In this document: piece by piece, positions 1 to 64,000 of the stretch | Numbering within the stretch: position 1 is the stretch's first letter | Layout: each line of letters starts with the position of its first letter | NCBI GenBank assembly: GCA_045631885.1 | Contig: JAZQVN010000013.1 | Location: 21,242 to 85,241 of the forward strand | Origin: Bacilli bacterium | GTDB lineage: Bacteria; Bacillota_I; Bacilli_A; RFN20; CAG-826 | Reading direction: 5' to 3' | Length of the DNA stretch: 64,000 bases | Program-made: the position numbers and the translations under genes | The notes under the pieces: generated by a model | The model's input: only the letters and a program-made list of their open reading frames with translations | What the model was told of the DNA's origin: nothing | Databases searched by the model: none

Positions 1-628
1 CACGGCAGATCCAAACTTTGACACCTAAGCGACCATATTGTGTCGCGGCTTCGGTTTTCGCATAGTCGATATCGCTTCTTAAGGTATGAAGAGGAATGAT
101 ACCTTCTTTATAGCCTTCACTTCTAGCGATATCCGCGCCACCTAAACGGCCAGAAACTAATGTTCTGATACCTTTCGCGCCAGCTTTACGGACTCTTTGG
201 ATAGCTTTCTTTTGGACGCTTCTGAAACTTGCTCTTTCTTCTAATTGTTTGGCGATAGATTCGGCAACAATTGTCGCGTCTAAGTCAGGATTTTTCACTT
301 CTTGGACGTCGACTCTGACATCAGAGCCTTTCAAAATCTTATTTAAATCTTCTTTAATTTTATTAATGGTTTTGCCATCTTGACCGATGACAACGCCTGG
401 TCTGGCAACGTGGATGGAAACCACGACTTTTTGACCGGCTTCTGCTTTGCTTCTTTCGATGACGACATGAGAGAGCATAGCTTCTTTGAGGTTCTTTTCG
501 AGATATTTACGAACTTTGATATCTTCGTTGAGGAAGACATGGAATTCTTTGTCATCAGCAAACCAACGAGAATTCCAATCCTTGTTGATGCCAATACGCA
601 TTCCAACTGGACTTACTTTTTGACCCAT
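1..628 (-). CDS. rpsC: 30S ribosomal protein S3, partial (3' end lies beyond the window start)
   Basis: The reverse-strand translation from the ATG at 628 reads MGQKVSPVGMRIGINKDWNSRWFADDKEFHVFLNEDIKVRKYL...GRLGGADIARSEGYKEGIIPLHTLRSDIDYA, the canonical S3 N-terminus and KH domain. A GGAGG RBS lies 10 nt upstream. The gene is missing from the ORF track only because it has no stop inside the window. Confidence 0.9.
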   Translation of the reverse strand, partial: MGQKVSPVGMRIGINKDWNSRWFADDKEFHVFLNEDIKVRKYLEKNLKEAMLSHVVIERSKAEAGQKVVVSIHVARPGVVIGQDGKTINKIKEDLNKILKGSDVRVDVQEVKNPDLDATIVAESIAKQLEERASFRSVQKKAIQRVRKAGAKGIRTLVSGRLGGADIARSEGYKEGIIPLHTLRSDIDYAKTEAATQYGRLGVKVWICR

Positions 629-643
629 TTAATGTTTTCCTCC

Positions 644-1138
644 TTATCTCATTTTCACGACCACTGTTAAGTGGCATGATCTCTTCACTAAACCAGAAGC
701 TGAACCTTTCGCTCTTGGTAAGTATCTTTTCATTCTTAAGCCATCATTTGCGTAAATGGTTGCGACATATAATTTGTCTTCATCCATTCCGAAGTTGTTG
801 GTGGCGTTTGCCGCTGCGGATTTGATTAGTTTTGCAACTGGGACGCTGGCGGCTTTGTTGACGTTGGCTAAGATGCCTAATGCTTCTTTAACGTCTTTGC
901 CTCTCACTAAGTCAATGACAAGTCTCGCTTTGCGAGGAGTGACTCTGACGTTCTTAGCAATTGCTCTTGCTTCGGTTGGCATTGGTTTCTTTGGTGCTTC
1001 AACTTTAGCTGCTTTAGCGGCTTTTGCTGTTTTCTTTTCCGCTTTTGGTGCGGCGGCTTCTGTAACAGGAGCTTCTTCAGTGACTGGAGCAGCAGCTTTA
1101 GCTCTTGGCTTGCGTGCGACTTTCTTTTCTTCTGCCAT
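644..1138 (-). CDS. rplV: 50S ribosomal protein L22 with a Lys/Ala/Glu-rich N-terminal extension
   Basis: The C-terminal core ...KNVRVTPRKARLVIDLVRGKDVKEALGIL...CHLTVVV is typical L22. It sits in S10-operon order between rpsS and rpsC. A GGAGG RBS precedes it. Confidence 0.9.
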   Translation of the reverse strand: MAEEKKVARKPRAKAAAPVTEEAPVTEAAAPKAEKKTAKAAKAAKVEAPKKPMPTEARAIAKNVRVTPRKARLVIDLVRGKDVKEALGILANVNKAASVPVAKLIKSAAANATNNFGMDEDKLYVATIYANDGLRMKRYLPRAKGSASGLVKRSCHLTVVVKMR

Positions 1139-1152
1139 GATAATTCCTCCTA

Positions 1153-1446
1153 TTACTTACCGGCGTTCGCTGCTTTATCTTCAGCAGTGTGGCCTGTGTG
1201 TCCAGTGAATTTTCTTGTTGGGGAGAATTCACCTAACTTATGTCCGACCATATCTTCTGTGACATACACAGAGATGTGTTCTTTACCATTGTAGACCGCG
1301 AAGGTGTGGCCAACGAATGATGGATAAATGGTTGAACGACGGGACCATGTTTTGATGATCTCTTTTTTGTTACTAGCGTTTAATGCTTCGACTTTCTTCA
1401 TTAATGAAGCATCGACGAATGCGCCTTTTTTCAAACTTCTAGACAT
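1153..1446 (-). CDS. rpsS: 30S ribosomal protein S19
   Basis: [12 protein letters not shown]...[28 protein letters not shown] is an S19 signature. The ATG at 1446 has a GGAGG RBS with an 8-nt spacer. The ATG at 1452 is too close to the RBS. Confidence 0.9.
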
Positions 1447-1467
1447 ATTCATTTCCTCCTTCTGCGA

Positions 1468-2301
1468 TTATTTGCCGTTGCGTCTACGGACGATTAATTT
1501 ATTTGACGCTTTCTTTTGGTTACGGGTTTTGACGCCTAACGCACGTTTACCCCAAGGTGTACGTGGAGCATCTCTACCAACAGGACATTTACCTTCACCA
1601 CCACCATGTGGGTGATCAACTGGGTTCATAACGGAACCACGGACTGTTGGTCTAGTACCTAACCATCTTGTTTTACCGGCCTTACCATTATTGATAAGGT
1701 TCCAGTCTTCGTTACCGACAAAGCCGATTGTGGCACGGCAGTTGCCGAGAATCTTTCTCACTTCACCAGAAGCGAGTCTGACCATGACGTATTTTCCTTC
1801 GGAACCGAGGACTTGAGCTGCTGTACCAGCGGCACGGCAGAGTTGTCCACCCTTACCAGGTTCTAATTCAACGTTGTGAATGAAGGTACCTTCAGGAATG
1901 CTCTTTAAGCACATAGCGTTACCAGGAATAACATCGCAGGCAACACCGGAAATAACTTTGTATCCGACTTTGATATCTTTTGGTGCGAGAATGTATCTCT
2001 TTTCACCATCGGCGTAACAAACTAAGCAAATGTTAGCGTTACGGTTTGGATCATACTCGATAGTTTTCACGACCGCTGGGATATCATCTTTATTACGTTT
2101 GAAGTCAATAACACGATATTTGCGTTTATGACCTCCACCAATGTGGCGGCAGGTGATTTTACCTTGATTATTTCTTCCGCCTGTTTTGGATAAACTGACT
2201 AATAAGCTTTTCTCAGGAGTATTGGTAGTGATTTCACTGAATGTCGAGTTGGTCATGTTTCTACGGCTTGGTGTCGTAGGTTTGTAAGTTCTAATAGACA
2301 T
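1468..2301 (-). CDS. rplB: 50S ribosomal protein L2
   Basis: ...[15 protein letters not shown]...[17 protein letters not shown]... are classic L2 motifs. A GGAGG RBS has an 8-nt spacer. Confidence 0.95.
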
Positions 2302-2341
2302 TACTTTTTCCTCCTATAATTTGAATAGTTTGAACTTTTAA

Positions 2342-2683
2342 CTATTCTTTGAATAAGTCAATCGCTTCGCCTTCTGCGATGGTAACGACTGCTTTCTTAT
2401 AACCGGAGATCTTACCTTGGTAACGGGTGCCTCTGGTTGTTAATTTGGTCTTAACATTGGAGATTGTGACATCCAAGACTTTGACTTGGAAGATTCTCTC
2501 AAACGCTAATTTGACTTCTGTCTTATTCGCGTCTGGTAAGACTTTTAATGTTACTTTGTTTTCGTTTTGCATTAACGCCATTGATTTCTCAGTGATGATT
2601 GGCTTAACGATAACTTCGTAATCTCTTTGGGTAGCTTTTGGGAAGCTTGGTTTAGCTTCAACAACTTTCTTTGTTCTGGCCAT
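2342..2683 (-). CDS. rplW: 50S ribosomal protein L23
   Basis: Called from size, position between rplD and rplB, and the L23-like sequence (..VIVKPIITEKS...). Confidence 0.9.
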   Translation of the reverse strand: MARTKKVVEAKPSFPKATQRDYEVIVKPIITEKSMALMQNENKVTLKVLPDANKTEVKLAFERIFQVKVLDVTISNVKTKLTTRGTRYQGKISGYKKAVVTIAEGEAIDLFKE

Positions 2684-2684
2684 A

Positions 2685-3320
2685 TTACTTTAATGCCTCC
2701 TCAACTGCTTTAACCGCTTCAAGGCTGATGACTAAGTTGTCAGCATTTAATAAGTCGAGAACGCTTAAGTTATCTTTTGTAACAACTCTGGCGTAGCCAA
2801 CATTTCTGCAGCTTCCAACTAAGTTTTCATCTAATTCAGAGACGACGACTAAGGATTTCTTATTCGCTTGTAATGCATCGAGCATTGCGACGAAGTTCTT
2901 TGTCTTCTTTTCGGTGAATTTGATTTCATCAACAACGATTAATCCTTCTTTGGCTTTTAAGCTGAGAGCGGATTTAACCGCGAGAGCGTGTTCTTTCTTG
3001 TTTTGGGAAATCTTGTAGTTTTGATTTCCAACTGGTCCGAAGACCGTTCCACCACCAACCCAAACAGGTGAGCGGGTTGTACCAGCACGAGCGCGGCCAG
3101 TACCTTTTTGACGGAATGGCTTTTTGCCACCGCCACTCACTTCGTGACGAACTTTTGTTTTAGCTGTCGCTTGGCGAGAATTGCTTTGTTCAACTTGAAC
3201 AGCGTCGAACATAGCTTGGTTATGAGGTTCAATTCCGAAGACAGAAGCGCTTAAGCCTAATTTTGAGACTTCTTCGCCCTTCATGTTAAGGACTTTGACA
3301 TTGATTTTCTTTTCTGCCAT
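2685..3320 (-). CDS. rplD: 50S ribosomal protein L4
   Basis: GGGKKPFRQKGTGRARAGTTRSPVWVGGG is the L4 signature. Confidence 0.9.
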   Translation of the reverse strand: MAEKKINVKVLNMKGEEVSKLGLSASVFGIEPHNQAMFDAVQVEQSNSRQATAKTKVRHEVSGGGKKPFRQKGTGRARAGTTRSPVWVGGGTVFGPVGNQNYKISQNKKEHALAVKSALSLKAKEGLIVVDEIKFTEKKTKNFVAMLDALQANKKSLVVVSELDENLVGSCRNVGYARVVTKDNLSVLDLLNADNLVISLEAVKAVEEALK

Positions 3321-3341
3321 AACTTTGTTCTCCTTTCTGTT

Positions 3342-4076
3342 CTATTCTTTTGGTTCTTCAGCGGCTGGAGCAGCTTCAACTGGAGCTTCTTCAACGACTG
3401 GCGCTGGAGTGCGATCGATTAAGGTCTTTGCTTGTTCTGGATGTTTGACTTCCTTAACAGCGCTTCTAATTGTCACGATGGACTTCTTAGGACCTGGGAT
3501 ACCACCTTTAATTAAGATGTAGCCTTTTTCCGCGTTGACATCGACAACTAAGAGGTTGAGGATTGTCACGGATTCATTTCCCCAGTGACCAGACATGTGT
3601 TTGCCTGGCATAACGCCGTGGTTGTAACGACCATTGTTAGCGAAGGTACCTTGACCTCTGTGGTAACCTGAACCATGGCCTTTTGGACCGATGTGTTGGT
3701 TCCATCTCTTAATAACGCCACTATAGCCATGACCTTTTCCTGTACCGATGACATCGACGATATCACCTTTCTTGAAGAGGTCAGCGGTGATTAAGTCACC
3801 TAATTTGTAGTTGGCCATTTCGTCACCACGTAATTCTTTACTAACTTCATGTGGAACTGTGCCGGCTTTCTTAGCAATACCTAATTCTGGTTTGTTAGCG
3901 CGGCTTTCTTTCTTTTCTTCGTAGCCAACTTGAACTGCCACATAACCGTCTTTTTCGACTGTCTTAACTTGTGTGACAACGTTTGGTAAGACTTCAACGA
4001 CGGTAACTGGATACATGGTGCCATCTTCAGCGAAGACTTCTGTCATGCCCATTTTACGACCTAAAATTGCTTTCAT
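3342..4076 (-). CDS. rplC: 50S ribosomal protein L3 with an Ala/Pro/Glu-rich C-terminal tail
   Basis: MKAILGRKMGMTEVF...GKGHGYSGVIKRWNQH is the L3 signature. The tail APVVEEAPVEAAPAAEEPKE is a lineage-typical extension. Confidence 0.9.
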   Translation of the reverse strand: MKAILGRKMGMTEVFAEDGTMYPVTVVEVLPNVVTQVKTVEKDGYVAVQVGYEEKKESRANKPELGIAKKAGTVPHEVSKELRGDEMANYKLGDLITADLFKKGDIVDVIGTGKGHGYSGVIKRWNQHIGPKGHGSGYHRGQGTFANNGRYNHGVMPGKHMSGHWGNESVTILNLLVVDVNAEKGYILIKGGIPGPKKSIVTIRSAVKEVKHPEQAKTLIDRTPAPVVEEAPVEAAPAAEEPKE

Positions 4077-4090
4077 TTCGTCTTACCTCC

Positions 4091-4402
4091 TTATAATTTG
4101 AATTCGATATCAACTCCTGCTGCGAGATCGAGATTCTTGAGAGCATCAATTGTCTCTTTCTTTGGATTTAAGATATCGATGATACGTTTGTGTGTTCTGA
4201 TTTCGAATTGTTCACGGGAATCCTTATATTTGTGAACAGCTCTTAAAATCGTATAAACTTGTTTTTCCGTGGGTAGCGGAATAGGACCCACAACGGTAGC
4301 CCCAGTCTTTTTCGCTGCTGCGACGATCTTTTCAGCGGCAACATCTAAGTTGACGTGATCGTAAGCTTGTAAGCGAACCCTGATTTTGGTAGCTTTTGCC
4401 AT
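4091..4402 (-). CDS. rpsJ: 30S ribosomal protein S10
   Basis: [16 protein letters not shown]...[35 protein letters not shown] is the S10 signature. Confidence 0.95.
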
Positions 4403-4530
4403 GAATTGAATTTCCTCCTATCACTTTCAGGCTTTGACTTGTCTCTCTACTTGCGAATTACCTGATGACACCTTCATGACAACGCTTGTGGGTGTATCAG
4501 CAACCTCGCACATCAACGCGAGCAGTCAAC
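4403..4530 (-). promoter_or_regulatory. 5' untranslated leader of the S10 operon with predicted stem-loops
   Basis: The leader runs from the predicted TSS to the rpsJ RBS. It contains the hairpin CUCGC-GUUGAUGU-GCGAG and a direct TGTCAT repeat. It is a plausible site for autogenous r-protein control. Confidence 0.4.
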
Positions 4531-4536
4531 GTTCAA

Positions 4537-4565
4537 ATCATACCCCCTTCGCGTATATGTGTCAA
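4537..4565 (-). promoter_or_regulatory. Sigma-A type promoter of the S10 operon (-35 TTGACA, 17-nt spacer, -10 TATGAT)
   Basis: Reading the minus strand gives TTGACA-catatacgcgaaggggg-TATGAT. The hexamers map to plus coordinates 4565..4560 and 4542..4537. The promoter lies about 130 nt upstream of the rpsJ ATG. Confidence 0.6.
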
Positions 4566-4869
4566 TAATATTTTTAAATAAATTAAAAGAAAAGAAATTG
4601 GGCACGTAAAATAACTATCGATAATTCGGTAATTTTTGCCTAAAAATATGGAGAGGAAACAACTTTTTACTAACAAAAAACCGATTTTTTTCGCTCATTT
4701 TTTGATATTTTTGACCTAAAAATCAGCAAGAAAAAGGCGATTAAAAAATGGTGATTTCCTATATATACTTAATTATCTTCTAAAACGTATGTTTATCAGG
4801 AAAATACCATATTTAATGCTTTGCATTATTTTGTGGATTTATTTTGTGTTTTGTTTTACAATAATTTTG

Positions 4870-5217
4870 TTCAACAAGCATAGCCTTTTAAACGCGCCAG
4901 CAGCCCAAGAATGAAATACTTCTAGAGTAGGCTCCGACTGACTAAAACGTGAGAAAGTGACTAATTTATGAACTGGTAAGATGGATGTGTTAGGTCTTAC
5001 CAATGTGGAAAGTATCGCCCAGCGTGATATGCGGGCATAAGTAGAAGGGGTCGCATGGTAGACGCTCTTATGTTCAAGATGATCACCGCGCTCCACACAG
5101 TTTTATCTGAGCATGTGGCCATCACGAGGATGATGAAACACCAGTAGCTATAGTTGATAGGGATATCTTCTGTTAGTTACACTAGGTGTTTTCATTATGG
5201 TGATGGCTTTTATTATC
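4870..5217 (+). ncRNA. Candidate structured non-coding RNA of about 350 nt with unknown family. It is GC-enriched and ends in a long terminator hairpin.
   Basis: Region 4890-5110 is about 48% GC against about 25% in the flanking intergenic DNA. It contains several stems, for example GGTAAGA-13nt-TCTTACC. A long imperfect hairpin spans 5117-5210, with outer stem GCCATCAC/GTGATGGC and inner arms GATGAAACACC/GGTGTTTTCATT, and is followed by TTTTATT. A possible -10 TACAAT sits at 4857-4862. No convincing ORF is present. Confidence 0.3.
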
Positions 5218-5408
5218 TCCTTTTGAGAACACTATGTTGTTCGAGTTTAAGAAAGGAGATTTTTTAATGGAAAGAGTGACCATAAATAACAGTGGTTAAT
5301 TAATGCCGAAGCAGGATTAATTTGGCAGTTTTATACAATGTATAAATTTTAAAAATGGATTAGCAACAACTTGTTGCAGAATCAACCGATAAATAAGGAG
5401 GATAGCTA

Positions 5409-7016
5409 TTGAGAGAAGCATTACGAAAACTAGGGTTAAACAACCGCTACAGATTTGAAGCCGTATTTTCCCGATTTGCCACTACACAAGAACATATTGA
5501 AGGGAAAGAGGCAATTCTTCTATTGGATGTAAAAAGAGGAAACAAATTAGTAGCCAACCATCTTTGGTTATGTAGAATCCAAGAATTCAAAAAACTGAAT
5601 TTGAAAGAGGGAGATATAGTCTCATTCACAGCCCGAATCAATATGTATAGAAGATTCAAAAATCAAAGAAAACTAATCGATTTTGGATTATCAAATCCAA
5701 TGCATGTTTATAAAGTCAACAAGGAGGAAATTACAATGACTGAAAACACAAACTTAGTCACAAAAGTATACGTGACAAACAAATTTAAGCTAGAGGTAAA
5801 TTTAGATCTACAAGAGAGAGAATTTTGGCTTTCCCAAGAAGAACTAAGCTTAATTTTTGATACGCCATCAAAGACAATTTACAGAATTCTTTTGGAAATA
5901 GAAAAAAGCGTAAAATCTACCCTACAGACCCCAAAAATGAGAATTATGAAAAATGGAAGGAAGGTTAATGCTTATAGTTCATATTTCTTCAAAGAACTAA
6001 ACAAGAGATTTGCAAATGAAATAAGCAGAGATTTTGAAAACTGGGTAAAATTGATATTTCAAACTGAAGAATTAAATTCATACGAAATAGTTACATTTAA
6101 TCAAGATAATTTATCGCTTGATATTCGCATTTCTCCAGATCATGAAACGGTTTGGATGAACCAAGATGAAATTGCTGAATTGTTCGGAACAGTAAGAACA
6201 AATATAACCACTCACATTAACAATATTTTTGAACAAAGTGAGTTAGAAAAAGTTTCAGTTCGTCAATTTTTCTTACAAACTGGAAACGACGGAAAACAAT
6301 ATGAGGTCGAATACTACAATTTGGATATGATTTTGTCCATTGGCTATCGTGTTAATTCAAAACGCGGTATCGCATTTAGAAAATGGGCAAATCAAATCTT
6401 GAAAGACTATTTAATTAAAGGTTACGCGCTCAATGAAAAGAGATTGACTTCACTTGGCAAAACAGTTGAAATCCAAAACAAAATGCTAGCCAGTTCTCTT
6501 GGTGTTGATTATCAAGAGCTTTCAAATGTAATTGGCGAATACACTCGAGCTTTAAATCTTTTGGATGACTATGATCATCAAGAACTAGTTAAGCCAAGTG
6601 GGAACAAAACAACTTATCAATTAACTTATGAAGATGCTAGAAACATTATCAATAAAATGGAATTCAACAAAACATCCGATTTATTTGGTAGAGAAAAGGA
6701 AGAAGGGAAACTAGAAGGCATTTTAGCAGTCGTCCATCAATTTGTATTTGGACAAGAAGTTTATCCATCATTGGAAGAAAAAGCAGCCCATCTACTTTAC
6801 TTCCTAGTCAAAGACCATCCATTCTATGATGGTTGTAAAAGAATAGCGGCGACACTATTCCTTGAATTTTTAAATAGAAACGGCGCACTAGTCAAAAATG
6901 GACAATTAACCATTTCTAACGATGCATTAGTAGCAATCACATTATTGACTGCAGAAAGTAATCCTGATGAAATGGAAATTATCGTATCAGTAATTATGAA
7001 TCTCTTGGTTCATTAG
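5409..7016 (+). CDS. RhuM-family virulence-associated protein fused to a Fic/Doc domain, with a unique about 109-aa N-terminal extension (or an alternative start at 5736)
   Basis: ...IGYRVNSKRGIAFRKWANQILKDYLIKGY is the RhuM signature. The C-terminal ...HPFYDGCKR... is a Fic/Doc motif variant. A TTG start at 5409 has an AGGAGG RBS. An in-frame ATG at 5736 is preceded by a second strong AGGAGG with an 8-nt spacer. Confidence 0.8.
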   Translation: MREALRKLGLNNRYRFEAVFSRFATTQEHIEGKEAILLLDVKRGNKLVANHLWLCRIQEFKKLNLKEGDIVSFTARINMYRRFKNQRKLIDFGLSNPMHVYKVNKEEITMTENTNLVTKVYVTNKFKLEVNLDLQEREFWLSQEELSLIFDTPSKTIYRILLEIEKSVKSTLQTPKMRIMKNGRKVNAYSSYFFKELNKRFANEISRDFENWVKLIFQTEELNSYEIVTFNQDNLSLDIRISPDHETVWMNQDEIAELFGTVRTNITTHINNIFEQSELEKVSVRQFFLQTGNDGKQYEVEYYNLDMILSIGYRVNSKRGIAFRKWANQILKDYLIKGYALNEKRLTSLGKTVEIQNKMLASSLGVDYQELSNVIGEYTRALNLLDDYDHQELVKPSGNKTTYQLTYEDARNIINKMEFNKTSDLFGREKEEGKLEGILAVVHQFVFGQEVYPSLEEKAAHLLYFLVKDHPFYDGCKRIAATLFLEFLNRNGALVKNGQLTISNDALVAITLLTAESNPDEMEIIVSVIMNLLVH

Positions 7017-7028
7017 AAAAAGGGTGGC

Positions 7029-7664
7029 TTACTTGCCGCTCTTCTTTCTTAAATGGTCCTCATATGAATACCGACATCCACAATATTCTTGAAAATACAT
7101 TTCGTGTTCTCTAACTATCTTTAATGACTCTTCGTATCCGTTATTCTTTTTGAAATCCGCAGGGAGCCATTTTGTGTGTTTATGTTGCTCTTGTAATTCG
7201 TAGCCAATCTTGTTTAGCATCTGAGAATTCTTATATCTTGAAATACTCATCACAGTGCCAAAATAATCAAAACCATGTTCCTCTGCATAATCATATCCAA
7301 AGGTCAATCTTTTACGGTAACAAGCAAAGCATCTTTCGCCACCTTCTGGTATATCTTTAAGCGGTTCTAAATCTTTCATGTAGTTTAGATGATCGTATGG
7401 GAACTCAATGACTTTGATATCATCTCCAACTTCGGAAATGAATCTTTTGAGCTCTTCCTTCCTTCTGATATATTCCTCTTCAGGATAGATATTTGAGTTA
7501 TTGTAAATGATAGTTATATCAAAATAATCTTTAAGCTCTAAATGGGGAATGGTAAAACAAGGACCACAGCACGCGTGAATCAAAAGAGTGGGCTTTTTTC
7601 CACTATTTTTAATATTTTCAAGTAACTTTTGCAGTTCTTTTTGATAATTTATCTTATTTTCCAT
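7029..7664 (-). CDS. queH: Epoxyqueuosine reductase QueH (DUF208 family)
   Basis: [36 protein letters not shown] matches the QueH N-terminus, and the downstream CxxC and CGC cysteines are present. The longer ORF extends to 7685. Confidence 0.8.
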
Positions 7665-8684
7665 AAATAAACATTGAATCTCCAAAAGAGAAGAATCGGT
7701 ATTTTTCTTCCACCGCGTGCTTATAAACTTCTAAGGTGAATTCGCGATCCATAAAGGCAGACACAAGCATAATTAAAGTTGACTTTGGTAAATGGAAGTT
7801 TGTAATCAACGCATCTACCACTTTAAAAGTATATCCTGGTTCAATAAAGATGTTTGTGCTTTCTTTTGTAGGTTTAAAACAACCATATTTAGAATAGTTA
7901 GCTTCCAGGGTTCTAACACTCGTTGTTCCAATTGCAATTATTCTCTTGCCACCGGCTTTAGCGGCGTTCAATTTCTCAGCTGATTCTTCACTAATCTCAT
8001 ACACTTCAGAATGCATGACATGATCTTTTGTATCTTGAACTTTAACAGGTCTAAATGTTCCTAAACCAATATGCAAAGTGACATCAATTACCTCCACTCC
8101 CATGGCTTTGATTTTCTCAAATAATTCCGGAGTGAAATGGAAACCCGCTGTTGGTGCGGCTGCGCTTCCCTCATATTTCGCATAGACAGTTTGATATCTA
8201 TCGTTTGAACACAATTGTTTAGCAATATAAGGTGGCAGAGGCATCTTACCTAATTGATCTAACACCTCGAGGAAAATACCTTGATAATGCATTTTAACAA
8301 TTCGAATGCCTTCTTCTTTCTCTTCAATGACTTCGGCGATAAGTTTTCCTTCACCAAAATCCACTCTAGCGCCCACTTTTAATGATTTAGCGGGTCTAGT
8401 TAGACACTCCCAGTTATCACCATCTAATTGTTTCAATAACAATAGTTCGCAGTGTGCTCCAGTTTTCTCTTTAACACCCAGTAATCTAGCAGGGATAACT
8501 TTTGTGTTATTTCTCACTAAAACATCGCCAGGTTTTAAATACTCTAAAATATTAAAAAAGTTCCTATCTTCATAGGTCTTGTTTCCATAATTAATTGCTA
8601 ATAAGCGAGAGTGATCTCTTTTCTCACAAGGTTTTTGGGCAATTAATTCTTCCGGAAGATAAAAGTCAAATAGATTAATATCCA

Positions 8685-8685
<1 letters not shown>
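7654..8685 (-). CDS. queA: S-adenosylmethionine:tRNA ribosyltransferase-isomerase
   Basis: [26 protein letters not shown] is the QueA N-terminal signature. It is 343 aa long and lies upstream of queH. Confidence 0.9.
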
Positions 8686-10716
<2,031 letters not shown>

Positions 10717-10718
10717 AA

Positions 10719-11330
10719 TTAAACGTAATATTTTATCACTGTTAAAGCCATCTGTTTATTGACCGCGGCTTCGTTTTCAGGAACCCTATTTTTATCAACA
10801 GGTAATCCTAGTCTAACAAGGTATCTAGCAAAGTCTTTTGTGTAGAACCAAAGTCTTAATGAATCTTTCTCAAAAAAGTGCTTATTTTCATCAAATTCTC
10901 CGCAAATTGGACCTAAATAATATAATTTTCCATTTTGAAGCTTCCAATTTTCTGGTCCATAATTGATGGCTAATTTGCCCTTTTTCACAAACCAGTTTGC
11001 TTTAAAAACTAGTTCGTAATATTGCTCGGATAAATCGCCTTTTGTGAGGTCTTCAAGAACAGTTGTTCCTTCAATATATTCACTAGCGACAACACGGATG
11101 TTTTTGTCATAAGCATAAATCTTTGGATGAGGGATTCCAGTGCCGTTGAGTTTCCATTCTGTCTCAACATAGATGTCGAATCCTTTTTTATCGTTTTCAA
11201 AGTCTTTGAGAAAATAAGTTTTACCGTTTCTTGTCACGCGGTAAGACCTTTCCCCAAGCTTTTCTTCGACTTCAAAGATTTTTCTTTTGATTTCAAAAAC
11301 TTCCATAACTCTAAACATTATAACGAACAA
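10719..11330 (-). CDS. Hypothetical protein with a degenerate protein-kinase-like fold (possible pseudokinase of Kdo/RIO-like type)
   Basis: It has a glycine-loop-like KLGERSYRV, a lysine-motif-like TYFLKDF and a hinge ASEYIEG. The HxD catalytic motif is replaced by INYGPENWKL. It is the first gene of the prs-tgt-queA-queH operon. Confidence 0.35.
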   Translation of the reverse strand: MFVIMFRVMEVFEIKRKIFEVEEKLGERSYRVTRNGKTYFLKDFENDKKGFDIYVETEWKLNGTGIPHPKIYAYDKNIRVVASEYIEGTTVLEDLTKGDLSEQYYELVFKANWFVKKGKLAINYGPENWKLQNGKLYYLGPICGEFDENKHFFEKDSLRLWFYTKDFARYLVRLGLPVDKNRVPENEAAVNKQMALTVIKYYV

Positions 11331-11382
11331 TTTCTTGTAAAGAAATATTTAAAAATATGAAATTAGCATTTACAATATAAGC

Positions 11383-12165
11383 ATGTTTCTAAATTACAAT
11401 TATCACACCCATACATATAGATGTGGCCACGCAAATGGACAAGATGTTGATTACATCACTAACGCAATCGCTAACGGCTATAAAGTTTTAGGCTTTTCTG
11501 ACCACATTATGTTAAAAGGTTATTCTCAACCAGGTATCCGTGGAGAATATGCTCAATTAAAGGGTTATATTTCTTCTTTAAGGCAATTAAAAGAAGATTA
11601 CGAAGATCAAATTGAGATCCATATCGGTTTAGAAGCTGAATATCTTCCATCTATGGTGGATTATTATAAAGAGCTATTGGATTCAGGTAAGATTGAATAT
11701 TTAATCTTAGGACAACATTGTTTCATTAATGAATACAATGAGTTCCAATGGTATTTAGGACAAGATAACAAAATTGCAAGAATTGAACGTTATGTTCACG
11801 ATTTAATCGAAGGTATGGCCTCTGGTTTATTTACTTATGTCGCTCATCCAGACTTATTTATTAGATTATTCAAAGAATATGATCCTATAATCGAAAAGTT
11901 TGCCCGTCAAATCTGTGAAGCAGCGATTAAATATGATATTCCATTAGAAATGAATCTCGGTGGTATCCGCGCTTGGTATTTAAAAGAAGAGAACTTCCAC
12001 TATCCAAATGTTTTCTTTTGGGAAGTTGCTGGAGAATTAGGTGTTAAAACCGTTATTGGTGTGGACGCTCACGATCCAGGAGACTTCGCGATTTCAAACT
12101 ATAAATACGTTTTCAAAATGATTGATAAATATCATATCAATTTTATTGAGGATTTTCGTATATGA
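11383..12165 (+). CDS. PHP-family phosphoesterase (histidinol-phosphatase HisJ/HisK-like)
   Basis: The N-terminal YHTHTYRCGHANG is the PHP metal-binding motif. Length is 260 aa. Confidence 0.7.
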   Translation: MFLNYNYHTHTYRCGHANGQDVDYITNAIANGYKVLGFSDHIMLKGYSQPGIRGEYAQLKGYISSLRQLKEDYEDQIEIHIGLEAEYLPSMVDYYKELLDSGKIEYLILGQHCFINEYNEFQWYLGQDNKIARIERYVHDLIEGMASGLFTYVAHPDLFIRLFKEYDPIIEKFARQICEAAIKYDIPLEMNLGGIRAWYLKEENFHYPNVFFWEVAGELGVKTVIGVDAHDPGDFAISNYKYVFKMIDKYHINFIEDFRI

Positions 12166-12728
12166 AAGTAAAACGTAGACAAGATAAATACATCACCTTT
12201 GCAACATTTATGATTGGTGCGACAGGCTTAGTCCTTTTAAGCGCCTTTTTACCATCAGATTTCTATTTGGTGGCGTTGGTGTGTTTACTAGTCGCGATGA
12301 TGACTCTTATTTCCGCTTACTTAGACAAAGACATTAGAGATAGCACAAGACTTTCGTTCTTCATTTTGGGTTTACTTTATTTCATTCTTTCAATGGTTGG
12401 ATTCTTAATCAATGAAATCAATCTACCAGTACCTGTCTATTGTGTGCTCCTCGGTTCATTTGACATTGTGAAAGGCTTAGGAGAAATCATTGAGGTTGTC
12501 AATAAATTTAAAGCGAAAAACTATATGGCGGTTGCCTTCTTAATCGACGCTTTAATAGACGTTGTTTTAGGTATCTTAATGTGCATCGAAAGAGAAGAAA
12601 CCTTACGTCTACACGTTAACCTCATTGCCGCGGATTGCTACTACGAAGGTGTCATTAGATTAACCGACGAAATCATCGCTCAAAAACGAGGATATATTAA
12701 TGGTCAAAGACTAGATTCTAATTTATAA
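12162..12728 (+). CDS. Hypothetical polytopic membrane protein
   Basis: It has four or five hydrophobic segments. Its start overlaps the upstream stop (ATGA). Confidence 0.5.
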   Translation: MKVKRRQDKYITFATFMIGATGLVLLSAFLPSDFYLVALVCLLVAMMTLISAYLDKDIRDSTRLSFFILGLLYFILSMVGFLINEINLPVPVYCVLLGSFDIVKGLGEIIEVVNKFKAKNYMAVAFLIDALIDVVLGILMCIEREETLRLHVNLIAADCYYEGVIRLTDEIIAQKRGYINGQRLDSNL

Positions 12729-12918
12729 AAGTGTAAAGTATAATGAATAATATTCTTGCAAAAGCCGAGTGAAAAAGCGGTTTTTTCATTTAATCATTGA
12801 ATTAATCACTCCCACTTAATGGTTTCTTCATTATTCAAAACTAGTCATAACAACAAAAGAAAGCAACCTGTTAAGTTGCCAATAAACTAATTAACCTTTA
12901 TATGTTATCAAAACTAAA

Positions 12919-13350
12919 CTAGTGATCTTTATCAACGAGCATCAAAATTCCCGCAACTAAACTAACAAAAATTAAGGTGCAAACTTTAAAGCCGGTCGAT
13001 ATAATTTCTCCGCTTCGTATTTTTCTTCTATATTTAATTGTCATTGGTAAACACCAAATTAAAGGAATTAAATATATACCTGCTAATAAGACAGTTGAGA
13101 TTATTAAAAATACCGATGCTGTTTTAGATAAAGCAGTATCACCATTAACTGGTTGTTTTGAAACTGGCGTATATTCAACGCGGTTGACTGGTGGATTATA
13201 AGAAACCTCTTCATATGTTGATGATTTAACGCCTAAATCACCATAACTGCCTTTAGGTGAATTATCTATAACATCAGCGGGATAACCGCATTGGGAACAA
13301 TATAATGCATTGTTATTTAGTTTCGCCCCACAATGAGAACATTTTTTCAT
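12919..13350 (-). CDS. Zinc-ribbon domain membrane protein
   Basis: MKKCSHCGAKLNNNALYCSQCG is a C4 zinc ribbon. It has two C-terminal TM helices. Confidence 0.5.
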   Translation of the reverse strand: MKKCSHCGAKLNNNALYCSQCGYPADVIDNSPKGSYGDLGVKSSTYEEVSYNPPVNRVEYTPVSKQPVNGDTALSKTASVFLIISTVLLAGIYLIPLIWCLPMTIKYRRKIRSGEIISTGFKVCTLIFVSLVAGILMLVDKDH

Positions 13351-13376
13351 AATAAACTTTGTTAGAATAATAGCAT

Positions 13377-13405
13377 AAAAAAAGACCGATGTATCGGTCT
13401 TTTTT
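13377..13405. terminator. Bidirectional rho-independent terminator
   Basis: aaaaaa-AGACCGAT-gt-ATCGGTCT-ttttt is a perfect 8-bp stem flanked by A and T runs. Confidence 0.7.
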
Positions 13406-13416
13406 GTTGTTTCAAC

Positions 13417-13644
13417 TTATGCCCAGTATGTGAGGTCTTCTTTTGTGATGACTGTGATGATGTCAAGGACCCAGAAGACTAATGTGATTGGTGGGATGAG
13501 TTGAAGAATGCCAGAGACAATGTGGCCTCTCATGATACGTGTAATCGCACCTAAGAGCCAGCTTGTGAATGGGATAATCGCTAAGATGATGTCAACGATG
13601 TGTCCTAATCCAGCATTTAAATAACCTTTTCCTGCTTTTGCCAT
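13417..13644 (-). CDS. Small two-TM membrane protein
   Basis: It is 75 aa, hydrophobic, and followed by a terminator. Confidence 0.5.
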   Translation of the reverse strand: MAKAGKGYLNAGLGHIVDIILAIIPFTSWLLGAITRIMRGHIVSGILQLIPPITLVFWVLDIITVITKEDLTYWA

Positions 13645-13810
13645 GAAATAAAGTCCTCCATATTATTATTTCTATTAGCAACCTTAATATAACATTTTAT
13701 ATATAAACAGTCAAAGATTTTATGGAAAAAAGCCCTGCAAAACCCCAATAAAAAGGCGATATCGCTCATTTTCGAGAGATACCGCCAATAAATATAGAAT
13801 TGCTAGATTA

Positions 13811-16800
13811 CTAGTCTTCTTTTCTCCTACGAGCAACAATTAAGCCTAATGCGGCAAAACTCATAACGGAGATTAAGAGTGATGAAGCAAGGATGGAACC
13901 ACCACAGCCGCCACCTTTTGATGGCTCTGGTTCTGGTTCTGGATCAAACGGATCTCTTGTGCCATTTGGATCAACGACGACATCTGGTGTGTCTTCTAAT
14001 ATGATTGTGCCTTCATCTTTATCGATAAGGACATAATCGATCTTAATGTCGCAAGATTTTCCACCAAAGGAGACCTTAACAGTGTATCTGCCTTCTTTAT
14101 CTTTGTTGATGTTAGAGGCGTCAACTGTGAATCCAGAAGTGATTTCTTGTGAGAATCCACCTTCATAGTTACCAAAGACAGTAATTGAGTCTTCTGAGAA
14201 TGATTGTCCAACTTCTAATTGTCTAGTGCAGCTATAAGCGCTGAGGGACAATAACCCATAGGTCGCATCATTATCTGGAGAAGCGCTGAGACGGAATCTA
14301 GTAACGGTTGTTGAGTTAATTGTGAAGGAGATAAAGTCTCCATTGATACTCACTTTAACTCTATTGGATTTAGTAGAAGTTAAGCCATAGACCATCAATT
14401 TGGATGAATCCCAGCCTTCTGGTAATTTCATAGAAATACCAACACTACCTTTAACAACCGCTCCAGAAGAGCCTTTTTTGAATGATAAGTCGAATGTCTT
14501 ATCAAATTCAGCGTTATCGGTTTCTGTATAGGTGAATGTATGTGTTAAGGATAAGCTAGAGTTAGAGACTGTCATTAAATATGGATCATCTAATTTAGCA
14601 ATGGATAAGGTTGTTGCGCCAGCGAAGTCTCTGCTCTTAATAAAGGCATAACCTTTTGCGTAATCAGAGACTTTGAAGTCGTAATAGAAGCCTTGTTCAT
14701 CTTCTAAAACATCGACATTCTTACCAGCGACTGCGAAACCAGCCATTTGTTCTTCGCTAAATCTAACACGATAATATTCTTCACCATCTTTTTCATATTT
14801 TTCAGAACTTGAAATGTATGGAGCATCACTATCAATGTGTAAGACATAGCTCTTTTCTAACTTACCACCACTAGCGAGGTCATATGAGAATGTCATATCA
14901 TATTCGCCATCTGGGAAGTTAGCAAGTTTATTACCATCAGCATCCATTGAATATAATGGAATGATTGTATAAGCTCTACTAGCAACATATCCGGCTGACC
15001 AATAATCAACATTAACATGTGATTTTAATAATGGCCATTGATAGGCGTGTTCGTTTTCATCTTCGGTTGCGCCATAGAATTCATCAAACATATGGTCGAT
15101 TAAGACGACTTTGCCTGTTGCTTTATTTGTAATAGTAATAACGTTATCAGAAATACTTCTCATGACAAATTGTTGAATGATCATAGTATTGGTGAATCCA
15201 TTGTTACCAACATAAATATCTTTTGGACTTGGTTTTCCAGTTCTTGGATTGATACCAACAGAAGAATAACCCGCCATCTTATCAATACTAGTTGTATTAT
15301 TGATAATCTTTTCCATGGAAACATCTTTCATGGTTTCAGCATAACCAGCGACCCACATAGAGGCGTAGTTAGCGTCATTAAGACCTTTCCATTTGTGAAT
15401 GACACTATTTAAAACATCAGAGCCATAAACTTTAGAAGGATCTCTTTCAAATGTAAATGGTTCAATAGCATCACTATCATTAATGTCACCATAATAACCT
15501 AAGAATGGGATATTAAGTGTTTCTTGTCCTTCAGCAGTCAAAACGACAAAACCTTCGATATAACAACCATTATCAAAGTTATTTTCAATTGTGGTTTTTT
15601 CACTTGCTGGAATGGAATAATTATTTAAATTAATGAGATTTGAGCCAGGATTTACCGTGATATTTTGTTCAACCTTCTCAATGAGGTGGTTATAAGTGGC
15701 TTGTAATTTTTTGTCTTTAAAATCTGGATATTGTTCAGCATCTAAAGTCACTAATTCTGGACGATAAATATATGATGTGGCTTTATAAGTAACAGCAGCA
15801 TCACCTTCATTAATCGCGGTGAATGATAGTTTAACATTACCCGCTTTGATGTCATCGTTATTGCCTAATTCGATTTTGGCTCTCTTTGTTAATGATGAAG
15901 TGGTTGTGCCGTCTAAGTAGACTTTACTATTTAAAGCACCACCAACATCGATTAAACCAGCGCCTTGTTTTCTGACTGAATCAAAGTTAGTACCAAAGGT
16001 ATCTTTCATTGGGTCAGCAGTTGACATCATTCTATCGTTTAAAGTATCACGATATTCTTTTGTATTGTTTTCACTGAGTAATAAAGCGGTGACACCAGCG
16101 GTATTTGGTGTAGCCATAGATGTACCGTTCAAATATTCATATGCATCTTTATCAGTGATAACCGCGCCTAAAATGGATTGTCCAGGAGCGGAGATTTCTG
16201 GTTTGATTCTTAAATCAAATGTTGGGCCATCACTAGAGAAAGATGTCATTGTTCTGGCGGTTGGGTTATTAGCCTCAACATTAGCTAATAATGTGGCTGT
16301 ATGGTCTGTAACGCTATCAATGTATTCTTTATCTCTAAACAAGAAGGAGACAACTGGAATATCTGGTGTCCAGCCACTTAAATCCATACGGAATGTGAAA
16401 TCAGTATTGGTTGGGTCGTTATCAATGATACCAATAGCGATAGCTTTTGCTTCTGTCGCAGCGGAGATTTTGCTAACGAATGTGGTTTCACCTCTATCAA
16501 CGATAGCGATTTTGCCTTCGACTTCTAAATCTTCGTAGTCTTTTGGTTCACCCCAACCACCGATTCTCACCCAATCGAATTTACCATCTGGGTGGTCTTT
16601 TAATAAATCGGTTAAATATCTTTCTGGTTCATAAACAACATCGCCATCAGCGGATTTGTAGTTGACGACTTGATCTCTGAAAGCAATTGTCTTGCTTCCG
16701 AGGATGAAAGCGGTCTCATAGTATTCTTTATCAGCTTGAGCAGCAGCGACGATTAAACCATCGGAATTGCTATATGTTGATAAAATACCTGTTTCCACCA

Positions 16801-17944
16801 TATCTGTTGACCAGAATTCATATGCGGAGTTAGCGAATGTATTTTTACCTTCGTTACCTGCGGCGATATCAAGGAATGTTCCTCTATTTTGTAATTGGGT
16901 AATTGCTTGACCGACTAATGAATCTTCATTGAAGTCAATTAAAGCTGAACCTAATGACATATTGATGACATCAACACCTAAGACTGCGCAGTCTTCTAAG
17001 GCTTTTAAAACGCATGTGTCATACGCGCCTGTAGAGGCTGTCGCACCAGCGATAGCGTCTTCTTCGGTTGGAATATAGTCAGTAAAGACTTTCATTAACG
17101 CTAATTGGGCTTTTGGAGCGATACCTTTATAGAATGGGTCATTGCCTGCAGCAATAGAAGCAACGTGGGTACCGTGTTCACTAACAGTGGTAAAGACATC
17201 ATGGTCTTCTTCACCTGCTTCGCCTCTTACACTAGTTTCTCCACCATAGTCATAATAGAATGGAACTTTACTGTTGAAATAAACAGGGTGTTCAGCATCA
17301 GGTTTACCATGGAAGTTCTTCGCTTTAGAAATCTTTTCATTAATTGATTCGTAATTATCATGTAATGCAACAGATTTATCTAATTTAGTAAAAGCATTGT
17401 GTGTGACATCGTTTTCTTTAACGGTGCCATCATCATTAAATGTTTTTCCTTTGAGTAAGAAACCTGTATCTAAAATAGCGATTAAAACTCCTTCACCTTC
17501 TTTGGTGCCGGTTGGGATGTTCATTGTTTGAGCGGAAACGTTCTCTTTGGCTTCTTTGACATTGAGTTCGTTATTAATTGAGATAATGCCATCCCCTTCA
17601 GTTTGAACCGCGTGTTGGGTGTTGTAGTTCACTGTCTTAACGTTCATTAAATCTCTAATCGCACTGACATGAGATGCGTTGACTTTGAGATTGAAAGCGT
17701 TAACAAGATTGGTGTATCTATCACCCACTTCGAAATCCGGAGTAATATAGTTTTTAATTTGGCTGATGACATTGTTTTGCTGACGAATAACAACATCTTC
17801 ACTTAGACTATTCACATCACCTTTTAAACCAACGATGATATCTGCGTCTAATACTTCTTTTTCTCTTGCGACACTATTGACCGCTGTGCCAGTACCGAGA
17901 ATTAAAGATGTAACAGCTACTCCGAGAAGAAATATCTTTTTCAT
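13811..17944 (-). CDS. Cell-envelope subtilisin-like serine protease (S8 family, PrtP/ScpA-like) with PA and Fn3-like inserts and a C-terminal membrane anchor
   Basis: It has a signal peptide and the catalytic triad motifs DTGF..., HGTHVASIAAGN and GTSMATPNTAG. A PA-domain-like insert (IAIVDRGETTFVSKI...) is present. The C-terminus is PEPEPEPSKGGGCGGS + TM + RRRKED. Confidence 0.9.
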   Translation of the reverse strand: MKKIFLLGVAVTSLILGTGTAVNSVAREKEVLDADIIVGLKGDVNSLSEDVVIRQQNNVISQIKNYITPDFEVGDRYTNLVNAFNLKVNASHVSAIRDLMNVKTVNYNTQHAVQTEGDGIISINNELNVKEAKENVSAQTMNIPTGTKEGEGVLIAILDTGFLLKGKTFNDDGTVKENDVTHNAFTKLDKSVALHDNYESINEKISKAKNFHGKPDAEHPVYFNSKVPFYYDYGGETSVRGEAGEEDHDVFTTVSEHGTHVASIAAGNDPFYKGIAPKAQLALMKVFTDYIPTEEDAIAGATASTGAYDTCVLKALEDCAVLGVDVINMSLGSALIDFNEDSLVGQAITQLQNRGTFLDIAAGNEGKNTFANSAYEFWSTDMVETGILSTYSNSDGLIVAAAQADKEYYETAFILGSKTIAFRDQVVNYKSADGDVVYEPERYLTDLLKDHPDGKFDWVRIGGWGEPKDYEDLEVEGKIAIVDRGETTFVSKISAATEAKAIAIGIIDNDPTNTDFTFRMDLSGWTPDIPVVSFLFRDKEYIDSVTDHTATLLANVEANNPTARTMTSFSSDGPTFDLRIKPEISAPGQSILGAVITDKDAYEYLNGTSMATPNTAGVTALLLSENNTKEYRDTLNDRMMSTADPMKDTFGTNFDSVRKQGAGLIDVGGALNSKVYLDGTTTSSLTKRAKIELGNNDDIKAGNVKLSFTAINEGDAAVTYKATSYIYRPELVTLDAEQYPDFKDKKLQATYNHLIEKVEQNITVNPGSNLINLNNYSIPASEKTTIENNFDNGCYIEGFVVLTAEGQETLNIPFLGYYGDINDSDAIEPFTFERDPSKVYGSDVLNSVIHKWKGLNDANYASMWVAGYAETMKDVSMEKIINNTTSIDKMAGYSSVGINPRTGKPSPKDIYVGNNGFTNTMIIQQFVMRSISDNVITITNKATGKVVLIDHMFDEFYGATEDENEHAYQWPLLKSHVNVDYWSAGYVASRAYTIIPLYSMDADGNKLANFPDGEYDMTFSYDLASGGKLEKSYVLHIDSDAPYISSSEKYEKDGEEYYRVRFSEEQMAGFAVAGKNVDVLEDEQGFYYDFKVSDYAKGYAFIKSRDFAGATTLSIAKLDDPYLMTVSNSSLSLTHTFTYTETDNAEFDKTFDLSFKKGSSGAVVKGSVGISMKLPEGWDSSKLMVYGLTSTKSNRVKVSINGDFISFTINSTTVTRFRLSASPDNDATYGLLSLSAYSCTRQLEVGQSFSEDSITVFGNYEGGFSQEITSGFTVDASNINKDKEGRYTVKVSFGGKSCDIKIDYVLIDKDEGTIILEDTPDVVVDPNGTRDPFDPEPEPEPSKGGGCGGSILASSLLISVMSFAALGLIVARRRKED

Positions 17945-18134
17945 ATTTTTCTTTCCTTTCTATAAATTTGAGTTTTAATGGATTTCTCATAACCTTCATA
18001 AATTAACTAAATAAAGTTAATTTTCTATATAGAGTGTATTTTACTCTTTTTCTTTTTAAGATAAAGAAAAAAATAATTTCCATCTCCTTAAAAAAACAAA
18101 AATATCGAAAAATATGCCGTTTTTGCAGTGTTTT

Positions 18135-18165
18135 ACCGCAAAAATAAAGGAGAACCGAGGTTCTC
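18135..18165 (-). terminator. Rho-independent terminator of the opp operon
   Basis: The minus strand reads GGAGAACC-UC-GGUUCUCC followed by UUUAUUUUU, immediately after the oppF stop. Confidence 0.6.
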
Positions 18166-18178
18166 CAATATTTGTTAA

Positions 18179-19789
18179 TTAGTTTTTGTTTTGAGCGTCT
18201 AATTCTTTAATCTTTTCTAAGTAAGATTGGAACTCCGCTTCATTACAATACACTTGGTGACCTGGGCAAACTTCTCTGAGAGCAGGTTTGTCAGTCTCAT
18301 AATTATGAACTTCCCAAGGTTTGTAAATAATTCTCGTTCTATTTCTTTCGCTTAATGGATTTGGCTTAGGAATCGCAGAAAGTAAGGAAACAGTATATGG
18401 ATGAAGTGGATGTTTGAATAATTCATCAGAGCTCGCTAATTCGACGACTTTACCGTAATACATAACCGCGATTCTATCGCAGAAGTATTTAACGACGGAT
18501 AAGTCGTGAGCGATGAAGATAAGTGTTAATCCCATCTCTTCTTTTAAATCATTAAGCAAGTTAATAATTTGAGCACGGATGGAAACGTCTAACGCGGAGA
18601 TTGGTTCGTCACAGATCAACAATTTTGGATTCATGACTAAGGCTCTAGCGATACCAACACGTTGTCTTTGACCACCTGAGAATTCGTGTGGATAACGAGA
18701 AGCGTGTTCTTCGACTAAGCCGACTTTCTCTAACATCTCAACGACTTTCTTGTGATTTTCTTTCTTGTTATGGAAACCTTGAATCCATAAACCTTCTTGA
18801 ATGATATCTTCGATGGTCATACGAGGATCCAAAGAGTCAACTGGATCTTGGAAAATCATTTGAATTTCATTCATCAATTTCTTAGGAGTGTGATTCTCAT
18901 CGTATTTGATTTGACGAATCTTTCTCTTTTGAGTTTGATAAATGGATTTGAAATAAGCTTTTTCGTTAGCGATCTTTTCACCATATTCGCCTTGAATTCT
19001 CGCTTTTTCTTCGTTGAAGGATGGAGATTCTTTATCTAATTTAGAAATCTCTTCATTCATCGCGTTTTTGAATTCTTTAATATGTTGATTCTTACGAATT
19101 CTGCTCCACTTGATTTCCTTTTGATTCCATCTACAACCGGCACCAACACGGTAACCACGGTAATAGATTGAACCAGAGGTTGGATGATAGAGCTTGATAA
19201 TCGTTCTTCCAGTCGTGGTTTTACCACAGCCAGATTCACCAACGATACCGAAGCATTCACCCTTTAAAACATCAAAGGAGACGTTACTAACCGCTTTTAA
19301 TTTTTGATGGAAAATCTTATTTCCAAAGAAGAAGAATTGTTTTAAGTTTCTCACGCTTAACAAGACATCAGTGTTATCGCCTAATAATTCAGGTCTTCTC
19401 TTAAGTCTTGGTTTTATCTTATAAGATAATTCATCGTGATATTTGTGTTTTAACTCTTCGTTTTGGCGATCGAATTCTTCTTTTAATTCCTTTTCTAAAA
19501 CATCATATTTTTCATTGATGGCTTTATATTGAGGATTACTAGCTAATTCACCGCTGCCAGGATTAATCGTTGATAATTCTGTCGCGCGGTTATTTTTTAA
19601 AGCTTCTAATTTTGCATCATAAGCTTTTTTCGCCGTTTTGAATTCCTTTTTATAGGAAGTGAAGCCTGTAGCTTTAAAGTCGCTTTCTTCTACAGCAGCG
19701 TGTAAGCTATCTTCGTGTTCGTCCGCTAATGGTTTGCCTTGACCTTCATTAATATCGTCAATCGCGTTTTTAATTTCATCAGTTTTCAT
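18179..19789 (-). CDS. oppF: Oligopeptide ABC transporter ATP-binding protein OppF with a large Mollicutes-type insertion
   Basis: Walker A GESGCGKTT, ABC signature LSGGQRQR and Walker B LLICDE are present. The C-terminal oligopeptide-transporter extension is present. The about 200-aa charged N-terminal region and inserts are typical of Mollicutes OppF. Confidence 0.85.
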   Translation of the reverse strand: MKTDEIKNAIDDINEGQGKPLADEHEDSLHAAVEESDFKATGFTSYKKEFKTAKKAYDAKLEALKNNRATELSTINPGSGELASNPQYKAINEKYDVLEKELKEEFDRQNEELKHKYHDELSYKIKPRLKRRPELLGDNTDVLLSVRNLKQFFFFGNKIFHQKLKAVSNVSFDVLKGECFGIVGESGCGKTTTGRTIIKLYHPTSGSIYYRGYRVGAGCRWNQKEIKWSRIRKNQHIKEFKNAMNEEISKLDKESPSFNEEKARIQGEYGEKIANEKAYFKSIYQTQKRKIRQIKYDENHTPKKLMNEIQMIFQDPVDSLDPRMTIEDIIQEGLWIQGFHNKKENHKKVVEMLEKVGLVEEHASRYPHEFSGGQRQRVGIARALVMNPKLLICDEPISALDVSIRAQIINLLNDLKEEMGLTLIFIAHDLSVVKYFCDRIAVMYYGKVVELASSDELFKHPLHPYTVSLLSAIPKPNPLSERNRTRIIYKPWEVHNYETDKPALREVCPGHQVYCNEAEFQSYLEKIKELDAQNKN

Positions 19790-19792
19790 AGA

Positions 19793-21421
19793 CTACTTGG
19801 CCTCCTTTCCCTTGTGTTTTAAGGAGTTCTTAATTCTTTCAGAAACAATCTTTGGCATTTCAACCTTTGGTGCGGATGGATGTAATAACCATGTCGCAGC
19901 ATAGTGAGTGTCTGAAAGTTTGAAGAAAGGTGGTTCTTCTTCGAAGTCGATTTTCATCGCATATTTACTACGGGCAGCGAATGCATCACCTTTAGGTGGG
20001 TAAATCATATTCGGTGGCGTACCTGGAATCGCGTCTAATCTCTCTTTACTATCAACATCTGGGATAGAAGATAATAACGCCCAAGTATATGGATGTTTTG
20101 GTTCAAAGAAGATTTCTTCACTTGTACCATATTCAACAATCTTACCAGCGTACATAACAGCAACGCGGTCCGCCATATTGGCAACAACGCCTAAGTCATG
20201 GGTGATGAAGATGATTGATAAGTTTCTATCTTTTTGAATCTTCTTAATTAATTCAAGAATTTGACCTTGAATTGTCACGTCTAACGCGGTGGTTGGTTCG
20301 TCACAAATTAAGATTTCTGGGGTTTCAGTTAAAGCAATCGCGATAACGATTCTTTGTCTCATACCACCAGAGAATTCAAATGGATATTGTCTGAAACGTT
20401 TTTCTGGTTCTGGGATACCAACTTCTCTCATAATCTCTAAAGCTCTGCGTTTGGCTTCAGCTTTGGTGATTTTGAGTTTGTTGATTTTATCTAATTTCGC
20501 TTCTGCGAGAGCTTTTTGTTTATCTTCCGCGTCGAAATTGGAGTTATTAATTTCTTCTAAGCGAGCAGCGTAATCTTTGAGAACTTGTTCTTTATATTCC
20601 GCAACTTTGACTTTCGCCACTTTCTTAGTTTCATTAAGTTTAACTTTTAATGGAGCGGCCAATTCTTTAGTTTCAGCGTTAATTTTCTTCGCTTCTGCTT
20701 TAGCGGCTTTCTTCTTTTCAGCGAGTTCTTTCTTCTTTTCCGCTTTGGCTAAACGGTTATCAGCGATAATCTTATCGAGTCTTTCTTTCATTGATGAAAT
20801 TTCCGCGCGAATTTCTTCCGCTTTCTTTTCATCTTCGCAAGCTTTTAACTCGTTATTCTTCGCTTTAATTTGCTCTTTTAATTCAGAGACTTCTTTTGGA
20901 GAAACGTATTTCTTTGTGAAGTCGATTTTTTCTTGGATATAAGCGTTCATCACTTTTTGTGATTTGCTTTTACCACGCGCTAAGCAGTTTTTATAAGCGA
21001 TTAAATCTTCAGAAATTAAATCTTCATATAAAAGTTTGAGTTTGTTTGAGTTAATTAATGTCGCTTCAGTAATTTGTTTACCGATACGAACAATTGGGTT
21101 TAAGGAAGAAAGAGGATCTTGGAAGATCATGCCGATTTTATGGCCTCTGATCTTGTGGAATTCTTCTTCCGCAACTTCTAATAAGTCTTCACCGCGGTAA
21201 TAGATGTGACCGCCTTCAACGATCGCATTCGCCGCGAGAATACCCATAATGGCTTTTGAGGTAACGGATTTACCGGAACCTGATTCACCAACGATACATA
21301 AAGTTTCACCTTTATATAAATCGAAGGAGATGCTTCTGACCGCTCTTAAAATGCCGTGGTCAGTTTTGAAGGAGATAATAAGATCTTCGACTTGAATAAT
21401 TGCTTCTTTATTTTCCGCCAT
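19793..21421 (-). CDS. oppD: Oligopeptide ABC transporter ATP-binding protein OppD with a long Lys/Glu/Ala coiled-coil insertion
   Basis: Walker A GESGSGKS, FSGGMRQR and ILICDE are present. An about 200-aa KAEK-rich insert lies between the Q-loop and the signature. Confidence 0.85.
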   Translation of the reverse strand: MAENKEAIIQVEDLIISFKTDHGILRAVRSISFDLYKGETLCIVGESGSGKSVTSKAIMGILAANAIVEGGHIYYRGEDLLEVAEEEFHKIRGHKIGMIFQDPLSSLNPIVRIGKQITEATLINSNKLKLLYEDLISEDLIAYKNCLARGKSKSQKVMNAYIQEKIDFTKKYVSPKEVSELKEQIKAKNNELKACEDEKKAEEIRAEISSMKERLDKIIADNRLAKAEKKKELAEKKKAAKAEAKKINAETKELAAPLKVKLNETKKVAKVKVAEYKEQVLKDYAARLEEINNSNFDAEDKQKALAEAKLDKINKLKITKAEAKRRALEIMREVGIPEPEKRFRQYPFEFSGGMRQRIVIAIALTETPEILICDEPTTALDVTIQGQILELIKKIQKDRNLSIIFITHDLGVVANMADRVAVMYAGKIVEYGTSEEIFFEPKHPYTWALLSSIPDVDSKERLDAIPGTPPNMIYPPKGDAFAARSKYAMKIDFEEEPPFFKLSDTHYAATWLLHPSAPKVEMPKIVSERIKNSLKHKGKEAK

Positions 21422-21422
21422 A

Positions 21423-23384
21423 TTATTCTCCTCCTTTCAATGTTGGGTTAAGTGCGTCTCTTAGACCATTACCAAACAAGTTGAAGGAAATCATCAATAA
21501 GGAGATGATGATCGCTGGAACGATGATTAATAATGGTTTTGTGGATAAGTAGACTTGGTTTTCTGAAAGAAGAACACCAAAGCTATTAACGCCTTGTAAA
21601 CCTAAACCTAAATAGGAAATACTTGCTTCAGAGAAGATACAGCCTGGAATCATTAAGACTGAGCCAGTAACGATTGTTCCTAAACCATTTGGAAGAATGT
21701 GTCTAAAGATCAATCTAGCATCGGAAGCGCCTAAAGTTCTTGAGGCCAAGATATATTCACGGCCTTTAAACCTGTAGAACTGCATTCTCGTTCTCGTCGC
21801 TGTACTAATCCATCCCGTCATAATTAAAGCAATCGCGAATGTAACAACGTTATTACCTAATAACAAGATGATTAATGTCATCATAACAATCCATGGGACG
21901 CCACCTAAGATATCGGTAATACGTTCCATGATGATATCGACGTTACCACCAAAGTAACCGGAGATAGAACCCCAAACTAAGCCGATGGCTAAACATGCTG
22001 CAGATGAGATAATCGCCACTAAGAGGGATGTCTTCAAAGAAGATAATGCCACAGTTAATAAGTCGTGACCCATCGCGTCAGTACCAAAGACGTATTTTGG
22101 CATTTCGCTATAGCCTTTATATTGGTAATAGCAGACTAAACCAGTAAATTGGTCAACTCCACCAGCAGAAGAATGAGAATAGACTTCTTTGAGTGGGCAT
22201 TTGTCATCTAATACCTTAAAGGTGGTAATGTCTTCAAAATTTGGGAATTCACACCAGCCGTTAGCGATATATTTCTTAATATCACTACCACCGATAACAA
22301 CATTAGTAACGTTGCCATAGACGGCTTTATAACGATCGTATCTGAATGATGCGGTCTTATATTTGGCGTGCCAGACATTTCTTTCGCCAGTAGATTGCCA
22401 ATAACCAACCGGGAATTGTCTCAAGCTATCTGGACCTAATCCAGCTGTGTAGTTCGCATCAGTAATATTGATTTGATTTAATAAAGCTTGAGTTTCTTCG
22501 TTACTTGAAGTCATTGTTAATGTCTTCATTAAATAGTAACATTTCTTTTCACTAACCTTTGGTTTGCCATAAATTTCAAAGTAGCATTTTTCACTAGCGG
22601 CAATACCTTGAGCGGTCATGATTTCAGAGACATTGATATCAATAGTGCTGAATTCGTTATACCAAGATTCATCATCACCAACGGTTGGGAAGATGGTTAA
22701 ACGTTTTTCTTTATTGTTATCTTCAGCATCGATATATCTTAAAGCAACACGCACACCATCACATAAGATGTTATCGAGAATGTTATCTTCGTTATCCATT
22801 TCGATATTGAGTGTGAATTCATCAGCTGGATTAACTGGAATTGGCGTGTAGTTATAAGTTAATGTTGTGTATTTTGTTAATGTAATTTTCTTACTCGCAT
22901 CTGAATATGCAGCATCGCTTGTGATTCGGTAATATCCACCTTTAGCAAATGAATAATATTTTTCGGATAATTTTTCACCGCTGACGGTGAGGTTATATGT
23001 GCAATCAGCTCTATAACCAAAAGCTACTCCGTTAATATCGTCATATGGAGCGTCATTAATGGATTCACATCCATCCCACCAACCAGTGCCACCTTCAAAC
23101 ACTTTACCAGGAAGCAAACGTTCGTCTGTGTGAGCGGTTTGAATATCGTGTGGTGAGAAGATCGATAAGAAACTACCTAATAATAAGATACCGATGATTG
23201 TTGCACCGACAACACTACTCTTATTTTTCGCAAAACGCTTTAAAGCGTCTTTAGCAAATGTCGTAGCTTTAGTATCGAATTTTTCATCGTGGATTTTTGC
23301 ACCCACATTAGTGTGCACTAATTCAAATCTTGATGGGTCGATTTCTGGAATATTTGCTTGATTGTTTTTGTCAATTTTACTCAT
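21423..23384 (-). CDS. oppC: Oligopeptide ABC transporter permease OppC with a large extracytoplasmic insertion
   Basis: The C-terminal ABC-permease TM bundle carries the EAA-like loop. An about 400-aa extracellular insert follows TM1. The start at 23384 abuts the oppB stop. The longer ORF extends to 23450. Confidence 0.8.
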   Translation of the reverse strand: MSKIDKNNQANIPEIDPSRFELVHTNVGAKIHDEKFDTKATTFAKDALKRFAKNKSSVVGATIIGILLLGSFLSIFSPHDIQTAHTDERLLPGKVFEGGTGWWDGCESINDAPYDDINGVAFGYRADCTYNLTVSGEKLSEKYYSFAKGGYYRITSDAAYSDASKKITLTKYTTLTYNYTPIPVNPADEFTLNIEMDNEDNILDNILCDGVRVALRYIDAEDNNKEKRLTIFPTVGDDESWYNEFSTIDINVSEIMTAQGIAASEKCYFEIYGKPKVSEKKCYYLMKTLTMTSSNEETQALLNQINITDANYTAGLGPDSLRQFPVGYWQSTGERNVWHAKYKTASFRYDRYKAVYGNVTNVVIGGSDIKKYIANGWCEFPNFEDITTFKVLDDKCPLKEVYSHSSAGGVDQFTGLVCYYQYKGYSEMPKYVFGTDAMGHDLLTVALSSLKTSLLVAIISSAACLAIGLVWGSISGYFGGNVDIIMERITDILGGVPWIVMMTLIILLLGNNVVTFAIALIMTGWISTATRTRMQFYRFKGREYILASRTLGASDARLIFRHILPNGLGTIVTGSVLMIPGCIFSEASISYLGLGLQGVNSFGVLLSENQVYLSTKPLLIIVPAIIISLLMISFNLFGNGLRDALNPTLKGGE

Positions 23385-23385
23385 A

Positions 23386-24426
23386 TTATTTCTTCGCCCC
23401 CATTCTAATTCTTGGATCGATAAATCCATATGATAAATCAAGGAAGACACCAGCGGTTAAGCTGATTAATGTGAATAACGCCATATCAACGAATAAGACG
23501 TTATAGTCTTGATTTTGTAAGGCAGTGGTAAATAATTTACCAATACCAGGAATACCATATAAGTTTTCAAGAATCATGGAACCACCTAAGATTCCGATGA
23601 ATTCCGCTAAGATGGATGGAACGATTGGAACCATCGCATTCTTTAAAGCGTGTCTAATAATTGCTTGTTTTCTGGTTAAGCCTTTAGTTCTCGCTAAGAG
23701 TAAGTATTCGCTTTCCATAACTTCACAAAGTTCGGCACGAACAGAACGGCAGTAGCCGCATATTGAACCAAACGATAAGACAAAGACTGGGATAACATAA
23801 CCTAAGACTTGGTCGCTCGTTGGATCGGTTGGATTTGGCCACTGTGTTGGTAGCCAATGCATTTGGTAAGAGAAGAAATAAATAGAAAGAGTAATTAAAA
23901 CAAAGCCAGGAACAGAAATGAAAATCATGACTGTTGTAGAAATGATGTTATCTGTCATTTTGTTTTTCTTTAAAGCCGCCCAGATGCCTAAAGCGATACC
24001 AATTGGCACGGAGAAGACGACTGATAAAATGTTAATTTTAATTGAGAATGGAAGTTTTTGCATAATGATGTTAATAACTTCCACGTTTGGATCGATAAAT
24101 GTGGATCTACCCCAGTTCCATTCAGTGAAAATGTTTTTCACCCAGGAAAAGTATTGAACCATAATTGGTGTTTGATAGAAATAATATGTAGTCTTTCCAC
24201 CATCAGGAGCGTATGACCAGAGGCAATCTCCATAACCCGGCATTTCCGACTCAAATCTCAAGACGAAACCATCATGCACTTGGCTCATATAGTAACCATA
24301 CATGCTCTGATTGGTACCGATTGGTCTTTGGAAAGGAAGCAACTTCATCAAGATGAACGTTAACGACAAGATGATGAATGCGGTGAAAAAGGCCAATATT
24401 AATCTTTTAATCGTGTATTTAATCAT
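23386..24426 (-). CDS. oppB: Oligopeptide ABC transporter permease OppB
   Basis: It has six TMs and the EAA motif region ...LLARTKGLTRKQAIIRHALKNA.... Confidence 0.85.
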   Translation of the reverse strand: MIKYTIKRLILAFFTAFIILSLTFILMKLLPFQRPIGTNQSMYGYYMSQVHDGFVLRFESEMPGYGDCLWSYAPDGGKTTYYFYQTPIMVQYFSWVKNIFTEWNWGRSTFIDPNVEVINIIMQKLPFSIKINILSVVFSVPIGIALGIWAALKKNKMTDNIISTTVMIFISVPGFVLITLSIYFFSYQMHWLPTQWPNPTDPTSDQVLGYVIPVFVLSFGSICGYCRSVRAELCEVMESEYLLLARTKGLTRKQAIIRHALKNAMVPIVPSILAEFIGILGGSMILENLYGIPGIGKLFTTALQNQDYNVLFVDMALFTLISLTAGVFLDLSYGFIDPRIRMGAKK

Positions 24427-24481
24427 AATAATTACTTTTTCTACTTTTCGTTAAATTTGCTATGTCTATAAGACTGTTAAA

Positions 24482-24519
24482 GGATTAGCGGCGCCACATA
24501 GCGAGGCGCTCGCTAATCC
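24482..24519 (-). promoter_or_regulatory. GC-rich intercistronic stem-loop between oppA and oppB (partial terminator or mRNA stabiliser)
   Basis: GGATTAGCGGCGCC-acatagcga-GGCGCtCGCTAATCC is a stem of about 14 bp in otherwise AT-rich DNA, 38 nt after the oppA stop. Confidence 0.5.
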
Positions 24520-24556
24520 TATTTTCAAATACTTTGAATGTATCTACTAAAATCGA

Positions 24557-27500
24557 TTAGTCGTTACCTGGATAGAGGTCGTCTAAGGATTCTAAGTATT
24601 CAGAAGCATCAATACCTGTTTGATATGTTGGATCGCTATCGACACCGAACATTGTGGTGACGAAGTATAAGTCGAATCCGACATAACCATAACTGAAGGC
24701 AACTGCGTTAACAGCTGTGTTGAATGGAGCTAATGTGGAAGCGTTGAATGTAACAACGTATCTGACATAACCATCAGCAACACCAGATTGATCTTCAGCT
24801 TTAACACAGGAATCACATTCTGCTTCGAGGTATCCAGCGTTGGAAATCGCTTCTGGATAACCGAAGAAGACTAAGCCTGCAAATTGTGTCTTGATGTCTC
24901 CACCGGAGATGCTAACTTCTAAAACGTCAAGTGTAACGGTGACTTTATCTTCACTAATACCGAATTCGACAGAGTCTTCATCGTATTCGTATGGGATAGC
25001 TTCGTTACGGCCGTTAACGATGTAAGCACCTTGGTCAGCAGCTTGCCATAAAGCATCGAATGAATAGAATTCATCTTTGAAGCTTAATGTTGGGTCAACT
25101 GCGTTGGTGTCTAAGCCCCAGTTAAGGGTGAAACCAGAGGAGTTATCACTTCTTAAAACTTCTAAGAAGTTGAGTGGGTTGAGTGTATTACCAGAGATGG
25201 AACCGAAGCCAATGTCGAATTGACCGAGCATCATCTTGTTGTAGTAAACATCAGACCATTCAGCACCGACCCATGGGACAACTTTCAATTTGAGTGGGTT
25301 GTCATCTGTGTTGAAAGCATCTTCGAAATATTTCTTTAATGTCGCGTGAGTTCTATCAATTTGAGATTGAGTTTGCCATGCGATTTCGATTTCGATTTCA
25401 TCGCCTTCTTCATAGAAGCCATCTTCGATTAATTCTTCAGCAGCAGTTTTGAAGGCTTCTTTAGCTTTCGCTAAGGAATAACCGTATTCATCTGTACCAG
25501 CAGCTTCACCGATAATGGAAGCAACAGCATCCTTATGGGTTTGTGTGGAATTGTAAGCAATACCATTTTCTGGGTCAGACATATAAGCGGAACCGAAGTA
25601 GTTAGCTGTTGGAGTTCTACCTTCAGATTCAGCTAATTCAGCTCTGTTAATAGCGAAGGATAAACCAGAAACGAAGTTCTTATTGTTCATCGCTGGTTCA
25701 ACTTCCCAGTAATCAGATTTTGGAGTTTGTGTAACAGAACCGTTAACACCGAATAATTGTTCCCAAGTATCAGCATCACATGTGTTGAGGTTCAACTTAT
25801 AAGTTGAGCTATCAGCTGTTTGTGTTCTGTAAGGAGCATTGGCTGGATCATCTAATTTTGTGGATGGGATACCAGCGGCGTGTAACTTCTTAGCAAAGAA
25901 TTCTTTGTAAGCAGCTTCTTGGTCTGTCTTTTGGGCAGCTAAGATGTTGATATGGACACCTTGGATTGCATAGTGTTCATCTTCATCTTCCCAGTTTTCG
26001 TTTCTCGCGAAGACGATTTGTTGATCTTTGTCCCAAGCTTCAACGGTGTATGGACCTGTGGAGAGCCAGTGATCTAGTGGTGTTAAGGAACCATCAGCAT
26101 TGGATCTACCCCAAGTAGCAACACCTTCTGCAAAGTCACCACCACCGATTGTGGTAATGAATTCGGCTGGAACTGGTGCGAACATACTGCTGGATAAGTA
26201 GTACATTGCATAGAATTGTGTACAAGCCATATTGAATTCGAATTGGATCCAATCTTGACCATCGTGTGTGGCGGTCTTGATACCAATCTTATCCCAAGCA
26301 GCTTGTGTGAAGCCTTTTGCGGAAGCTTCGTAGAAGGCTTTGGCACCTTTGATGGAGCCGGAACCTGTTAAGTTTTCAGCAGATCTAGCTAAACCGTAGG
26401 ATTGGGTGTAGTAGATTTGATATGGAGTGACGTAGTCTTCTAATTTAACTTCTCTGTTATTGAAGGCTGCGTATGTTGTTGAACGAGTTCTGTATTTGAG
26501 AGCAGAACCAGTCTTGACTGGGATTTCCCACTTGGTCGCCATTTGTGTGGATTCATTTAAGTTCATCGCGACTGGACGATCGTTTGTGGCTAAATCTCCG
26601 ACCCATTTGTAACCATCTTTGGTATCGTTCATGTATGTGGTGTAGTAGCCACCAGCAACATAACCGATTAAATTACCAACGACAGAACCCTTATCATCCA
26701 TGTAGTTAAGGTTCTTTGGATCGTCTGTTTCATAGGTGTGGTAGTATCTCTTCCATTCTTGTTTGCTTTCACCTTCGAGGTCAGCATTGATGGAACCGGA
26801 AGATAAGACACCGAATCCGAAACCTGGAATATAGGTTTCTGTACCTTTAACAACGCTATCTTGGTACATGACGAAGCCGCCATCACCATAGAGTGTTAAA
26901 CCTGTTAATTTGTTTTCAACAGCGTATTTTTCTAACGCGCCTAAGATTTGTTCTCTTTCAGTAGCATTAGAGTAGACGAATGATCTGGCACCGTTAGCTG
27001 GGGTATGGGAACCGGCTGCTAAGACTGTGACGTTACATTCAGCGGATTTTTCACCAGCTGTGAAGATGATGGTCGCTTGACCAGCACCAACTGCGGTGAG
27101 TGTTGCACCAACAACTGTTTCGCCGTCTTCGCCAAGTTTTGGAGCGACGGTAACAACATCTGTATCGCTGGATTTGAATTCGAGTTCGTAATCAGAACCA
27201 CCGAAATCCTTAACTGTAGCAAGGATGTCAGCTGTGTGGAAGTTTTCACTTTCGAGAACTAAGACAGCACCTGTTTGGTTAAGGGATAAACCTCTGACGT
27301 ATGGTGCGACGACTTCGACTTCGAGTTCAGCTTTCTTTGTTGCATCAAATGTTGATGTAGCAATGATTTTGGCTTTGCCTGCAGCAAGACCGGCCGCAAA
27401 GTAGTTGCCAGCGCTTTCGAGAATAGCGAGAACGCTATCATCGGAAGATGTAACTTTATAACCTTTTAAACCGTCGGCTTTGCCAACTGTCTTGACGCTA

Positions 27501-27934
27501 ACTGAGATATAAGCGGCGTTTGCATACTTTTCATCGAGAAGAGCAACTTCATCGTTTAAGTCTTGGATAGCGACAGAAATTCCTGTAACTTCTGGAACAA
27601 CAGCAACTGTGACTTCACATTTTGCTTCGAAGCTACCTGCTTTTGCAGTGATTGTTGCGGAGCCAGCGGCGATAGCTGTGACTTCACCATTAGCAACTGT
27701 TGCGATCTTTTCATCACTGGATGTCCATGTGACTGTTTTATCAGTAGCATTGTCTGGTAAAACTGTGGCGTTTAATGTGCCTTTACCACCAACTAATAAA
27801 GACAATTCGCTTTTATCTAAGCTGATAGATGTAACGGCAACTTCACCTTGTTGACCACAGGCGGCTAATGACACTGTTCCACCAATAAGGAATAATGAGG
27901 AAGCAAGGGCCAATAATAATTTTTTGCCTTTCAT
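24557..27934 (-). CDS. oppA: Oligopeptide-binding lipoprotein (family-5 SBP, OppA-like) with N-terminal tandem Big_2 (bacterial Ig-like) domains
   Basis: The lipobox is LAAC. Several about 80-aa Big_2-like repeats (..VTSISLDKSELSLLVGGKGTLNATVLPDNATDKTVTWTSSDEKIATV..) are followed by a large SBP_bac_5-like domain. It is the first gene of oppBCDF. Confidence 0.8.
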   Translation of the reverse strand: MKGKKLLLALASSLFLIGGTVSLAACGQQGEVAVTSISLDKSELSLLVGGKGTLNATVLPDNATDKTVTWTSSDEKIATVANGEVTAIAAGSATITAKAGSFEAKCEVTVAVVPEVTGISVAIQDLNDEVALLDEKYANAAYISVSVKTVGKADGLKGYKVTSSDDSVLAILESAGNYFAAGLAAGKAKIIATSTFDATKKAELEVEVVAPYVRGLSLNQTGAVLVLESENFHTADILATVKDFGGSDYELEFKSSDTDVVTVAPKLGEDGETVVGATLTAVGAGQATIIFTAGEKSAECNVTVLAAGSHTPANGARSFVYSNATEREQILGALEKYAVENKLTGLTLYGDGGFVMYQDSVVKGTETYIPGFGFGVLSSGSINADLEGESKQEWKRYYHTYETDDPKNLNYMDDKGSVVGNLIGYVAGGYYTTYMNDTKDGYKWVGDLATNDRPVAMNLNESTQMATKWEIPVKTGSALKYRTRSTTYAAFNNREVKLEDYVTPYQIYYTQSYGLARSAENLTGSGSIKGAKAFYEASAKGFTQAAWDKIGIKTATHDGQDWIQFEFNMACTQFYAMYYLSSSMFAPVPAEFITTIGGGDFAEGVATWGRSNADGSLTPLDHWLSTGPYTVEAWDKDQQIVFARNENWEDEDEHYAIQGVHINILAAQKTDQEAAYKEFFAKKLHAAGIPSTKLDDPANAPYRTQTADSSTYKLNLNTCDADTWEQLFGVNGSVTQTPKSDYWEVEPAMNNKNFVSGLSFAINRAELAESEGRTPTANYFGSAYMSDPENGIAYNSTQTHKDAVASIIGEAAGTDEYGYSLAKAKEAFKTAAEELIEDGFYEEGDEIEIEIAWQTQSQIDRTHATLKKYFEDAFNTDDNPLKLKVVPWVGAEWSDVYYNKMMLGQFDIGFGSISGNTLNPLNFLEVLRSDNSSGFTLNWGLDTNAVDPTLSFKDEFYSFDALWQAADQGAYIVNGRNEAIPYEYDEDSVEFGISEDKVTVTLDVLEVSISGGDIKTQFAGLVFFGYPEAISNAGYLEAECDSCVKAEDQSGVADGYVRYVVTFNASTLAPFNTAVNAVAFSYGYVGFDLYFVTTMFGVDSDPTYQTGIDASEYLESLDDLYPGND

Positions 27935-28217
27935 ATTTTTCTCCTTTCTTTGTTGTGTCTAGTGACACGGTTTTCAAATAATGAAATGCATTATTTATTA
28001 AATTCCGAATCAATACGATTTCGAGAATTTGCTTTCTATTATATATGTATGGACATGAGTGTCAAGTAAAAAATCGATTTTTCCCAATATGTTAATTCGG
28101 TATTTTTTGGTCAAAAATATGCAGTTAAAAAAATCTCTAAAAAAAATAACCTTTAGGTTATAAGATTTCATTGAATAATATTGATAAAAGAGAAAAATAA
28201 GACAATAATTTTAATCT

Positions 28218-28625
28218 TTATTTCAAAATAATATACGTGACGACCGCGAATGTAGCGTACACAAGTGCAATTAATATATATGATAAAAAGTGAAGTTTGA
28301 GATGCCCTCTCGCTAAATTTTTTCTCTCCACATATTCAGAATAATTCTCTTTTTTCCCATCATCTTTAACCTTTCTCCCAGGCAAAAAAGAAAAGATATC
28401 AAAGACACCAAAATGAGAGACGATTGAGAGTAAACCAACAAAGAGAAGCGCCATTGCAGCGATAAAAGATCCGTCGCGATAATATTCTAATTTCCCCCAC
28501 GAATTAGCACCTGTTGATTGATAAGAAAAGTTATAAATCGCCATTAAAGTAAGGCCAATCAAAAAGGAGATGAGCATTCTCAACCAGTTTTCTTGGAAAA
28601 AACGACCCACTTTCGCCATTACCAC
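28218..28625 (-). CDS. Small membrane protein (DUF3899-like)
   Basis: It has three TM segments and overlaps the upstream kinase gene by 7 nt. Confidence 0.45.
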   Translation of the reverse strand: MVMAKVGRFFQENWLRMLISFLIGLTLMAIYNFSYQSTGANSWGKLEYYRDGSFIAAMALLFVGLLSIVSHFGVFDIFSFLPGRKVKDDGKKENYSEYVERKNLARGHLKLHFLSYILIALVYATFAVVTYIILK

Positions 28626-29089
28626 TTAACCTCAATCAATTCATCAACATAACTTAAAACTTCTTCGCTTGGTTGTTCAAACTTTTCAAACATCTCCACG
28701 ACTACGTGATCAGGGACTCGACAGCTCTCTGGTCTGAGGTTATTGAAGTATCTACTTCTCTCTAATGTTGATGGAAACATTACCAAAACTTTTTTATCGT
28801 ACTCAGGAGAATTTTTTAAATATTTTAATCTCACTGAATTAACATCGTTAAGCGCATCTAAAATAACAGTTACGTTTTCCGCTTTTTGAGCGTATTCATG
28901 GATGCGTTTTTCAAATAAAATCCAGACTTGGTCTTGTTTAGAACGATCGTGATAATTACCACCGGTAAGTTCTAACCTAATTTCATCGCTGGAAATGATA
29001 AAAACATTCTCGTGCTCTTTTTGATATTTTAATGCCCAAGTTGTTTTACCTGATGCTGGATAGGCGCTTAAGATAATTAATGTTTTCAT
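28619..29089 (-). CDS. P-loop NTPase/kinase (AAA_33, polynucleotide-kinase-like or zeta-toxin-like fold)
   Basis: The Walker A motif is LSAYPASGKTT. It is 156 aa and has no obvious SD sequence. Confidence 0.6.
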   Translation of the reverse strand: MKTLIILSAYPASGKTTWALKYQKEHENVFIISSDEIRLELTGGNYHDRSKQDQVWILFEKRIHEYAQKAENVTVILDALNDVNSVRLKYLKNSPEYDKKVLVMFPSTLERSRYFNNLRPESCRVPDHVVVEMFEKFEQPSEEVLSYVDELIEVKW

Positions 29090-29251
29090 ATTTGGGATAT
29101 GTATATTGTATAGACAAAAATGAAGAATGAAAACAATTATTGTTTTATCTTTGAGTAGAGGGGGAGCCCCACCCTATTGAAATGCGCTCCTATTATTGGT
29201 TATAATAATATTGTTGTTGGGGCGCATGTAACCATCATGTGCCACAGTTTG

Positions 29252-29278
29252 GCTCGTCAGTGACGAGCTTTTTGTTTT
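29252..29278 (+). terminator. Plus-strand rho-independent terminator ending a candidate antisense sRNA
   Basis: GCTCGTC-agt-GACGAGC followed by TTTTTGTTTT. No plus-strand CDS lies upstream. It is preceded by GC-rich stems, for example GGGGAGCCCC. Confidence 0.55.
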
Positions 29279-29288
29279 CATCTTCAAA

Positions 29289-29363
29289 CTAGCGAGCTAG
29301 TGTCAGAATCACCATCACAACGATCAAGATTATTTTCATAATCAAGACCAGGATATCTTTCAT
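29289..29363 (-). CDS. 24-aa hydrophobic peptide MKDILVLIMKIILIVVMVILTLAR (candidate Fst/Ldr-like type I toxin)
   Basis: It is a single TM helix beginning MKD like Fst. It is preceded by an 18-aa upstream ORF (29360..29416, overlapping ATGA) with a GGAGG RBS. Its 3' end converges on the plus-strand terminated sRNA candidate. Confidence 0.35.
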   Translation of the reverse strand: MKDILVLIMKIILIVVMVILTLAR

Positions 29364-29495
29364 GGCCCACCCTTCGTCAAGGATGGGTAGGAGAGTCTCC
29401 CTATGGCGTAAACCATATTTTACCTCCTATAAATAAATAGGAAAAAATCGGCATTTTGTTGCAAAAAATCGTATTTTTTTGAAAAAAGTTTTTAA

Positions 29496-29522
29496 GCAAA
29501 AGAAAAATGCCCTTAAGGGCAT
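29496..29522 (-). terminator. Rho-independent terminator after the glycosyltransferase gene
   Basis: The minus strand reads AUGCCC-UUAA-GGGCAU followed by UUUUCUUUUGC. Confidence 0.55.
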
Positions 29523-29543
29523 CTTCCAAAATATTTTTTTAAA

Positions 29544-30482
29544 TTACCAAGGACATTTGAAATTTTTGTTATTTCTATTTTCGTAAATCTTCTCCACGAC
29601 TTCTGGTTCGGTGGCTAGATCAAATTTACGAGCGTATAGGCATGGATATTTAGGATTATAAATCTTCTTATAATCTTTCATTGTTAATAAGCGAGGGGCT
29701 TTAATCGTGTACCAGTCACAATAGAGTAACGCAGCGCCTCTAATACCTTTCACAAATAATTTGTCAAAATAAGGTGATTTCCAAATCACTTCTGCGAAAA
29801 TATGCTCATCAGCGATTAATGTATTACGATATGCATCAATGAGGTTTTCTTTTTCAATCGTCTCCACCATATATTTGGTGCATTCTTTTGTGGTTGACCA
29901 CCAGAGTAATGTGGTTGGAACTTTATGTGATTTGAAACGTTTATTTTTACCAATTGCCCAACCGAATAATGTATCTCTAATAACATCCCAGAAGGCTAAT
30001 AAGTTACGATGTTTTCTTTGCCAAGCAGTATATGGTTTAGAATGGTCTAGATATAATCTAGATCTCTTGGTCCAGTCAAATCTCACATCGATAAATTCTG
30101 TGCCTTTATGTTCTTCTAAAAATCTTTTAATTTCTTCATCTGGATATAAAGGTAAACAGCTTTCTGACACCATTGTGAAATAATCATAATCAAATTCTAA
30201 AGTGTTTTTCATTAATGAAACCGCGGCTTCACTCGTGGTGATTCCACCCCAATAAACATCAAATCTATCTTTGATGAAATGGATGTGTGGATCTTTGGAG
30301 AATTCTTCGTAGAGTTTTTGATACAACTCTTCTGACTTTTTATCAACGAGCAAGACTAGTTCATTACCATTCACATTCAATGTGTTAATTAATCGACGAA
30401 CTTGTTCGTGTTTGCTTGATAACATCATTCCATAACAAATTTTCATAATTACTTCACCTCTACATAATCGCAAGAATGACAA
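29544..30482 (-). CDS. Glycosyltransferase, Core-2/I-branching (GT14, Branch domain)-like
   Basis: It shows the architecture and motifs of the bacterial Branch family (..DVYWGGITTSEA..ESCLPL..). The assignment is by resemblance only. An alternative start at 30446 abuts the upstream stop. Confidence 0.45.
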   Translation of the reverse strand: MSFLRLCRGEVIMKICYGMMLSSKHEQVRRLINTLNVNGNELVLLVDKKSEELYQKLYEEFSKDPHIHFIKDRFDVYWGGITTSEAAVSLMKNTLEFDYDYFTMVSESCLPLYPDEEIKRFLEEHKGTEFIDVRFDWTKRSRLYLDHSKPYTAWQRKHRNLLAFWDVIRDTLFGWAIGKNKRFKSHKVPTTLLWWSTTKECTKYMVETIEKENLIDAYRNTLIADEHIFAEVIWKSPYFDKLFVKGIRGAALLYCDWYTIKAPRLLTMKDYKKIYNPKYPCLYARKFDLATEPEVVEKIYENRNNKNFKCPW

Positions 30483-30685
30483 GCGAAAAATTTATTTTTT
30501 CTTCCTCTTTTCAAAACGAGAAAATCACCGCATTTCGGGCATCTTTTATTATTCTTTAACGCTAGAGCGTTATGAATTTGATAATCGCATTTATCACAGT
30601 GATAATAGACACGGTCAAATTCATCTTTTTCTTTTATCAAGATCCCATTATGACATTTTGGACAAGAAATCTTTTCTTCATTCAT
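30449..30685 (-). CDS. Small protein with two topoisomerase-type C4 zinc ribbons
   Basis: CPKCHNG...CDKC and CPKCGDFLVLKRGRKNKFFACHSCDY match the zf-C4_Topoisom pattern. Confidence 0.55.
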   Translation of the reverse strand: MNEEKISCPKCHNGILIKEKDEFDRVYYHCDKCDYQIHNALALKNNKRCPKCGDFLVLKRGRKNKFFACHSCDYVEVK

Positions 30686-30738
30686 ATCGCTAACATTAAA
30701 ATTATATCTTTTTTTCTTAAAATAGGATAGGTATTCAA

Positions 30739-32595
30739 TTATTGAATATAATTACCGACAAATAAACTATTCTCTTTGAATGATGAAGATATGTCGTAAG
30801 TATATCCATCCATAAAGGATGACGATAATAAATCGACACTCTTATTGTTATTACCATCAGAGAATAAGATACAGTCATAGTCACTCACATTAAGTGAATA
30901 AGTGAAATAACCATTTGATTTGCTCATTGCCTGTCCTGGCCAGCTCTTTAATTCTTTTTCTAAGGATAAATTGCTATTCCAGGCATAAACATAAACATTA
31001 GACCAATTAGATTTTACTTTTAAAGTAACTGAATAGTTATTATCAATATTTAGTAATCTTTTAACATCCACTCTGCCATATCCTAATTGACTACTCGTAG
31101 CAATCGAGGAAGTTGTTATTTTATAACAAGAATTATATAAATCAGTTTCAAATTCGCTCACTCCTTTAGATGGATATTTTTCAAAATATAACGCAGCTAA
31201 TCCAGCGACAATTGGAGAGGCAAAAGATGTGCCATTCCATCCTCCATCATATAAAACTTGTTTGCCGTTCCTTTGGAAGTTACAAATATTAAACATATTT
31301 TCCGCTGGGGCGAAAACATCAGCGAATTGATAGGAAGACGATGAATTATATGAACTGCCTGTCCAGATTTCTCCATTACTGTTATTAGCTAATCCACCAC
31401 AACCAATCACTCCTTTTGAAGCTCCTGGGAAAGTGTATTCCGTTGGAATACCAGCTTCTCCACCATTACCAGCGGCGGAGCAAACCGCCACTCCTTTATT
31501 TCGACAATAGGCAATAGGTTCATCAAATACTGTTGATAAATCGCTACCATCATTAACTAAATCACCATCGTAGTTATAATATGAACCAATGGAAATGGTG
31601 ATAACTTTAGCCCCATTATCTGCCGCGTATTTAAAACCTTTAACGATACTTTGAGGTTTTCCATCTGTTTTAATTAACATTAAATTCGCCTCGGGAGCGA
31701 CACCAATAACACCCTTGTTATTGATTGCTGCCGCGGCTACACCCGCGCAAAATGTTCCGTGAGAATCTGATAAATCATGGACGTAATTGATTCCTACATT
31801 TGTAGTGACACTACTTCCGTTATATGTAAAAGATGCGCTCTTTGTAGATATCTTGCTATTACCATTTATATCTTTAAAATCTTCATGATAGGCATCAAAA
31901 GCTTTATCAATAACTGCGATTGTGACATTTCTTCCGCGATAATCTTTCCACGCACTATAAATGTCGCCAATATGGTTGAGATAATATTGTCTACCAATAT
32001 ATGGTTCATTAAACACTGTTTGAGCGGTTATAGCTTTATTGATTGTCACTATATAAGTAGTGTTTTTTGTCACATTACCTTCGGTATATGACACAATTAC
32101 TGTTCCACCATCTTCAGTTAATAAAGAAGGATCGACAGTGAAATTAGTCACTTGTTTATGGCTTTCATCAGTGTAATAAGCGGTAACTATTAATCCGTTA
32201 TAGTTAAACTCATCAACACTAGCGAAAGTGGTCTGATAATCACCAGAAAGAACGATATAACTTAGCTTTGCTAGTTGTTCACTGATAGAAATGCTATATT
32301 GCGCTTGAGCGCTTTTACTATTCTCTTTATATGTGACAGTCACTTCTTGAGTGCCAACATATGACATATCTGGTTGGCTAACGATATAATCGTCCACTAC
32401 TTTATTGCTCTTATCTGAATATGAAGCGGTGACAATTAAACCATCGTAATTAAACGCATCGCCTTTACTAAATGAAGTTTGATAATTTCCTGATAAAGAA
32501 ATCGACGTTAAATAAACTGATGGAGTTGAGGAACCACCACTACAACCGGTGATAAAAAAGAATAAGCAAGTAAAAATAGTTAATATTTTTTTCAT
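30739..32595 (-). CDS. Subtilisin-like serine protease lipoprotein (S8) with two N-terminal about 85-aa repeat domains
   Basis: The lipobox is ITGC. The triad motifs are VIDKAFD, HGTFCAGVAAAA and GTSFASPIVAGLAALY. The tandem repeat is L(T/S)SI(S/V)LSGxYQTxFxxxDxFNYxGLIVTAxYxD. Confidence 0.85.
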   Translation of the reverse strand: MKKILTIFTCLFFFITGCSGGSSTPSVYLTSISLSGNYQTSFSKGDAFNYDGLIVTASYSDKSNKVVDDYIVSQPDMSYVGTQEVTVTYKENSKSAQAQYSISISEQLAKLSYIVLSGDYQTTFASVDEFNYNGLIVTAYYTDESHKQVTNFTVDPSLLTEDGGTVIVSYTEGNVTKNTTYIVTINKAITAQTVFNEPYIGRQYYLNHIGDIYSAWKDYRGRNVTIAVIDKAFDAYHEDFKDINGNSKISTKSASFTYNGSSVTTNVGINYVHDLSDSHGTFCAGVAAAAINNKGVIGVAPEANLMLIKTDGKPQSIVKGFKYAADNGAKVITISIGSYYNYDGDLVNDGSDLSTVFDEPIAYCRNKGVAVCSAAGNGGEAGIPTEYTFPGASKGVIGCGGLANNSNGEIWTGSSYNSSSSYQFADVFAPAENMFNICNFQRNGKQVLYDGGWNGTSFASPIVAGLAALYFEKYPSKGVSEFETDLYNSCYKITTSSIATSSQLGYGRVDVKRLLNIDNNYSVTLKVKSNWSNVYVYAWNSNLSLEKELKSWPGQAMSKSNGYFTYSLNVSDYDCILFSDGNNNKSVDLLSSSFMDGYTYDISSSFKENSLFVGNYIQ

Positions 32596-32627
32596 AAAAA
32601 TGTCCTATTAGATTAATTATAACAAAT

Positions 32628-35600
32628 CTATTTCACGCTTATGTGGTAAATATGCGCGTCAGCATTAATGCCCACTTCTTTTAAGGCATTAATATAGTCA
32701 TTTAATTGGCTTTCGTATTCTTTTTCTAAAATAGAAACATCATCTTCTCTATTGGTCTTATAGTCGATAATGTGATAGCCATTTTTGTCTTTATAAATTA
32801 AGTCGACGATACCGTTAATAACATTATTTCCTTTACGGTATGAGAAAGGCATTTCACAGAACGCTTCTTCTGCATTTAGTGTGAGTTTTAAAATGTCATT
32901 ATCGGCGGTTCCGTTCTTTTGGGTGTAACCACCATTAAAGATTGTTTTAGCGACTTCCATTAATAAGTTCTTATATTCATAAGAATGGTATTCTTCAATT
33001 ATCTCATTAATCAAATCTTGATTTTCTAAATTTGATTTCTTACTAGAAACAACACACTCCATAAATCTATGGACAATCGTACCGATTAAAGTGGAATCGC
33101 TATTATCGATATCTTCATTAATGTCATCGTTATTATTGTCAAAAGATGTCACTTTATAATCTTTGACCATCCTTGATGGAGATAAGTAATTGATTGATTG
33201 TGTATTACACTTATCATTCGCGATAGAGTCATTTAATGGAATAGATACCGATTCGCTTCCAACTGGTTCAACTTCTGGAACAGGAATAACTTGAGAATCA
33301 TCGATATTATCAGTGATATCACTCCATGGATCTTCGCAATCAGAGTTTAACTTGGTGTTTTTCGCGACAATTAAAACTGATTCCGCGCGTGTCGCTCCAA
33401 CATATTCAATTCTTTCTTTTTCCGCTTGAGAGTATTCATTCCATAAATTGATTTCGTTTTCATCAATATCATGTCGACTAGTTAAAACATTATTAAATCC
33501 TTCTCCTTCTAAAGAAGAGAACATCACACATGGTGTTTCTTTTTGATAATAAACATTTCTTGTTTCTTCTCTCTTTTTCTTATTTGGGCCTACAAGCAAA
33601 ACAATCGGAGCTTGTAAACCTTTTACTTTATGTAAATTAGCGAGAATCACTCGGTCTAAATCTTTTCTAAATCTTAATGTTCTATTATCATCTGTGTCCG
33701 CGTTTAAGAACGAATCGACATATTCTTTAAATTGAGATAGCCCAGCGATTAAACCGCTTTCTTCTCTTTCTTTAATCTTCTCTAATAAGAAGAATGTGTA
33801 TTCGAGATATGTTGAATCAATCTTGCTATATAAATCTAACTTCTTGTTATTTAAAACATATAACATTGTGGAGGAGTAAGACATATTTAAAGTTTCTAAA
33901 TATAAATCATGTAAATCATTTATGATTTGCCCCACTTTTTCATCGGCGAAATTTACTAATTCACCTTTCTTGTTATTTAAATTTGAAATATCTAAAGAGA
34001 AGCCGTTTTTCTTCATTTGGATGATATCAAAATCATCTAATTTATATAAATCGCTATATAAAACATTCAACAAATTAGAAATGTTTGATGGGTCTTTTAA
34101 TAGATAGACAATATCTCTTAAAGCAATGATAGTTTGTGATTGATTAAACGGGATATCCGCTTCGATGACCATTGGGATATTGTATTTAGTAAATGCAGCG
34201 ATGTAATCAGAGACATCAGCTTTACGAGGAACCACTCTGATATCGCCATAACTAATCATATCTTTAATGGTTTTGCCTGTCTTTTTATCCTTTTTAAGGA
34301 TAATCTTATTTGGATTATTCACCATTTCAGTGATGAATTTCGCTACCGCTTCTGGGTCATCTTTGTTTTCGATGTAATATTTATAAACACCTTGATATAA
34401 GGTGACTTTTTCTCCGTTATATAAGAACGGTTCTGCTTCTTTGGCTTTCACTTCTTCATTAATTGGAATATCTGGATGAGAAATCGCCTCGACGCCATGA
34501 TCGAGGATATTGTTCATCGATTCATTTAACCATTCTTTAATGATTTCTCTACTTCTAAAGTTTTTGGTTAAGATTAAAACTCTATCTTTCTCCGCGAATA
34601 TCGCTTTAGTTTTATTAAACGCGGATACATCTGCATTTCTAAATCTATAAATAGATTGTTTTGGATCACCAACGATAAATAATGAGCCCTCTCTTGGTTC
34701 CATCTTTGTCCAATCACTATCTTTCACCGTTCCAGTGAGATAGAAGAACATCTCTGTTTGTAATGGGTCGGTATCTTGGCTTTCATCAAGTAAGAAATGA
34801 GAATGTCTTTCTAAGATATGGTCCACTAAAATGCGATCAGTTAAGGCGCTTTCTTTAAATGCTTTGGTCAAATAATATAAGAAGTCAAAGAAGCCCATCT
34901 TTCCTTGTTCTTTTAATTCATCAAATAGGTCTTTTAAAATTGAAGAAGCAAAGTCAAATAAGACAGAGAACATGTAGTTATCAATCTTGTTTTTAATGTT
35001 ATTAAAACATTCTTTCGCTTCACTAGAGAATTCGAGACTTCTCTTTCTACTTCCTTCAGGAAGAGGTTCCACTAAATGGTATTTAAAATCAACATCTGTA
35101 TCCAAGACATTTTTTGATATCTTCCCATCGATATCTTTGATTTGTCTTAAGATGAAATTGATTAAGTTAATGTCTCTATTTGTCCAATGATCTTTATTGA
35201 TGTGCCAGTAATTATTTATAATCGCTGAAGTCTTTTTATAAAGGTCAGACCTTCCACCATTTTGTTTTGGATTAAAAGCCATATCTTTAGAGCATAAACC
35301 TTTAACATAAGTTAAGAATTCATCTTTTTCTTTTTTGGAGAAATAGATATCTAAATCAACATTAGCCAAATCTTTATCAAAGATAATCTCTAAATGTCTT
35401 AAGTTAGACAAAGAATCCATTACCTTAACATAAGCGTCTCTTGGTTTATAAAATAACTCATTAACCGCGAGCGCTTTTAAGTGATATGGGTGAGTTCTAT
35501 CTTTTAAGATTTCTTCGTATTTTTCTTTGATTAGCTTCTTTTGTTCGTCTTTACTAATGACTTCCGCGTCACTCGGTAAATCTAATTGATTTGGTAATTC

Positions 35601-36002
35601 ATGAGCGATCATGTTACCAAAAGAGTCAATCGTTCCTAAAAAGCATAAATCAATGTTTTCTAAAGCAACACGACATCTATTCATCGTCTCTTCATTCTTT
35701 GCTTTAAAGAATTTATCGATATTATGAGAAGCGTTAACACTTCTAATAGATAACATATTTTGGAATCTAGAGAAGAATTCATTCGCCGCGGCTTTAGTGA
35801 ATGTAATCGTACAAATCTTATTAACAGGGATACCGCTTTCAATCATCGCGACCATTCTTAAAACGAGGGAGAAGGTTTTACCACTTCCCGCGGAGGCCTC
35901 TACAAAATAGTTCTTGTCGATATTTTCGACGATGTATTTTCTCGAGGTTTCATCATCAATGATTAATTTTTTCTCATTCATCATTTCTTCCTCTTCATAC
36001 AT
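32628..36002 (-). CDS. addA: ATP-dependent helicase/nuclease subunit A (AddA/RexA)
   Basis: It has the UvrD-type Walker A EASAGSGKTF, helicase motifs, and a C-terminal PD-(D/E)xK nuclease ..GIVDLIYKDKNGYHIIDYKTN. Confidence 0.85.
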   Translation of the reverse strand: MYEEEEMMNEKKLIIDDETSRKYIVENIDKNYFVEASAGSGKTFSLVLRMVAMIESGIPVNKICTITFTKAAANEFFSRFQNMLSIRSVNASHNIDKFFKAKNEETMNRCRVALENIDLCFLGTIDSFGNMIAHELPNQLDLPSDAEVISKDEQKKLIKEKYEEILKDRTHPYHLKALAVNELFYKPRDAYVKVMDSLSNLRHLEIIFDKDLANVDLDIYFSKKEKDEFLTYVKGLCSKDMAFNPKQNGGRSDLYKKTSAIINNYWHINKDHWTNRDINLINFILRQIKDIDGKISKNVLDTDVDFKYHLVEPLPEGSRKRSLEFSSEAKECFNNIKNKIDNYMFSVLFDFASSILKDLFDELKEQGKMGFFDFLYYLTKAFKESALTDRILVDHILERHSHFLLDESQDTDPLQTEMFFYLTGTVKDSDWTKMEPREGSLFIVGDPKQSIYRFRNADVSAFNKTKAIFAEKDRVLILTKNFRSREIIKEWLNESMNNILDHGVEAISHPDIPINEEVKAKEAEPFLYNGEKVTLYQGVYKYYIENKDDPEAVAKFITEMVNNPNKIILKKDKKTGKTIKDMISYGDIRVVPRKADVSDYIAAFTKYNIPMVIEADIPFNQSQTIIALRDIVYLLKDPSNISNLLNVLYSDLYKLDDFDIIQMKKNGFSLDISNLNNKKGELVNFADEKVGQIINDLHDLYLETLNMSYSSTMLYVLNNKKLDLYSKIDSTYLEYTFFLLEKIKEREESGLIAGLSQFKEYVDSFLNADTDDNRTLRFRKDLDRVILANLHKVKGLQAPIVLLVGPNKKKREETRNVYYQKETPCVMFSSLEGEGFNNVLTSRHDIDENEINLWNEYSQAEKERIEYVGATRAESVLIVAKNTKLNSDCEDPWSDITDNIDDSQVIPVPEVEPVGSESVSIPLNDSIANDKCNTQSINYLSPSRMVKDYKVTSFDNNNDDINEDIDNSDSTLIGTIVHRFMECVVSSKKSNLENQDLINEIIEEYHSYEYKNLLMEVAKTIFNGGYTQKNGTADNDILKLTLNAEEAFCEMPFSYRKGNNVINGIVDLIYKDKNGYHIIDYKTNREDDVSILEKEYESQLNDYINALKEVGINADAHIYHISVK

Positions 36003-38581
36003 ACATCTTTAAAATAACAATCTTCGCAGTGCTTATGGTTAGGGGTGAACACACCCGTCTTTAACGATTGATATAACTTCTTTAAGGTCTCATTTAAATT
36101 TTGATAATGTTCAGTCATCGTTTTGTCATTATCGCTACTAAAAACAGAACGACCATGTCTAATATAACGATATTCAAAAGAACTGACACGCATGTCTTTG
36201 ACATGTTCAATAATATAAGAATATAAAGTGCATTGAATCATCGAAGGGATATCTTCGCTATCGTGAGAGATGCTTCTTCCTGTTTTATAATCGATAACTC
36301 TCACCGTATCATCCGCTTCTCTAATCACTTTATCAGGGAAGCCGTGTATTTTAATTCCGGAAGGGTGTTCATAAACGACATCTTCTTCTTTGAAGATGGT
36401 CTTTTCATTTCCTTCCATTTCATAAGCTATCTTCATCATATTGATGAATTCTTCTTTTTCTTTCTCCGCGGCGACCATATTATATGGTTTATGCATTAAT
36501 AAATATTCATCAAATCTCTGGCCAGCGATTAAAGCAAATTCTTCTTTATTCTTCACCACTTCTTTATCTAATGTTTCAAGTAGATAATGGGCCATTGTCC
36601 CATATTCATTCGCAGGTATTATTTCATAAATATCAGTTTCTTCGCTTTGTTTGATGTTTAAAACTTGAGTTAAATAGAATAGATATTCGCATTTCGCGTA
36701 GTTAGTAATCGTTGACGCAGAAAAGCCTCTTTTCTTATTTAATAACCAGTTAAGTTTAATTGTTCTTTCTTCTGAGCTAGGTTCAACTTCAGTAAATGAG
36801 ATTTTCTGGTTATCGCTGATGGCTCTACCGATTGACGAAATTGGTAAGATATCTTTATCAAAGAATTCGATTTCTTGATACTTATCTTTATTGTCAATAA
36901 AGGCTTTTTCAAAATCTTCGATAGTTTTATCGTTTCCGTTTTCTAATTTAAAAGCTTCAAAGACTACGGATGAGGCGTTTTGATCTTTTAAAGATTCAGA
37001 GTTGTAATATGAATAAGATAGATGAATTTCGACATTATATTTATTCGCTTCATTTAATAAAATATTAAATATCTTCTTGTTATTGTCGATTGTTCTATTT
37101 GAAGCGTTATTAGCTCCAAAAGGTAAATAATCTCTATCTAATAAATTAGAGTCTTCTTTACTTCCGCCTGGGAAGTTATTTGAACTTAAACCAGTGATAA
37201 ATAAATAAGGTCTAATGACTGATAAAGCGTTATTAATTGAGGTGAAATATAAATTACCTTCTTTAACGCTTTCTCTTCCCACACGAGAGGCGAATATCAT
37301 TTTCTTGATATCCACATAACTAACATTATGTTCAAAATGATAATTTAAATACTTATTTATCTTTGATAAAGCGTTTTCATCTTTGATGTCTCTAATTAAA
37401 GAATAGGTAGAAATGAAATAGATAATTCCCTCACTCAATTCATTAACCAAAGCTTTCACAAATGGTAATTCTTTAATTCTTCTTAAAGTGTTCTCTTTAT
37501 CATATCCCTCAAGAGTGTGTTTATTTAATAAAGCGATATATTCCTCAAGTGTTTTCTCATTATATTCTTTTTCAAAAGAGATTCTTAAATCCCCCACTGT
37601 GGTGATAATTGAATCTAAAGAGATTGTTTCTGGGAATTCTAAATCATCATTTAAAGCTTTAAAGTCATCTTCTGGAATCTCCATTTTTAAAGATAATTTA
37701 GCTAAATCAAAACATTCATCTTTGATGATTCTAAGTAAATAATCGACATAATAATGGCTATCAATCCAATCATTGATAATCGAGAATAACTTACCAGGAT
37801 TAGTTTCAATGATGATTAAACCAGTTCCAATCGTTAACGGGAATTTTAATAAATCTTTGTAGTTATTTAATAAATTTGGATAATCAGTTGTTTCCGCAGA
37901 AGCGATTAAGCATTGATCAAAAGGAATATTGTTTTGATAGATATAGGCTAAGATATTTTCAATTTCATTAGTCTGACCAAATGCTTTTGTGTAAGATTTA
38001 ATTTTCAATTTCTTATCACTAGATAAATCTACTCTATTAACTTCTTTACCCGCGGCTTTAGTGATTAACGCTAAATCTAAAGGTAGTTGTTCTTCATATA
38101 TTTCAAAAACAATGTTGTTAAATGATTTTGTGTTTTCTAAAGCAAATCTAATGATTCCAATTTCATCGATATAGTCATTCTTATTTAAGAAATCCATCAT
38201 TAAATCATAGACTTCGATAATTGCTTCATTCTTGTCTACGAAGATATCTTTCGGTAATAAATTATGGATATTTTCATTTTCATCTTTAACGATGTAATGT
38301 CTTAAATCATTAATACTTCTCACTAAGTGAGAGATATCGTTAAATGATGACTTTTTAAAATAATCAATCGCTTTGATATCTTCATATAAATAAGCACACA
38401 AATCATCTGTGGAAATGAACTTCTTATCTAGAGATAAACCTGATAATTGTAATAGATATCTCGCTAAATCGAGTGAACGAAAATAATGAGTGTTAAAAGT
38501 CTTTTCGCCTAATAAAGCAAGTGACTTTAATTTCTCATTTTCATTAATCAAATTAGAGAGAATTATCTTTTGCTGCAACAT
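35981..38581 (-). CDS. addB: ATP-dependent helicase/nuclease subunit B (AddB/RexB)
   Basis: It is the upstream partner of addA. It has a C-terminal RecB-like nuclease (..VIDYKTGR..) and Cys cluster (CEYL...HCEDCYFKDVC) for an Fe-S domain. Confidence 0.75.
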   Translation of the reverse strand: MLQQKIILSNLINENEKLKSLALLGEKTFNTHYFRSLDLARYLLQLSGLSLDKKFISTDDLCAYLYEDIKAIDYFKKSSFNDISHLVRSINDLRHYIVKDENENIHNLLPKDIFVDKNEAIIEVYDLMMDFLNKNDYIDEIGIIRFALENTKSFNNIVFEIYEEQLPLDLALITKAAGKEVNRVDLSSDKKLKIKSYTKAFGQTNEIENILAYIYQNNIPFDQCLIASAETTDYPNLLNNYKDLLKFPLTIGTGLIIIETNPGKLFSIINDWIDSHYYVDYLLRIIKDECFDLAKLSLKMEIPEDDFKALNDDLEFPETISLDSIITTVGDLRISFEKEYNEKTLEEYIALLNKHTLEGYDKENTLRRIKELPFVKALVNELSEGIIYFISTYSLIRDIKDENALSKINKYLNYHFEHNVSYVDIKKMIFASRVGRESVKEGNLYFTSINNALSVIRPYLFITGLSSNNFPGGSKEDSNLLDRDYLPFGANNASNRTIDNNKKIFNILLNEANKYNVEIHLSYSYYNSESLKDQNASSVVFEAFKLENGNDKTIEDFEKAFIDNKDKYQEIEFFDKDILPISSIGRAISDNQKISFTEVEPSSEERTIKLNWLLNKKRGFSASTITNYAKCEYLFYLTQVLNIKQSEETDIYEIIPANEYGTMAHYLLETLDKEVVKNKEEFALIAGQRFDEYLLMHKPYNMVAAEKEKEEFINMMKIAYEMEGNEKTIFKEEDVVYEHPSGIKIHGFPDKVIREADDTVRVIDYKTGRSISHDSEDIPSMIQCTLYSYIIEHVKDMRVSSFEYRYIRHGRSVFSSDNDKTMTEHYQNLNETLKKLYQSLKTGVFTPNHKHCEDCYFKDVCMKRKK

Positions 38582-38592
38582 ACAACAATTAT

Positions 38593-38624
38593 ATATAAAA
38601 ACCCAACTTTAATCTAGTTGGGTT
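38593..38624 (-). terminator. Putative terminator after the UDG-like gene
   Basis: The minus strand reads AACCCAAC-uagauuaaa-GUUGGGUU followed by UUUAUAUAU. Confidence 0.45.
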
Positions 38625-38636
38625 AACATATTATTT

Positions 38637-39143
38637 TTAAATGAATAGTTCTTTATATTTGTTGTTTAATTCATCTTGAGATATTCTCGCGTTAGCTGGA
38701 GATGTAGAAGGGAGATAAATCACTTTCACATTACCGATTTTATCTAATAGATACTTATCAAATACTTGTTTAGCTTTGCCCCCATTAACTCCAATAACTT
38801 TGATGTTTGGATATTGCTTTACGATACTCTCAATATCAATTGGTTTGATGTTAATAATTGAGGCATCGCTACTCGCGTGGATATCACATTCATAAATGAC
38901 ATCGTATAAAGCGATATTGTGTCTATTTAAGAATTCTTTTCTATCTTTGATAGAAGTTGGCTCTTTCTCATTAAAGATACTAGCTAAAGTGAGAAAGAAT
39001 CTATTCCTTTTATGCGCATAATAAAACTCTTCTTCTCGAGATTTAACACTTGGCAGAGATCCAAGAATCATACAATGGGAATTTTCATTTATGAAAATAG
39101 GAATGCAGTCATGAGAGACATGATTATAACTTGTAGCTTTCAT
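38637..39143 (-). CDS. Uracil-DNA glycosylase superfamily protein (deoxyinosine/mismatch glycosylase-like)
   Basis: ..MILGSLPSVKS..EFYYAHKRNRFF.. resembles UDG family 4/6 motifs. The assignment is tentative. Confidence 0.45.
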   Translation of the reverse strand: MKATSYNHVSHDCIPIFINENSHCMILGSLPSVKSREEEFYYAHKRNRFFLTLASIFNEKEPTSIKDRKEFLNRHNIALYDVIYECDIHASSDASIINIKPIDIESIVKQYPNIKVIGVNGGKAKQVFDKYLLDKIGNVKVIYLPSTSPANARISQDELNNKYKELFI

Positions 39144-40092
39144 CTATCTTCACTTCTTTTTCTTCCAAACATTTATCAAAAAATGCGAGAGCAATTTTGA
39201 TATATCTATCTTCATCTAAGATGTAACTCATCCCATGTGATGCATTATCGAATTCAAATAGTTCAATACTAGGATTAGCTTCTTTTAATTGATGGCTCAT
39301 TTCTAACGGAACAAACTTATCTTCTTTGCCATGGATGATTAAGATTGGACATTTCGCGTTTTTCACACTTTGAAGCGCGCTATATTTGGCTAAATTGAAA
39401 TGACCGTAGAGGAAAGCTGCGCTCCATAAAACTGGTTTACAAAGGAACTTTGGAAGTCCTAATTCATGAGCAACTTTTGCGTTTATCTCCAAAGGAGATG
39501 AATAAGGACAATCTGCAAGTATACCCATTAAATTTGGGATACCAACATCCGCGGACATAAGTACTGTCGCTCCACCCATTGATATACCTTCAAGGAATAT
39601 CTTTTTATCTTTACCAAATCTATTGATGACATAGTTAGCCCAGCAAAGAACGTCTTCTCTTTCTTTGATACCAAAAGTAATTGTTCTTCCTTCGGATTTG
39701 CCATGCGCTCGATGATCCACGAGTAAAACATTTTGATTGCACATCAAAGCGATTTGTAATCCACCAGAGAAATCTCTTAATGCATGTCCATAATAACCGT
39801 GACATTGGATATGGACAGGTTGACTTTCATCTTTGATGTAAAGTCTTCCATATAATGTTAATCCATCTTTTGATTTAATTCTTACTTCTTCGAAAGGGAT
39901 ATCGACCGCTCTTTTAATGAGATTAATCATCTGTTCATTATATGGGTCATATCCTGGTCCAGTTAATACTTCATAAGTCATATCTTTTTTATCTTTATGA
40001 TAAAAAGCAATGCGATACGCGACAAAAAGAGTGACTAACCAAGCCAGTAAGAGAAAACCAAATATTGATAATGTAAGAATTAATGGGAACAT
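39124..40092 (-). CDS. Membrane-anchored alpha/beta hydrolase
   Basis: It has an N-terminal TM helix, a GISMGG nucleophile elbow, and downstream Asp/His. Confidence 0.7.
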   Translation of the reverse strand: MFPLILTLSIFGFLLLAWLVTLFVAYRIAFYHKDKKDMTYEVLTGPGYDPYNEQMINLIKRAVDIPFEEVRIKSKDGLTLYGRLYIKDESQPVHIQCHGYYGHALRDFSGGLQIALMCNQNVLLVDHRAHGKSEGRTITFGIKEREDVLCWANYVINRFGKDKKIFLEGISMGGATVLMSADVGIPNLMGILADCPYSSPLEINAKVAHELGLPKFLCKPVLWSAAFLYGHFNLAKYSALQSVKNAKCPILIIHGKEDKFVPLEMSHQLKEANPSIELFEFDNASHGMSYILDEDRYIKIALAFFDKCLEEKEVKIDESYKL

Positions 40093-40122
40093 ATTAATAC
40101 TTTATATGAAAAAGATGAGGAT

Positions 40123-40644
40123 TTATATCTTCATCTTGTTTTTATTGATATATGTGGTGAATCTGATATCGATATCGCCGTCTTTAATTATTGGCCCTTC
40201 TTCCACCATTTCAAAGTCATCATTTTCATCTAAGTTAGGGAAGAAGACTTCCGCTCCACCATCTTTTAAGACTTTTGTTAATAAGACTTTATCAACATAT
40301 GGGAGAGTTTGACGATAAATAGAAGCGCCACCGATGATGTAAACATCATCATTTTGAGAATGTTCTTTAATCACCTTTAAGAAATCATCAAATGTATGAA
40401 CATTGATCACTCCTTCATAATTATGAGTAACATCCTGGCTTAAAACGATATTAGTTCTATTCTTTAAAGGTTGACTGCCTGGGAAAGATAACAAAGTATT
40501 TTCACCCATACAAACTGCATGACCTTTGGTCGTTTCTCTAAAGAATTTCATATCTAAAGGTAAATGGAAAAGTAAACCGTTTCTTTTTCCAATACCCCAT
40601 TTTTCATCACAGTTTAAAATTGAAATAATCATATTAGATAGCAA
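40123..40644 (-). CDS. folA: Dihydrofolate reductase
   Basis: ..ISILNCDEKWGIGKRNGLLFHLPLDMKFFRETT.. is the DHFR signature. It is coupled to thyA. Confidence 0.85.
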   Translation of the reverse strand: MLSNMIISILNCDEKWGIGKRNGLLFHLPLDMKFFRETTKGHAVCMGENTLLSFPGSQPLKNRTNIVLSQDVTHNYEGVINVHTFDDFLKVIKEHSQNDDVYIIGGASIYRQTLPYVDKVLLTKVLKDGGAEVFFPNLDENDDFEMVEEGPIIKDGDIDIRFTTYINKNKMKI

Positions 40645-41485
40645 CAGGAATCTTTTCTTCTAACTTTTCGTATTCATAGTCCACTAGTTTGAAAGAATCA
40701 ACAGTGAAATCATAGAAGTTAGTAATGGATTTATCCATTATTAATTTTGGAGCTTTGTGTTGAGGTTTAGCGATGACTTTTTTCACCAAATCAACATGTC
40801 TATCATAGATATGCGCATCAGCGATAACATGGACTAATTCACCCGCTTTTAAGCCGGAGACTTGAGCGAACATCATTAACAATAATGAGTATTGTAAGAC
40901 GTTCCAGTTATTCGCGGTTAACATATCGTTACTTCTTTGATTTAAGATGCCGTTAAGTGTGTCACCAGTGACATTAAATGTCATGGAGTAAGCGCATGGA
41001 TATAAATTCATCTCGTGTAAATCTTGGAAGTTATAAATATTAGTCATAATTCTTCTAGATTGAGGATTATGTTTTAAATCATAAAGAACTCTATCGACTT
41101 GATCGAATTCGCCTTCTGGGTATTGGTGTTTGACACCAAGTTGGTAACCATAAGCTTTACCAATCGAGCCATTTTCATCCGCCCAAGAATCCCAAATATG
41201 CGAATTTAGATCATGGATGTTGTTGGACTTCTTTTGCCAAATCCAAAGTAATTCATCTAAGCATGATTTAAACGCGGTTCTTCTAATGGTAAGAATTGGT
41301 AATTCTTCTTGTAAATTATATCTATTAACAATGCAGAACTTTTTTACTGTATGGGCAGGAGTGCCGTCTTCCCAATGTGGTCTCACTGGTAAATCAGTAT
41401 CCCAAAATCCATTTTCTAAAATATCTTTCATATTCTGCACAAAAATTTCATCAGCTTTTGACATATTTATTTCCTCCGACTTCAA
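40634..41485 (-). CDS. thyA: Thymidylate synthase
   Basis: It has the active-site ..NLYPCAYSMTFNV.. and ..DMLTANNW.. motifs. It is 283 aa and lies adjacent to folA. Confidence 0.9.
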   Translation of the reverse strand: MKSEEINMSKADEIFVQNMKDILENGFWDTDLPVRPHWEDGTPAHTVKKFCIVNRYNLQEELPILTIRRTAFKSCLDELLWIWQKKSNNIHDLNSHIWDSWADENGSIGKAYGYQLGVKHQYPEGEFDQVDRVLYDLKHNPQSRRIMTNIYNFQDLHEMNLYPCAYSMTFNVTGDTLNGILNQRSNDMLTANNWNVLQYSLLLMMFAQVSGLKAGELVHVIADAHIYDRHVDLVKKVIAKPQHKAPKLIMDKSITNFYDFTVDSFKLVDYEYEKLEEKIPVAI

Positions 41486-41512
41486 TATATATTACATATA
41501 TTTATGACTAAT

Positions 41513-42634
41513 TTAAATAGAAGATAATAATTTTTCTATTTGAGCGAGATAATCTTTTCTCGCATTGTCTTTCACTTCCTCAAATGGAAGGTGATTTTCA
41601 TTAGTTTCTAATAACATCTCAACACACGGATATTTCTTTTGAATATCCTTTAAAGATAGCTCAGAATTACCGACGATTAACGCTAATGGTTTGCCTAGTG
41701 CTTGGCACCTTTTCGCGATGCCATCAATGACCTTTCCATCTAGTGTTTGTTTATCAAGTTTTCCTTCTCCAGATATAATTATATCTGCATTTTCAACTTG
41801 ATTTTCAAACTTGATTAAATCTAAGATCGTATTTATACCTGATTTTATCTCCGCATTACAGAAGGCGAGTAAGCCTCCACCAAGGCCTCCAGCAGCGCCC
41901 GCGCCTGGAACTTTAGCGACATCGATATCTAAATCTTTTTTAATGATTTTTGCTAAATGTTTTAAGCCATCATCTAACTCTTTAATCTCATCTTCATCCG
42001 CGCCTTTTTGTCTAGCGAATTTATAAGCCGCTCCTTCTTTACCATAAAAAGGAGATTGAACATCACATAAAGCAGTTATTTTGACACCCTTTAATATTTG
42101 TTTAGGTTTAGAAAGATCAATACGGGCAATATCTTTTAATGTTAATCCAACAGGGATGAATTGTTCTCTACTTCTATTTAAGAATTTAGCACCCATTCCA
42201 AAGGCTAATCCAACACCCCCATCATTAGAGGCGCTACCACCGAGGAAAACATAAATGTTTTTGCATCCTAAAGATATCGCTTTAACGATTTGTTCTCCTA
42301 AGCCGAATGTTGTAACAATACCTGGATCACTTTCTTCTTTCGCTAAAGCTAGTCCAGCGCATGACGCTGTTTCGATATAAGCATTGTTATTTTTATCGAT
42401 GAAAAAACGAGTCTTAACTTTGTTAAGGTATAAGCCATATACCTCAATATTTACGAATCTGCCTTCTAATATCTTTGAGATGGCTTCTAAAGAGCCTTCT
42501 CCCCCATCAGCGATTGGTAAATAAGTCGCTGAAATATCTTCTCTATTCTCTAATTCTTTTTTAAATAAACGGCAGATATCTAAAGAGGAAAGAGTGCCTT
42601 TAAATGAATCACTAGCAATAACGATGTTTTTCAT
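41513..42634 (-). CDS. glxK: Glycerate kinase
   Basis: MKNIVIASDSFKGTLSSL is the glycerate-kinase N-terminus. Length is 373 aa. Confidence 0.85.
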   Translation of the reverse strand: MKNIVIASDSFKGTLSSLDICRLFKKELENREDISATYLPIADGGEGSLEAISKILEGRFVNIEVYGLYLNKVKTRFFIDKNNNAYIETASCAGLALAKEESDPGIVTTFGLGEQIVKAISLGCKNIYVFLGGSASNDGGVGLAFGMGAKFLNRSREQFIPVGLTLKDIARIDLSKPKQILKGVKITALCDVQSPFYGKEGAAYKFARQKGADEDEIKELDDGLKHLAKIIKKDLDIDVAKVPGAGAAGGLGGGLLAFCNAEIKSGINTILDLIKFENQVENADIIISGEGKLDKQTLDGKVIDGIAKRCQALGKPLALIVGNSELSLKDIQKKYPCVEMLLETNENHLPFEEVKDNARKDYLAQIEKLLSSI

Positions 42635-42735
42635 AATTATCTATTAAACAATTTTATCACAATTAATTCCTTAAATTGTCGTAAACCGTAAATAAATATA
42701 AAATAAAAATATAAAGATTGATAGGAGATAATTTT

Positions 42736-44877
42736 ATGAAAAAACTCTTAGATTTTCTTAAGAGTGTCAAGATTGCCTTAATTGTACTAGGCTCTCTTTT
42801 GGTCACTACTTTTACTTGTATGGGGTTAGCCCATGGTATTCAACAAGACTGGGGTAACGTAAACGTTACAAGCGGTCAAATCACTGCGACCACAGTGGAT
42901 AATGAAGAATATTCCATGGGTTATAAGTTATATATCCCAAAAGGTGTTGACGCAAATAACCCTGCACCAGCAGTTTTGTGTTTACATGGTTATCAAAACG
43001 ACCATGAAACAAGTGCTGGTTATGCAATAGAATTTGCCAGACACGGCTATGTTGCTTTAGCAATTGATGAATTTGGTCATGGTTCCACGAACATCGGTAT
43101 GATGTATAGAGGATACACAAACCACAAAGTCGCTAAAGTGTGCTATGGATGGGATAGTCCAGATGATGGAACATACTCATTCTCCAGTGGACCAGACAGA
43201 TATAAATTATTGATGAACTTCTCTTGTTTAGATTTCTTCATCGATAAATATTCTCATTCTGTTGATAAATCAACAGGAGAAATCTTACCAGAAAGTGTTA
43301 AAGACGCTTCAATGGGTGGCACATTTGCATACTTATGGTTAGCAAGTCAAAACTATGTTAAGGCCAATCAAATAGCGGTCACAGGTCACTCAATGGGTAC
43401 TTGGGCATCTTGGTCAGTATCCGCGGCAATGTGCGAAGCTTTATTAACAAAAGGCGGCGTTGAATATAACATCACTCCAAGAGCCACAATATTACAAGCT
43501 GGTGAAATCTTTAAAACCACGACTGATGTTCTTGGCCGTATGGCGTATGACTCTGATGAAGATGGAATCCCAGAAATCTATTGGAATAACCCGTTATTAT
43601 TAAGCGCTAAATACGATGAATTTAACTACTTCAGAGACTACGCGAAAACTCCAATTAACGATTCCGTTAAACACGGTGACGCAAACGCTAACTTCTTAAA
43701 TGTTCCTAATGATCAAGCTGATTTCAATAAAACATTCCATGAAAACTTCCTCGCAGGAACTTCAAGAAGACGTAATTTATATGTCACTAACCATAGATTA
43801 TTAACTCACCACGATGGTGCTATCACTGATACATTAAACTGGGTCAGCGCTTCTACAGGTGTTACATTAACCATTGATGCCGCTAACCACACATTTATGG
43901 CGAAAGAATGGTTAGTCTTCTTTGCAATGCTTGCCGCTATCGCTTCTGCTGTTGCGATGGTTATGGTATTTAAGGGCTTCAAATGGTTTGAACCAGTATT
44001 CGCTGGTGTACCAAATAGACCAGAAAAAGAAAAGAAAGGTTGGAAATGGTGGAAAGCTGCTCTTATCACTATCGCTATTTCAGCCGCCACATATCCATTC
44101 TTAACTCAATTAGGCCAAGGTTTATTCCCACTACCAGAAGGCTTATTTGCTTTAACAATTGGTAATGGTTTCTTAATTTGGTATCTCTTCTTAATCATTG
44201 TTATGCTCTGCTTCACACTCATTCCATGGTTTAGAAAAAAGAAGAGAGGTGGACTTGATACAGACTTTGTCGATATGGGTATGGCTAGAGATGACATCGA
44301 CCATAGACATAAATTTGACTGGGGTCTATTAGGTAAATCCGCGATTGTCGTTTGTGCGGGTATTCTTTGGATGTATCTCCAAGTTATCTTATGCCAAGCC
44401 ATCTTCCAATTAGACTTAAGATTCATTTGGCCGTTCTTCAAAGGATTCAGCTTCCATAGATTCTTAATGTTCTTAGTCTACTTACCAATGTTTGCTATCT
44501 TCTTTGTTCTTAATAACTCTAAAATCTTTGCTTCAAACAGAGTTCCAGGAACAGGAGAAAAAGGATTCAAAGCCTTCTTCAAAGTTTGGTGGAAATACGC
44601 TCTTTGTATGGTGGGTGGAATCTTATTAATTATCTTAATTGAATACGTCCCATTCTTCATGCAATTAGGGCCAGGTGCAGACTTAATGTTCTCCACGACT
44701 TTCGGTGGTCCGTTCATGTCGTTATTAATCGTTTTCGCTCCTCAAGTTATCGTCTTCTCATTCATTTGTACATATTGTTATAGGAAGACAGGAAATGTCT
44801 TTGTCGGAGCGTTGCTCGTTGCCATCTTAGCATGTTGGATTGTAACAGGCGGATCTGCAATTTTATACACATTTTAG
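42736..44877 (+). CDS. Secreted alpha/beta hydrolase domain fused to a C-terminal polytopic (8-10 TM) membrane domain
   Basis: It has a signal/anchor. The hydrolase core runs HGYQNDHETSAGY...IDEFGHG...VTGHSMGTW. The C-terminal half is strongly hydrophobic. The ATG at 42736 has an AGGAG RBS. The ORF could begin at the TTG at 42718. Confidence 0.6.
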   Translation: MKKLLDFLKSVKIALIVLGSLLVTTFTCMGLAHGIQQDWGNVNVTSGQITATTVDNEEYSMGYKLYIPKGVDANNPAPAVLCLHGYQNDHETSAGYAIEFARHGYVALAIDEFGHGSTNIGMMYRGYTNHKVAKVCYGWDSPDDGTYSFSSGPDRYKLLMNFSCLDFFIDKYSHSVDKSTGEILPESVKDASMGGTFAYLWLASQNYVKANQIAVTGHSMGTWASWSVSAAMCEALLTKGGVEYNITPRATILQAGEIFKTTTDVLGRMAYDSDEDGIPEIYWNNPLLLSAKYDEFNYFRDYAKTPINDSVKHGDANANFLNVPNDQADFNKTFHENFLAGTSRRRNLYVTNHRLLTHHDGAITDTLNWVSASTGVTLTIDAANHTFMAKEWLVFFAMLAAIASAVAMVMVFKGFKWFEPVFAGVPNRPEKEKKGWKWWKAALITIAISAATYPFLTQLGQGLFPLPEGLFALTIGNGFLIWYLFLIIVMLCFTLIPWFRKKKRGGLDTDFVDMGMARDDIDHRHKFDWGLLGKSAIVVCAGILWMYLQVILCQAIFQLDLRFIWPFFKGFSFHRFLMFLVYLPMFAIFFVLNNSKIFASNRVPGTGEKGFKAFFKVWWKYALCMVGGILLIILIEYVPFFMQLGPGADLMFSTTFGGPFMSLLIVFAPQVIVFSFICTYCYRKTGNVFVGALLVAILACWIVTGGSAILYTF

Positions 44878-44924
44878 TTAAAAATCACTGCAAAACACAC
44901 GTTTTTTCCTAAAATTTCAAATAC

Positions 44925-44961
44925 TTACAAAAATAGATAGTGGTCGTCCCGCTATCTATTT
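44925..44961. terminator. Rho-independent terminator between convergent genes
   Basis: AAATAGATAG-tggtcgtcccg-CTATCTATTT has a T-run on the minus side. It overlaps the MATE stop codon. Confidence 0.6.
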
Positions 44962-46349
44962 TCTTCTACTTTTTGACTTGCTCTTTTAAACACTTCATAC
45001 CCATATTTTTTACGGTTCGTGAAAATAAGAACAAGGGTCATTACCATCGATAAAAACTCCGCGACAATGATTGATGCCCAGATGCCATCCACTCCAAAAA
45101 TAAGAGGCAAAACAAACACCGCGGATAACTGGAAAACCAGTGTCCGACAGATAGAAATAATCGCAGAAAGAACACCGTTATTTAACGCGGTAAAGAAGGC
45201 TGAACCAAACATTGAAAATCCAGTAATTAAATAACAGATAGAGAAGATCATCATCGCGTGAGTGGATAACTGATGTAGGCTCTCTGAACTATTTGTGAAT
45301 ATGTAAGAAATTGGACTAGCTAGAGACACCGCGAACGCAGTCATGATTACTCCAGCGATACCAATGATAATCAAACTCTTATTCAAAACATTAGTGAGTT
45401 CATCTTTATTCTTCGCGCCAAAGTTATATCCGATAACTGGGGCGATACCCATTGAGTAACCAATAAATACTGAGAAGAAGATAAAGCACACATAACCGAT
45501 GACTCCATACGCGGAGACACCATCTTCACCGATATATTTTAATAATTGGATATTATAAACAATTGTCACAATCGAGCTAGCGACGTTAGAGACGAATTCA
45601 CTGCTACCATTTAATGCACTCTTGGCAATGTCTTTGAAATTAAAAGTGGTTTTTCCTAATTTGATAAGGTTATCTTTTGAAAATCTAAAATATAAGAATG
45701 GGCCAAGTGCCCCAACAAGCATACCTGATAATGAAGCGGATGCCGCACCCGCTACTCCTAAATCAAGTAAACCAATTAAAACATAATCTAATATCATGTT
45801 TGTGATGCCTGCGATAACGGTGAAGAAGAAACCGAGCATACTCTTTTCATTCACCGCGAAGAATGAATGGAAATAGCCTTGCATCACATAGATTGATACT
45901 CCACCAATCATAATTCTTCCATATAATGTCGCTGAATCAATCATCTCTTCAGTGGTTTCAATTGAATTAATCGAGGCGAACGCTTCAGCAATTGGTCTCA
46001 CTAAAAAGAAAACGATAATAGACGTGATGATACCCACAACAAAAGTTGTGTAAGTGATTAATGAAAATGTCTTATTCGCTCCTTCATTATCTTTTTCGCC
46101 TAGTTTCTTAGAAACTAATGCCGCTCCACCAGCGCCAAACATAAATCCTAAACAAGCCACTATCATGACAATAGGGAAAATAAGATTCACACCCGCGAAA
46201 GCACTAGTGCCAATGTAATTAGAAATAAAGAAACCATCCACTATCCAATATATGGATGTGAACATCATCATCAATATTGGAGCTAATGTGAATTTTAAGA
46301 TCTTTTTAAATGTAAAATGGTCTGATAAATGGATTTCGTTACTCGCCAT
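44952..46349 (-). CDS. MATE-family efflux transporter
   Basis: It has 12 TMs, and the MATE-like repeats resemble NorM/DinF. Confidence 0.8.
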   Translation of the reverse strand: MASNEIHLSDHFTFKKILKFTLAPILMMMFTSIYWIVDGFFISNYIGTSAFAGVNLIFPIVMIVACLGFMFGAGGAALVSKKLGEKDNEGANKTFSLITYTTFVVGIITSIIVFFLVRPIAEAFASINSIETTEEMIDSATLYGRIMIGGVSIYVMQGYFHSFFAVNEKSMLGFFFTVIAGITNMILDYVLIGLLDLGVAGAASASLSGMLVGALGPFLYFRFSKDNLIKLGKTTFNFKDIAKSALNGSSEFVSNVASSIVTIVYNIQLLKYIGEDGVSAYGVIGYVCFIFFSVFIGYSMGIAPVIGYNFGAKNKDELTNVLNKSLIIIGIAGVIMTAFAVSLASPISYIFTNSSESLHQLSTHAMMIFSICYLITGFSMFGSAFFTALNNGVLSAIISICRTLVFQLSAVFVLPLIFGVDGIWASIIVAEFLSMVMTLVLIFTNRKKYGYEVFKRASQKVEENR

Positions 46350-46463
46350 AAGGAATACTTTATCACAATAAAATGAAATAATGTGTCTTATTTTATACTT
46401 TGTATAATTTTGATAGTCATTTTTTGACCATTATATATATAATAATGATAAAGAGGTATTGAT

Positions 46464-47870
46464 ATGCCATACACCAAAGAGATGATTCACGACATAGTGA
46501 ATAGACAAAGAGATTTTTTCTTGTCCAATAAAACTTTAGATATCAAATTCCGTAAAGAACAATTAAAGAAATTAAGACAAGCTTTGCTTGATAATGAAGA
46601 AAAGTTAACTAAAGCCTTATATGAAGATTTAGGAAGAAGTCCTGCTGAAGCATTTTTCTGTGACATTGGTGATGTTGTCATGGAAATTAATGAATATATT
46701 AAAGGCTTAAAGAAATGGTCTAAACCAGAAACGCATTTTTCTGGCTTTGCTTGCTTCCCATCTATATTCACTAAAGTGTATAAGATGCCTTATGGTGTTT
46801 CTTTAATCATCTCTCCATTTAATTTCCCGATTCTCTTATCGATTGGTGTACTCGCGGCCTCCATCGCTGGAGGTAATACCGCTTTAATTAAAGCGAGTAG
46901 TAAATCAAAAGCCTGTACACAAGCAATTAAAGAGATAATTGCTGAAAATTTTGATGAAGAATATATCACCGTTATTGATGGAGGTCATGATGTCGCTGAC
47001 TTCTGTTTAGAAGAAAGAGTGGACAAAATCTTCTATACCGGTTCTCCTAATGTGGCAAAACATGTCATGGAAATGGCGAGCAAGAATCTTGTTCCTGTCA
47101 CATTAGAATTAGGTGGAGAAACTGGTAACTGGTGTGTGATTAGAAAAGATGCAGATTTAAAAGACGCAGCGAGAAAGATAGCCTTCTTTAAGATTTGTAA
47201 TTCAGGACAAGTTTGCATCAACATCAATCAAGTCGCAGTCGCAGAAGAAGTCGCTGATCAATTTGTTGAAGAATTAAAAGCCGCGATCACTAAACAAATT
47301 GGTGAAAAAGCATATTTAAATGAAGAGTATCCAAAGCTCATTACTAAATCTGCCTATCAAAAGATTAGTGATGAAGCGGAATTATATAGAGATAGAATCG
47401 TCTTTGGAGGAGAGGGCGATATTGAAAAACAAAAATACTCCCCCACTATCATTTATCCAGTCACCGCGGATGAGGCAATTTGTAATCATGAAATCTTTGG
47501 TCCACTGCTCCCAGTTGTGAAATTTAAAGATGATGAAGTCGATAAGCTATTTGAATTAATCGCCAGAAGAGAACATGGCTTAGCTTTATATATCTTCACC
47601 AAAGATAAGAAGTGGGCAAAGAAAGTTATGTCATCTCAACAATATGGTGGAGGCTGTGTTAATGAAGTCTGTCTCCATCTCATGGTAAAAGGCGTCCCAT
47701 TTAATGGTACTGGTCATTCAGGTATGGGCGCATATCATGGCGTTTGGGGATTTAGAGAATTCACTCATCCATCCACAGTCTTATTTGGTAAGACACACTT
47801 TAATTTGAGCTTAAGAGAACATCCATATACAGAAAAGAAAAAGAAACTGTTTTCCAAGTTTTTAAAGTGA
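46464..47870 (+). CDS. Aldehyde dehydrogenase (class-3-like, NAD(P)+)
   Basis: ..TLELGGETGNWCVI.. and the catalytic region FKICNSGQVC are present. Length is 468 aa. Confidence 0.85.
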   Translation: MPYTKEMIHDIVNRQRDFFLSNKTLDIKFRKEQLKKLRQALLDNEEKLTKALYEDLGRSPAEAFFCDIGDVVMEINEYIKGLKKWSKPETHFSGFACFPSIFTKVYKMPYGVSLIISPFNFPILLSIGVLAASIAGGNTALIKASSKSKACTQAIKEIIAENFDEEYITVIDGGHDVADFCLEERVDKIFYTGSPNVAKHVMEMASKNLVPVTLELGGETGNWCVIRKDADLKDAARKIAFFKICNSGQVCININQVAVAEEVADQFVEELKAAITKQIGEKAYLNEEYPKLITKSAYQKISDEAELYRDRIVFGGEGDIEKQKYSPTIIYPVTADEAICNHEIFGPLLPVVKFKDDEVDKLFELIARREHGLALYIFTKDKKWAKKVMSSQQYGGGCVNEVCLHLMVKGVPFNGTGHSGMGAYHGVWGFREFTHPSTVLFGKTHFNLSLREHPYTEKKKKLFSKFLK

Positions 47871-47880
47871 GGACTATAAC

Positions 47881-48585
47881 ATGGTAGTTTGTATTATTCT
47901 ATTATCTTTAGGCTTTGTTTCAATGTCATTATTCATCTTTGAAAAGGTGAAAAGATATTCCTTCAAAGCAACGATGATCAAGACCGTTACATCGTTATTA
48001 TTTATCGCTCTTGGATTATATGGCGTTTTATCAAAAACGTTATCTTTAATGGGGTTTTGCTTTGTTTTTGCGTTAGTTTTCGGTTTATTAGGCGATGTTT
48101 TCTTAGATTTGAAATACGACTTTCTTGAAAGTGAAAACTACTTTACTAATGCTGGATTTATCGTCTTTGCTTTAGGTCATATCTTCTACATGATTGGTAT
48201 GTATTCTGAATACTACATCCAAGGTAATCCTTTATACATTATCATCCCAATCGCATTAGGAATTATTGTTGGTTTAGGCAATACATTATTAGGCAAATTC
48301 ATGAAGCTAGATTATAAGAATAAGAAGATATTAGTCTTCGTTTATGGCTCCATCTTATTCTCAATGGTCTTCTCCGCGGGAAGCTTATGGATCTTAAACG
48401 GCTTCACCACCAAAACACTTCTTATGGTCCTCATTGGAGGAGTCTTATTCGCTTTATCAGACTTAATCTTAAGTGGTACTTATTTCGGTATCGGTAAAGA
48501 AAGACCAGTTGATATCATTCTTAATTCAATCACATATTATGCAGCGCAGTTCCTTATCGCGTTCTCGTTATTCTTTGTGGCGTAA
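47881..48585 (+). CDS. YhhN-family membrane protein (lysoplasmalogenase-like)
   Basis: It has seven or eight TMs and ..FGLLGDVFLDL.. resembling the YhhN motif. Confidence 0.45.
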   Translation: MVVCIILLSLGFVSMSLFIFEKVKRYSFKATMIKTVTSLLFIALGLYGVLSKTLSLMGFCFVFALVFGLLGDVFLDLKYDFLESENYFTNAGFIVFALGHIFYMIGMYSEYYIQGNPLYIIIPIALGIIVGLGNTLLGKFMKLDYKNKKILVFVYGSILFSMVFSAGSLWILNGFTTKTLLMVLIGGVLFALSDLILSGTYFGIGKERPVDIILNSITYYAAQFLIAFSLFFVA

Positions 48586-48603
48586 AATATAGAGGTATAG
48601 GGT

Positions 48604-49626
48604 ATGAACAAATTATTAACTGAAGGATCATTATTAGATAATAAAGGTAATCTCGTTGAACCAGGTTACGCGACTTCTTTAATTAAAGAATATGACCGTA
48701 AACAAATCCATGGTTTGAAATGGAGAATTAAAGAATGGGATTACTATTATATTGGCAATCAAGAATATGGTTTATGTTTAACTATATCCGATGTTTCTTT
48801 CCTCGCTTTAATAAGCGTAACAGTTTTAGATTTCAGAACCAAAGCTCAACCAGCGAAAACAATCATTAAGCCATTTACCTTTGGTAAAATTGGTTTACCA
48901 TCTTCCTCTAAAAAAGGCGATGTCTCTTTCTCTAATAAGAACTGCCAAATCAGTTTTGTTCATGAAAAGAATAATAGACGCTTAAAAGCTCATCTAGTTA
49001 ATTTTACTGACGGTAAAGACTTAGATGCAGATATCTTATTAGAAGACAATACAAAGAACACGATTGTCGTTGCCACGCCTTTTAAAAAGAAAAGACACTT
49101 CTACTACAACCAAAAGATTAATTTAATGAAAGCCAAAGGCATATTAAAGATTGGAGAAGATATCTACGACTTTAATAAAGATAGCTTCGGCTTATTAGAC
49201 TGGGGTAGAGGTGTTTGGACATACAAGAACACTTGGTATTGGTCATCATTAAATGGAATCTATGATGGTCATAGAATCGGATTCAATTTAGGATATGGTT
49301 TTGGAGATACCTCCACCCATTCAGAAAACATTTTCTATTACGATGACAAATCTTACAAACTTGAGGATGTTGAATTCATCATCCCACAAGATGAAAAAGG
49401 CAGAGATGACTATTTATCCGAATGGAAATTCGTCTCTAGTTCAGGAGATATTAATCTAACGTTTACTCCTATCTTAAATAGACATGATGACACGAATGTC
49501 TTAATCATCAGATCAAAGCAAAACCAAGTCTTTGGTAAGTTCTCTGGATACTTTATCGTTGATGGTAAGAAGATAGAATTCGCTAACTTAACAGGCTTTG
49601 CGGAAAAAGTTTATAACCGTTGGTAA
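48604..49626 (+). CDS. Hypothetical protein (DUF2804-like)
   Basis: It is 340 aa and soluble, with a WxW-rich segment ..DWGRGVWTYKNTWYWSS... The family assignment is from memory only. Confidence 0.4.
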   Translation: MNKLLTEGSLLDNKGNLVEPGYATSLIKEYDRKQIHGLKWRIKEWDYYYIGNQEYGLCLTISDVSFLALISVTVLDFRTKAQPAKTIIKPFTFGKIGLPSSSKKGDVSFSNKNCQISFVHEKNNRRLKAHLVNFTDGKDLDADILLEDNTKNTIVVATPFKKKRHFYYNQKINLMKAKGILKIGEDIYDFNKDSFGLLDWGRGVWTYKNTWYWSSLNGIYDGHRIGFNLGYGFGDTSTHSENIFYYDDKSYKLEDVEFIIPQDEKGRDDYLSEWKFVSSSGDINLTFTPILNRHDDTNVLIIRSKQNQVFGKFSGYFIVDGKKIEFANLTGFAEKVYNRW

Positions 49627-49635
49627 TATAGAAAA

Positions 49636-49688
49636 ATATCGCATTTTTGATAATTTTAGTCGAGATTTGCGATATTTTTTTATTTTTT
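49636..49688. terminator. Putative terminator
   Basis: ATATCGCA...TGCGATAT followed by a T12 run. Confidence 0.45.
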
Positions 49689-49700
49689 CACATTCGAATA

Positions 49701-50276
49701 TTACTGATTAGAATTAATGATATATTTACTAGCACCGTTGGCAAAACTCCACACCGGTGATGATGATAAACTATTACTTTCACAGACGCTTGGATTAGAG
49801 TCGTTGTCGTCTTTGTGCCATTGTTCAATACAATAATAATTTACATTGTTGGCACTATCATACGCGATATTGTATGTCTGATTCCAAATCTTATCGTTGA
49901 TATTCTCTTTTGTTAAACCTTCTGGATTTACTCTAGCGAATAAGAGTTTATTGTAGTTCACGGCATCATATCTAAATACATATAATTTGAAATTAACATC
50001 ATTAATGGTTGGATTTATTTGCTTATTTGGCGCAATCCAAACACCCGCACCATTATCTTTCCAAACATGCATGTAAAACTCTGCGCCAGTTGTATCCCAA
50101 ATGTTGGCATTAAGATAAATGCTAACCGGCAATTGTCCCTGATATCCTGCGTGTTGATCCAATCGATCACCAGCAGCAAAACCGGCATACGAAATATTCA
50201 CTAAGCTGGCGATACTTATTGTTATTTGAGATATTAATAAAGCAATCAGTGATTTCCTTTTAACTTTTGGTTCCAT
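49701..50276 (-). CDS. Small secreted protein, last gene of the SipW/TasA-like operon
   Basis: It has a signal peptide, is Asn/Trp-rich, and matches no recognised family. Confidence 0.5.
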   Translation of the reverse strand: MEPKVKRKSLIALLISQITISIASLVNISYAGFAAGDRLDQHAGYQGQLPVSIYLNANIWDTTGAEFYMHVWKDNGAGVWIAPNKQINPTINDVNFKLYVFRYDAVNYNKLLFARVNPEGLTKENINDKIWNQTYNIAYDSANNVNYYCIEQWHKDDNDSNPSVCESNSLSSSPVWSFANGASKYIINSNQ

Positions 50277-50277
50277 A

Positions 50278-53200
50278 TTAATTCACCGCCTGTAACAAGA
50301 AACTGATGTTATTGCTTAAATATCCAGCACTAACAAAATTGGTATATGATCCATTATACGGAGACGCTGTTGGCAAATAGTCAATTAAAATATATGCATA
50401 GTAAACATTGTTGTATGTTGAAATTGTTTCTAAAGCGCTGTGGTTAGTTATTATTTCATTATTACTCAACGCCAAATAAGTTGCGCTTGGAGAAGCCACG
50501 TCGTTTTGAACTTGATCGCGAACAATGTTGTAACAACTTATGCCTAATTCAGTATCGCTAACGTATAAAGAAGCACCCATAAATTCAGATAAGTTTCCAA
50601 AGGTTGCTTTTAACTGCACGCTCGCTGGATAGTTGCTTCTAAATGTAAATGGAACTTCAATAATTAAGGAAGTTTTTTGTGCCCAAATATTATTGATAGT
50701 ATCAGCTCTAGAAGTGTTGAGAGGATTCAATTTGAAATCAATACTTGTGTCGTATTCTTGAATGTCAATGGTTCCGCTTGTAACGGTAATTGAGAAATAT
50801 CCAGTGGTCTTAAATCTAATAACCGCACTCTCGCTGCCCGCGCCGAATTCAGCATAACTATTTGATCTCGCGGTCAAGGTTGTATAAAGTGTATCAACTG
50901 CGTCTAAATAAGAACGGATGAATATTTTACTGCCTTCTGCGGCATAGTAACCATCATATGCGGCATAAACTTTTGATCCTGAATTCATTTTCTTTCCATC
51001 TAAGAAATTGTTTACTCCCCTGCTGGAATTATACGGCATAATATAGTAACCATTTCCTAATTGTGGAACCATTGCAACAGATATTTCATCAGAAGTCGTT
51101 AAGTAGAAATTAAATCTTGCATCACAAGTCACTTTTAAAGTACCACCGTCATTTTCTAAATAAGTTGTTGGAATATCACCTGCATATTGTCCTGCGCTAT
51201 ATGTTTCATCGATGTCTCCGTCATTGTCTGTATCTACCTTAATAGCAACAGATTGTCCAGCTGTTAATTCTACGCCGTGTTCATAAACAAATTTATTGTA
51301 TGTATCGATGTCTCCATAATGCATTTCAATTCTAGTACCAGCGTTGTTGTTGATATAAATATATGCGGTTCCTACACTGGTTGTCGCCTTGGGGCTATCC
51401 CAATCCCAATCAACTTTTCCATCGGTATTTGTGCTCTTTAAAAGCAGCAATCCACCATCGTTGATGGTTGTGATATCAGTTGTTTGTGTTTGTGAATATC
51501 CGTAAGTACCATTATCGACAATTAAACCGGTTGCGGAATACGGAATAGACACTTTATATAAATTATTGCTGACTTTACTAGCGGTTATTTCACCATGAGA
51601 ACCGCTTCCACTTGAAAATCCATCTCCCCATCCGTGAATGTAAATATTTGAATTCCAAGAACGAGCTTGGGTATCGATATGGAATGTTTTTTGTCCAACA
51701 GAAATATATTTCACATACAAAGTTCTAGTGGCTGGAGCAGAAGCAGAATAAGGTGTTGTACAAGCTTCATTTGTATAATAAGTACCATCACATGTGAAAT
51801 GCGTCCATGTACCAGCATCAATCCATTCATAAGATGAACTTGGCGATGCTCCACCCGGTGTATAAGTTGCATCAGTGGCATAGGCCGTATCCCAGTTGTT
51901 TATAACATCATCTGATTTTGATGAAGCAGAACCATCATAATTGAAATATTTTTTGACCAATTTGACAGCATATTCCGTTGGTTTATATCTAGCATAAATC
52001 GTTCTTGCGGTGCTATATGTTTGCGGCCAAGAATTAATAAGACTTCCACCGGTTTCAGCAGTATACCATCCCATAAATGTATAATTTGTTACTGTTCCCG
52101 GATCGGTTGGAGTGAACGAAAAACTGTTAGTCGGATAAGATTGTTCGGTTCTTAAAGTTGAAGATGTATTCTTGGTGGTTCCACCTTTATTCATTAAAAC
52201 TCTAACTTCAGTGATATCAACCCCGGTTTCCGTATATTTTGCATATAATGTTAAATCTGCAGATACTGTTGTTGAAGATCCTGGGGAAGTACCATATGGG
52301 GTGGTACATTCTGGATTTGTGAACCAACCAGTAACTGAATAACCAGATTCAGATGGTAAAGCTTTAATTGTAAACGATTCATTGTAATAAGGATTTTGTG
52401 TTAAAGAAGGCAATGATGTCGGACTACTAACTGTATCCGTTCCATCGCCATTGAAATAAACTTTCTTGTAAGAAACAGTATATTGTTTCGGACCATAAAC
52501 AGCATAAATGGTTCTATCTGACGATGAAATGAAGTTTGCAGAAATAGATGTTAATGAGTCACTAAAAGTATTTGAACCAGTAAGAGTGGTATAATAGGCG
52601 GTAAAATTGTAATTTGCTGTACTTGGTGACAGCGCATTTCTCCATGCATTTAAAGCTGCGGTGGTAGCGGTAGTTCTCGTACTTGCTTTATAGTTCTGAT
52701 TGTTACCAAAACTTTGTTTAACGCCGCTAGAATTAGCATACGCAATTTTAATATTTATATTGTATTCTTTTTCCGCAACCGTTACATAAAGCGTCGTTGC
52801 GGCTATAATGTGTGTTCCGTTTGTGTAATTTGAACCAGTAAAACTGGTTGTTTTCCATGTTAAACCTGTATATGTATTGCCTTCAACAGTAATTGAACTT
52901 GGCGCAGTATACTCTGAATTGTATGATACTTTAACATCATCATAATTAGTTCCGGAAGTATAGTTTGTAGTTGGGCTTGTTCCTGTATAGGTTTTATATG
53001 AAAATCTATACATCAATGTGACGGTAACCGCCACATAGACATATATTTTTCCAGAAGAGTTCACGTACACATCTAAAACACAAGTTTTTAGAACTTTAAC
53101 ATTTTGTCCTTGTCCATCACCCGTTGCGGAATCGGAGTCATTAGTTCCTCCATAGCCATAATATCCATATTCATCGCTTTGTGTGTGACCAGTATCTATT

Positions 53201-54489
53201 TCACCATATGCGTTATAATACACGATTTTAAATTCTATTGGGGTGTTGTTGTTCGTGAGCGTGAAAGTAATGCCAACCTTTTTGGCTAAATCTCCCCCAC
53301 TAGGTGTGCCATCGACCTTTAAAGCGCCTGAAACAGACCAATCTAAAGTAGTTTCGTTTGCCGTTCCTCCAGATCCAATGATGTAATATCCTGGATCAGC
53401 GTGGAGTTTAACTGTCGGCGCAGCAGCACTAGAAGATGAAGGAAAAACCCATTTACCTTTAATATCATTAACCGTTAAATCTGCCGTTTTGAATGTCCAG
53501 TCATAATTTCCGTCATTTCCGTTGCTATCGCCAACAATGATAAGATTTGGATAGGTTGTTCTGACTGTTATCTCGAAGTCGTTATTAAAATTGCCGCTGT
53601 TATCCCAGCCATCCCAGCCATTATAACTCACCCATTCAGAATAAGTTCCGTTTCCAAACCAATATAACCAAAGTCTATTTAAACCTTTGCCGTTCCAATT
53701 GCTAGCGTTGACGTATATTTTTGATTCATCACCATTAAGAGCAGTTCTTTTTGAATTGTTTAAATGGATGCTGGATGAATTATTTGTATCACGAACTCTT
53801 GATCTATGATCAACTGTGCTTGTTGGCGTTTCAAAAGTCAAACTGCTCTCTGACAAATCAAACCACACACGATAAGTACCAGCATTAGCTACAATAACAT
53901 CACCTGTATATATACTTGCAGCGCTTTCTTCTCTTGTAGCTCCACTACTATTGGCAATAACACTATTAATAGGAACTTGCTCATTAACAGTATGAACACC
54001 TCCAGTATTATCGAAGGTGTATTTCATTACTCTGACTTTTTGGTCACTAGTAAAACTAACATCTGCATAATATGACTTATCAGAGGTGTTATATTCAATT
54101 AATTTAAAGCTGTTGTCATCATCATATTTAAAACCATTATCATGGAATTTAACGAGATAATATCCAATTCCATCTTCAGGAACGTTGAAGTCTCTATCAA
54201 CAGCATCTAAATCGTTATTTGTGCCAACAATATTTTCCGCAGCAAATTTACTTACTGTAGAGGAATTGTAATCAACTTGTCCATCTGAACCCAAAGTTTG
54301 TTTAATTTTGTATCCATACACATTATTCTGATTAATTTCAATCCCTGGATTATCAGCGGTAATGGATGTTTTTAACGGTTGAGAATCAATTTGGAACCAC
54401 GCAAAAGTTGAAACGCTCGCACACAAAACACCCAACAGTGATGTTGCCAATGTTAGATATAACGTTGTCTTCTTTTTTAGTGCTCTCAT
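50278..54489 (-). CDS. Giant (1403 aa) secreted protein with a TasA/camelysin-like N-terminal module with a SipW-cognate signal, Thr/Ser/Tyr/Asn-rich repeats and Listeria-Bacteroides (Flg_new) repeats
   Basis: The N-terminus is ..SVSTFAWFQIDSQ.. (compare TasA GGTWAAFND and CalY GGGTFAFFSD). Flg_new-type repeats ..SGYSVTGWFTNPECTTPYG...LTLYAKY are present. Confidence 0.6.
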   Translation of the reverse strand: MRALKKKTTLYLTLATSLLGVLCASVSTFAWFQIDSQPLKTSITADNPGIEINQNNVYGYKIKQTLGSDGQVDYNSSTVSKFAAENIVGTNNDLDAVDRDFNVPEDGIGYYLVKFHDNGFKYDDDNSFKLIEYNTSDKSYYADVSFTSDQKVRVMKYTFDNTGGVHTVNEQVPINSVIANSSGATREESAASIYTGDVIVANAGTYRVWFDLSESSLTFETPTSTVDHRSRVRDTNNSSSIHLNNSKRTALNGDESKIYVNASNWNGKGLNRLWLYWFGNGTYSEWVSYNGWDGWDNSGNFNNDFEITVRTTYPNLIIVGDSNGNDGNYDWTFKTADLTVNDIKGKWVFPSSSSAAAPTVKLHADPGYYIIGSGGTANETTLDWSVSGALKVDGTPSGGDLAKKVGITFTLTNNNTPIEFKIVYYNAYGEIDTGHTQSDEYGYYGYGGTNDSDSATGDGQGQNVKVLKTCVLDVYVNSSGKIYVYVAVTVTLMYRFSYKTYTGTSPTTNYTSGTNYDDVKVSYNSEYTAPSSITVEGNTYTGLTWKTTSFTGSNYTNGTHIIAATTLYVTVAEKEYNINIKIAYANSSGVKQSFGNNQNYKASTRTTATTAALNAWRNALSPSTANYNFTAYYTTLTGSNTFSDSLTSISANFISSSDRTIYAVYGPKQYTVSYKKVYFNGDGTDTVSSPTSLPSLTQNPYYNESFTIKALPSESGYSVTGWFTNPECTTPYGTSPGSSTTVSADLTLYAKYTETGVDITEVRVLMNKGGTTKNTSSTLRTEQSYPTNSFSFTPTDPGTVTNYTFMGWYTAETGGSLINSWPQTYSTARTIYARYKPTEYAVKLVKKYFNYDGSASSKSDDVINNWDTAYATDATYTPGGASPSSSYEWIDAGTWTHFTCDGTYYTNEACTTPYSASAPATRTLYVKYISVGQKTFHIDTQARSWNSNIYIHGWGDGFSSGSGSHGEITASKVSNNLYKVSIPYSATGLIVDNGTYGYSQTQTTDITTINDGGLLLLKSTNTDGKVDWDWDSPKATTSVGTAYIYINNNAGTRIEMHYGDIDTYNKFVYEHGVELTAGQSVAIKVDTDNDGDIDETYSAGQYAGDIPTTYLENDGGTLKVTCDARFNFYLTTSDEISVAMVPQLGNGYYIMPYNSSRGVNNFLDGKKMNSGSKVYAAYDGYYAAEGSKIFIRSYLDAVDTLYTTLTARSNSYAEFGAGSESAVIRFKTTGYFSITVTSGTIDIQEYDTSIDFKLNPLNTSRADTINNIWAQKTSLIIEVPFTFRSNYPASVQLKATFGNLSEFMGASLYVSDTELGISCYNIVRDQVQNDVASPSATYLALSNNEIITNHSALETISTYNNVYYAYILIDYLPTASPYNGSYTNFVSAGYLSNNISFLLQAVN

Positions 54490-54494
54490 ATTAA

Positions 54495-55379
54495 TTAAAA
54501 TTCCAAAGTTAATTCATTTAATTGAAATTGCAACCCAGCATAACAATTTGAGTTATATAATTTGTCGTTGTTGTCTCCGCTTGAATAATGATGAAAATAT
54601 CGTCCAGCCGCAGTATCTGCTTGTGGTGAATAATAATCCTCTGTTCCTCCAGAATTCGTTTCTTTAAACCAAGTGGAAGAGGCATTTGTGAAATAAACCG
54701 CATAAAACAACGTGGAAGAGGCATTTGGTGCAGCTCCAGTAAAAATTGTTTTTTGAGTGGAAAGAGTGATGATGTTCCCATCTGGCGTTCCTGGCAAGAA
54801 TGAAGATTTTAGAGTTCCAACAGTGAAGTTAAATTGATCTTGGGCAGAAAGAGATGCAGGATTGTTCACCATTGCGTTGTACGCACCGTTTTCGCTTGAT
54901 GTTGCCACTGCACTTGTATAAATATCCATGGCCCATCCAATGTTGATATCTCTATTGGAATAATCAACCGCTCTTCTGACTTGACCAGAAACTTGATCGC
55001 TATGAGTATTTGATGTAATTCTTTTAATTTTCAAATCTATGTTGCTGTCACATCCGGTCATTTTTACAGCGAAAACCATAACCTTACCAGGATACATTGC
55101 TGATAAGTTTGTTTTATCAGCTAACAATTCAGAGGTTGTGATAGCGTCAAAATCAGAACTAAATGTGCCTGTGTATGTGTGACTGGCTTTATTGCCTTTA
55201 TAGGCATAAAACATATAGTCATCTGGTTTTGTAACCGTAATTGTCGTAGATGTAGGTGCTGCAGTTATGGTGACATTTGCGTTAGCCTGGAACCAAGCGT
55301 ATGTCGAAACACCCGCTGTTGTAATAGCGAGTAAACCGATCATGACACTGGTGATTAATCCGGCTCTACCTTTTCCCAT
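54495..55379 (-). CDS. TasA/camelysin (Peptidase_M73)-like secreted protein with a SipW-cognate signal peptide
   Basis: The N-terminus is ..LAITTAGVSTYAWFQANANVTIT... It is 294 aa, similar in size to TasA/CalY. Confidence 0.55.
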   Translation of the reverse strand: MGKGRAGLITSVMIGLLAITTAGVSTYAWFQANANVTITAAPTSTTITVTKPDDYMFYAYKGNKASHTYTGTFSSDFDAITTSELLADKTNLSAMYPGKVMVFAVKMTGCDSNIDLKIKRITSNTHSDQVSGQVRRAVDYSNRDINIGWAMDIYTSAVATSSENGAYNAMVNNPASLSAQDQFNFTVGTLKSSFLPGTPDGNIITLSTQKTIFTGAAPNASSTLFYAVYFTNASSTWFKETNSGGTEDYYSPQADTAAGRYFHHYSSGDNNDKLYNSNCYAGLQFQLNELTLEF

Positions 55380-55391
55380 ACGGCCCCTTTC

Positions 55392-57854
55392 CTAGAATAC
55401 AAATCTTGCTCCTGTAATTAGGTCTTGATATTTTTCTTCAATTAAGATTGGCTTATCATCATGGATGATAGAGTTAATCTTATTTTGATAACTCTTATCA
55501 CTGGCCAATCTTCTTCCATCAATTCTGATATAGACGAATCTAGAGGTATCAAAGTTATATGTACCACTATCATTCGCGTCTAAAGCGATATTAAAGCCTA
55601 AATCTAAGGCGTAATTGACCGCTTCTAAGTGATTGATGATGTCTCTTTCTTTCGCTTCAAATATCACTCGATTGAGAGGGATATGCTTGCTTTCAAAGAA
55701 ACCAATCAATGTATCGAATAATTGTTTGTCTAATCCTTCTTTACCAATTGATGTAACATATATCGTTTCATTTTCATAATTGAAGGATCTGACGAATTTA
55801 TCCATGAAGGTGATATATTTCTTATCAATCTTCACATACAAACTGATTTGATCATCTGGGATGTGATTATGGTTTTCATCTAAGAAACGATAACCGACGA
55901 ACGCCATTTTGTATTTATTCTCTAAGTCTTTAATACGGAAATATGAAACTGGGATTTCATTATTCTTGAAGGCTTCTTCAACGATATCCATATAATGGAG
56001 ATGGTCATCAATCGGGGTTGGTGCTTCATCAACACGGTATAACATGCCTTTCTTCGTCACTCTCATGAATAAGGTTCTACTTAATGAATCTAATGAGAAT
56101 AATGTATTAACTTCTAATGGGTAACTTAATAAGATAACCTTTGGTAAGAAGTGGAAGGCTGTATCGTTTAATTCAAATGTTTCTAAGAAGGCTCTTGAAA
56201 CTGCTTTGGCGATTCTAATTGCTTCCGCCATTGAGGCGTATTTTAAGATATAGACGAATTCATCGACATCTTTACGATATAAGCTATCAGTTAAGCCATA
56301 GACTTCTAAGCCTTCAACAATCTTATTAACGATTCCTTCGTTATCTAATTTGTATTTGCTCGCTAATTGAGTCAATGAGTCAATCTTGAAGATGACTAAA
56401 TAACCCTTCGCATTCGCGTTAGATAATAAGCCTAATAATCTTTCGTTTAATGCTTTTCTATCATTAATAAATGGTTTCTTTTCATTTAATAAGTAGATTG
56501 TGTTCTTGTTATTATCCGCTTCCACGACTCTCTTATATAAGTTAGAAGACAACATATATGTTTTGGTGTTTTCTTGTTTTAATGGACAATCTTTACATGG
56601 AGATTCTCTATCATATAAAGTTTCATAACAATATGAACCCACTAGTTTGTTGGAGTATCTTTCATTTAACTTTCTAGAAGCGTGAGTGACGATATAATCT
56701 TCATCAACTTCATAAGATAACGAATCATGTAATTCTTCTAATCTATTAAATCTAGATTCCGCTTCTTCGACTTTCATCTTATCGATTTCAATTAAGACTA
56801 AGTTATTTAACATCGCGATCACTTTATTGAGTTTATAAAGTAAGCGAGGTGTGACTGGCACTTCTTCGTGTTCATTGGCGAATACGACATGAGCTTGTTT
56901 GCCCATATATTTAATTCCGGATAGTTTTAACCATGTCTTAAATTCTCTATCTTCGATTTCAGAAATTAATAATGCACCTTTATAGTTAACAATACGTAAA
57001 TATTCTTCATCGACGAGGACCGCCATATGGGTGAATGGGAGATATGGGAAGATATCGATTAAGTAATCTTCTATTAAGTTATCTTTAGATAAATCAATGT
57101 CTTTATATTTGTTGATGACATTGATAAAGACTTCTTTTTCACTATTTCTATCGTAGATCAAAAGTCTTTCTTCATCTTGATTTTGTTCTTGATTAATTAA
57201 TTCAAGAATTTCATCTAATGAATATTCGTCATAATAGAATAATTTAATAGAGCATTCTTTTCTTTCTTCCACGAATTTACGGAGATAATCTTCTAATTCG
57301 CTCTTATCAAAAGTATCGAGCACTAAATCAAAGCTCTTTTCATTTTGTCCAATGAAGCAATTTGGATATTTATCAACGATTCGTTCTAATGTTCTTTCTT
57401 TGACACCATTGATACGGAGGATCGCGCATTTCTCTAATCCGGATTTAATAATATATTTTCTTAATAACACGAAGAATTCATTTCCATCGTATAAAGTGGA
57501 ATATTCTAATGTGGTGTCATTAATGACAATATCATTAACCACACTAGCGATTTCTTTTAATCCTTCATCACCAGAATTAGTGTTGGCGATTAATAATTGG
57601 TTATGTTGATATTTCTTTAAAGATTTAACGATATTCTCTTTATCAATTTCTAAAGCTTTCTCTTTATCTTTTCTAGAAACATTCATCGCGATATAGAAAC
57701 CGCACATACCGAGTAGGAAAATCACGCTTAAAGCGATGAATAAGATTAATAAATCTTTCATCACAATAGCCATCACTAAAGAAGCAATGGATAAGGCTAA
57801 AAAGATAACCATCCACACGAAGTAAACATTATTTTGTTTATTTTTCTTCTTCAT
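55392..57854 (-). CDS. Membrane-anchored protein with a degenerate GGDEF domain followed by a degenerate EAL domain (c-di-GMP receptor/regulator-like)
   Basis: It has two N-terminal TMs. The GGDEF-like region ..YLVIFKIDSLTQLASKYKLDNEGIVN...YRKDVDEFVYIL..SMAEAIRIAKAV has KDVDEF in place of GGDEF. The EAL-like C-terminus has ..NIALDANDSGTYNFDTSRFVYIRIDGRR.. in place of IALDDFGTGYSSL..LKID. Confidence 0.55.
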   Translation of the reverse strand: MKKKNKQNNVYFVWMVIFLALSIASLVMAIVMKDLLILFIALSVIFLLGMCGFYIAMNVSRKDKEKALEIDKENIVKSLKKYQHNQLLIANTNSGDEGLKEIASVVNDIVINDTTLEYSTLYDGNEFFVLLRKYIIKSGLEKCAILRINGVKERTLERIVDKYPNCFIGQNEKSFDLVLDTFDKSELEDYLRKFVEERKECSIKLFYYDEYSLDEILELINQEQNQDEERLLIYDRNSEKEVFINVINKYKDIDLSKDNLIEDYLIDIFPYLPFTHMAVLVDEEYLRIVNYKGALLISEIEDREFKTWLKLSGIKYMGKQAHVVFANEHEEVPVTPRLLYKLNKVIAMLNNLVLIEIDKMKVEEAESRFNRLEELHDSLSYEVDEDYIVTHASRKLNERYSNKLVGSYCYETLYDRESPCKDCPLKQENTKTYMLSSNLYKRVVEADNNKNTIYLLNEKKPFINDRKALNERLLGLLSNANAKGYLVIFKIDSLTQLASKYKLDNEGIVNKIVEGLEVYGLTDSLYRKDVDEFVYILKYASMAEAIRIAKAVSRAFLETFELNDTAFHFLPKVILLSYPLEVNTLFSLDSLSRTLFMRVTKKGMLYRVDEAPTPIDDHLHYMDIVEEAFKNNEIPVSYFRIKDLENKYKMAFVGYRFLDENHNHIPDDQISLYVKIDKKYITFMDKFVRSFNYENETIYVTSIGKEGLDKQLFDTLIGFFESKHIPLNRVIFEAKERDIINHLEAVNYALDLGFNIALDANDSGTYNFDTSRFVYIRIDGRRLASDKSYQNKINSIIHDDKPILIEEKYQDLITGARFVF

Positions 57855-58080
57855 TTGTTTTTCCTTTCGTATTTATAAAGAGATGAAACTTATTGATAAG
57901 AAATATCGTAATAATTGCTAATAAGGTGAACACTGCGAGGAATAGATAAGATAGAATAGCGAGTAAATTATCTGAGCGGTTGAGGAATAAGATGAATGAT
58001 GTGATTGATGTTCCGAGTAATATTCCTAATAAGAGGAATAAGGGGAACAATATCATCTTGCTTTTGTTCTTATTTTCCAT
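57838..58080 (-). CDS. Small two-TM membrane protein
   Basis: It is an 80-aa hydrophobic ORF overlapping both neighbours. It may be translationally coupled. Confidence 0.4.
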   Translation of the reverse strand: MENKNKSKMILFPLFLLLGILLGTSITSFILFLNRSDNLLAILSYLFLAVFTLLAIITIFLINKFHLFINTKGKTNEEEK

Positions 58081-58912
58081 CTTTTTCCTTTTCGATTTGT
58101 TTACGGATTCTCGCTTTTATCTTTTCTTTTTCTTCTTGATACTCGATTCTTAATTCTTCTTTCATTCTGAATAGCTCAACCGCTTCTTCATCATTTAAGT
58201 CAATACCAGAATTCTTTAACGCTTCATCAATCCTCGCATTCAAAGCTTTTTCTTCTTTGTAATATTTGATGAATGCATCAGCGATGTAATATATCGCAAG
58301 TATCACAATTGGGGAGACGATGGCCACCGGGAAGAACCATGCTTTCTTTCCCGCGGAGGCTGCGCTATCGGGGCTAGCGATAGTTAAGAAGGTACCAAAT
58401 CCGATTGAGTGGTAGATAACTTTTCCAATTAAGAGATCTTGGTTCCACACTTTATCTGGTTTTAAATTACCTCTAGTGTGTAAGTCTGGATTATCTCCTA
58501 ATGTTTGGAAATAATATTTACCTTCTTCTTGGTTATACTCACGAGCGATTAAGCGGTGAGTATCTGGAACATAAGTTGATCCTACTTGAAGAGCGAATGT
58601 GACGATATCGCCGTCTTTTTCATAATCAACTATGTTGCCTTCTTCGTCATAAATCGGTGTGGATAGTTTTAATGACTCATAATTAGTCACTTTTTCAATG
58701 ATGATGCCTGTCCCCGCTTTTAAGGAATCGGGATTATCTGGATCATTCATACTTTCTGTCGCGACATATAAGAATGATTTTCCAAATACGACTGGCACTC
58801 CATAATTGCCACCTTTTGAAACATTCATGGAGATTTGTACATAGAGAAGTAAGAAGATAATGCCCACTAAGAAGATATCAATTATATAAGATATAATCTT
58901 TTTCGCTTTCAT
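58070..58912 (-). CDS. sipW: Signal peptidase I, archaeal/eukaryotic type (S26B; SipW-like) with a C-terminal TM and a charged coiled-coil tail
   Basis: It has an N-terminal TM. The Ser box is ..ATESMNDP.. (compare SGSMEP), the His box is ..VPDTHRLIA.., and ..QTLGDNPD.. matches SipW TKGDNN. A second TM is followed by a KE-rich tail. Confidence 0.8.
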   Translation of the reverse strand: MKAKKIISYIIDIFLVGIIFLLLYVQISMNVSKGGNYGVPVVFGKSFLYVATESMNDPDNPDSLKAGTGIIIEKVTNYESLKLSTPIYDEEGNIVDYEKDGDIVTFALQVGSTYVPDTHRLIAREYNQEEGKYYFQTLGDNPDLHTRGNLKPDKVWNQDLLIGKVIYHSIGFGTFLTIASPDSAASAGKKAWFFPVAIVSPIVILAIYYIADAFIKYYKEEKALNARIDEALKNSGIDLNDEEAVELFRMKEELRIEYQEEKEKIKARIRKQIEKEKDGK

Positions 58913-58914
58913 AA

Positions 58915-60297
58915 TCAGTTCTTCTTAGTATTCTTTGGTTTCTTTTCTTTTTTCTCTTTGAGTTTTTCTAATTGGCTTTCTAAATCATCATTAGCCATTC
59001 TTAGTCTTTTAATTTCATTAATTAAAGTATCGATATCTTTCTTGACGCTTTCGATCATTCTCTTACGATGTTCCGCATCGCGATATGCGACTTCATCTTT
59101 ATCCTTAACAATCGCTTTGTGCACATTAACACGCGCGTCTTTTTGATTCTTTAACTTCTGATGTAATTTATCGTCTTTTAGACGAACTTGTTCGCTAGAT
59201 AATGGTAAGTGAATCTTATCTGTCTTTAAGGCTTCTGGATAAGCATCGAATAAGAATCTTGAATCCATATATGTTTCATCTTCTAATGTGAAGATCACTT
59301 GAGGAGTATATTTCTTTTCGATCTTTTCAGGGATTAATTCATCATTTACTTTATTCGTGTGAAGCGCGGATACACTCATCGCGATATAAGAATTGATTTC
59401 ATCTAAATATTCTTTGGAGAATTTTTGATTCACTTCAGTGATATCGTAACTAATACCTAATTCTTCATAATCTTCTAAGAAGCACCAGAATTCATAGGCT
59501 CGATGATAATCAGGGTTTTTCACTAACATATTCGTCATGTGAATTGGAGAAGTGACTTCTCTAGCCCCTTTCATCTGAGTCATAAACGGAGAAGCGAAAT
59601 ATCCAGAACATCTATTCTTTAATTCATTGAGTTTATTTAATAAGTAGTCGTTATGGTCTTTTTCACCATCATCATTAGATGGGATAGACACTTTGATTCT
59701 AGAATCAACTTCATAAGTGACATTACCAATAACAGTTTTGTTATGAATTAATAACAAATCGCTATCACGAGTTTCACCATGTTCAAGAACATAGTTATAT
59801 CTCTTTTGAATGAAAGATAAACATCTCTTAATGAGAGTCATAACAAATCTATTTTCATAAATCGCTGTATCTGTTTCCGCGTAGATTGTTAAGACTTTTT
59901 CTGGAATAACTTCGCCATTATCATCGATATCTTGAACAAATTGGCTATGAGTGGCGAAATGTCTAATTGATAAAGAGGAAACTCTTTTGGCTAATCCAAC
60001 TTGAACCAGTTCAGCTTGCTCTTTAATAAATGTTCTCGGGTTAGCGATAATCTTTTCAATCGCTTGTAAACCACCTTCTAATTGTTCAATAATCGAAGCA
60101 TCAAATTTCTTAGATTCGGTTCTTTGAGTTTGTCTGATGTAATTTTCTCCACCAGAAAGGACACCTTTTAATTTATCGAATTCCGCGTTCTTATTAACAT
60201 TTATGTTAACTTCGCGATAAGCCTTGCTGGCTTTTTCCATGTTTAAAGAGGTGGGGTTTAATCTAGATGAAACTGATGTCTTTTTACTTTTGGCCAT
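58915..60297 (-). CDS. Hypothetical partner protein of the McrB-like GTPase (possible McrC-like fold with no evident PD-(D/E)xK motif) and a C-terminal coiled coil
   Basis: It is 460 aa, starts 3 nt after the McrB-like gene and ends 3 nt before sipW. The segment ..AIYENRFVMTLIKRCLSFIQ.. faintly resembles the McrC N-terminal motif. Confidence 0.35.
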   Translation of the reverse strand: MAKSKKTSVSSRLNPTSLNMEKASKAYREVNINVNKNAEFDKLKGVLSGGENYIRQTQRTESKKFDASIIEQLEGGLQAIEKIIANPRTFIKEQAELVQVGLAKRVSSLSIRHFATHSQFVQDIDDNGEVIPEKVLTIYAETDTAIYENRFVMTLIKRCLSFIQKRYNYVLEHGETRDSDLLLIHNKTVIGNVTYEVDSRIKVSIPSNDDGEKDHNDYLLNKLNELKNRCSGYFASPFMTQMKGAREVTSPIHMTNMLVKNPDYHRAYEFWCFLEDYEELGISYDITEVNQKFSKEYLDEINSYIAMSVSALHTNKVNDELIPEKIEKKYTPQVIFTLEDETYMDSRFLFDAYPEALKTDKIHLPLSSEQVRLKDDKLHQKLKNQKDARVNVHKAIVKDKDEVAYRDAEHRKRMIESVKKDIDTLINEIKRLRMANDDLESQLEKLKEKKEKKPKNTKKN

Positions 60298-60299
60298 AA

Positions 60300-61844
60300 T
60301 TATCTAGCATTTTTCATTAATGTTTTAATCTTGTCTCTACTGAGTAAGAATTCGTTTAAGCCATAGAGTCTAGTTAATTCTTCATCTAAAGCGACGAGTT
60401 CTTCTTTTAATAGACCGACGCTTAACACTTCAAATTTCTTTAATACTTTTGTCTTAAAGATGAAGTCATAAGCCTCTAATTCAGTTCCTCCACAGGCGAT
60501 ATAAGCAGGAACAAAGGAGTAGAGTTGTTTCATGATACGGTTACCAAAGGCAAGCTTGAAATGTTCAATGACAAAGTTATCGAGTTCAGCGAATTTCGCG
60601 ATGCTTTCTTCACTGACCGGATGTTCTTCTCTCGCCTTCGCGTATAATCCTAATAAATATTCCGCGGGCACAGGTAAGGCTTCTGTGTATGGAGCGTCGA
60701 ATGGTTGTGCTTTATTATCGAAGAATAAGGACACCGCTCTATCGTAGACCTTATCGGTGATAGTGAATGTGCTATCATCGTTATTCGCAGTACCAACAAA
60801 CCAAATATTTTGTGGGATTAATAATTTGCCACCTTCTAAGTGTTTTGGATCATCTTCTTTACCTGCAGCGATAACATCAACAATCCATTCTTTTGGATCA
60901 GGCATTTCCATGATGGATAAGAATTCAGCAAAATAGTATTCAATACGAGCTAAGTTCATTTCATCGAGAACGACGACGGAAATATCATTACGATATGTCG
61001 CTTCATAACAGGCTCTTAAGAATTCTGTTTCAGTGAATTTCTTGGTGAAGTCATTATAGTAACCTAATAATTCACTTCTATCTCTCCAAGATGGTTGAAC
61101 TGGACAAATAGATGCACTATGACGGAGGAATCGACCCATACAATATGGTAAAGATGTTTTACCTGTACCAGAGATACCTTCTAAGATAATCAAATGTCCT
61201 GTTCCCATTGCGGCGAAGAATTGTCTGACCACTTCTGGGGCATAGTATAACTTCATTTGAGAACAAGCGAAGTTTCTAAATCTTTCACAAATTTCCTTTA
61301 AGGAAATAGATGTAGAATCCGCTGGGAGTTCCGCAACGTAGTTACCTTCTTTATATTTATCATCGACTGTATAGAGCTTAGCAAATCTGCCTCCCACGAC
61401 GGAATCATCAGCAGCACCTTTTCCACGACCTCCGCCACCACCGGCTTCAATCACTGGAGAATAAGTACCATCAGCGTTACGTGATAAGGCTAAGATGCGA
61501 TCTTTTTCTCTTGTCACATCGTATAATTCGAGGTTTAATCTTTCGATTTCCTCTTTCATCTTCTCTTCATTTGACCCTTTAGCGCCTTTTTTGAAAATCT
61601 TTCTAATCGCCCAGATGAGTAATAACACGATTGAGGCGATGAAAAGCACACCAATAACAACGAAGATGACGAACATAATTGTTCCCACCACTCCAAATTG
61701 AGGTTGGTTTTCCGCGAAGACTAAAATGTAATCATCAGGGGAAAAGCGATAAGTTCCTTTGAAGATATTACCGATGTGAGTAAATAAGGTAGTAAAGACT
61801 CCGTTTACATAAAGTAGAAAACTTTGAAATCCATTCATAAACAA
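60300..61844 (-). CDS. Membrane-anchored McrB-family AAA+ (AAA_5) GTPase-domain protein
   Basis: It has N-terminal TM helices and a Gly-rich linker. Walker A is EGISGTGKT. ..VVLDEMNLARIEYYFAEFLSIME.. matches McrB FIIDEINRANLSKVFGE..LME, and ..NIWFVGTANNDDST...DRAVSLFF.. matches McrB IIGTMNTADRS...RRRF. Confidence 0.75.
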   Translation of the reverse strand: MFMNGFQSFLLYVNGVFTTLFTHIGNIFKGTYRFSPDDYILVFAENQPQFGVVGTIMFVIFVVIGVLFIASIVLLLIWAIRKIFKKGAKGSNEEKMKEEIERLNLELYDVTREKDRILALSRNADGTYSPVIEAGGGGGRGKGAADDSVVGGRFAKLYTVDDKYKEGNYVAELPADSTSISLKEICERFRNFACSQMKLYYAPEVVRQFFAAMGTGHLIILEGISGTGKTSLPYCMGRFLRHSASICPVQPSWRDRSELLGYYNDFTKKFTETEFLRACYEATYRNDISVVVLDEMNLARIEYYFAEFLSIMEMPDPKEWIVDVIAAGKEDDPKHLEGGKLLIPQNIWFVGTANNDDSTFTITDKVYDRAVSLFFDNKAQPFDAPYTEALPVPAEYLLGLYAKAREEHPVSEESIAKFAELDNFVIEHFKLAFGNRIMKQLYSFVPAYIACGGTELEAYDFIFKTKVLKKFEVLSVGLLKEELVALDEELTRLYGLNEFLLSRDKIKTLMKNAR

Positions 61845-61852
61845 AGCTCCTT

Positions 61853-62980
61853 TTAATCAATGATGCCAGTAAATGAGATATCAACATCAAAACTGGCGGA
61901 TGCTATTTCATCAGTCATATCAATATCCCAACCTTCGACATAGATACTAATAACGATTCTTTTCGTTTCTCCTTCTTTAATATGACAGATAGGAGTAAGT
62001 TTTCCTGCCAAATAGTTGACTTGATTGAATGCAAATGATTTTAGCGGATATGACTCTTCTTTTTTAATTTCGACTTGGTGGTTATTTGTGTCTAAGAAAG
62101 CACTACGATTATCGTTAACAAACGCCACTTGTTTAATGCCTTTCGCATGATTAGCAATAAAGGTGTTTTTGTTATCTTTTAATGGTTCAAGTTCGTTAAC
62201 TTCTCCATCCACGTAATTTGGCGTAGATTCATATTCACCATAAAGGATTTCTTTATTATCCTCATCGTAATCATAGTAGCCATCTTTATCTAAATCTAAG
62301 ATGCCACCGAAGTATGTTTGTTCACTGTTACCTAATGTATCAGCGGGCTTACAAACAACATATTGTTCATTCGTTAAGAATGAGTATCTGACAGCGTTTA
62401 CGACATTATCGAGTTTATCAGCGTGTAATTCACCATCACTCTTGGCTTCCGCTTCCACGTTTTTATCGTGATTAGGAGCTATGCCAGTGTTTTCCGATAA
62501 ATAGATATCCATTTCTCGTCCAGCGGTAAATACAAATGTATTTTGGACATAGAAATTGTCTTCGTCATCTTGAGTGGCCAAACTTGGTTTCTCATTAATC
62601 TTCGGTCTATAGTTTCTTCTAAATTGTGGTAATAATGTCTCATCAGTTTTCGTAGTTTCGTTATACCAATCATCTTGATACATACCACTGACTTGGCCTA
62701 AGTATTTGCCTTCGATACCTAACTGCTCTTTTGTGTAGCCATCTCCTTCTTCGTCCTCAACTGGATTTCCATCTTTATCTAATAGTTCGAGTTTTAACCA
62801 TGCGTTTTCTTCCAAATCGACACGCATATTCAAACTACCGATAATCGCTATATCGAGCATGTTATACCATGCCGCAGTAGCGACTGAGGAGGTGGCCACA
62901 CCAAAAGCAAAAAGTACTGCACATACAGCCATAAACTTAATCTTCTTATTTTTCAAAGGTGTAGATCTTTTAAAAGGCAT
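61853..62980 (-). CDS. TasA/camelysin-like secreted protein with a SipW-cognate signal peptide
   Basis: The N-terminus ..ATSSVATAAWYNMLDIAIIGSLNMRVDL.. aligns with TasA ..GGTWAAFNDIKSKDATFASGTLDL... Length is 375 aa. Confidence 0.6.
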   Translation of the reverse strand: MPFKRSTPLKNKKIKFMAVCAVLFAFGVATSSVATAAWYNMLDIAIIGSLNMRVDLEENAWLKLELLDKDGNPVEDEEGDGYTKEQLGIEGKYLGQVSGMYQDDWYNETTKTDETLLPQFRRNYRPKINEKPSLATQDDEDNFYVQNTFVFTAGREMDIYLSENTGIAPNHDKNVEAEAKSDGELHADKLDNVVNAVRYSFLTNEQYVVCKPADTLGNSEQTYFGGILDLDKDGYYDYDEDNKEILYGEYESTPNYVDGEVNELEPLKDNKNTFIANHAKGIKQVAFVNDNRSAFLDTNNHQVEIKKEESYPLKSFAFNQVNYLAGKLTPICHIKEGETKRIVISIYVEGWDIDMTDEIASASFDVDISFTGIID

Positions 62981-62982
62981 TA

Positions 62983-63882
62983 TTATATACCGAAGTGTAA
63001 TGACATAAGCATATAACCTGTGAATGGGAATGGATCTGGGTCTCTCTTTTCAAAGTAACAAACAAATGTAAATCTGAGTGAATCTTTGATTTCGACTGCA
63101 TTATCAACAATTCTCTTCTCGTTTGAGAAGTTGAATTTTTCACAATATCCATCAACACCATACTTTGTGGCAGGTTTGATACTATTATTTTCTTCATCAA
63201 TGACATAATCCGAGACGATTTCTCTGTGATTACTGTCGCCGTTATCGTACGCTTGTGTGAAAGGATTCGCCTGATTCCTTTCCTTGCCATAATAGTAATT
63301 ATGGATAACACCATCTTGGTCCTCGGTTTGAACGAGAACTCTAGCGCTTTCTAATAGTTGGGTATTTTCATATCCTTCTAAGTCAACTGCGTAGTTAACT
63401 CTTGTGGTCATTTCATTTGTCTCATTGGTGAGATAAACAGTGAACACTAAAGCGAGGTCACTAGGATCTTCAACCGCTTTTTTAGCTCTTCCTATATCCA
63501 CTAAATGGTTTTCATTCATGTTCGTGGAGCCGGTTAACTTCTTGTTAACGTTTAGATAATTAAGATATTCTTCAACATTTGACGCGGTGGTTTGTTCCAC
63601 TGTTCTAAGTGGTTCGCCTTGCGCATATGTCACAGGACTATCTTGCCCTTCTTCTTCACCTTCTCCGGATTCTCCTGAACCGAAACCAGTAAGGTGCATT
63701 TTGAAGTTAGAATTATCATCGCTTAATGGGTTATCAATACGAATTGTAAACGCTGAATTACCTTGAGGGAGTAAAGAAAGGACGAGAAAAAGGACTGCTA
63801 CACCAGATGATACAGCTAGACCAATTAAGCCCAGTCTCTTTAATAATCTATATCTCGCAATCTTTTTCGCTTCGCCTGTCAT
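62983..63882 (-). CDS. TapA-like (TasA anchoring/assembly) candidate, first gene of the operon
   Basis: It has a signal-anchor followed by ..GNSAFTIRIDN.. (compare TapA ..SAAFHDIE..). It is an acidic secreted protein with an AGAGGAGAGG RBS. Confidence 0.4.
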   Translation of the reverse strand: MTGEAKKIARYRLLKRLGLIGLAVSSGVAVLFLVLSLLPQGNSAFTIRIDNPLSDDNSNFKMHLTGFGSGESGEGEEEGQDSPVTYAQGEPLRTVEQTTASNVEEYLNYLNVNKKLTGSTNMNENHLVDIGRAKKAVEDPSDLALVFTVYLTNETNEMTTRVNYAVDLEGYENTQLLESARVLVQTEDQDGVIHNYYYGKERNQANPFTQAYDNGDSNHREIVSDYVIDEENNSIKPATKYGVDGYCEKFNFSNEKRIVDNAVEIKDSLRFTFVCYFEKRDPDPFPFTGYMLMSLHFGI

Positions 63883-64000
63883 AATAAAACCTCTCCTCTA
63901 GGTATGAAGAAATCGCTATTACCAATCTAATTACTTCTTTTGTTGCCGCAAAAGGATAATCAAATAAGCATTAGCTAACTGCCCTATTGGAGAAGACGGT

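Follow-up and report, generated by a model that had tools for sequence, protein, structure and literature searches.

Degenerate GGDEF-EAL proteins are a known class. In LapD (Pseudomonas fluorescens, Vibrio cholerae), a periplasmic domain between the transmembrane (TM) helices captures the protease LapG, and output requires this domain. The E. coli proteins CsrD, YdiV and BluF/YcgF have GGDEF and/or EAL folds that no longer catalyse or bind nucleotides canonically, and they work by contacting other macromolecules. A quite different kind of system, CoCoPALM, combines an McrB-like NTPase, a DUF2357 protein and a signal peptidase, and was interpreted by its authors as likely linked to pilus assembly (PMC11090510). 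Its NTPase is described as having an N-terminal TM segment and an FtsB-like coiled coil, and an NxD rather than an NxxD motif; the description amounts to two sentences with analysis deferred, and the fibre function is a prediction (PMC11090510). Neither a GGDEF, EAL or PAS component nor a link to c-di-GMP is mentioned in the main text or in two supplements of that paper, and the papers searched include no follow-up analysis: CoCoPALM clusters have so far been named, never analysed.

Here we describe a protein in which these two threads meet. It is encoded in the window (the whole 64-kb stretch of DNA from a Bacilli bacterium that was analysed) and, judged by gene content and order, it belongs invariably to an operon of ten genes of the CoCoPALM type (Table 1). 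The best explanation, to which we assign a probability of about 0.5, is that it serves as a cytoplasmic sensor or scaffold with a dead GGDEF-EAL module in a CoCoPALM-type fibre operon.

Table 1. Features of the operon and of the multi-domain protein, in window coordinates.
Feature	Position	Strand	Basis
Multi-domain protein (target), membrane-anchored, 820 aa	55392..57854	-	ORF list; ATG start
Two-helix membrane hairpin, aa 12-58, K-D loop of 2 residues	57681..57821	-	Hydropathy, AF2
Helical linker, aa 60-115	57510..57677	-	AF2 helices H33-83, H97-111
First degenerate GGDEF-fold domain, aa 120-250	57105..57497	-	Fold
GAF-fold sensor domain, aa 258-335	56850..57083	-	Fold
Long connecting (signalling) helix, aa 336-376	56727..56849	-	AF2
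PAS domain, Cys3 subtype, aa 378-457	56484..56723	-	Profile search, Pfam of matched proteins
Second degenerate GGDEF, aa 462-612	56019..56471	-	Pfam 17.1 bits, Foldseek, hhalign chain, residue map
Degenerate EAL, aa 616-820	55395..56009	-	Pfam 18.8 bits, Foldseek, hhalign chain, residue map
Two-TM protein, 80 aa	57838..58080	-	ORF list, hydropathy
SipW/SEC11-type signal peptidase I-like protein	58070..58912	-	NCBIfam, PDB, motifs
McrC-N-terminal-domain (DUF2357) protein, C-terminal coiled coil	58915..60297	-	Pfam
McrB-like AAA+ (AAA_5) NTPase, N-terminal TM + coiled coil	60300..61844	-	PDB, Pfam, NCBIfam, PADLOC
Two genes, 375 aa and 299 aa, N-terminal signal/anchor, first in operon	61853..63882	-	ORF list, hydropathy
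Three downstream signal/anchor proteins, 294 aa, 1403 aa and 191 aa	49701..55379	-	ORF list, Pfam, hydropathy

The original prediction, made from the sequence alone, had called exactly this ORF as a membrane protein ending in a degenerate GGDEF and a degenerate EAL domain. The strings that it quoted are present (YRKDVDEFVYIL...AEAIR at aa 526-547, NIALDANDSGTYNF...VYIRIDGRR at aa 755-782), and the C-terminal 360 aa do consist of these two domains in this order. The family is invisible to standard annotation: no precomputed Pfam domain is recorded for any of 24 close homologues, and a search of 1.8 billion proteins gave 17 full-length representatives at 50 % identity. Pfam GGDEF (PF00990) matches the protein with E=5e-3 and 17.1 bits against a cut-off of 23.8 (aa 467-556 onto profile positions 13-107), and Pfam EAL (PF00563) with E=1.1e-3 and 18.8 bits against 31.3 (aa 674-792 onto 61-191). 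Both matches are thus below threshold, yet correct in order and register, so that the HMM comparison suggested at the outset succeeds in placement and fails on score. The EAL match recurs weakly in 18 of 21 family members (best E=2e-4) and the GGDEF match, at E<=0.1, in 3 of the 21. Stronger evidence comes from structure and from profile comparison. AlphaFold2 (AF2) modelled the protein with moderate confidence (pLDDT 72, the mean of the full model, and 78.5, with the PAS cysteine loop and the GGDEF-EAL linker below 50), and Foldseek gave 67 PDB hits at E<=1e-3, among them the tandem GGDEF-EAL structures of DosP (9cmf, the best match, 4.4e-13 over 651 columns), LapD (3pjw, 1.3e-11; also 6pwk and 6pwj) and PA0575 (3.4e-11), and further RbdA, MorA, V. 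cholerae LapD and the EAL domain of FimX. For the EAL domain, matches to FimX, PdeA, RocR, RbdA and MorA have TM scores of 0.5-0.59 normalised to the target. In hhalign, the C-terminal half of the family aligns to a sister family of ~1000-aa proteins (99.8 %, E=1.3e-29, 341 columns), which in turn aligns to the EAL domains of E. coli DosP, PdeK and PdeH (99.7 %, E=6.9e-27) and to the GGDEF domain of DosC (96.6 %, E=5.3e-10). The Foldseek matches and this hhalign chain put the homology well beyond chance: the protein has a nucleotidyl-cyclase-like GGDEF fold and a TIM-barrel-like EAL fold, and is a member of the GGDEF-EAL superfamily, predicted to be catalytically dead.

The loss of catalytic residues is extensive in both domains. 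In the second GGDEF domain the motif reads R-K-D-V-D-E-F (family consensus R-K-E-E-D-E-F), with GG replaced by [DE][VE]; the Mg-binding Asp (PleD D327 equivalent) is Lys490, and is Lys in 34/34 family members; the equivalents of the guanine-binding N335 and D344 are lost; and the I-site RxxD reads G520-L-T-D523, its Arg position being Gly in 23 of the 34 members and Arg in none. An intact GG(D/E)EF motif, the Mg-binding Asp and the I-site are therefore all missing, although D531-E532-F533 is invariant. The most conserved stretch of the whole family is the end of this domain together with the following linker (LSYPLEVNTLFSLDSLSRTLF...KKG.LYR.DE.P..ID). In the EAL domain, E733 and E736 (ExxE), D759, R777-x-D779 and E806 are kept, and the EAL Glu (F652), the Arg of EALxR, the Asn (S702), the second Asp of DDFG (A760) and the Gln of QP (F639) are lost; in the first third of the domain, residues were mapped through a profile alignment in two steps, at 12-16 % identity. 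Expressed as RocR equivalents, E175 has become F, N233 S, D296 A and K316 R, with E265, E268, D295 and E352 retained, so the domain lacks the catalytic and metal-binding set of an EAL phosphodiesterase. The family signature is FFGxSEEDxRDE against the canonical QELRNEEDDKDE, and 8-10 of 14 EAL signature positions are changed. The C-terminal EGVE/QG region of the domain could not be aligned. The altered signatures of the original prediction are thus real and are conserved across 34 family members, and the residue inspection it proposed found the I-site Arg absent and the catalytic residues mostly gone. What remains of the pocket is under strong purifying selection (K490, D531, E532 and E736 in 34/34, E733 in 30/34, R/K777 in 31/34, D779 in 27/34), which argues for a retained non-catalytic function.

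The N-terminal half, with a second degenerate GGDEF domain, a GAF domain and a Cys3 PAS domain, had been overlooked. The complete order is two TM helices, linker, first degenerate GGDEF, GAF, helix, Cys3-PAS, second degenerate GGDEF and degenerate EAL. The first GGDEF domain has no remaining sequence signature (its GGDEF position reads NEKSF), and the long helix that follows the GAF domain appears as H336-376 in the full AF2 model and as H275-318 in the sub-model. The PAS domain is more informative. Positions ~360-426 of the family profile match >80 unrelated PAS-containing sensors, in which Pfam assigns PAS_4 or PAS_9 to this region, and the motif Cys409-x10-Cys420-x2-Cys423-Pro424 is invariant in the target family. 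Of 177 such PAS domains, 175, 165 and 161 retain the first, second and third cysteine, respectively, and 34/34 sister proteins retain them as well. That the motif is invariant, and is shared with PAS domains from genuine sensor kinases and cyclases, suggests that the domain is a functioning sensor.

That this is a membrane protein also holds. A hydropathy scan gives a single continuous hydrophobic stretch at aa 8-60 (~50 residues), as it does in 34/34 family members; it forms a helical hairpin, modelled by AF2 as helices 10-31 and 33-83. The loop between the helices is 2-4 residues long in all 34 members, leaving no extracytoplasmic domain. The N-terminal KKKNK and the RKDKEK after the TM segment imply a cytoplasmic location, and aa 60-820 are all predicted to be cytoplasmic. 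By eye the linker (…GDEGLKEIASVVNDI…) looks HAMP-like; Pfam HAMP does not match the target, and the linker region is shared with the sister family (hhalign 97.2 %).

The ten genes of the operon are co-directional, with gaps of -17 to +12 nt. The stop of the 80-aa gene overlaps the start of the target by 17 nt, and the same overlap occurs in relatives (loci L001-L006, L009 and L010) in which the gene order is unchanged even at 34-38 % identity, with flanks that vary. The signal peptidase gene is adjacent and conserved in relatives; its product matches NCBIfam TIGR02228 (E=6e-6) and SipW NF046067 (E=1.7e-5), both below cut-off, and weakly SEC11 structures in the PDB. Its sequence shows SM, THRLI and GDNP motifs, and it has two TM segments, one at 3-33 and an extra C-terminal helix at 189-216, and a charged coiled tail. 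The DUF2357 protein (33.4 bits against a cut-off of 23.3) ends in 60 K/E-rich, heptad-like residues, and Pfam detected no nuclease domain in it. For the McrB-like NTPase, aa 214-385 match McrB in the PDB (6hz4, E=4.3e-4); the protein also matches the PADLOC candidate PDC-M26A (2.2e-41) and, weakly, Pfam AAA_5 and NCBIfam McrB. It has a hydrophobic segment at 46-85 followed by a heptad-like EEKMKEEIERLNLELYDV, and its signature region, GTANNDDS, fits both NxD and NxxD spacing. A TM/coiled-coil McrB-like NTPase, a coiled-coil DUF2357 McrC homologue and an associated signal-peptidase family protein are the components of CoCoPALM, and to these the operon adds the GGDEF/EAL/PAS protein. The genome had been thought Mollicutes-like, which is not supported: its ORFs read through intact in the standard code, and at species level it matches just two genomes, one MAG assigned to Erysipelotrichaceae and one labelled 'uncultured Bacillales'. 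Relatives of Erysipelotrichaceae, of gut type and uncultured, seem to be the carriers.

The operon had been labelled TasA/SipW. The SipW-like peptidase and a conserved operon that includes the target stand; the TasA identity is not supported. Peptidase_M73 and the NCBIfam SipW-cognate models gave no match at E<=1 in the four candidate secreted proteins (294, 1403, 375 and 299 aa), and the 294-aa protein has no sequence match in the PDB. The only likeness lies in the cargo N-termini, where a hydrophobic segment is followed by a T[YF]AWFQ/AAWYN motif that we take to be reminiscent of the TasA/camelysin GT[WF]A[AY]F[ND]. The operon is thus not demonstrably of the TasA kind, and its core fits CoCoPALM. 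The 294-, 1403- and 191-aa proteins are probable secreted fibre or adhesin cargo; the 1403-aa protein carries Flg_new / Listeria-Bacteroides repeats (Pfam Flg_new, 35.1 bits), and counterparts are present in L001-L006 and L016. Homologues of the 375-aa and 299-aa genes occupy the same position in L011 and L016.

These last two loci are homologous clusters that also hold the sister family, which has the same whole architecture as the target. Several of its members score above the Pfam EAL cut-off (P0067 at 99 bits, P0052 at 66, P0059 at 55), and their EAL domains range from 14/14 canonical residues down to fully degenerate. In these clusters there is, besides, a canonical EAL phosphodiesterase with every motif intact (223.7 bits), which gives the cluster type a real c-di-GMP link; the canonical EAL and PNP genes seen there are missing from target-type clusters. 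On these comparisons the target family looks like a degenerated descendant of c-di-GMP phosphodiesterase/receptor-type ancestors.

How might such a protein work? The hairpin would tether it to the inner face of the membrane, the remainder lying in the cytoplasm, where the GAF and Cys3-PAS domains would read a cytoplasmic cue (a small ligand, a metal or redox state). The long helices would transmit the change to the GGDEF-EAL module, which, without c-di-GMP turnover, would present a protein-interaction surface at the membrane and switch the NTPase/peptidase assembly machine on or off, the operon itself secreting and assembling a surface fibre or adhesin. Such sensing inputs, protein-protein output and fibre-assembly function are the most likely ones, and the operon probably builds a surface fibre or adhesin in gut Erysipelotrichaceae-like bacteria. 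The suggestion that the protein gates fibre or adhesin production was thus reasonable as far as a cytoplasmic cue goes, given a translationally coupled operon with a SipW-like peptidase and signal/anchor proteins; its other half, reception of c-di-GMP, fares badly because the nucleotide-contact residues are replaced. The equivalents of RocR Q161, E175, L177, R179, N233 and D296, which to our knowledge make the guanine and phosphate contacts in every EAL-c-di-GMP complex characterised so far, appear here as F, F, G, a variable residue, S and a hydrophobic residue. It is therefore unlikely that the protein is a LapD/FimX-type receptor that gates fibre assembly by still binding c-di-GMP or a related nucleotide (GTP, pGpG or another cyclic dinucleotide), with no periplasmic step. 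The I-site is without its Arg, the GGDEF domain has lost the Asn and the Asp that bind guanine, no GGDEF, EAL or PilZ gene occurs among ~40 other ORFs scanned in the 64-kb window, and the canonical EAL and PNP genes of sister clusters are missing. This has to be set against the receptors LapD and FimX being among the closest structural matches, against strong selection on half of the EAL metal/ligand pocket (E733, E736, D759, R/K777, D779, E806) and an invariant D531-E532-F533, and against sister clusters that combine a canonical EAL phosphodiesterase with sister proteins holding 11-14/14 canonical EAL residues, which indicates that c-di-GMP is genuinely wired to the cluster type in some lineages. 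A degenerate GGDEF domain that senses GTP is conceivable since the partner motor is a predicted GTPase, and if the invariant ExxE, K/R-x-D and DEF residues still bind a nucleotide or metal, to call the module a pure protein-interaction scaffold would be too strong.

There are two further possibilities. The protein could be a constitutive platform, a non-signalling subunit of the assembly machine whose sensor-like domains are relics kept for oligomerisation. Consistent with this, every enzymatic signature of the four nucleotide-type domains is degenerate, the gene co-occurs strictly 1:1 with the machine genes and is translationally coupled to them, and the most conserved stretch is not a ligand site. 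On the other side, a PAS motif kept in ~160-175 of 177 bona fide sensor PAS domains speaks for a functioning sensor, and a GAF fold with long signalling helices is what allosteric transmitters typically have; we think it rather improbable. More improbable still is a McrBC-derived defence or conflict system (CoCoNuT-like) with the GGDEF-EAL protein as a membrane infection sensor. The PADLOC match of the ATPase and flanks that vary between relatives, as in mobile islands, would suit it, as would the McrB/DUF2357 pair, a hallmark of type IV restriction (PMC11090510). However, the DUF2357 protein has no detected nuclease domain, 5 of the 10 genes encode signal/anchor-bearing, repeat-rich proteins that come with a dedicated signal peptidase, the target has no PADLOC match, and the authors who defined the clade read it as pilus-assembly-linked (PMC11090510).

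The obligatory partnership of the target with a membrane McrB-like NTPase, the McrC-like DUF2357 protein and the SipW-like peptidase offers a first concrete way into the regulation of CoCoPALM clusters. The very divergent architecture of eight modules, among them two dead GGDEF domains, one GAF and one Cys3 PAS, was not reported before. Because sister clusters keep intact EAL enzymes, the two types can be read as a natural series that starts with functional c-di-GMP control and ends with a fully degenerated module, useful for asking what relic domains do after nucleotide loss. In the bacteria concerned (the uncultured gut-type Erysipelotrichaceae relatives), hardly any work has been done on surface structures or second-messenger signalling. 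More speculatively, and we would hold this only as a doubtful extension, an undescribed signalling layer may govern CoCoPALM as a new McrBC-derived, SipW-dependent surface-fibre machine of gut Bacillota. In sister clusters it would use c-di-GMP, through the canonical EAL phosphodiesterase, a near-canonical EAL receptor and a PNP-family enzyme; in the window lineage the pocket (ExxE, R/K-x-D, DEF, Lys490) would have been re-tuned to another ligand or to control of the McrB-like GTPase. Nature would then have turned a GGDEF-EAL module into a regulator of an AAA+ motor.

Among described systems, LapD resembles the protein in its membrane anchor, helical linker, dead GGDEF and dead EAL, and both are genomically tied to a surface adhesin/fibre system. 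The analogy, and with it the inside-out model of the original prediction, fails on topology: the domain that LapD holds in the periplasm is here a loop of 2-4 residues, with aa 60-820 in the cytoplasm. Pfam and NCBIfam found no LapG/LapA-type genes (LapG-like DUF920/transglutaminase-like) in the operon, the partners being the McrB-like NTPase, DUF2357 protein and SipW-like peptidase rather than LapG, LapA and a T1SS; the EAL residues for c-di-GMP binding, conserved in LapD, are replaced; and LapD has no counterpart of the first GGDEF, the GAF or the Cys3-PAS domain. The B. subtilis tapA-sipW-tasA and C. perfringens sipW-bsaA operons likewise place a dedicated SipW-type (ER/archaeal-type) peptidase beside its presumed substrates, but have neither a McrBC-like pair nor a GGDEF-EAL protein. 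DosP, RbdA, MorA and PA0575 share the order PAS-GGDEF-EAL with the target, and the DosP GGDEF is degenerate too; their EAL sites, unlike those of the target, are intact and hydrolyse c-di-GMP. CsrD, YdiV and BluF have no detectable specific sequence relationship to the target, differ in architecture and genomic context, and have partners (RNase E/CsrB, FlhDC, YcgE) without counterpart in the operon, yet going by the residue pattern theirs would be the functional class that best fits the protein.

The open reading frame lies where the original prediction put it, starts with ATG and encodes an 820-aa protein that contains both of the strings quoted from it: YRKDVDEFVYIL…AEAIR (aa 526-547) and NIALDANDSGTYNF…VYIRIDGRR (aa 755-782). 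Pfam alone does not place it in the GGDEF and EAL families: GGDEF scores 17.1 bits (E=5e-3; aa 467-556 on profile positions 13-107) and EAL 18.8 bits (E=1.1e-3; aa 674-792 on positions 61-191), below the respective cut-offs of 23.8 and 31.3 bits. A precomputed Pfam domain was found in 0 of 24 close homologues (5.8 billion clusters searched), and the target's domains would escape standard annotation. PDB sequence searches with the target sequence and with the profile of its family gave no meaningful match, and hhalign of that profile against single E. coli reference sequences matched the correct regions at probabilities of at most 12 %. Because direct PDB searches were empty, homology was established through structure and intermediates, with a two-step hhalign chain via a sister family replacing the single-sequence references.

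Three independent lines establish the relationship. An AlphaFold2 model built from a 21-sequence alignment (mean pLDDT 72, about 90 in the EAL region) retrieves almost only tandem GGDEF-EAL structures in Foldseek, led by DosP (4.4e-13) and LapD (1.3e-11) and followed by PA0575, RbdA, MorA and V. cholerae LapD; the isolated EAL domains of FimX, PdeA, RocR and BifA were also matched, at target-normalised TM scores of 0.5-0.59. Searching 1.84 billion representatives with the profile recovered the sister family (about 950-1040 aa), which by hhalign shares the target's entire architecture: N-terminal region 97.2 %, PAS domain 99.7 % and C-terminal half 99.8 % (E=1.3e-29, 341 columns). The sister family in turn matches the E. 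coli EAL domains of DosP, PdeK and PdeH, extracted from NC_000913.3 (99.7 %, E=6.9e-27), and the GGDEF domain of DosC (96.6 %, E=5.3e-10). Finally, several sister proteins exceed the Pfam EAL cut-off themselves (99 bits for P0067 and 66 for P0052, among others). By its fold, and by transitive homology, the target belongs to the GGDEF and EAL superfamilies.

The predicted GGDEF-EAL content stands, but there is more to the protein, in size and in number of modules, than first described: two TM segments, a helical (putatively HAMP-like) stretch, a degenerate GGDEF domain, a GAF domain, a helix, a PAS domain with three cysteines (Cys3) and a C-terminal pair of degenerate GGDEF and EAL domains. Residues ~120-250 have a GGDEF fold whose sequence signature is unrecognisable; the fold search alone revealed it, with hhalign giving only 0.1-1 % for this region against GGDEF references. 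Residues ~258-335 are the GAF domain, after which comes a 40-residue helix. Hydropathy marks a single hydrophobic stretch of about 50 residues (aa 8-60), modelled as two helices meeting at K34-D35, and the loop between them comprises 2-4 polar residues in 34/34 family members. Such a short loop, together with the basic residues at the N-terminus and after the TM helices, indicates that both ends are cytoplasmic and that nothing is exposed outside. The inside-out model proposed by analogy with LapD does not carry over to a protein without LapD's defining extracytoplasmic output domain.

The altered catalytic signatures that had been predicted were borne out when canonical residues were placed by the two-step hhalign mapping and compared across the 34 members. 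In the C-terminal GGDEF domain, the Mg-binding Asp (PleD D327) is Lys490 in 34/34, GG has become D529-V530 (E-E in most relatives), the guanine-binding Asn and Asp are both lost and D531-E532-F533 is invariant; inspection of the I-site (RxxD) found Gly520 in place of the Arg. The 12 alignable EAL positions read F-F-G-R-S-E-E-D-A-R-D-E against the canonical Q-E-L-R-N-E-E-D-D-K-D-E, with loss of the Gln of QP, the Glu and Leu of EAL, the Asn that binds metal and the second Asp of DDFG. The target does carry the EALxR Arg, which is not conserved in its family (R in 4/34). Retained are E733 (30/34), E736 (34/34), D759 (19/34), R/K777 (31/34), D779 (27/34) and E806 (21/34); the EGVE/QG end is unalignable, and the target terminates directly after the last strand. 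Since residues established as required by PleD and RocR mutagenesis are missing, diguanylate cyclase and phosphodiesterase activity should both be absent.

In profile searches, the PAS segment by itself retrieves over 80 unrelated sensor proteins (P0058 and P0062 among the carriers), and Pfam assigns the matched regions to PAS_4/PAS_9. Its Cys409-x10-Cys420-x2-Cys423-Pro motif is invariant in the target family; the three cysteines are retained in 175, 165 and 161 of 177 such domains (91-99 %), drawn from 83 unrelated sensor kinases and cyclases, and in 34/34 sister proteins. The wider motif is G-x2-C-Y-x9-P-C-x2-C-P. This is apparently a widespread and so far undescribed PAS subtype, which could plausibly sense metal or redox state; no account of its cofactor was found, and pLDDT falls below 50 precisely at the Cys loop.

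The gene belongs to a run of ten co-directional genes with gaps of -17 to +12 nt (see table). Gene order and the 17-nt overlap recur in relatives from metagenomes (66 % and 34 % identical) and, at 36-38 %, in two MAGs; flanking genes differ between them, and the operon is a self-contained module; no intrinsic terminator was detected 3' of its last gene. The 'TasA' label of the original prediction has no support from any HMM for the cargo proteins; only their T[YF]AWFQ/AAWYN motif, after the N-terminal hydrophobic segment, resembles TasA/camelysin signal peptides. The peptidase shows the catalytic Ser-Met, His and GDN motifs. It differs from canonical SipW in having another TM helix, the second, at aa 189-216 and a cytoplasmic tail of about 60 residues that is highly charged and coiled-coil-like; the tail is a candidate dock for the coiled-coil McrB/McrC-like proteins or the sensor. 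The operon core matches the CoCoPALM type (a TM/coiled-coil McrB-like ATPase, a DUF2357 McrC-like protein and a SipW-like peptidase), named in Bell et al. (eLife 2024; PMC11090510), where analysis was left to a later paper and no GGDEF, EAL or c-di-GMP component is mentioned. Literature searches found no follow-up publication on CoCoPALM and nothing relevant on SipW/TasA with GGDEF/EAL or on Erysipelotrichaceae with c-di-GMP.

Coordinates of the operon, its sister regions and other features (window positions unless a locus is named)
Feature	Position	Strand	Basis or remark
Ten-gene operon	49701-63882	-	
Genes 1-2, signal/anchor-bearing, 299 and 375 aa		-	
McrB-like AAA_5 NTPase, TM segment and coiled coil, 514 aa	60300-61844	-	PDB McrB E=4.3e-4
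DUF2357 (McrC N-domain) protein, coiled-coil tail, 460 aa		-	33.4 bits, above cut-off
SipW/SEC11-like signal peptidase, 280 aa	58070-58912	-	TIGR02228 6e-6; SipW model 1.7e-5
Two-TM protein, 80 aa		-	Stop overlaps target start by 17 nt
Target, seventh gene	55392-57854	-	Between 80-aa and 294-aa genes
Cys3 PAS domain, aa 378-457	56484-56723	-	Profile search; Pfam of matched regions
Last three genes, signal-bearing, 294, 1403 (Flg_new repeats) and 191 aa		-	
Extra genes just upstream of big sensor	L011:7687-10001; L016:7907-10008; L015:1-1031		
Large surface-type proteins	13811-17944; 24557-27934; 30739-32595	-	
Opp-like ABC operon	18179-27934		
COG3943 RNA motif (Rfam RF02941)	5087-5189	+	89.8 bits, above gathering
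RhuM/Fic-domain gene, 535 aa	5409-7016	+	Directly downstream of RNA motif
ORF, 719 aa, TTG start	42718-44877	+	No Pfam match at E<=1e-3

The surface-type set comprises two subtilases, one of 1377 aa with a PA domain and one of 618 aa with Big_3 and CBM26, and a Big_2 and SBP_bac_5 solute-binding protein that is unusually large at 1125 aa and heads the Opp-like operon.

Sister genes lie in homologous clusters, L011 (McrB-like protein 58 % identical, DUF2357 1e-109, peptidase 4e-51) and L016 (6e-214, 1e-120 and 1e-89 for these three in turn). Between peptidase and big sensor these carry two extra genes, a 2TM-EAL protein and a PNP_UDP_1 (nucleoside phosphorylase family) protein. The 2TM-EAL protein is fully canonical in L011 (7687-9252; 223.7 bits; EALIR, VNLS, ELTES, DDFGVG, KLD, EGVE and QG all present), a canonical-type fragment in L015 and degenerate in L016. 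The window's 80-aa two-TM ORF occupies the position of this phosphodiesterase, but descent from it is unsupported, as BLASTP and phmmer detected no similarity. The sister sensors' own EAL domains keep 14/14 (P0139) or 13/14 (P0108) canonical residues, 11-12/14 in about a dozen, where D296 to N/R/Q and E352 to V are the typical changes, a receptor-like pattern, and 0-5/14 in the most degenerate. The canonical 2TM-EAL and the near-canonical sensor domains show that c-di-GMP is genuinely linked to these clusters in some lineages. With 4-6/14 and neither accessory phosphodiesterase nor PNP gene, the target family is the most reduced state of the series.

At about even odds (roughly 0.5), the target is tethered to the membrane, faces the cytoplasm and serves the CoCoPALM machine as a sensor or scaffold. 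Its GAF and Cys3 PAS domains would sense a cue, the long helices would relay it, and the dead GGDEF-EAL pair could contact a partner (membrane NTPase, McrC-like protein or peptidase tail), which would thereby gate how the signal-bearing cargo is processed or assembled. The target might instead be a purely structural subunit, though this is quite unlikely. The remaining pocket residues are strictly conserved, which shows that the pocket is still under selection. The target may still bind c-di-GMP or another nucleotide, like FimX or LapD without the periplasmic step. Canonical binding is doubtful because receptor-type EAL domains hold c-di-GMP with the very residues lost here, and about 40 other ORFs scanned in the window include no GGDEF, EAL or PilZ gene; this reading is unlikely. 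The NTPase matches the PADLOC defence candidate PDC-M26A (E=2.2e-41) despite the secretion/assembly-like operon, as if the entire cluster were a defence system with the target as its sensor; no nuclease domain was detected in the DUF2357 partner, and this is very improbable.

What is new here is a very divergent family, its architecture and its conserved association with a McrBC-derived, putative fibre-assembly operon, in a class named but never analysed (PMC11090510) of which the window holds a complete ten-gene example. The surprise at finding such a protein in a 'Mollicutes-like' genome falls away, as the standard code applies to the window and its relatives are MAGs of Erysipelotrichaceae or 'Bacillales'. 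In structure the target is closest to LapD and DosP, and it is missing the active-site features of catalytically active GGDEF/EAL enzymes. Its likeliest mode would most resemble that of CsrD, YdiV and BluF, degenerate GGDEF/EAL proteins that act independently of c-di-GMP.

Follow-up and report, generated by a model that had tools for sequence, protein, structure and literature searches.

A membrane-anchored McrB-family GTPase and its nuclease-free McrC-like partner in a putative SipW-dependent surface-fiber operon of Bacilli

INTRODUCTION

McrBC is the textbook example of a restriction enzyme that depends on DNA modification. A class of McrBC relatives associated with signal-peptidase-family genes has already been described by Bell et al. 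(eLife 2024), who named it CoCoPALM, gave it three sentences in which the N-terminal region was called homologous to FtsB, and deferred its analysis. Our literature search retrieved no follow-up paper on CoCoPALM, and the text supplements of the eLife paper do not mention the class; in the one paper where "McrB" and "TasA" co-occur, McrB appears only within the genotype of an Escherichia coli strain. Signal peptidases of the SipW type are known from fiber operons. The Bacillus subtilis TasA and Clostridium perfringens BsaA fibers require SipW and have no known dedicated NTPase (PMC11580942), and an energy requirement for their assembly is therefore not obvious.

The locus described here lies in a stretch of 64,000 nucleotides from a Bacilli bacterium, referred to as the window. 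It fits the CoCoPALM class: the arrangement, which the original prediction had called unusual, was already known from the work of Bell et al., and the window adds a member of an uncharacterized class.

RESULTS

A membrane-anchored GTPase of the McrB family

The ORF list places two genes on the minus strand, a GTPase at 60300 to 61844 and a partner at 58915 to 60297, and both the GTPase-partner gap and the gap between the partner and the downstream signal peptidase gene are 2 nt. The two reading frames and their tight coupling agree with the original prediction, which had put the spacing at 3 nt. The listed GTPase start is a TTG (514 aa) positioned 1 to 2 nt after the ribosome binding site AAGGAG. 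Because an ATG at 61838 lies 8 nt downstream of the same site, the true start is probably this ATG, giving a protein of 512 aa.

Based on the ORF, alignment of homologues, hydropathy, and profile searches, the GTPase consists of an N-terminal segment of ∼50 aa, a transmembrane (TM) segment (residues ∼52 to 80), a short heptad segment (∼96 to 120), a Gly-rich linker (134 to 151; GGGGGRGKGAADDSVVGG), and an AAA+ domain (∼190 to 514). No Pfam domain was found in the N-terminal 190 residues, which hold only the TM helix, the heptad segment, and the linker. Hydropathy analysis yields a single strong TM segment, with the first 30 residues reaching a maximum of only 1.2 (Kyte-Doolittle, 19-residue window); among the GTPase homologues of 84 loci, it counts one TM segment in 66, two in 17, and three in 1. 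The two or three helices of the original prediction were accordingly an overcount, while its membrane anchor and Gly-rich linker are both present. The TM segment is flanked by acidic residues on its N-terminal side and by basic ones on its C-terminal side, an arrangement that puts the AAA+ domain in the cytoplasm. The conserved heptad-like segment after the TM helix reads EEIERLNLELYD..REKDRIL.

Walker A (GISGTGKTS), Walker B (VVLDEMNLAR), and the motif GTANNDDST are invariant or almost so among the homologues, and the GTPase signature G-T-[AI]-N-[NKR]-D-D-[ST]-T occurs in 84/84. Close relatives carry N-K-D-E or N-R-D-E, with the conserved Asp at position +2 (the NxD variant), although N-N-D-D can also be read as NxxD when the HMM is aligned without gaps to E. 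coli McrB. When a profile of 17 homologues was compared with solved structures, E. coli McrB was the sole significant match (E 3.5e-5), and hhalign aligned the family to E. coli McrB over 252 columns (probability 95.6%, E 1.3e-8). Judged by sequence, the GTPase is a member of the McrB family. Assignment as a MoxR-type ATPase, against which the original prediction had also argued, was rejected on the grounds that Pfam AAA_5 fell below threshold with the GTPase alone (E 0.012) and that, among solved structures, the sequence profile gave a significant match to McrB alone. The strongest library match was PADLOC model PDC-M26A (2.2e-41), a defense candidate. Identity among the GTPase homologues is 42 to 92% over the full length; the nearest relatives include soluble proteins with N-terminal coiled coils of ∼400 aa and N-[KR]-D-E motifs, with domain identities of 40 to 48%.

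An McrC-like partner without a nuclease

The partner (58915 to 60297, minus strand; 460 aa) comprises a DUF2357 core (residues ∼55 to 320) and a C-terminal helix (368 to 452). The HMM check originally suggested for this protein gave a Pfam match to DUF2357, the McrC N-terminal domain, at 3.5e-8, and the domain was found in 16 of 20 partner homologues. In the predicted structure, the C-terminal segment forms a lone helix of 85 residues; the corresponding tails of the homologues consist of 45 to 85% E/K/R/Q/D/A. The original prediction had noted the lack of a nuclease motif and had proposed structure prediction as a further check. Domain searches found no nuclease family in the partner or in 27 further homologues, the structure model lacks a nuclease core, and no nuclease domain adjoins the gene. 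Comparison of the partner profile with the PDB likewise produced no nuclease and only chance matches (such as a chance helix match to PvuII, E 0.051), and E. coli McrC was undetectable by sequence from this profile. Overall, the partner constitutes a soluble DUF2357 activator domain with a long helix in place of the nuclease. At one locus (L079), the partner and a SipW domain form a single protein, linked by a coiled coil and a TM helix; this is a single case from a metagenome-assembled genome in which an assembly error is possible.

A SipW/Sec11-type signal peptidase and the remaining operon genes

The next gene (58070 to 58912, minus strand) encodes a signal peptidase I of the SipW/Sec11 type. 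Its two TM helices span residues 6 to 24 and 193 to 211, and its C-terminal cytoplasmic tail is 47 to 68% charged. Matches to the NCBIfam SipW models were weak; the family profile matched SEC11A/C at 1.4e-15. Invariant positions are S54-M55, T118-H119, and G139 (the G-D-N box), and the Ser-His dyad of S54 and H119 is invariant in 24 sequences. The catalytic domain lies outside the membrane and the charged tail inside.

All other genes of the operon are also on the minus strand. The first one visible in the window (62983 to 63882) encodes a 299-aa membrane-anchored protein (TM 17 to 35) for which Pfam and NCBIfam searches returned no match; homologues of 298 to 372 aa occupy the same position in 9 related Bacilli loci (including L001 to L006, L008, and L009). 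It is followed by a candidate fiber subunit of 375 aa (61853 to 62980), in which an N-terminal TM/signal region ending in SVATAAWYN precedes a beta-sandwich body. Its best structural match is the TasA fiber, followed by donor-strand pilins; the similarity is weak and not significant by Foldseek, and a sequence profile of the family retrieved nothing from solved structures. Sequence similarity to TasA or camelysin was not found for the fiber proteins of the window. The SipW assignment of the original prediction is confirmed.

Downstream of the peptidase, an 80-aa protein with two TM helices (57838 to 58080), for which BLAST found no homologue in related loci, overlaps both neighboring genes. 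The 820-aa membrane protein that follows (55392 to 57854) carries a degenerate GGDEF-EAL tandem and may serve as a c-di-GMP receptor or regulator: Pfam EAL and GGDEF were both below threshold, the family profile matched DosP (6e-29) and FimX (5e-23), and no canonical GG[DE]EF or E[AV]LxR motif was present in 10 members of the family. BLAST detected homologues in 12 of the 84 loci, all of them Bacilli loci in which the gene comes after SipW, with none among the Clostridia-labeled loci listed; the core therefore functions without the GGDEF-EAL protein. Next are a 294-aa secreted protein (54495 to 55379; signal motif GVSTYAWFQ) with homologues in L005 and L006, and a 1403-aa surface protein (50278 to 54489; signal motif SVSTFAWFQ) with Flg_new (Listeria-Bacteroides) repeats. 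Flg_new proteins of ∼1,930 to 2,050 aa occupy the position of the latter in L004 and L005, and it is likely an adhesin or tip component. The last codirectional gene (49701 to 50276) encodes a 191-aa protein with an N-terminal TM segment and no Pfam match, a possible member of the system. The candidate substrates carry [ST]xAW[FY] signals, and several operon proteins have SipW-type signal peptides. A promoter and terminator scan of the 49- to 64-kb region gave counts that did not differ from those of shuffled sequence.

Conservation and distribution of the operon

Among 84 loci of Bacilli and Clostridia, the GTPase is found in 84, the partner in 77, and the 375-aa family in 69; an ORF carrying the signal motif is present in 68. 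The original prediction had suggested looking in related genomes for membrane-anchored McrB-like genes beside sipW, and a SipW-family gene (counted when a same-strand ORF lay no more than 9 kb away, and often present both before and after the GTPase-partner pair) lies near 78 of the 84; in many genomes, the pair is flanked by two SipW paralogues. The flanking genes vary between loci and are housekeeping genes, and neither defense islands nor division genes were seen in the neighborhoods. Identity to the window declines from the GTPase through the partner and SipW to the fiber proteins (73/58/51/35% in L004 and 55/46/41/31% in L001). With the GTPase as the most conserved gene of the operon and the fiber proteins at the other end, this gradient fits a conserved cytoplasmic machine acting with fast-evolving surface substrates. 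At least 585 species representatives carry the GTPase, and 731 clusters (50% identity) match it at E ≤ 1e-30; the carriers are mostly gut and rumen metagenome-assembled genomes of Bacilli and Clostridia, and relatives of Christensenella, Ruminococcus, Faecalibacillus, and Acholeplasma are among them.

The GTPase and its partner are an integral component of the operon and not an inserted defense module. Because synteny is kept in 84 loci of two classes with unrelated housekeeping flanks, the view that the pair belongs to the fiber/SipW operon through co-option is supported; the alternative raised alongside it, an inserted defense module or island, was rejected in light of the conserved synteny, the housekeeping flanks, the lack of a defense-island context, the missing nuclease, and the rank of the GTPase as the best-conserved operon gene.

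DISCUSSION

We consider it reasonably probable that the locus is a CoCoPALM-type system, in which an McrBC-derived GTPase module operates within a SipW-dependent surface-fiber operon. A role of the GTPase and partner in fiber assembly is plausible. The CoCoPALM-type explanation draws on the McrB and SipW assignments, the topology, the synteny, the conservation gradient, the single partner-SipW fusion, the TasA-like structural match of the 375-aa protein, the FimX-like GGDEF-EAL family, and the association described by Bell et al. Against it count that TasA and BsaA fibers have no known dedicated NTPase, that the closest PADLOC model of the GTPase is a defense candidate, and that E. coli McrC goes undetected from the partner profile.

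By analogy with canonical McrBC, six GTPase subunits would form a ring beneath the membrane, and the DUF2357 stalk in the ring pore would stimulate GTP hydrolysis as McrC does for McrB. The partner helix, the juxtamembrane heptad of the GTPase, and the SipW tail may associate, with the coiled-coil contacts being conjecture. GTP-driven movements could then be passed on to the peptidase or to membrane-anchored precursors, such that signal-peptide cleavage would be timed with strand-exchange polymerization of TasA-like subunits. In the Bacilli clade, c-di-GMP would probably act on the system through the degenerate GGDEF-EAL protein.

A membrane-tethered defense system of McrBC or CoCoNuT (coiled-coil nuclease tandem) ancestry, located in or tied to a surface-protein operon and serving, for example, in envelope phage sensing, would account for the homology to McrB and McrC, for PDC-M26A as the top library match, and for the soluble, long-coiled-coil, CoCoNuT-looking proteins among the nearest GTPase relatives. 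We regard it as very unlikely, however, since a nuclease domain is absent both from the partner and next to it, the DNA-binding N-terminal domain of McrB has been swapped for a TM anchor, and the pair holds a fixed operon position in 84 loci of two classes with housekeeping flanks and no defense island. The degree of full-length conservation of the GTPase is also unusual among defense genes.

A regulatory switch calls for the same components and the same synteny as the favored explanation. Here, the GTPase and partner would sense a nucleotide state and toggle SipW activity or operon output without mechanical work, in keeping with the extracellular, NTPase-free assembly of known TasA-type fibers (PMC11580942). 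The GGDEF-EAL protein co-encoded in the Bacilli clade would suit such a role, and the SipW cytoplasmic tail could receive the signal; the former was nonetheless detected in only 12/84 loci by BLAST. McrB-type AAA+ rings work as processive hydrolases rather than as switches, and the invariant Walker B and sensor motifs argue for active hydrolysis. We therefore judge a switch unlikely. That the module organizes cell division or the envelope, with an FtsB-like TM plus coiled-coil anchor that would direct the GTPase to the site of division and a merely secondary link to the fibers, appears extremely improbable. The architecture, in which a short heptad segment comes after the TM helix, does fit, and the FtsB homology of the N-terminal region was stated by Bell et al.; in our hands, sequence homology of the GTPase family to E. 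coli FtsB was undetectable (hhalign probability 0.3%), and the GTPase gave no Pfam DivIC match. Division genes are absent from the neighborhood, whose constant members are SipW and secreted proteins.

The CoCoPALM-type explanation can be extended to a bolder proposal, which we hold to be doubtful at present: CoCoPALM would be a third, independently evolved NTPase-driven pilus machine, in which an exapted restriction GTPase ring, with an McrC-derived plug as its shaft, is linked to an ER-type signal peptidase by way of coiled coils. In the cytoplasm, hydrolysis of GTP, which some lineages would place under c-di-GMP control, would drive stepwise processing and polymerization of TasA-like subunits on gut Firmicutes, including reduced-genome lineages labeled Acholeplasma or Mollicutes.

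An McrBC branch that shed its nuclease, acquired a membrane anchor, and became fixed in a fiber operon would be a clear example of a defense motor taken over for a cellular function. The family is large, and the class spans hundreds of gut Firmicutes; to our knowledge, the adhesion structures of the gut and rumen Bacilli and Clostridia that carry it are largely unknown. Known TasA-type fibers are not known to need a dedicated NTPase, and a role of the GTPase, once shown, would change the view of SipW-dependent fiber assembly.

Compared with the CoCoPALM class, the window has the McrB-like GTPase with the N-x-D(D/E) signature and an anchor made of a TM helix and a putative coiled coil, the DUF2357 McrC homologue with a coiled-coil tail, and the constant link to signal-peptidase-family genes, its own copy lying 2 nt downstream of the partner; nothing in the window contradicts membership. 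Beyond the text of Bell et al., we describe candidate substrates that combine [ST]xAW[FY] signals with a fold weakly resembling that of TasA, paired SipW paralogues, a GGDEF-EAL accessory gene of the Bacilli clade, one partner-SipW fusion, and the absence of detectable sequence homology to E. coli FtsB. With E. coli K-12 McrBC, the pair has in common an AAA+ GTPase core with Walker A, Walker B, and sensor Asn/Asp motifs, as well as a separate, adjacent, and translationally coupled gene for a partner with a DUF2357-type activator domain. It differs in carrying a TM anchor in place of the DNA-binding N-terminal domain, in the lack of a PD-(D/E)xK nuclease in the partner, and in its chromosomal, vertically conserved placement within a secretion/fiber operon. 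CoCoNuTs belong to the same GTPase sub-branch, and their McrC homologues frequently lack an active nuclease. CoCoNuTs are soluble and always accompanied by HEPN or other nucleases, whereas the window system is neither: the neighbors of the pair are SipW, secreted proteins, and the GGDEF-EAL protein, with no HEPN or other nuclease gene.

In the SipW fiber operons (B. subtilis tapA-sipW-tasA, C. perfringens sipW-bsaA, and archaeal bundling pili), an ER/archaeal-type peptidase is likewise encoded with its substrates, which are beta-sandwich subunits that polymerize by donor-strand exchange. Those operons have no known dedicated NTPase, and the fiber proteins of the window lack sequence similarity to TasA/camelysin and resemble it weakly in structure. 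No homology connects the locus to the type IV pilus and archaellum (PilB-type ATPase, platform protein, prepilin peptidase, and FimX): the window encodes an AAA+ GTPase instead of a secretion ATPase, a signal peptidase of the Ser-His kind that works outside the membrane, and beta-sandwich subunits instead of alpha-helical pilins. The likeness is one of functional logic, which combines a cytoplasmic, presumably hexameric NTPase, a membrane peptidase, anchored precursors, and a degenerate GGDEF-EAL regulator. By this analogy, the overall logic of the locus is that of a pilus assembly platform (NTPase, membrane anchor, and dedicated peptidase) and not that of a restriction enzyme.

Gene organization of the operon

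The GTPase gene lies within a run of co-directional minus-strand genes that extends from position 63882 down to ~49701. Its ORF (60300-61844, minus strand), listed as 514 aa from a TTG start, is followed by the ORF of a 460-aa partner (58915-60297, minus strand) and then by a gene for a 280-aa SipW-type protein (58070-58912, minus strand). Both ORFs and the tight spacing of the original prediction are present, but the gaps between GTPase and partner, and between partner and SipW, measure 2 nt rather than 3 nt. An AAGGAG ribosome-binding site is found only 1 to 2 nt before the listed TTG, and an ATG at 61838 lies 8 nt downstream of this site and coincides with the beginning of the homologues. 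Based on this spacing and on the agreement with homologue starts, the GTPase probably begins at ATG 61838 and comprises 512 aa. The exact 514-aa sequence is missing from the protein collection, in which the partner and SipW are found, probably because the TTG start was wrongly listed. Residue numbering here follows the 514-aa version. An 80-aa ORF with two transmembrane (TM) helices (57838-58080, minus strand) straddles the junction of two genes, overlapping the SipW end and the start of the GGDEF-EAL gene that follows; BLAST gave no homologue in related loci, and this ORF could be either a genuine gene or a spurious one.

Family assignment of the GTPase and its partner

In HMM searches of the two ORFs, the partner exceeded the gathering score of Pfam DUF2357 (33.4 bits, E 3.5e-8), NCBIfam McrB matched the GTPase weakly (E 0.0015), and Pfam AAA_5, run on the GTPase alone, fell below threshold (E 0.012). 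The predicted McrB-like character of the GTPase was confirmed by more sensitive comparisons. When a 17-homologue profile was compared with all solved structures, E. coli McrB alone matched significantly (E 3.5e-5), and hhalign aligned the GTPase family with E. coli McrB over 252 columns, including the lid (probability 95.6%, E 1.3e-8). Of 84 homologues, 83 have the Walker A motif GISGTGKT, and all 84 have the sensor motif G-T-[AI]-N-[NKR]-D-D-[ST]-T. In close relatives whose N-termini form long coiled coils, the motif is N-K-D-E or N-R-D-E, which places the conserved Asp at +2. The signature is thus the variant "NxD followed by D/E" that defines a branch in Bell et al. (eLife 2024), while NxxD is also a permissible reading when E. 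coli McrB is aligned without gaps.

CoCoPALM is the name that Bell et al. (eLife 2024) give to a large clade in which NxD McrB-like GTPases are "fused to a domain homologous to FtsB," with helices of the TM and coiled-coil types. They postpone its analysis, and a literature search found no follow-up publication on CoCoPALM. All testable CoCoPALM features agree with the system in the window except FtsB homology, as homology of the GTPase family to E. coli FtsB is undetectable. This system is an added member of the named, uncharacterized CoCoPALM class.

The membrane anchor of the GTPase stands, though not the two or three helices first proposed: hydropathy gives a single strong TM segment (residues ~52-80), with the first 30 residues weakly hydrophobic. 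Among homologues, 66 have one TM segment, 17 have two, and 1 has three. Since acidic residues precede the segment and RKIFKKGAK follows it, the positive-inside rule suggests that the GTPase domain faces the cytoplasm. A conserved heptad-like segment (~96-120; invariant E101, L103, N104, E106, and L107) and then the expected Gly-rich linker follow. Relatives in the same sub-branch as this GTPase (P0278, P0280, P0326, P0348, P0369, P0301, and P0312) are fused to other membrane modules: some carry a signal peptide, a ~300-aa ectodomain, and one TM segment, whereas in others the N-terminal domain is polytopic, several hydrophobic stretches being TM-like when read by eye. The clade thus seems to have evolved a wide variety of membrane anchors.

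DUF2357, which corresponds to the N-terminal activator domain of McrC, was also recognized separately in 16 partner homologues from a diverse set of 20. The partner sequence profile did not reach E. coli McrC. In an AlphaFold model of the partner (pLDDT 72.5), the core is helical and bears two long beta-hairpins; a low-confidence loop (92-141) contains conserved residues, and a single helix (368-452) forms the C-terminal part. Across genomes, a conserved core (~55-320) is followed by a tail of 100 to ~980 aa with an E/K/R/Q/D/A content of 45 to 85%. In one locus alone among the 84, from Ruminococcus sp. MAG RGIG6565 (L079:7353-10304), partner and SipW form a 984-aa protein, in the order DUF2357, ~400-aa E/R/K-rich coiled coil, TM helix, SipW domain, and second TM helix. 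The corresponding parts in its relative L078 are two genes 8 nt apart, and the fusion could be either genuine or a product of misassembly. A 2,247-aa partner homologue from a Faecalibacillus sp. MAG (L037:9017-15757) carries ~15 Big_2 Ig-like repeats after its DUF2357 core; these repeats are normally extracellular, and this protein, with no TM segment in a hydropathy scan, is expected to be cytoplasmic.

Signal peptidase and surface proteins

The SipW gene predicted beside the pair encodes a Sec11/SipW-type signal peptidase, with a profile match to SEC11A/C (1.4e-15), invariant S54-M55, T118-H119, and G139 (G-D-N box), two TM helices, and a C-terminal tail very rich in charged residues. Most loci contain two SipW-family paralogues, one on either side of the GTPase-partner pair (many loci within L015-L085); in the closest relatives (L001-L014), a small SipW-like ORF of 126 to 176 aa lies upstream of the fibre genes. 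A single SipW gene is visible in the window, and another may be located past position 64000. The 375-aa (61853-62980), 294-aa (54495-55379), and 1,403-aa (50278-54489) operon proteins, all on the minus strand, each begin with a hydrophobic segment whose last residues are [ST]xAW[FY]. The motif resembles the TasA-type signal, but when the 375- and 294-aa proteins were scanned against NCBIfam, no family matched at E 0.1.

Following SipW is an 820-aa membrane protein (55392-57854, minus strand) from a family that combines TM and tandem GGDEF-EAL regions (profile matches DosP, 6e-29, and FimX, 5e-23). Neither a canonical GG[DE]EF nor an E[AV]LxR motif occurs in ten members of this family. BLAST detected homologues in 12 of the 84 loci (L001-L005, L008, L009, L014, L015, L018, L033, and L040), with no match in any of the listed Clostridia-labelled loci.

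Distribution and genomic context

A word-indexed search detected >8,000 relatives of the GTPase, the best 120 of which are all ~500 aa and 54 to 92% identical to it; when representatives clustered at 50% identity were searched exhaustively, 731 clusters were obtained at E ≤ 1e-30. The GTPase is encoded in at least 585 species-representative genomes. The 80 best loci belong to MAGs, mostly from gut or rumen, labelled Bacilli, Acholeplasmatales, Anaeroplasmataceae, Erysipelotrichaceae, or Clostridia (including Christensenellales, Oscillospiraceae, and Ruminococcus).

HMM searches of the 84 loci detected the partner in 77 of them and a SipW-family gene (same strand, within 9 kb) in 78; the 375-aa family was detected in 69 loci, and 68 had an ORF bearing the signal motif. 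The commonest order is fibre-protein paralogues, SipW, GTPase, partner, and second SipW, and identity between loci ranks GTPase > partner > SipW > fibre proteins. Flanking genes vary by locus and are housekeeping, for example TrmE, TatD, and pyruvate kinase in related loci and thyA, glycerate kinase, aldehyde dehydrogenase, and AddAB in the window.

Elsewhere in the window, an Rfam COG3943 RNA (5087-5189, plus strand; 89.8 bits, above gathering score) directly precedes an ORF (5409-7016, plus strand) whose 535-aa product has RhuM and Fic/DOC domains. An oligopeptide ABC transporter cluster (18179-27934, minus strand) has unusually long components. Its substrate-binding protein, which starts with a Big_2 domain, is 1,125 aa long and its permease 675 aa, and the ABC domains of its two ATPases (536 and 542 aa) seem to contain insertions.

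Possible role of the GTPase-partner pair

The original prediction offered two readings, a McrB-like NTPase co-opted by the fibre operon or a membrane-tethered defence module inserted into it. The latter fails because family searches found no nuclease in the partner (in line with the lack of an obvious motif noted at the outset), in 20 diverse homologues, or in eight longer ones, because island context is absent, and because synteny is kept across two classes. Operon synteny in the 84 loci supports co-option as far as gene association goes, and the original observation was largely right overall.

For the co-opted pair, we infer that a ring-plus-stalk coupling arrangement is most likely, the main rival being that GTPase and partner act as a pure switch. 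In the coupling arrangement, a GTPase hexamer ring would be tethered at the membrane, with the DUF2357 stalk inside its pore as in McrBC and a helix in place of the nuclease. This helix, the juxtamembrane segment of the GTPase, and the SipW tail would then couple GTP hydrolysis to signal-peptide cleavage and subunit polymerization. By analogy, the 820-aa protein may be a c-di-GMP receptor like FimX, and in the Bacilli clade such a degenerate GGDEF-EAL protein may contribute c-di-GMP control comparable to that of FimX over type IV pili.
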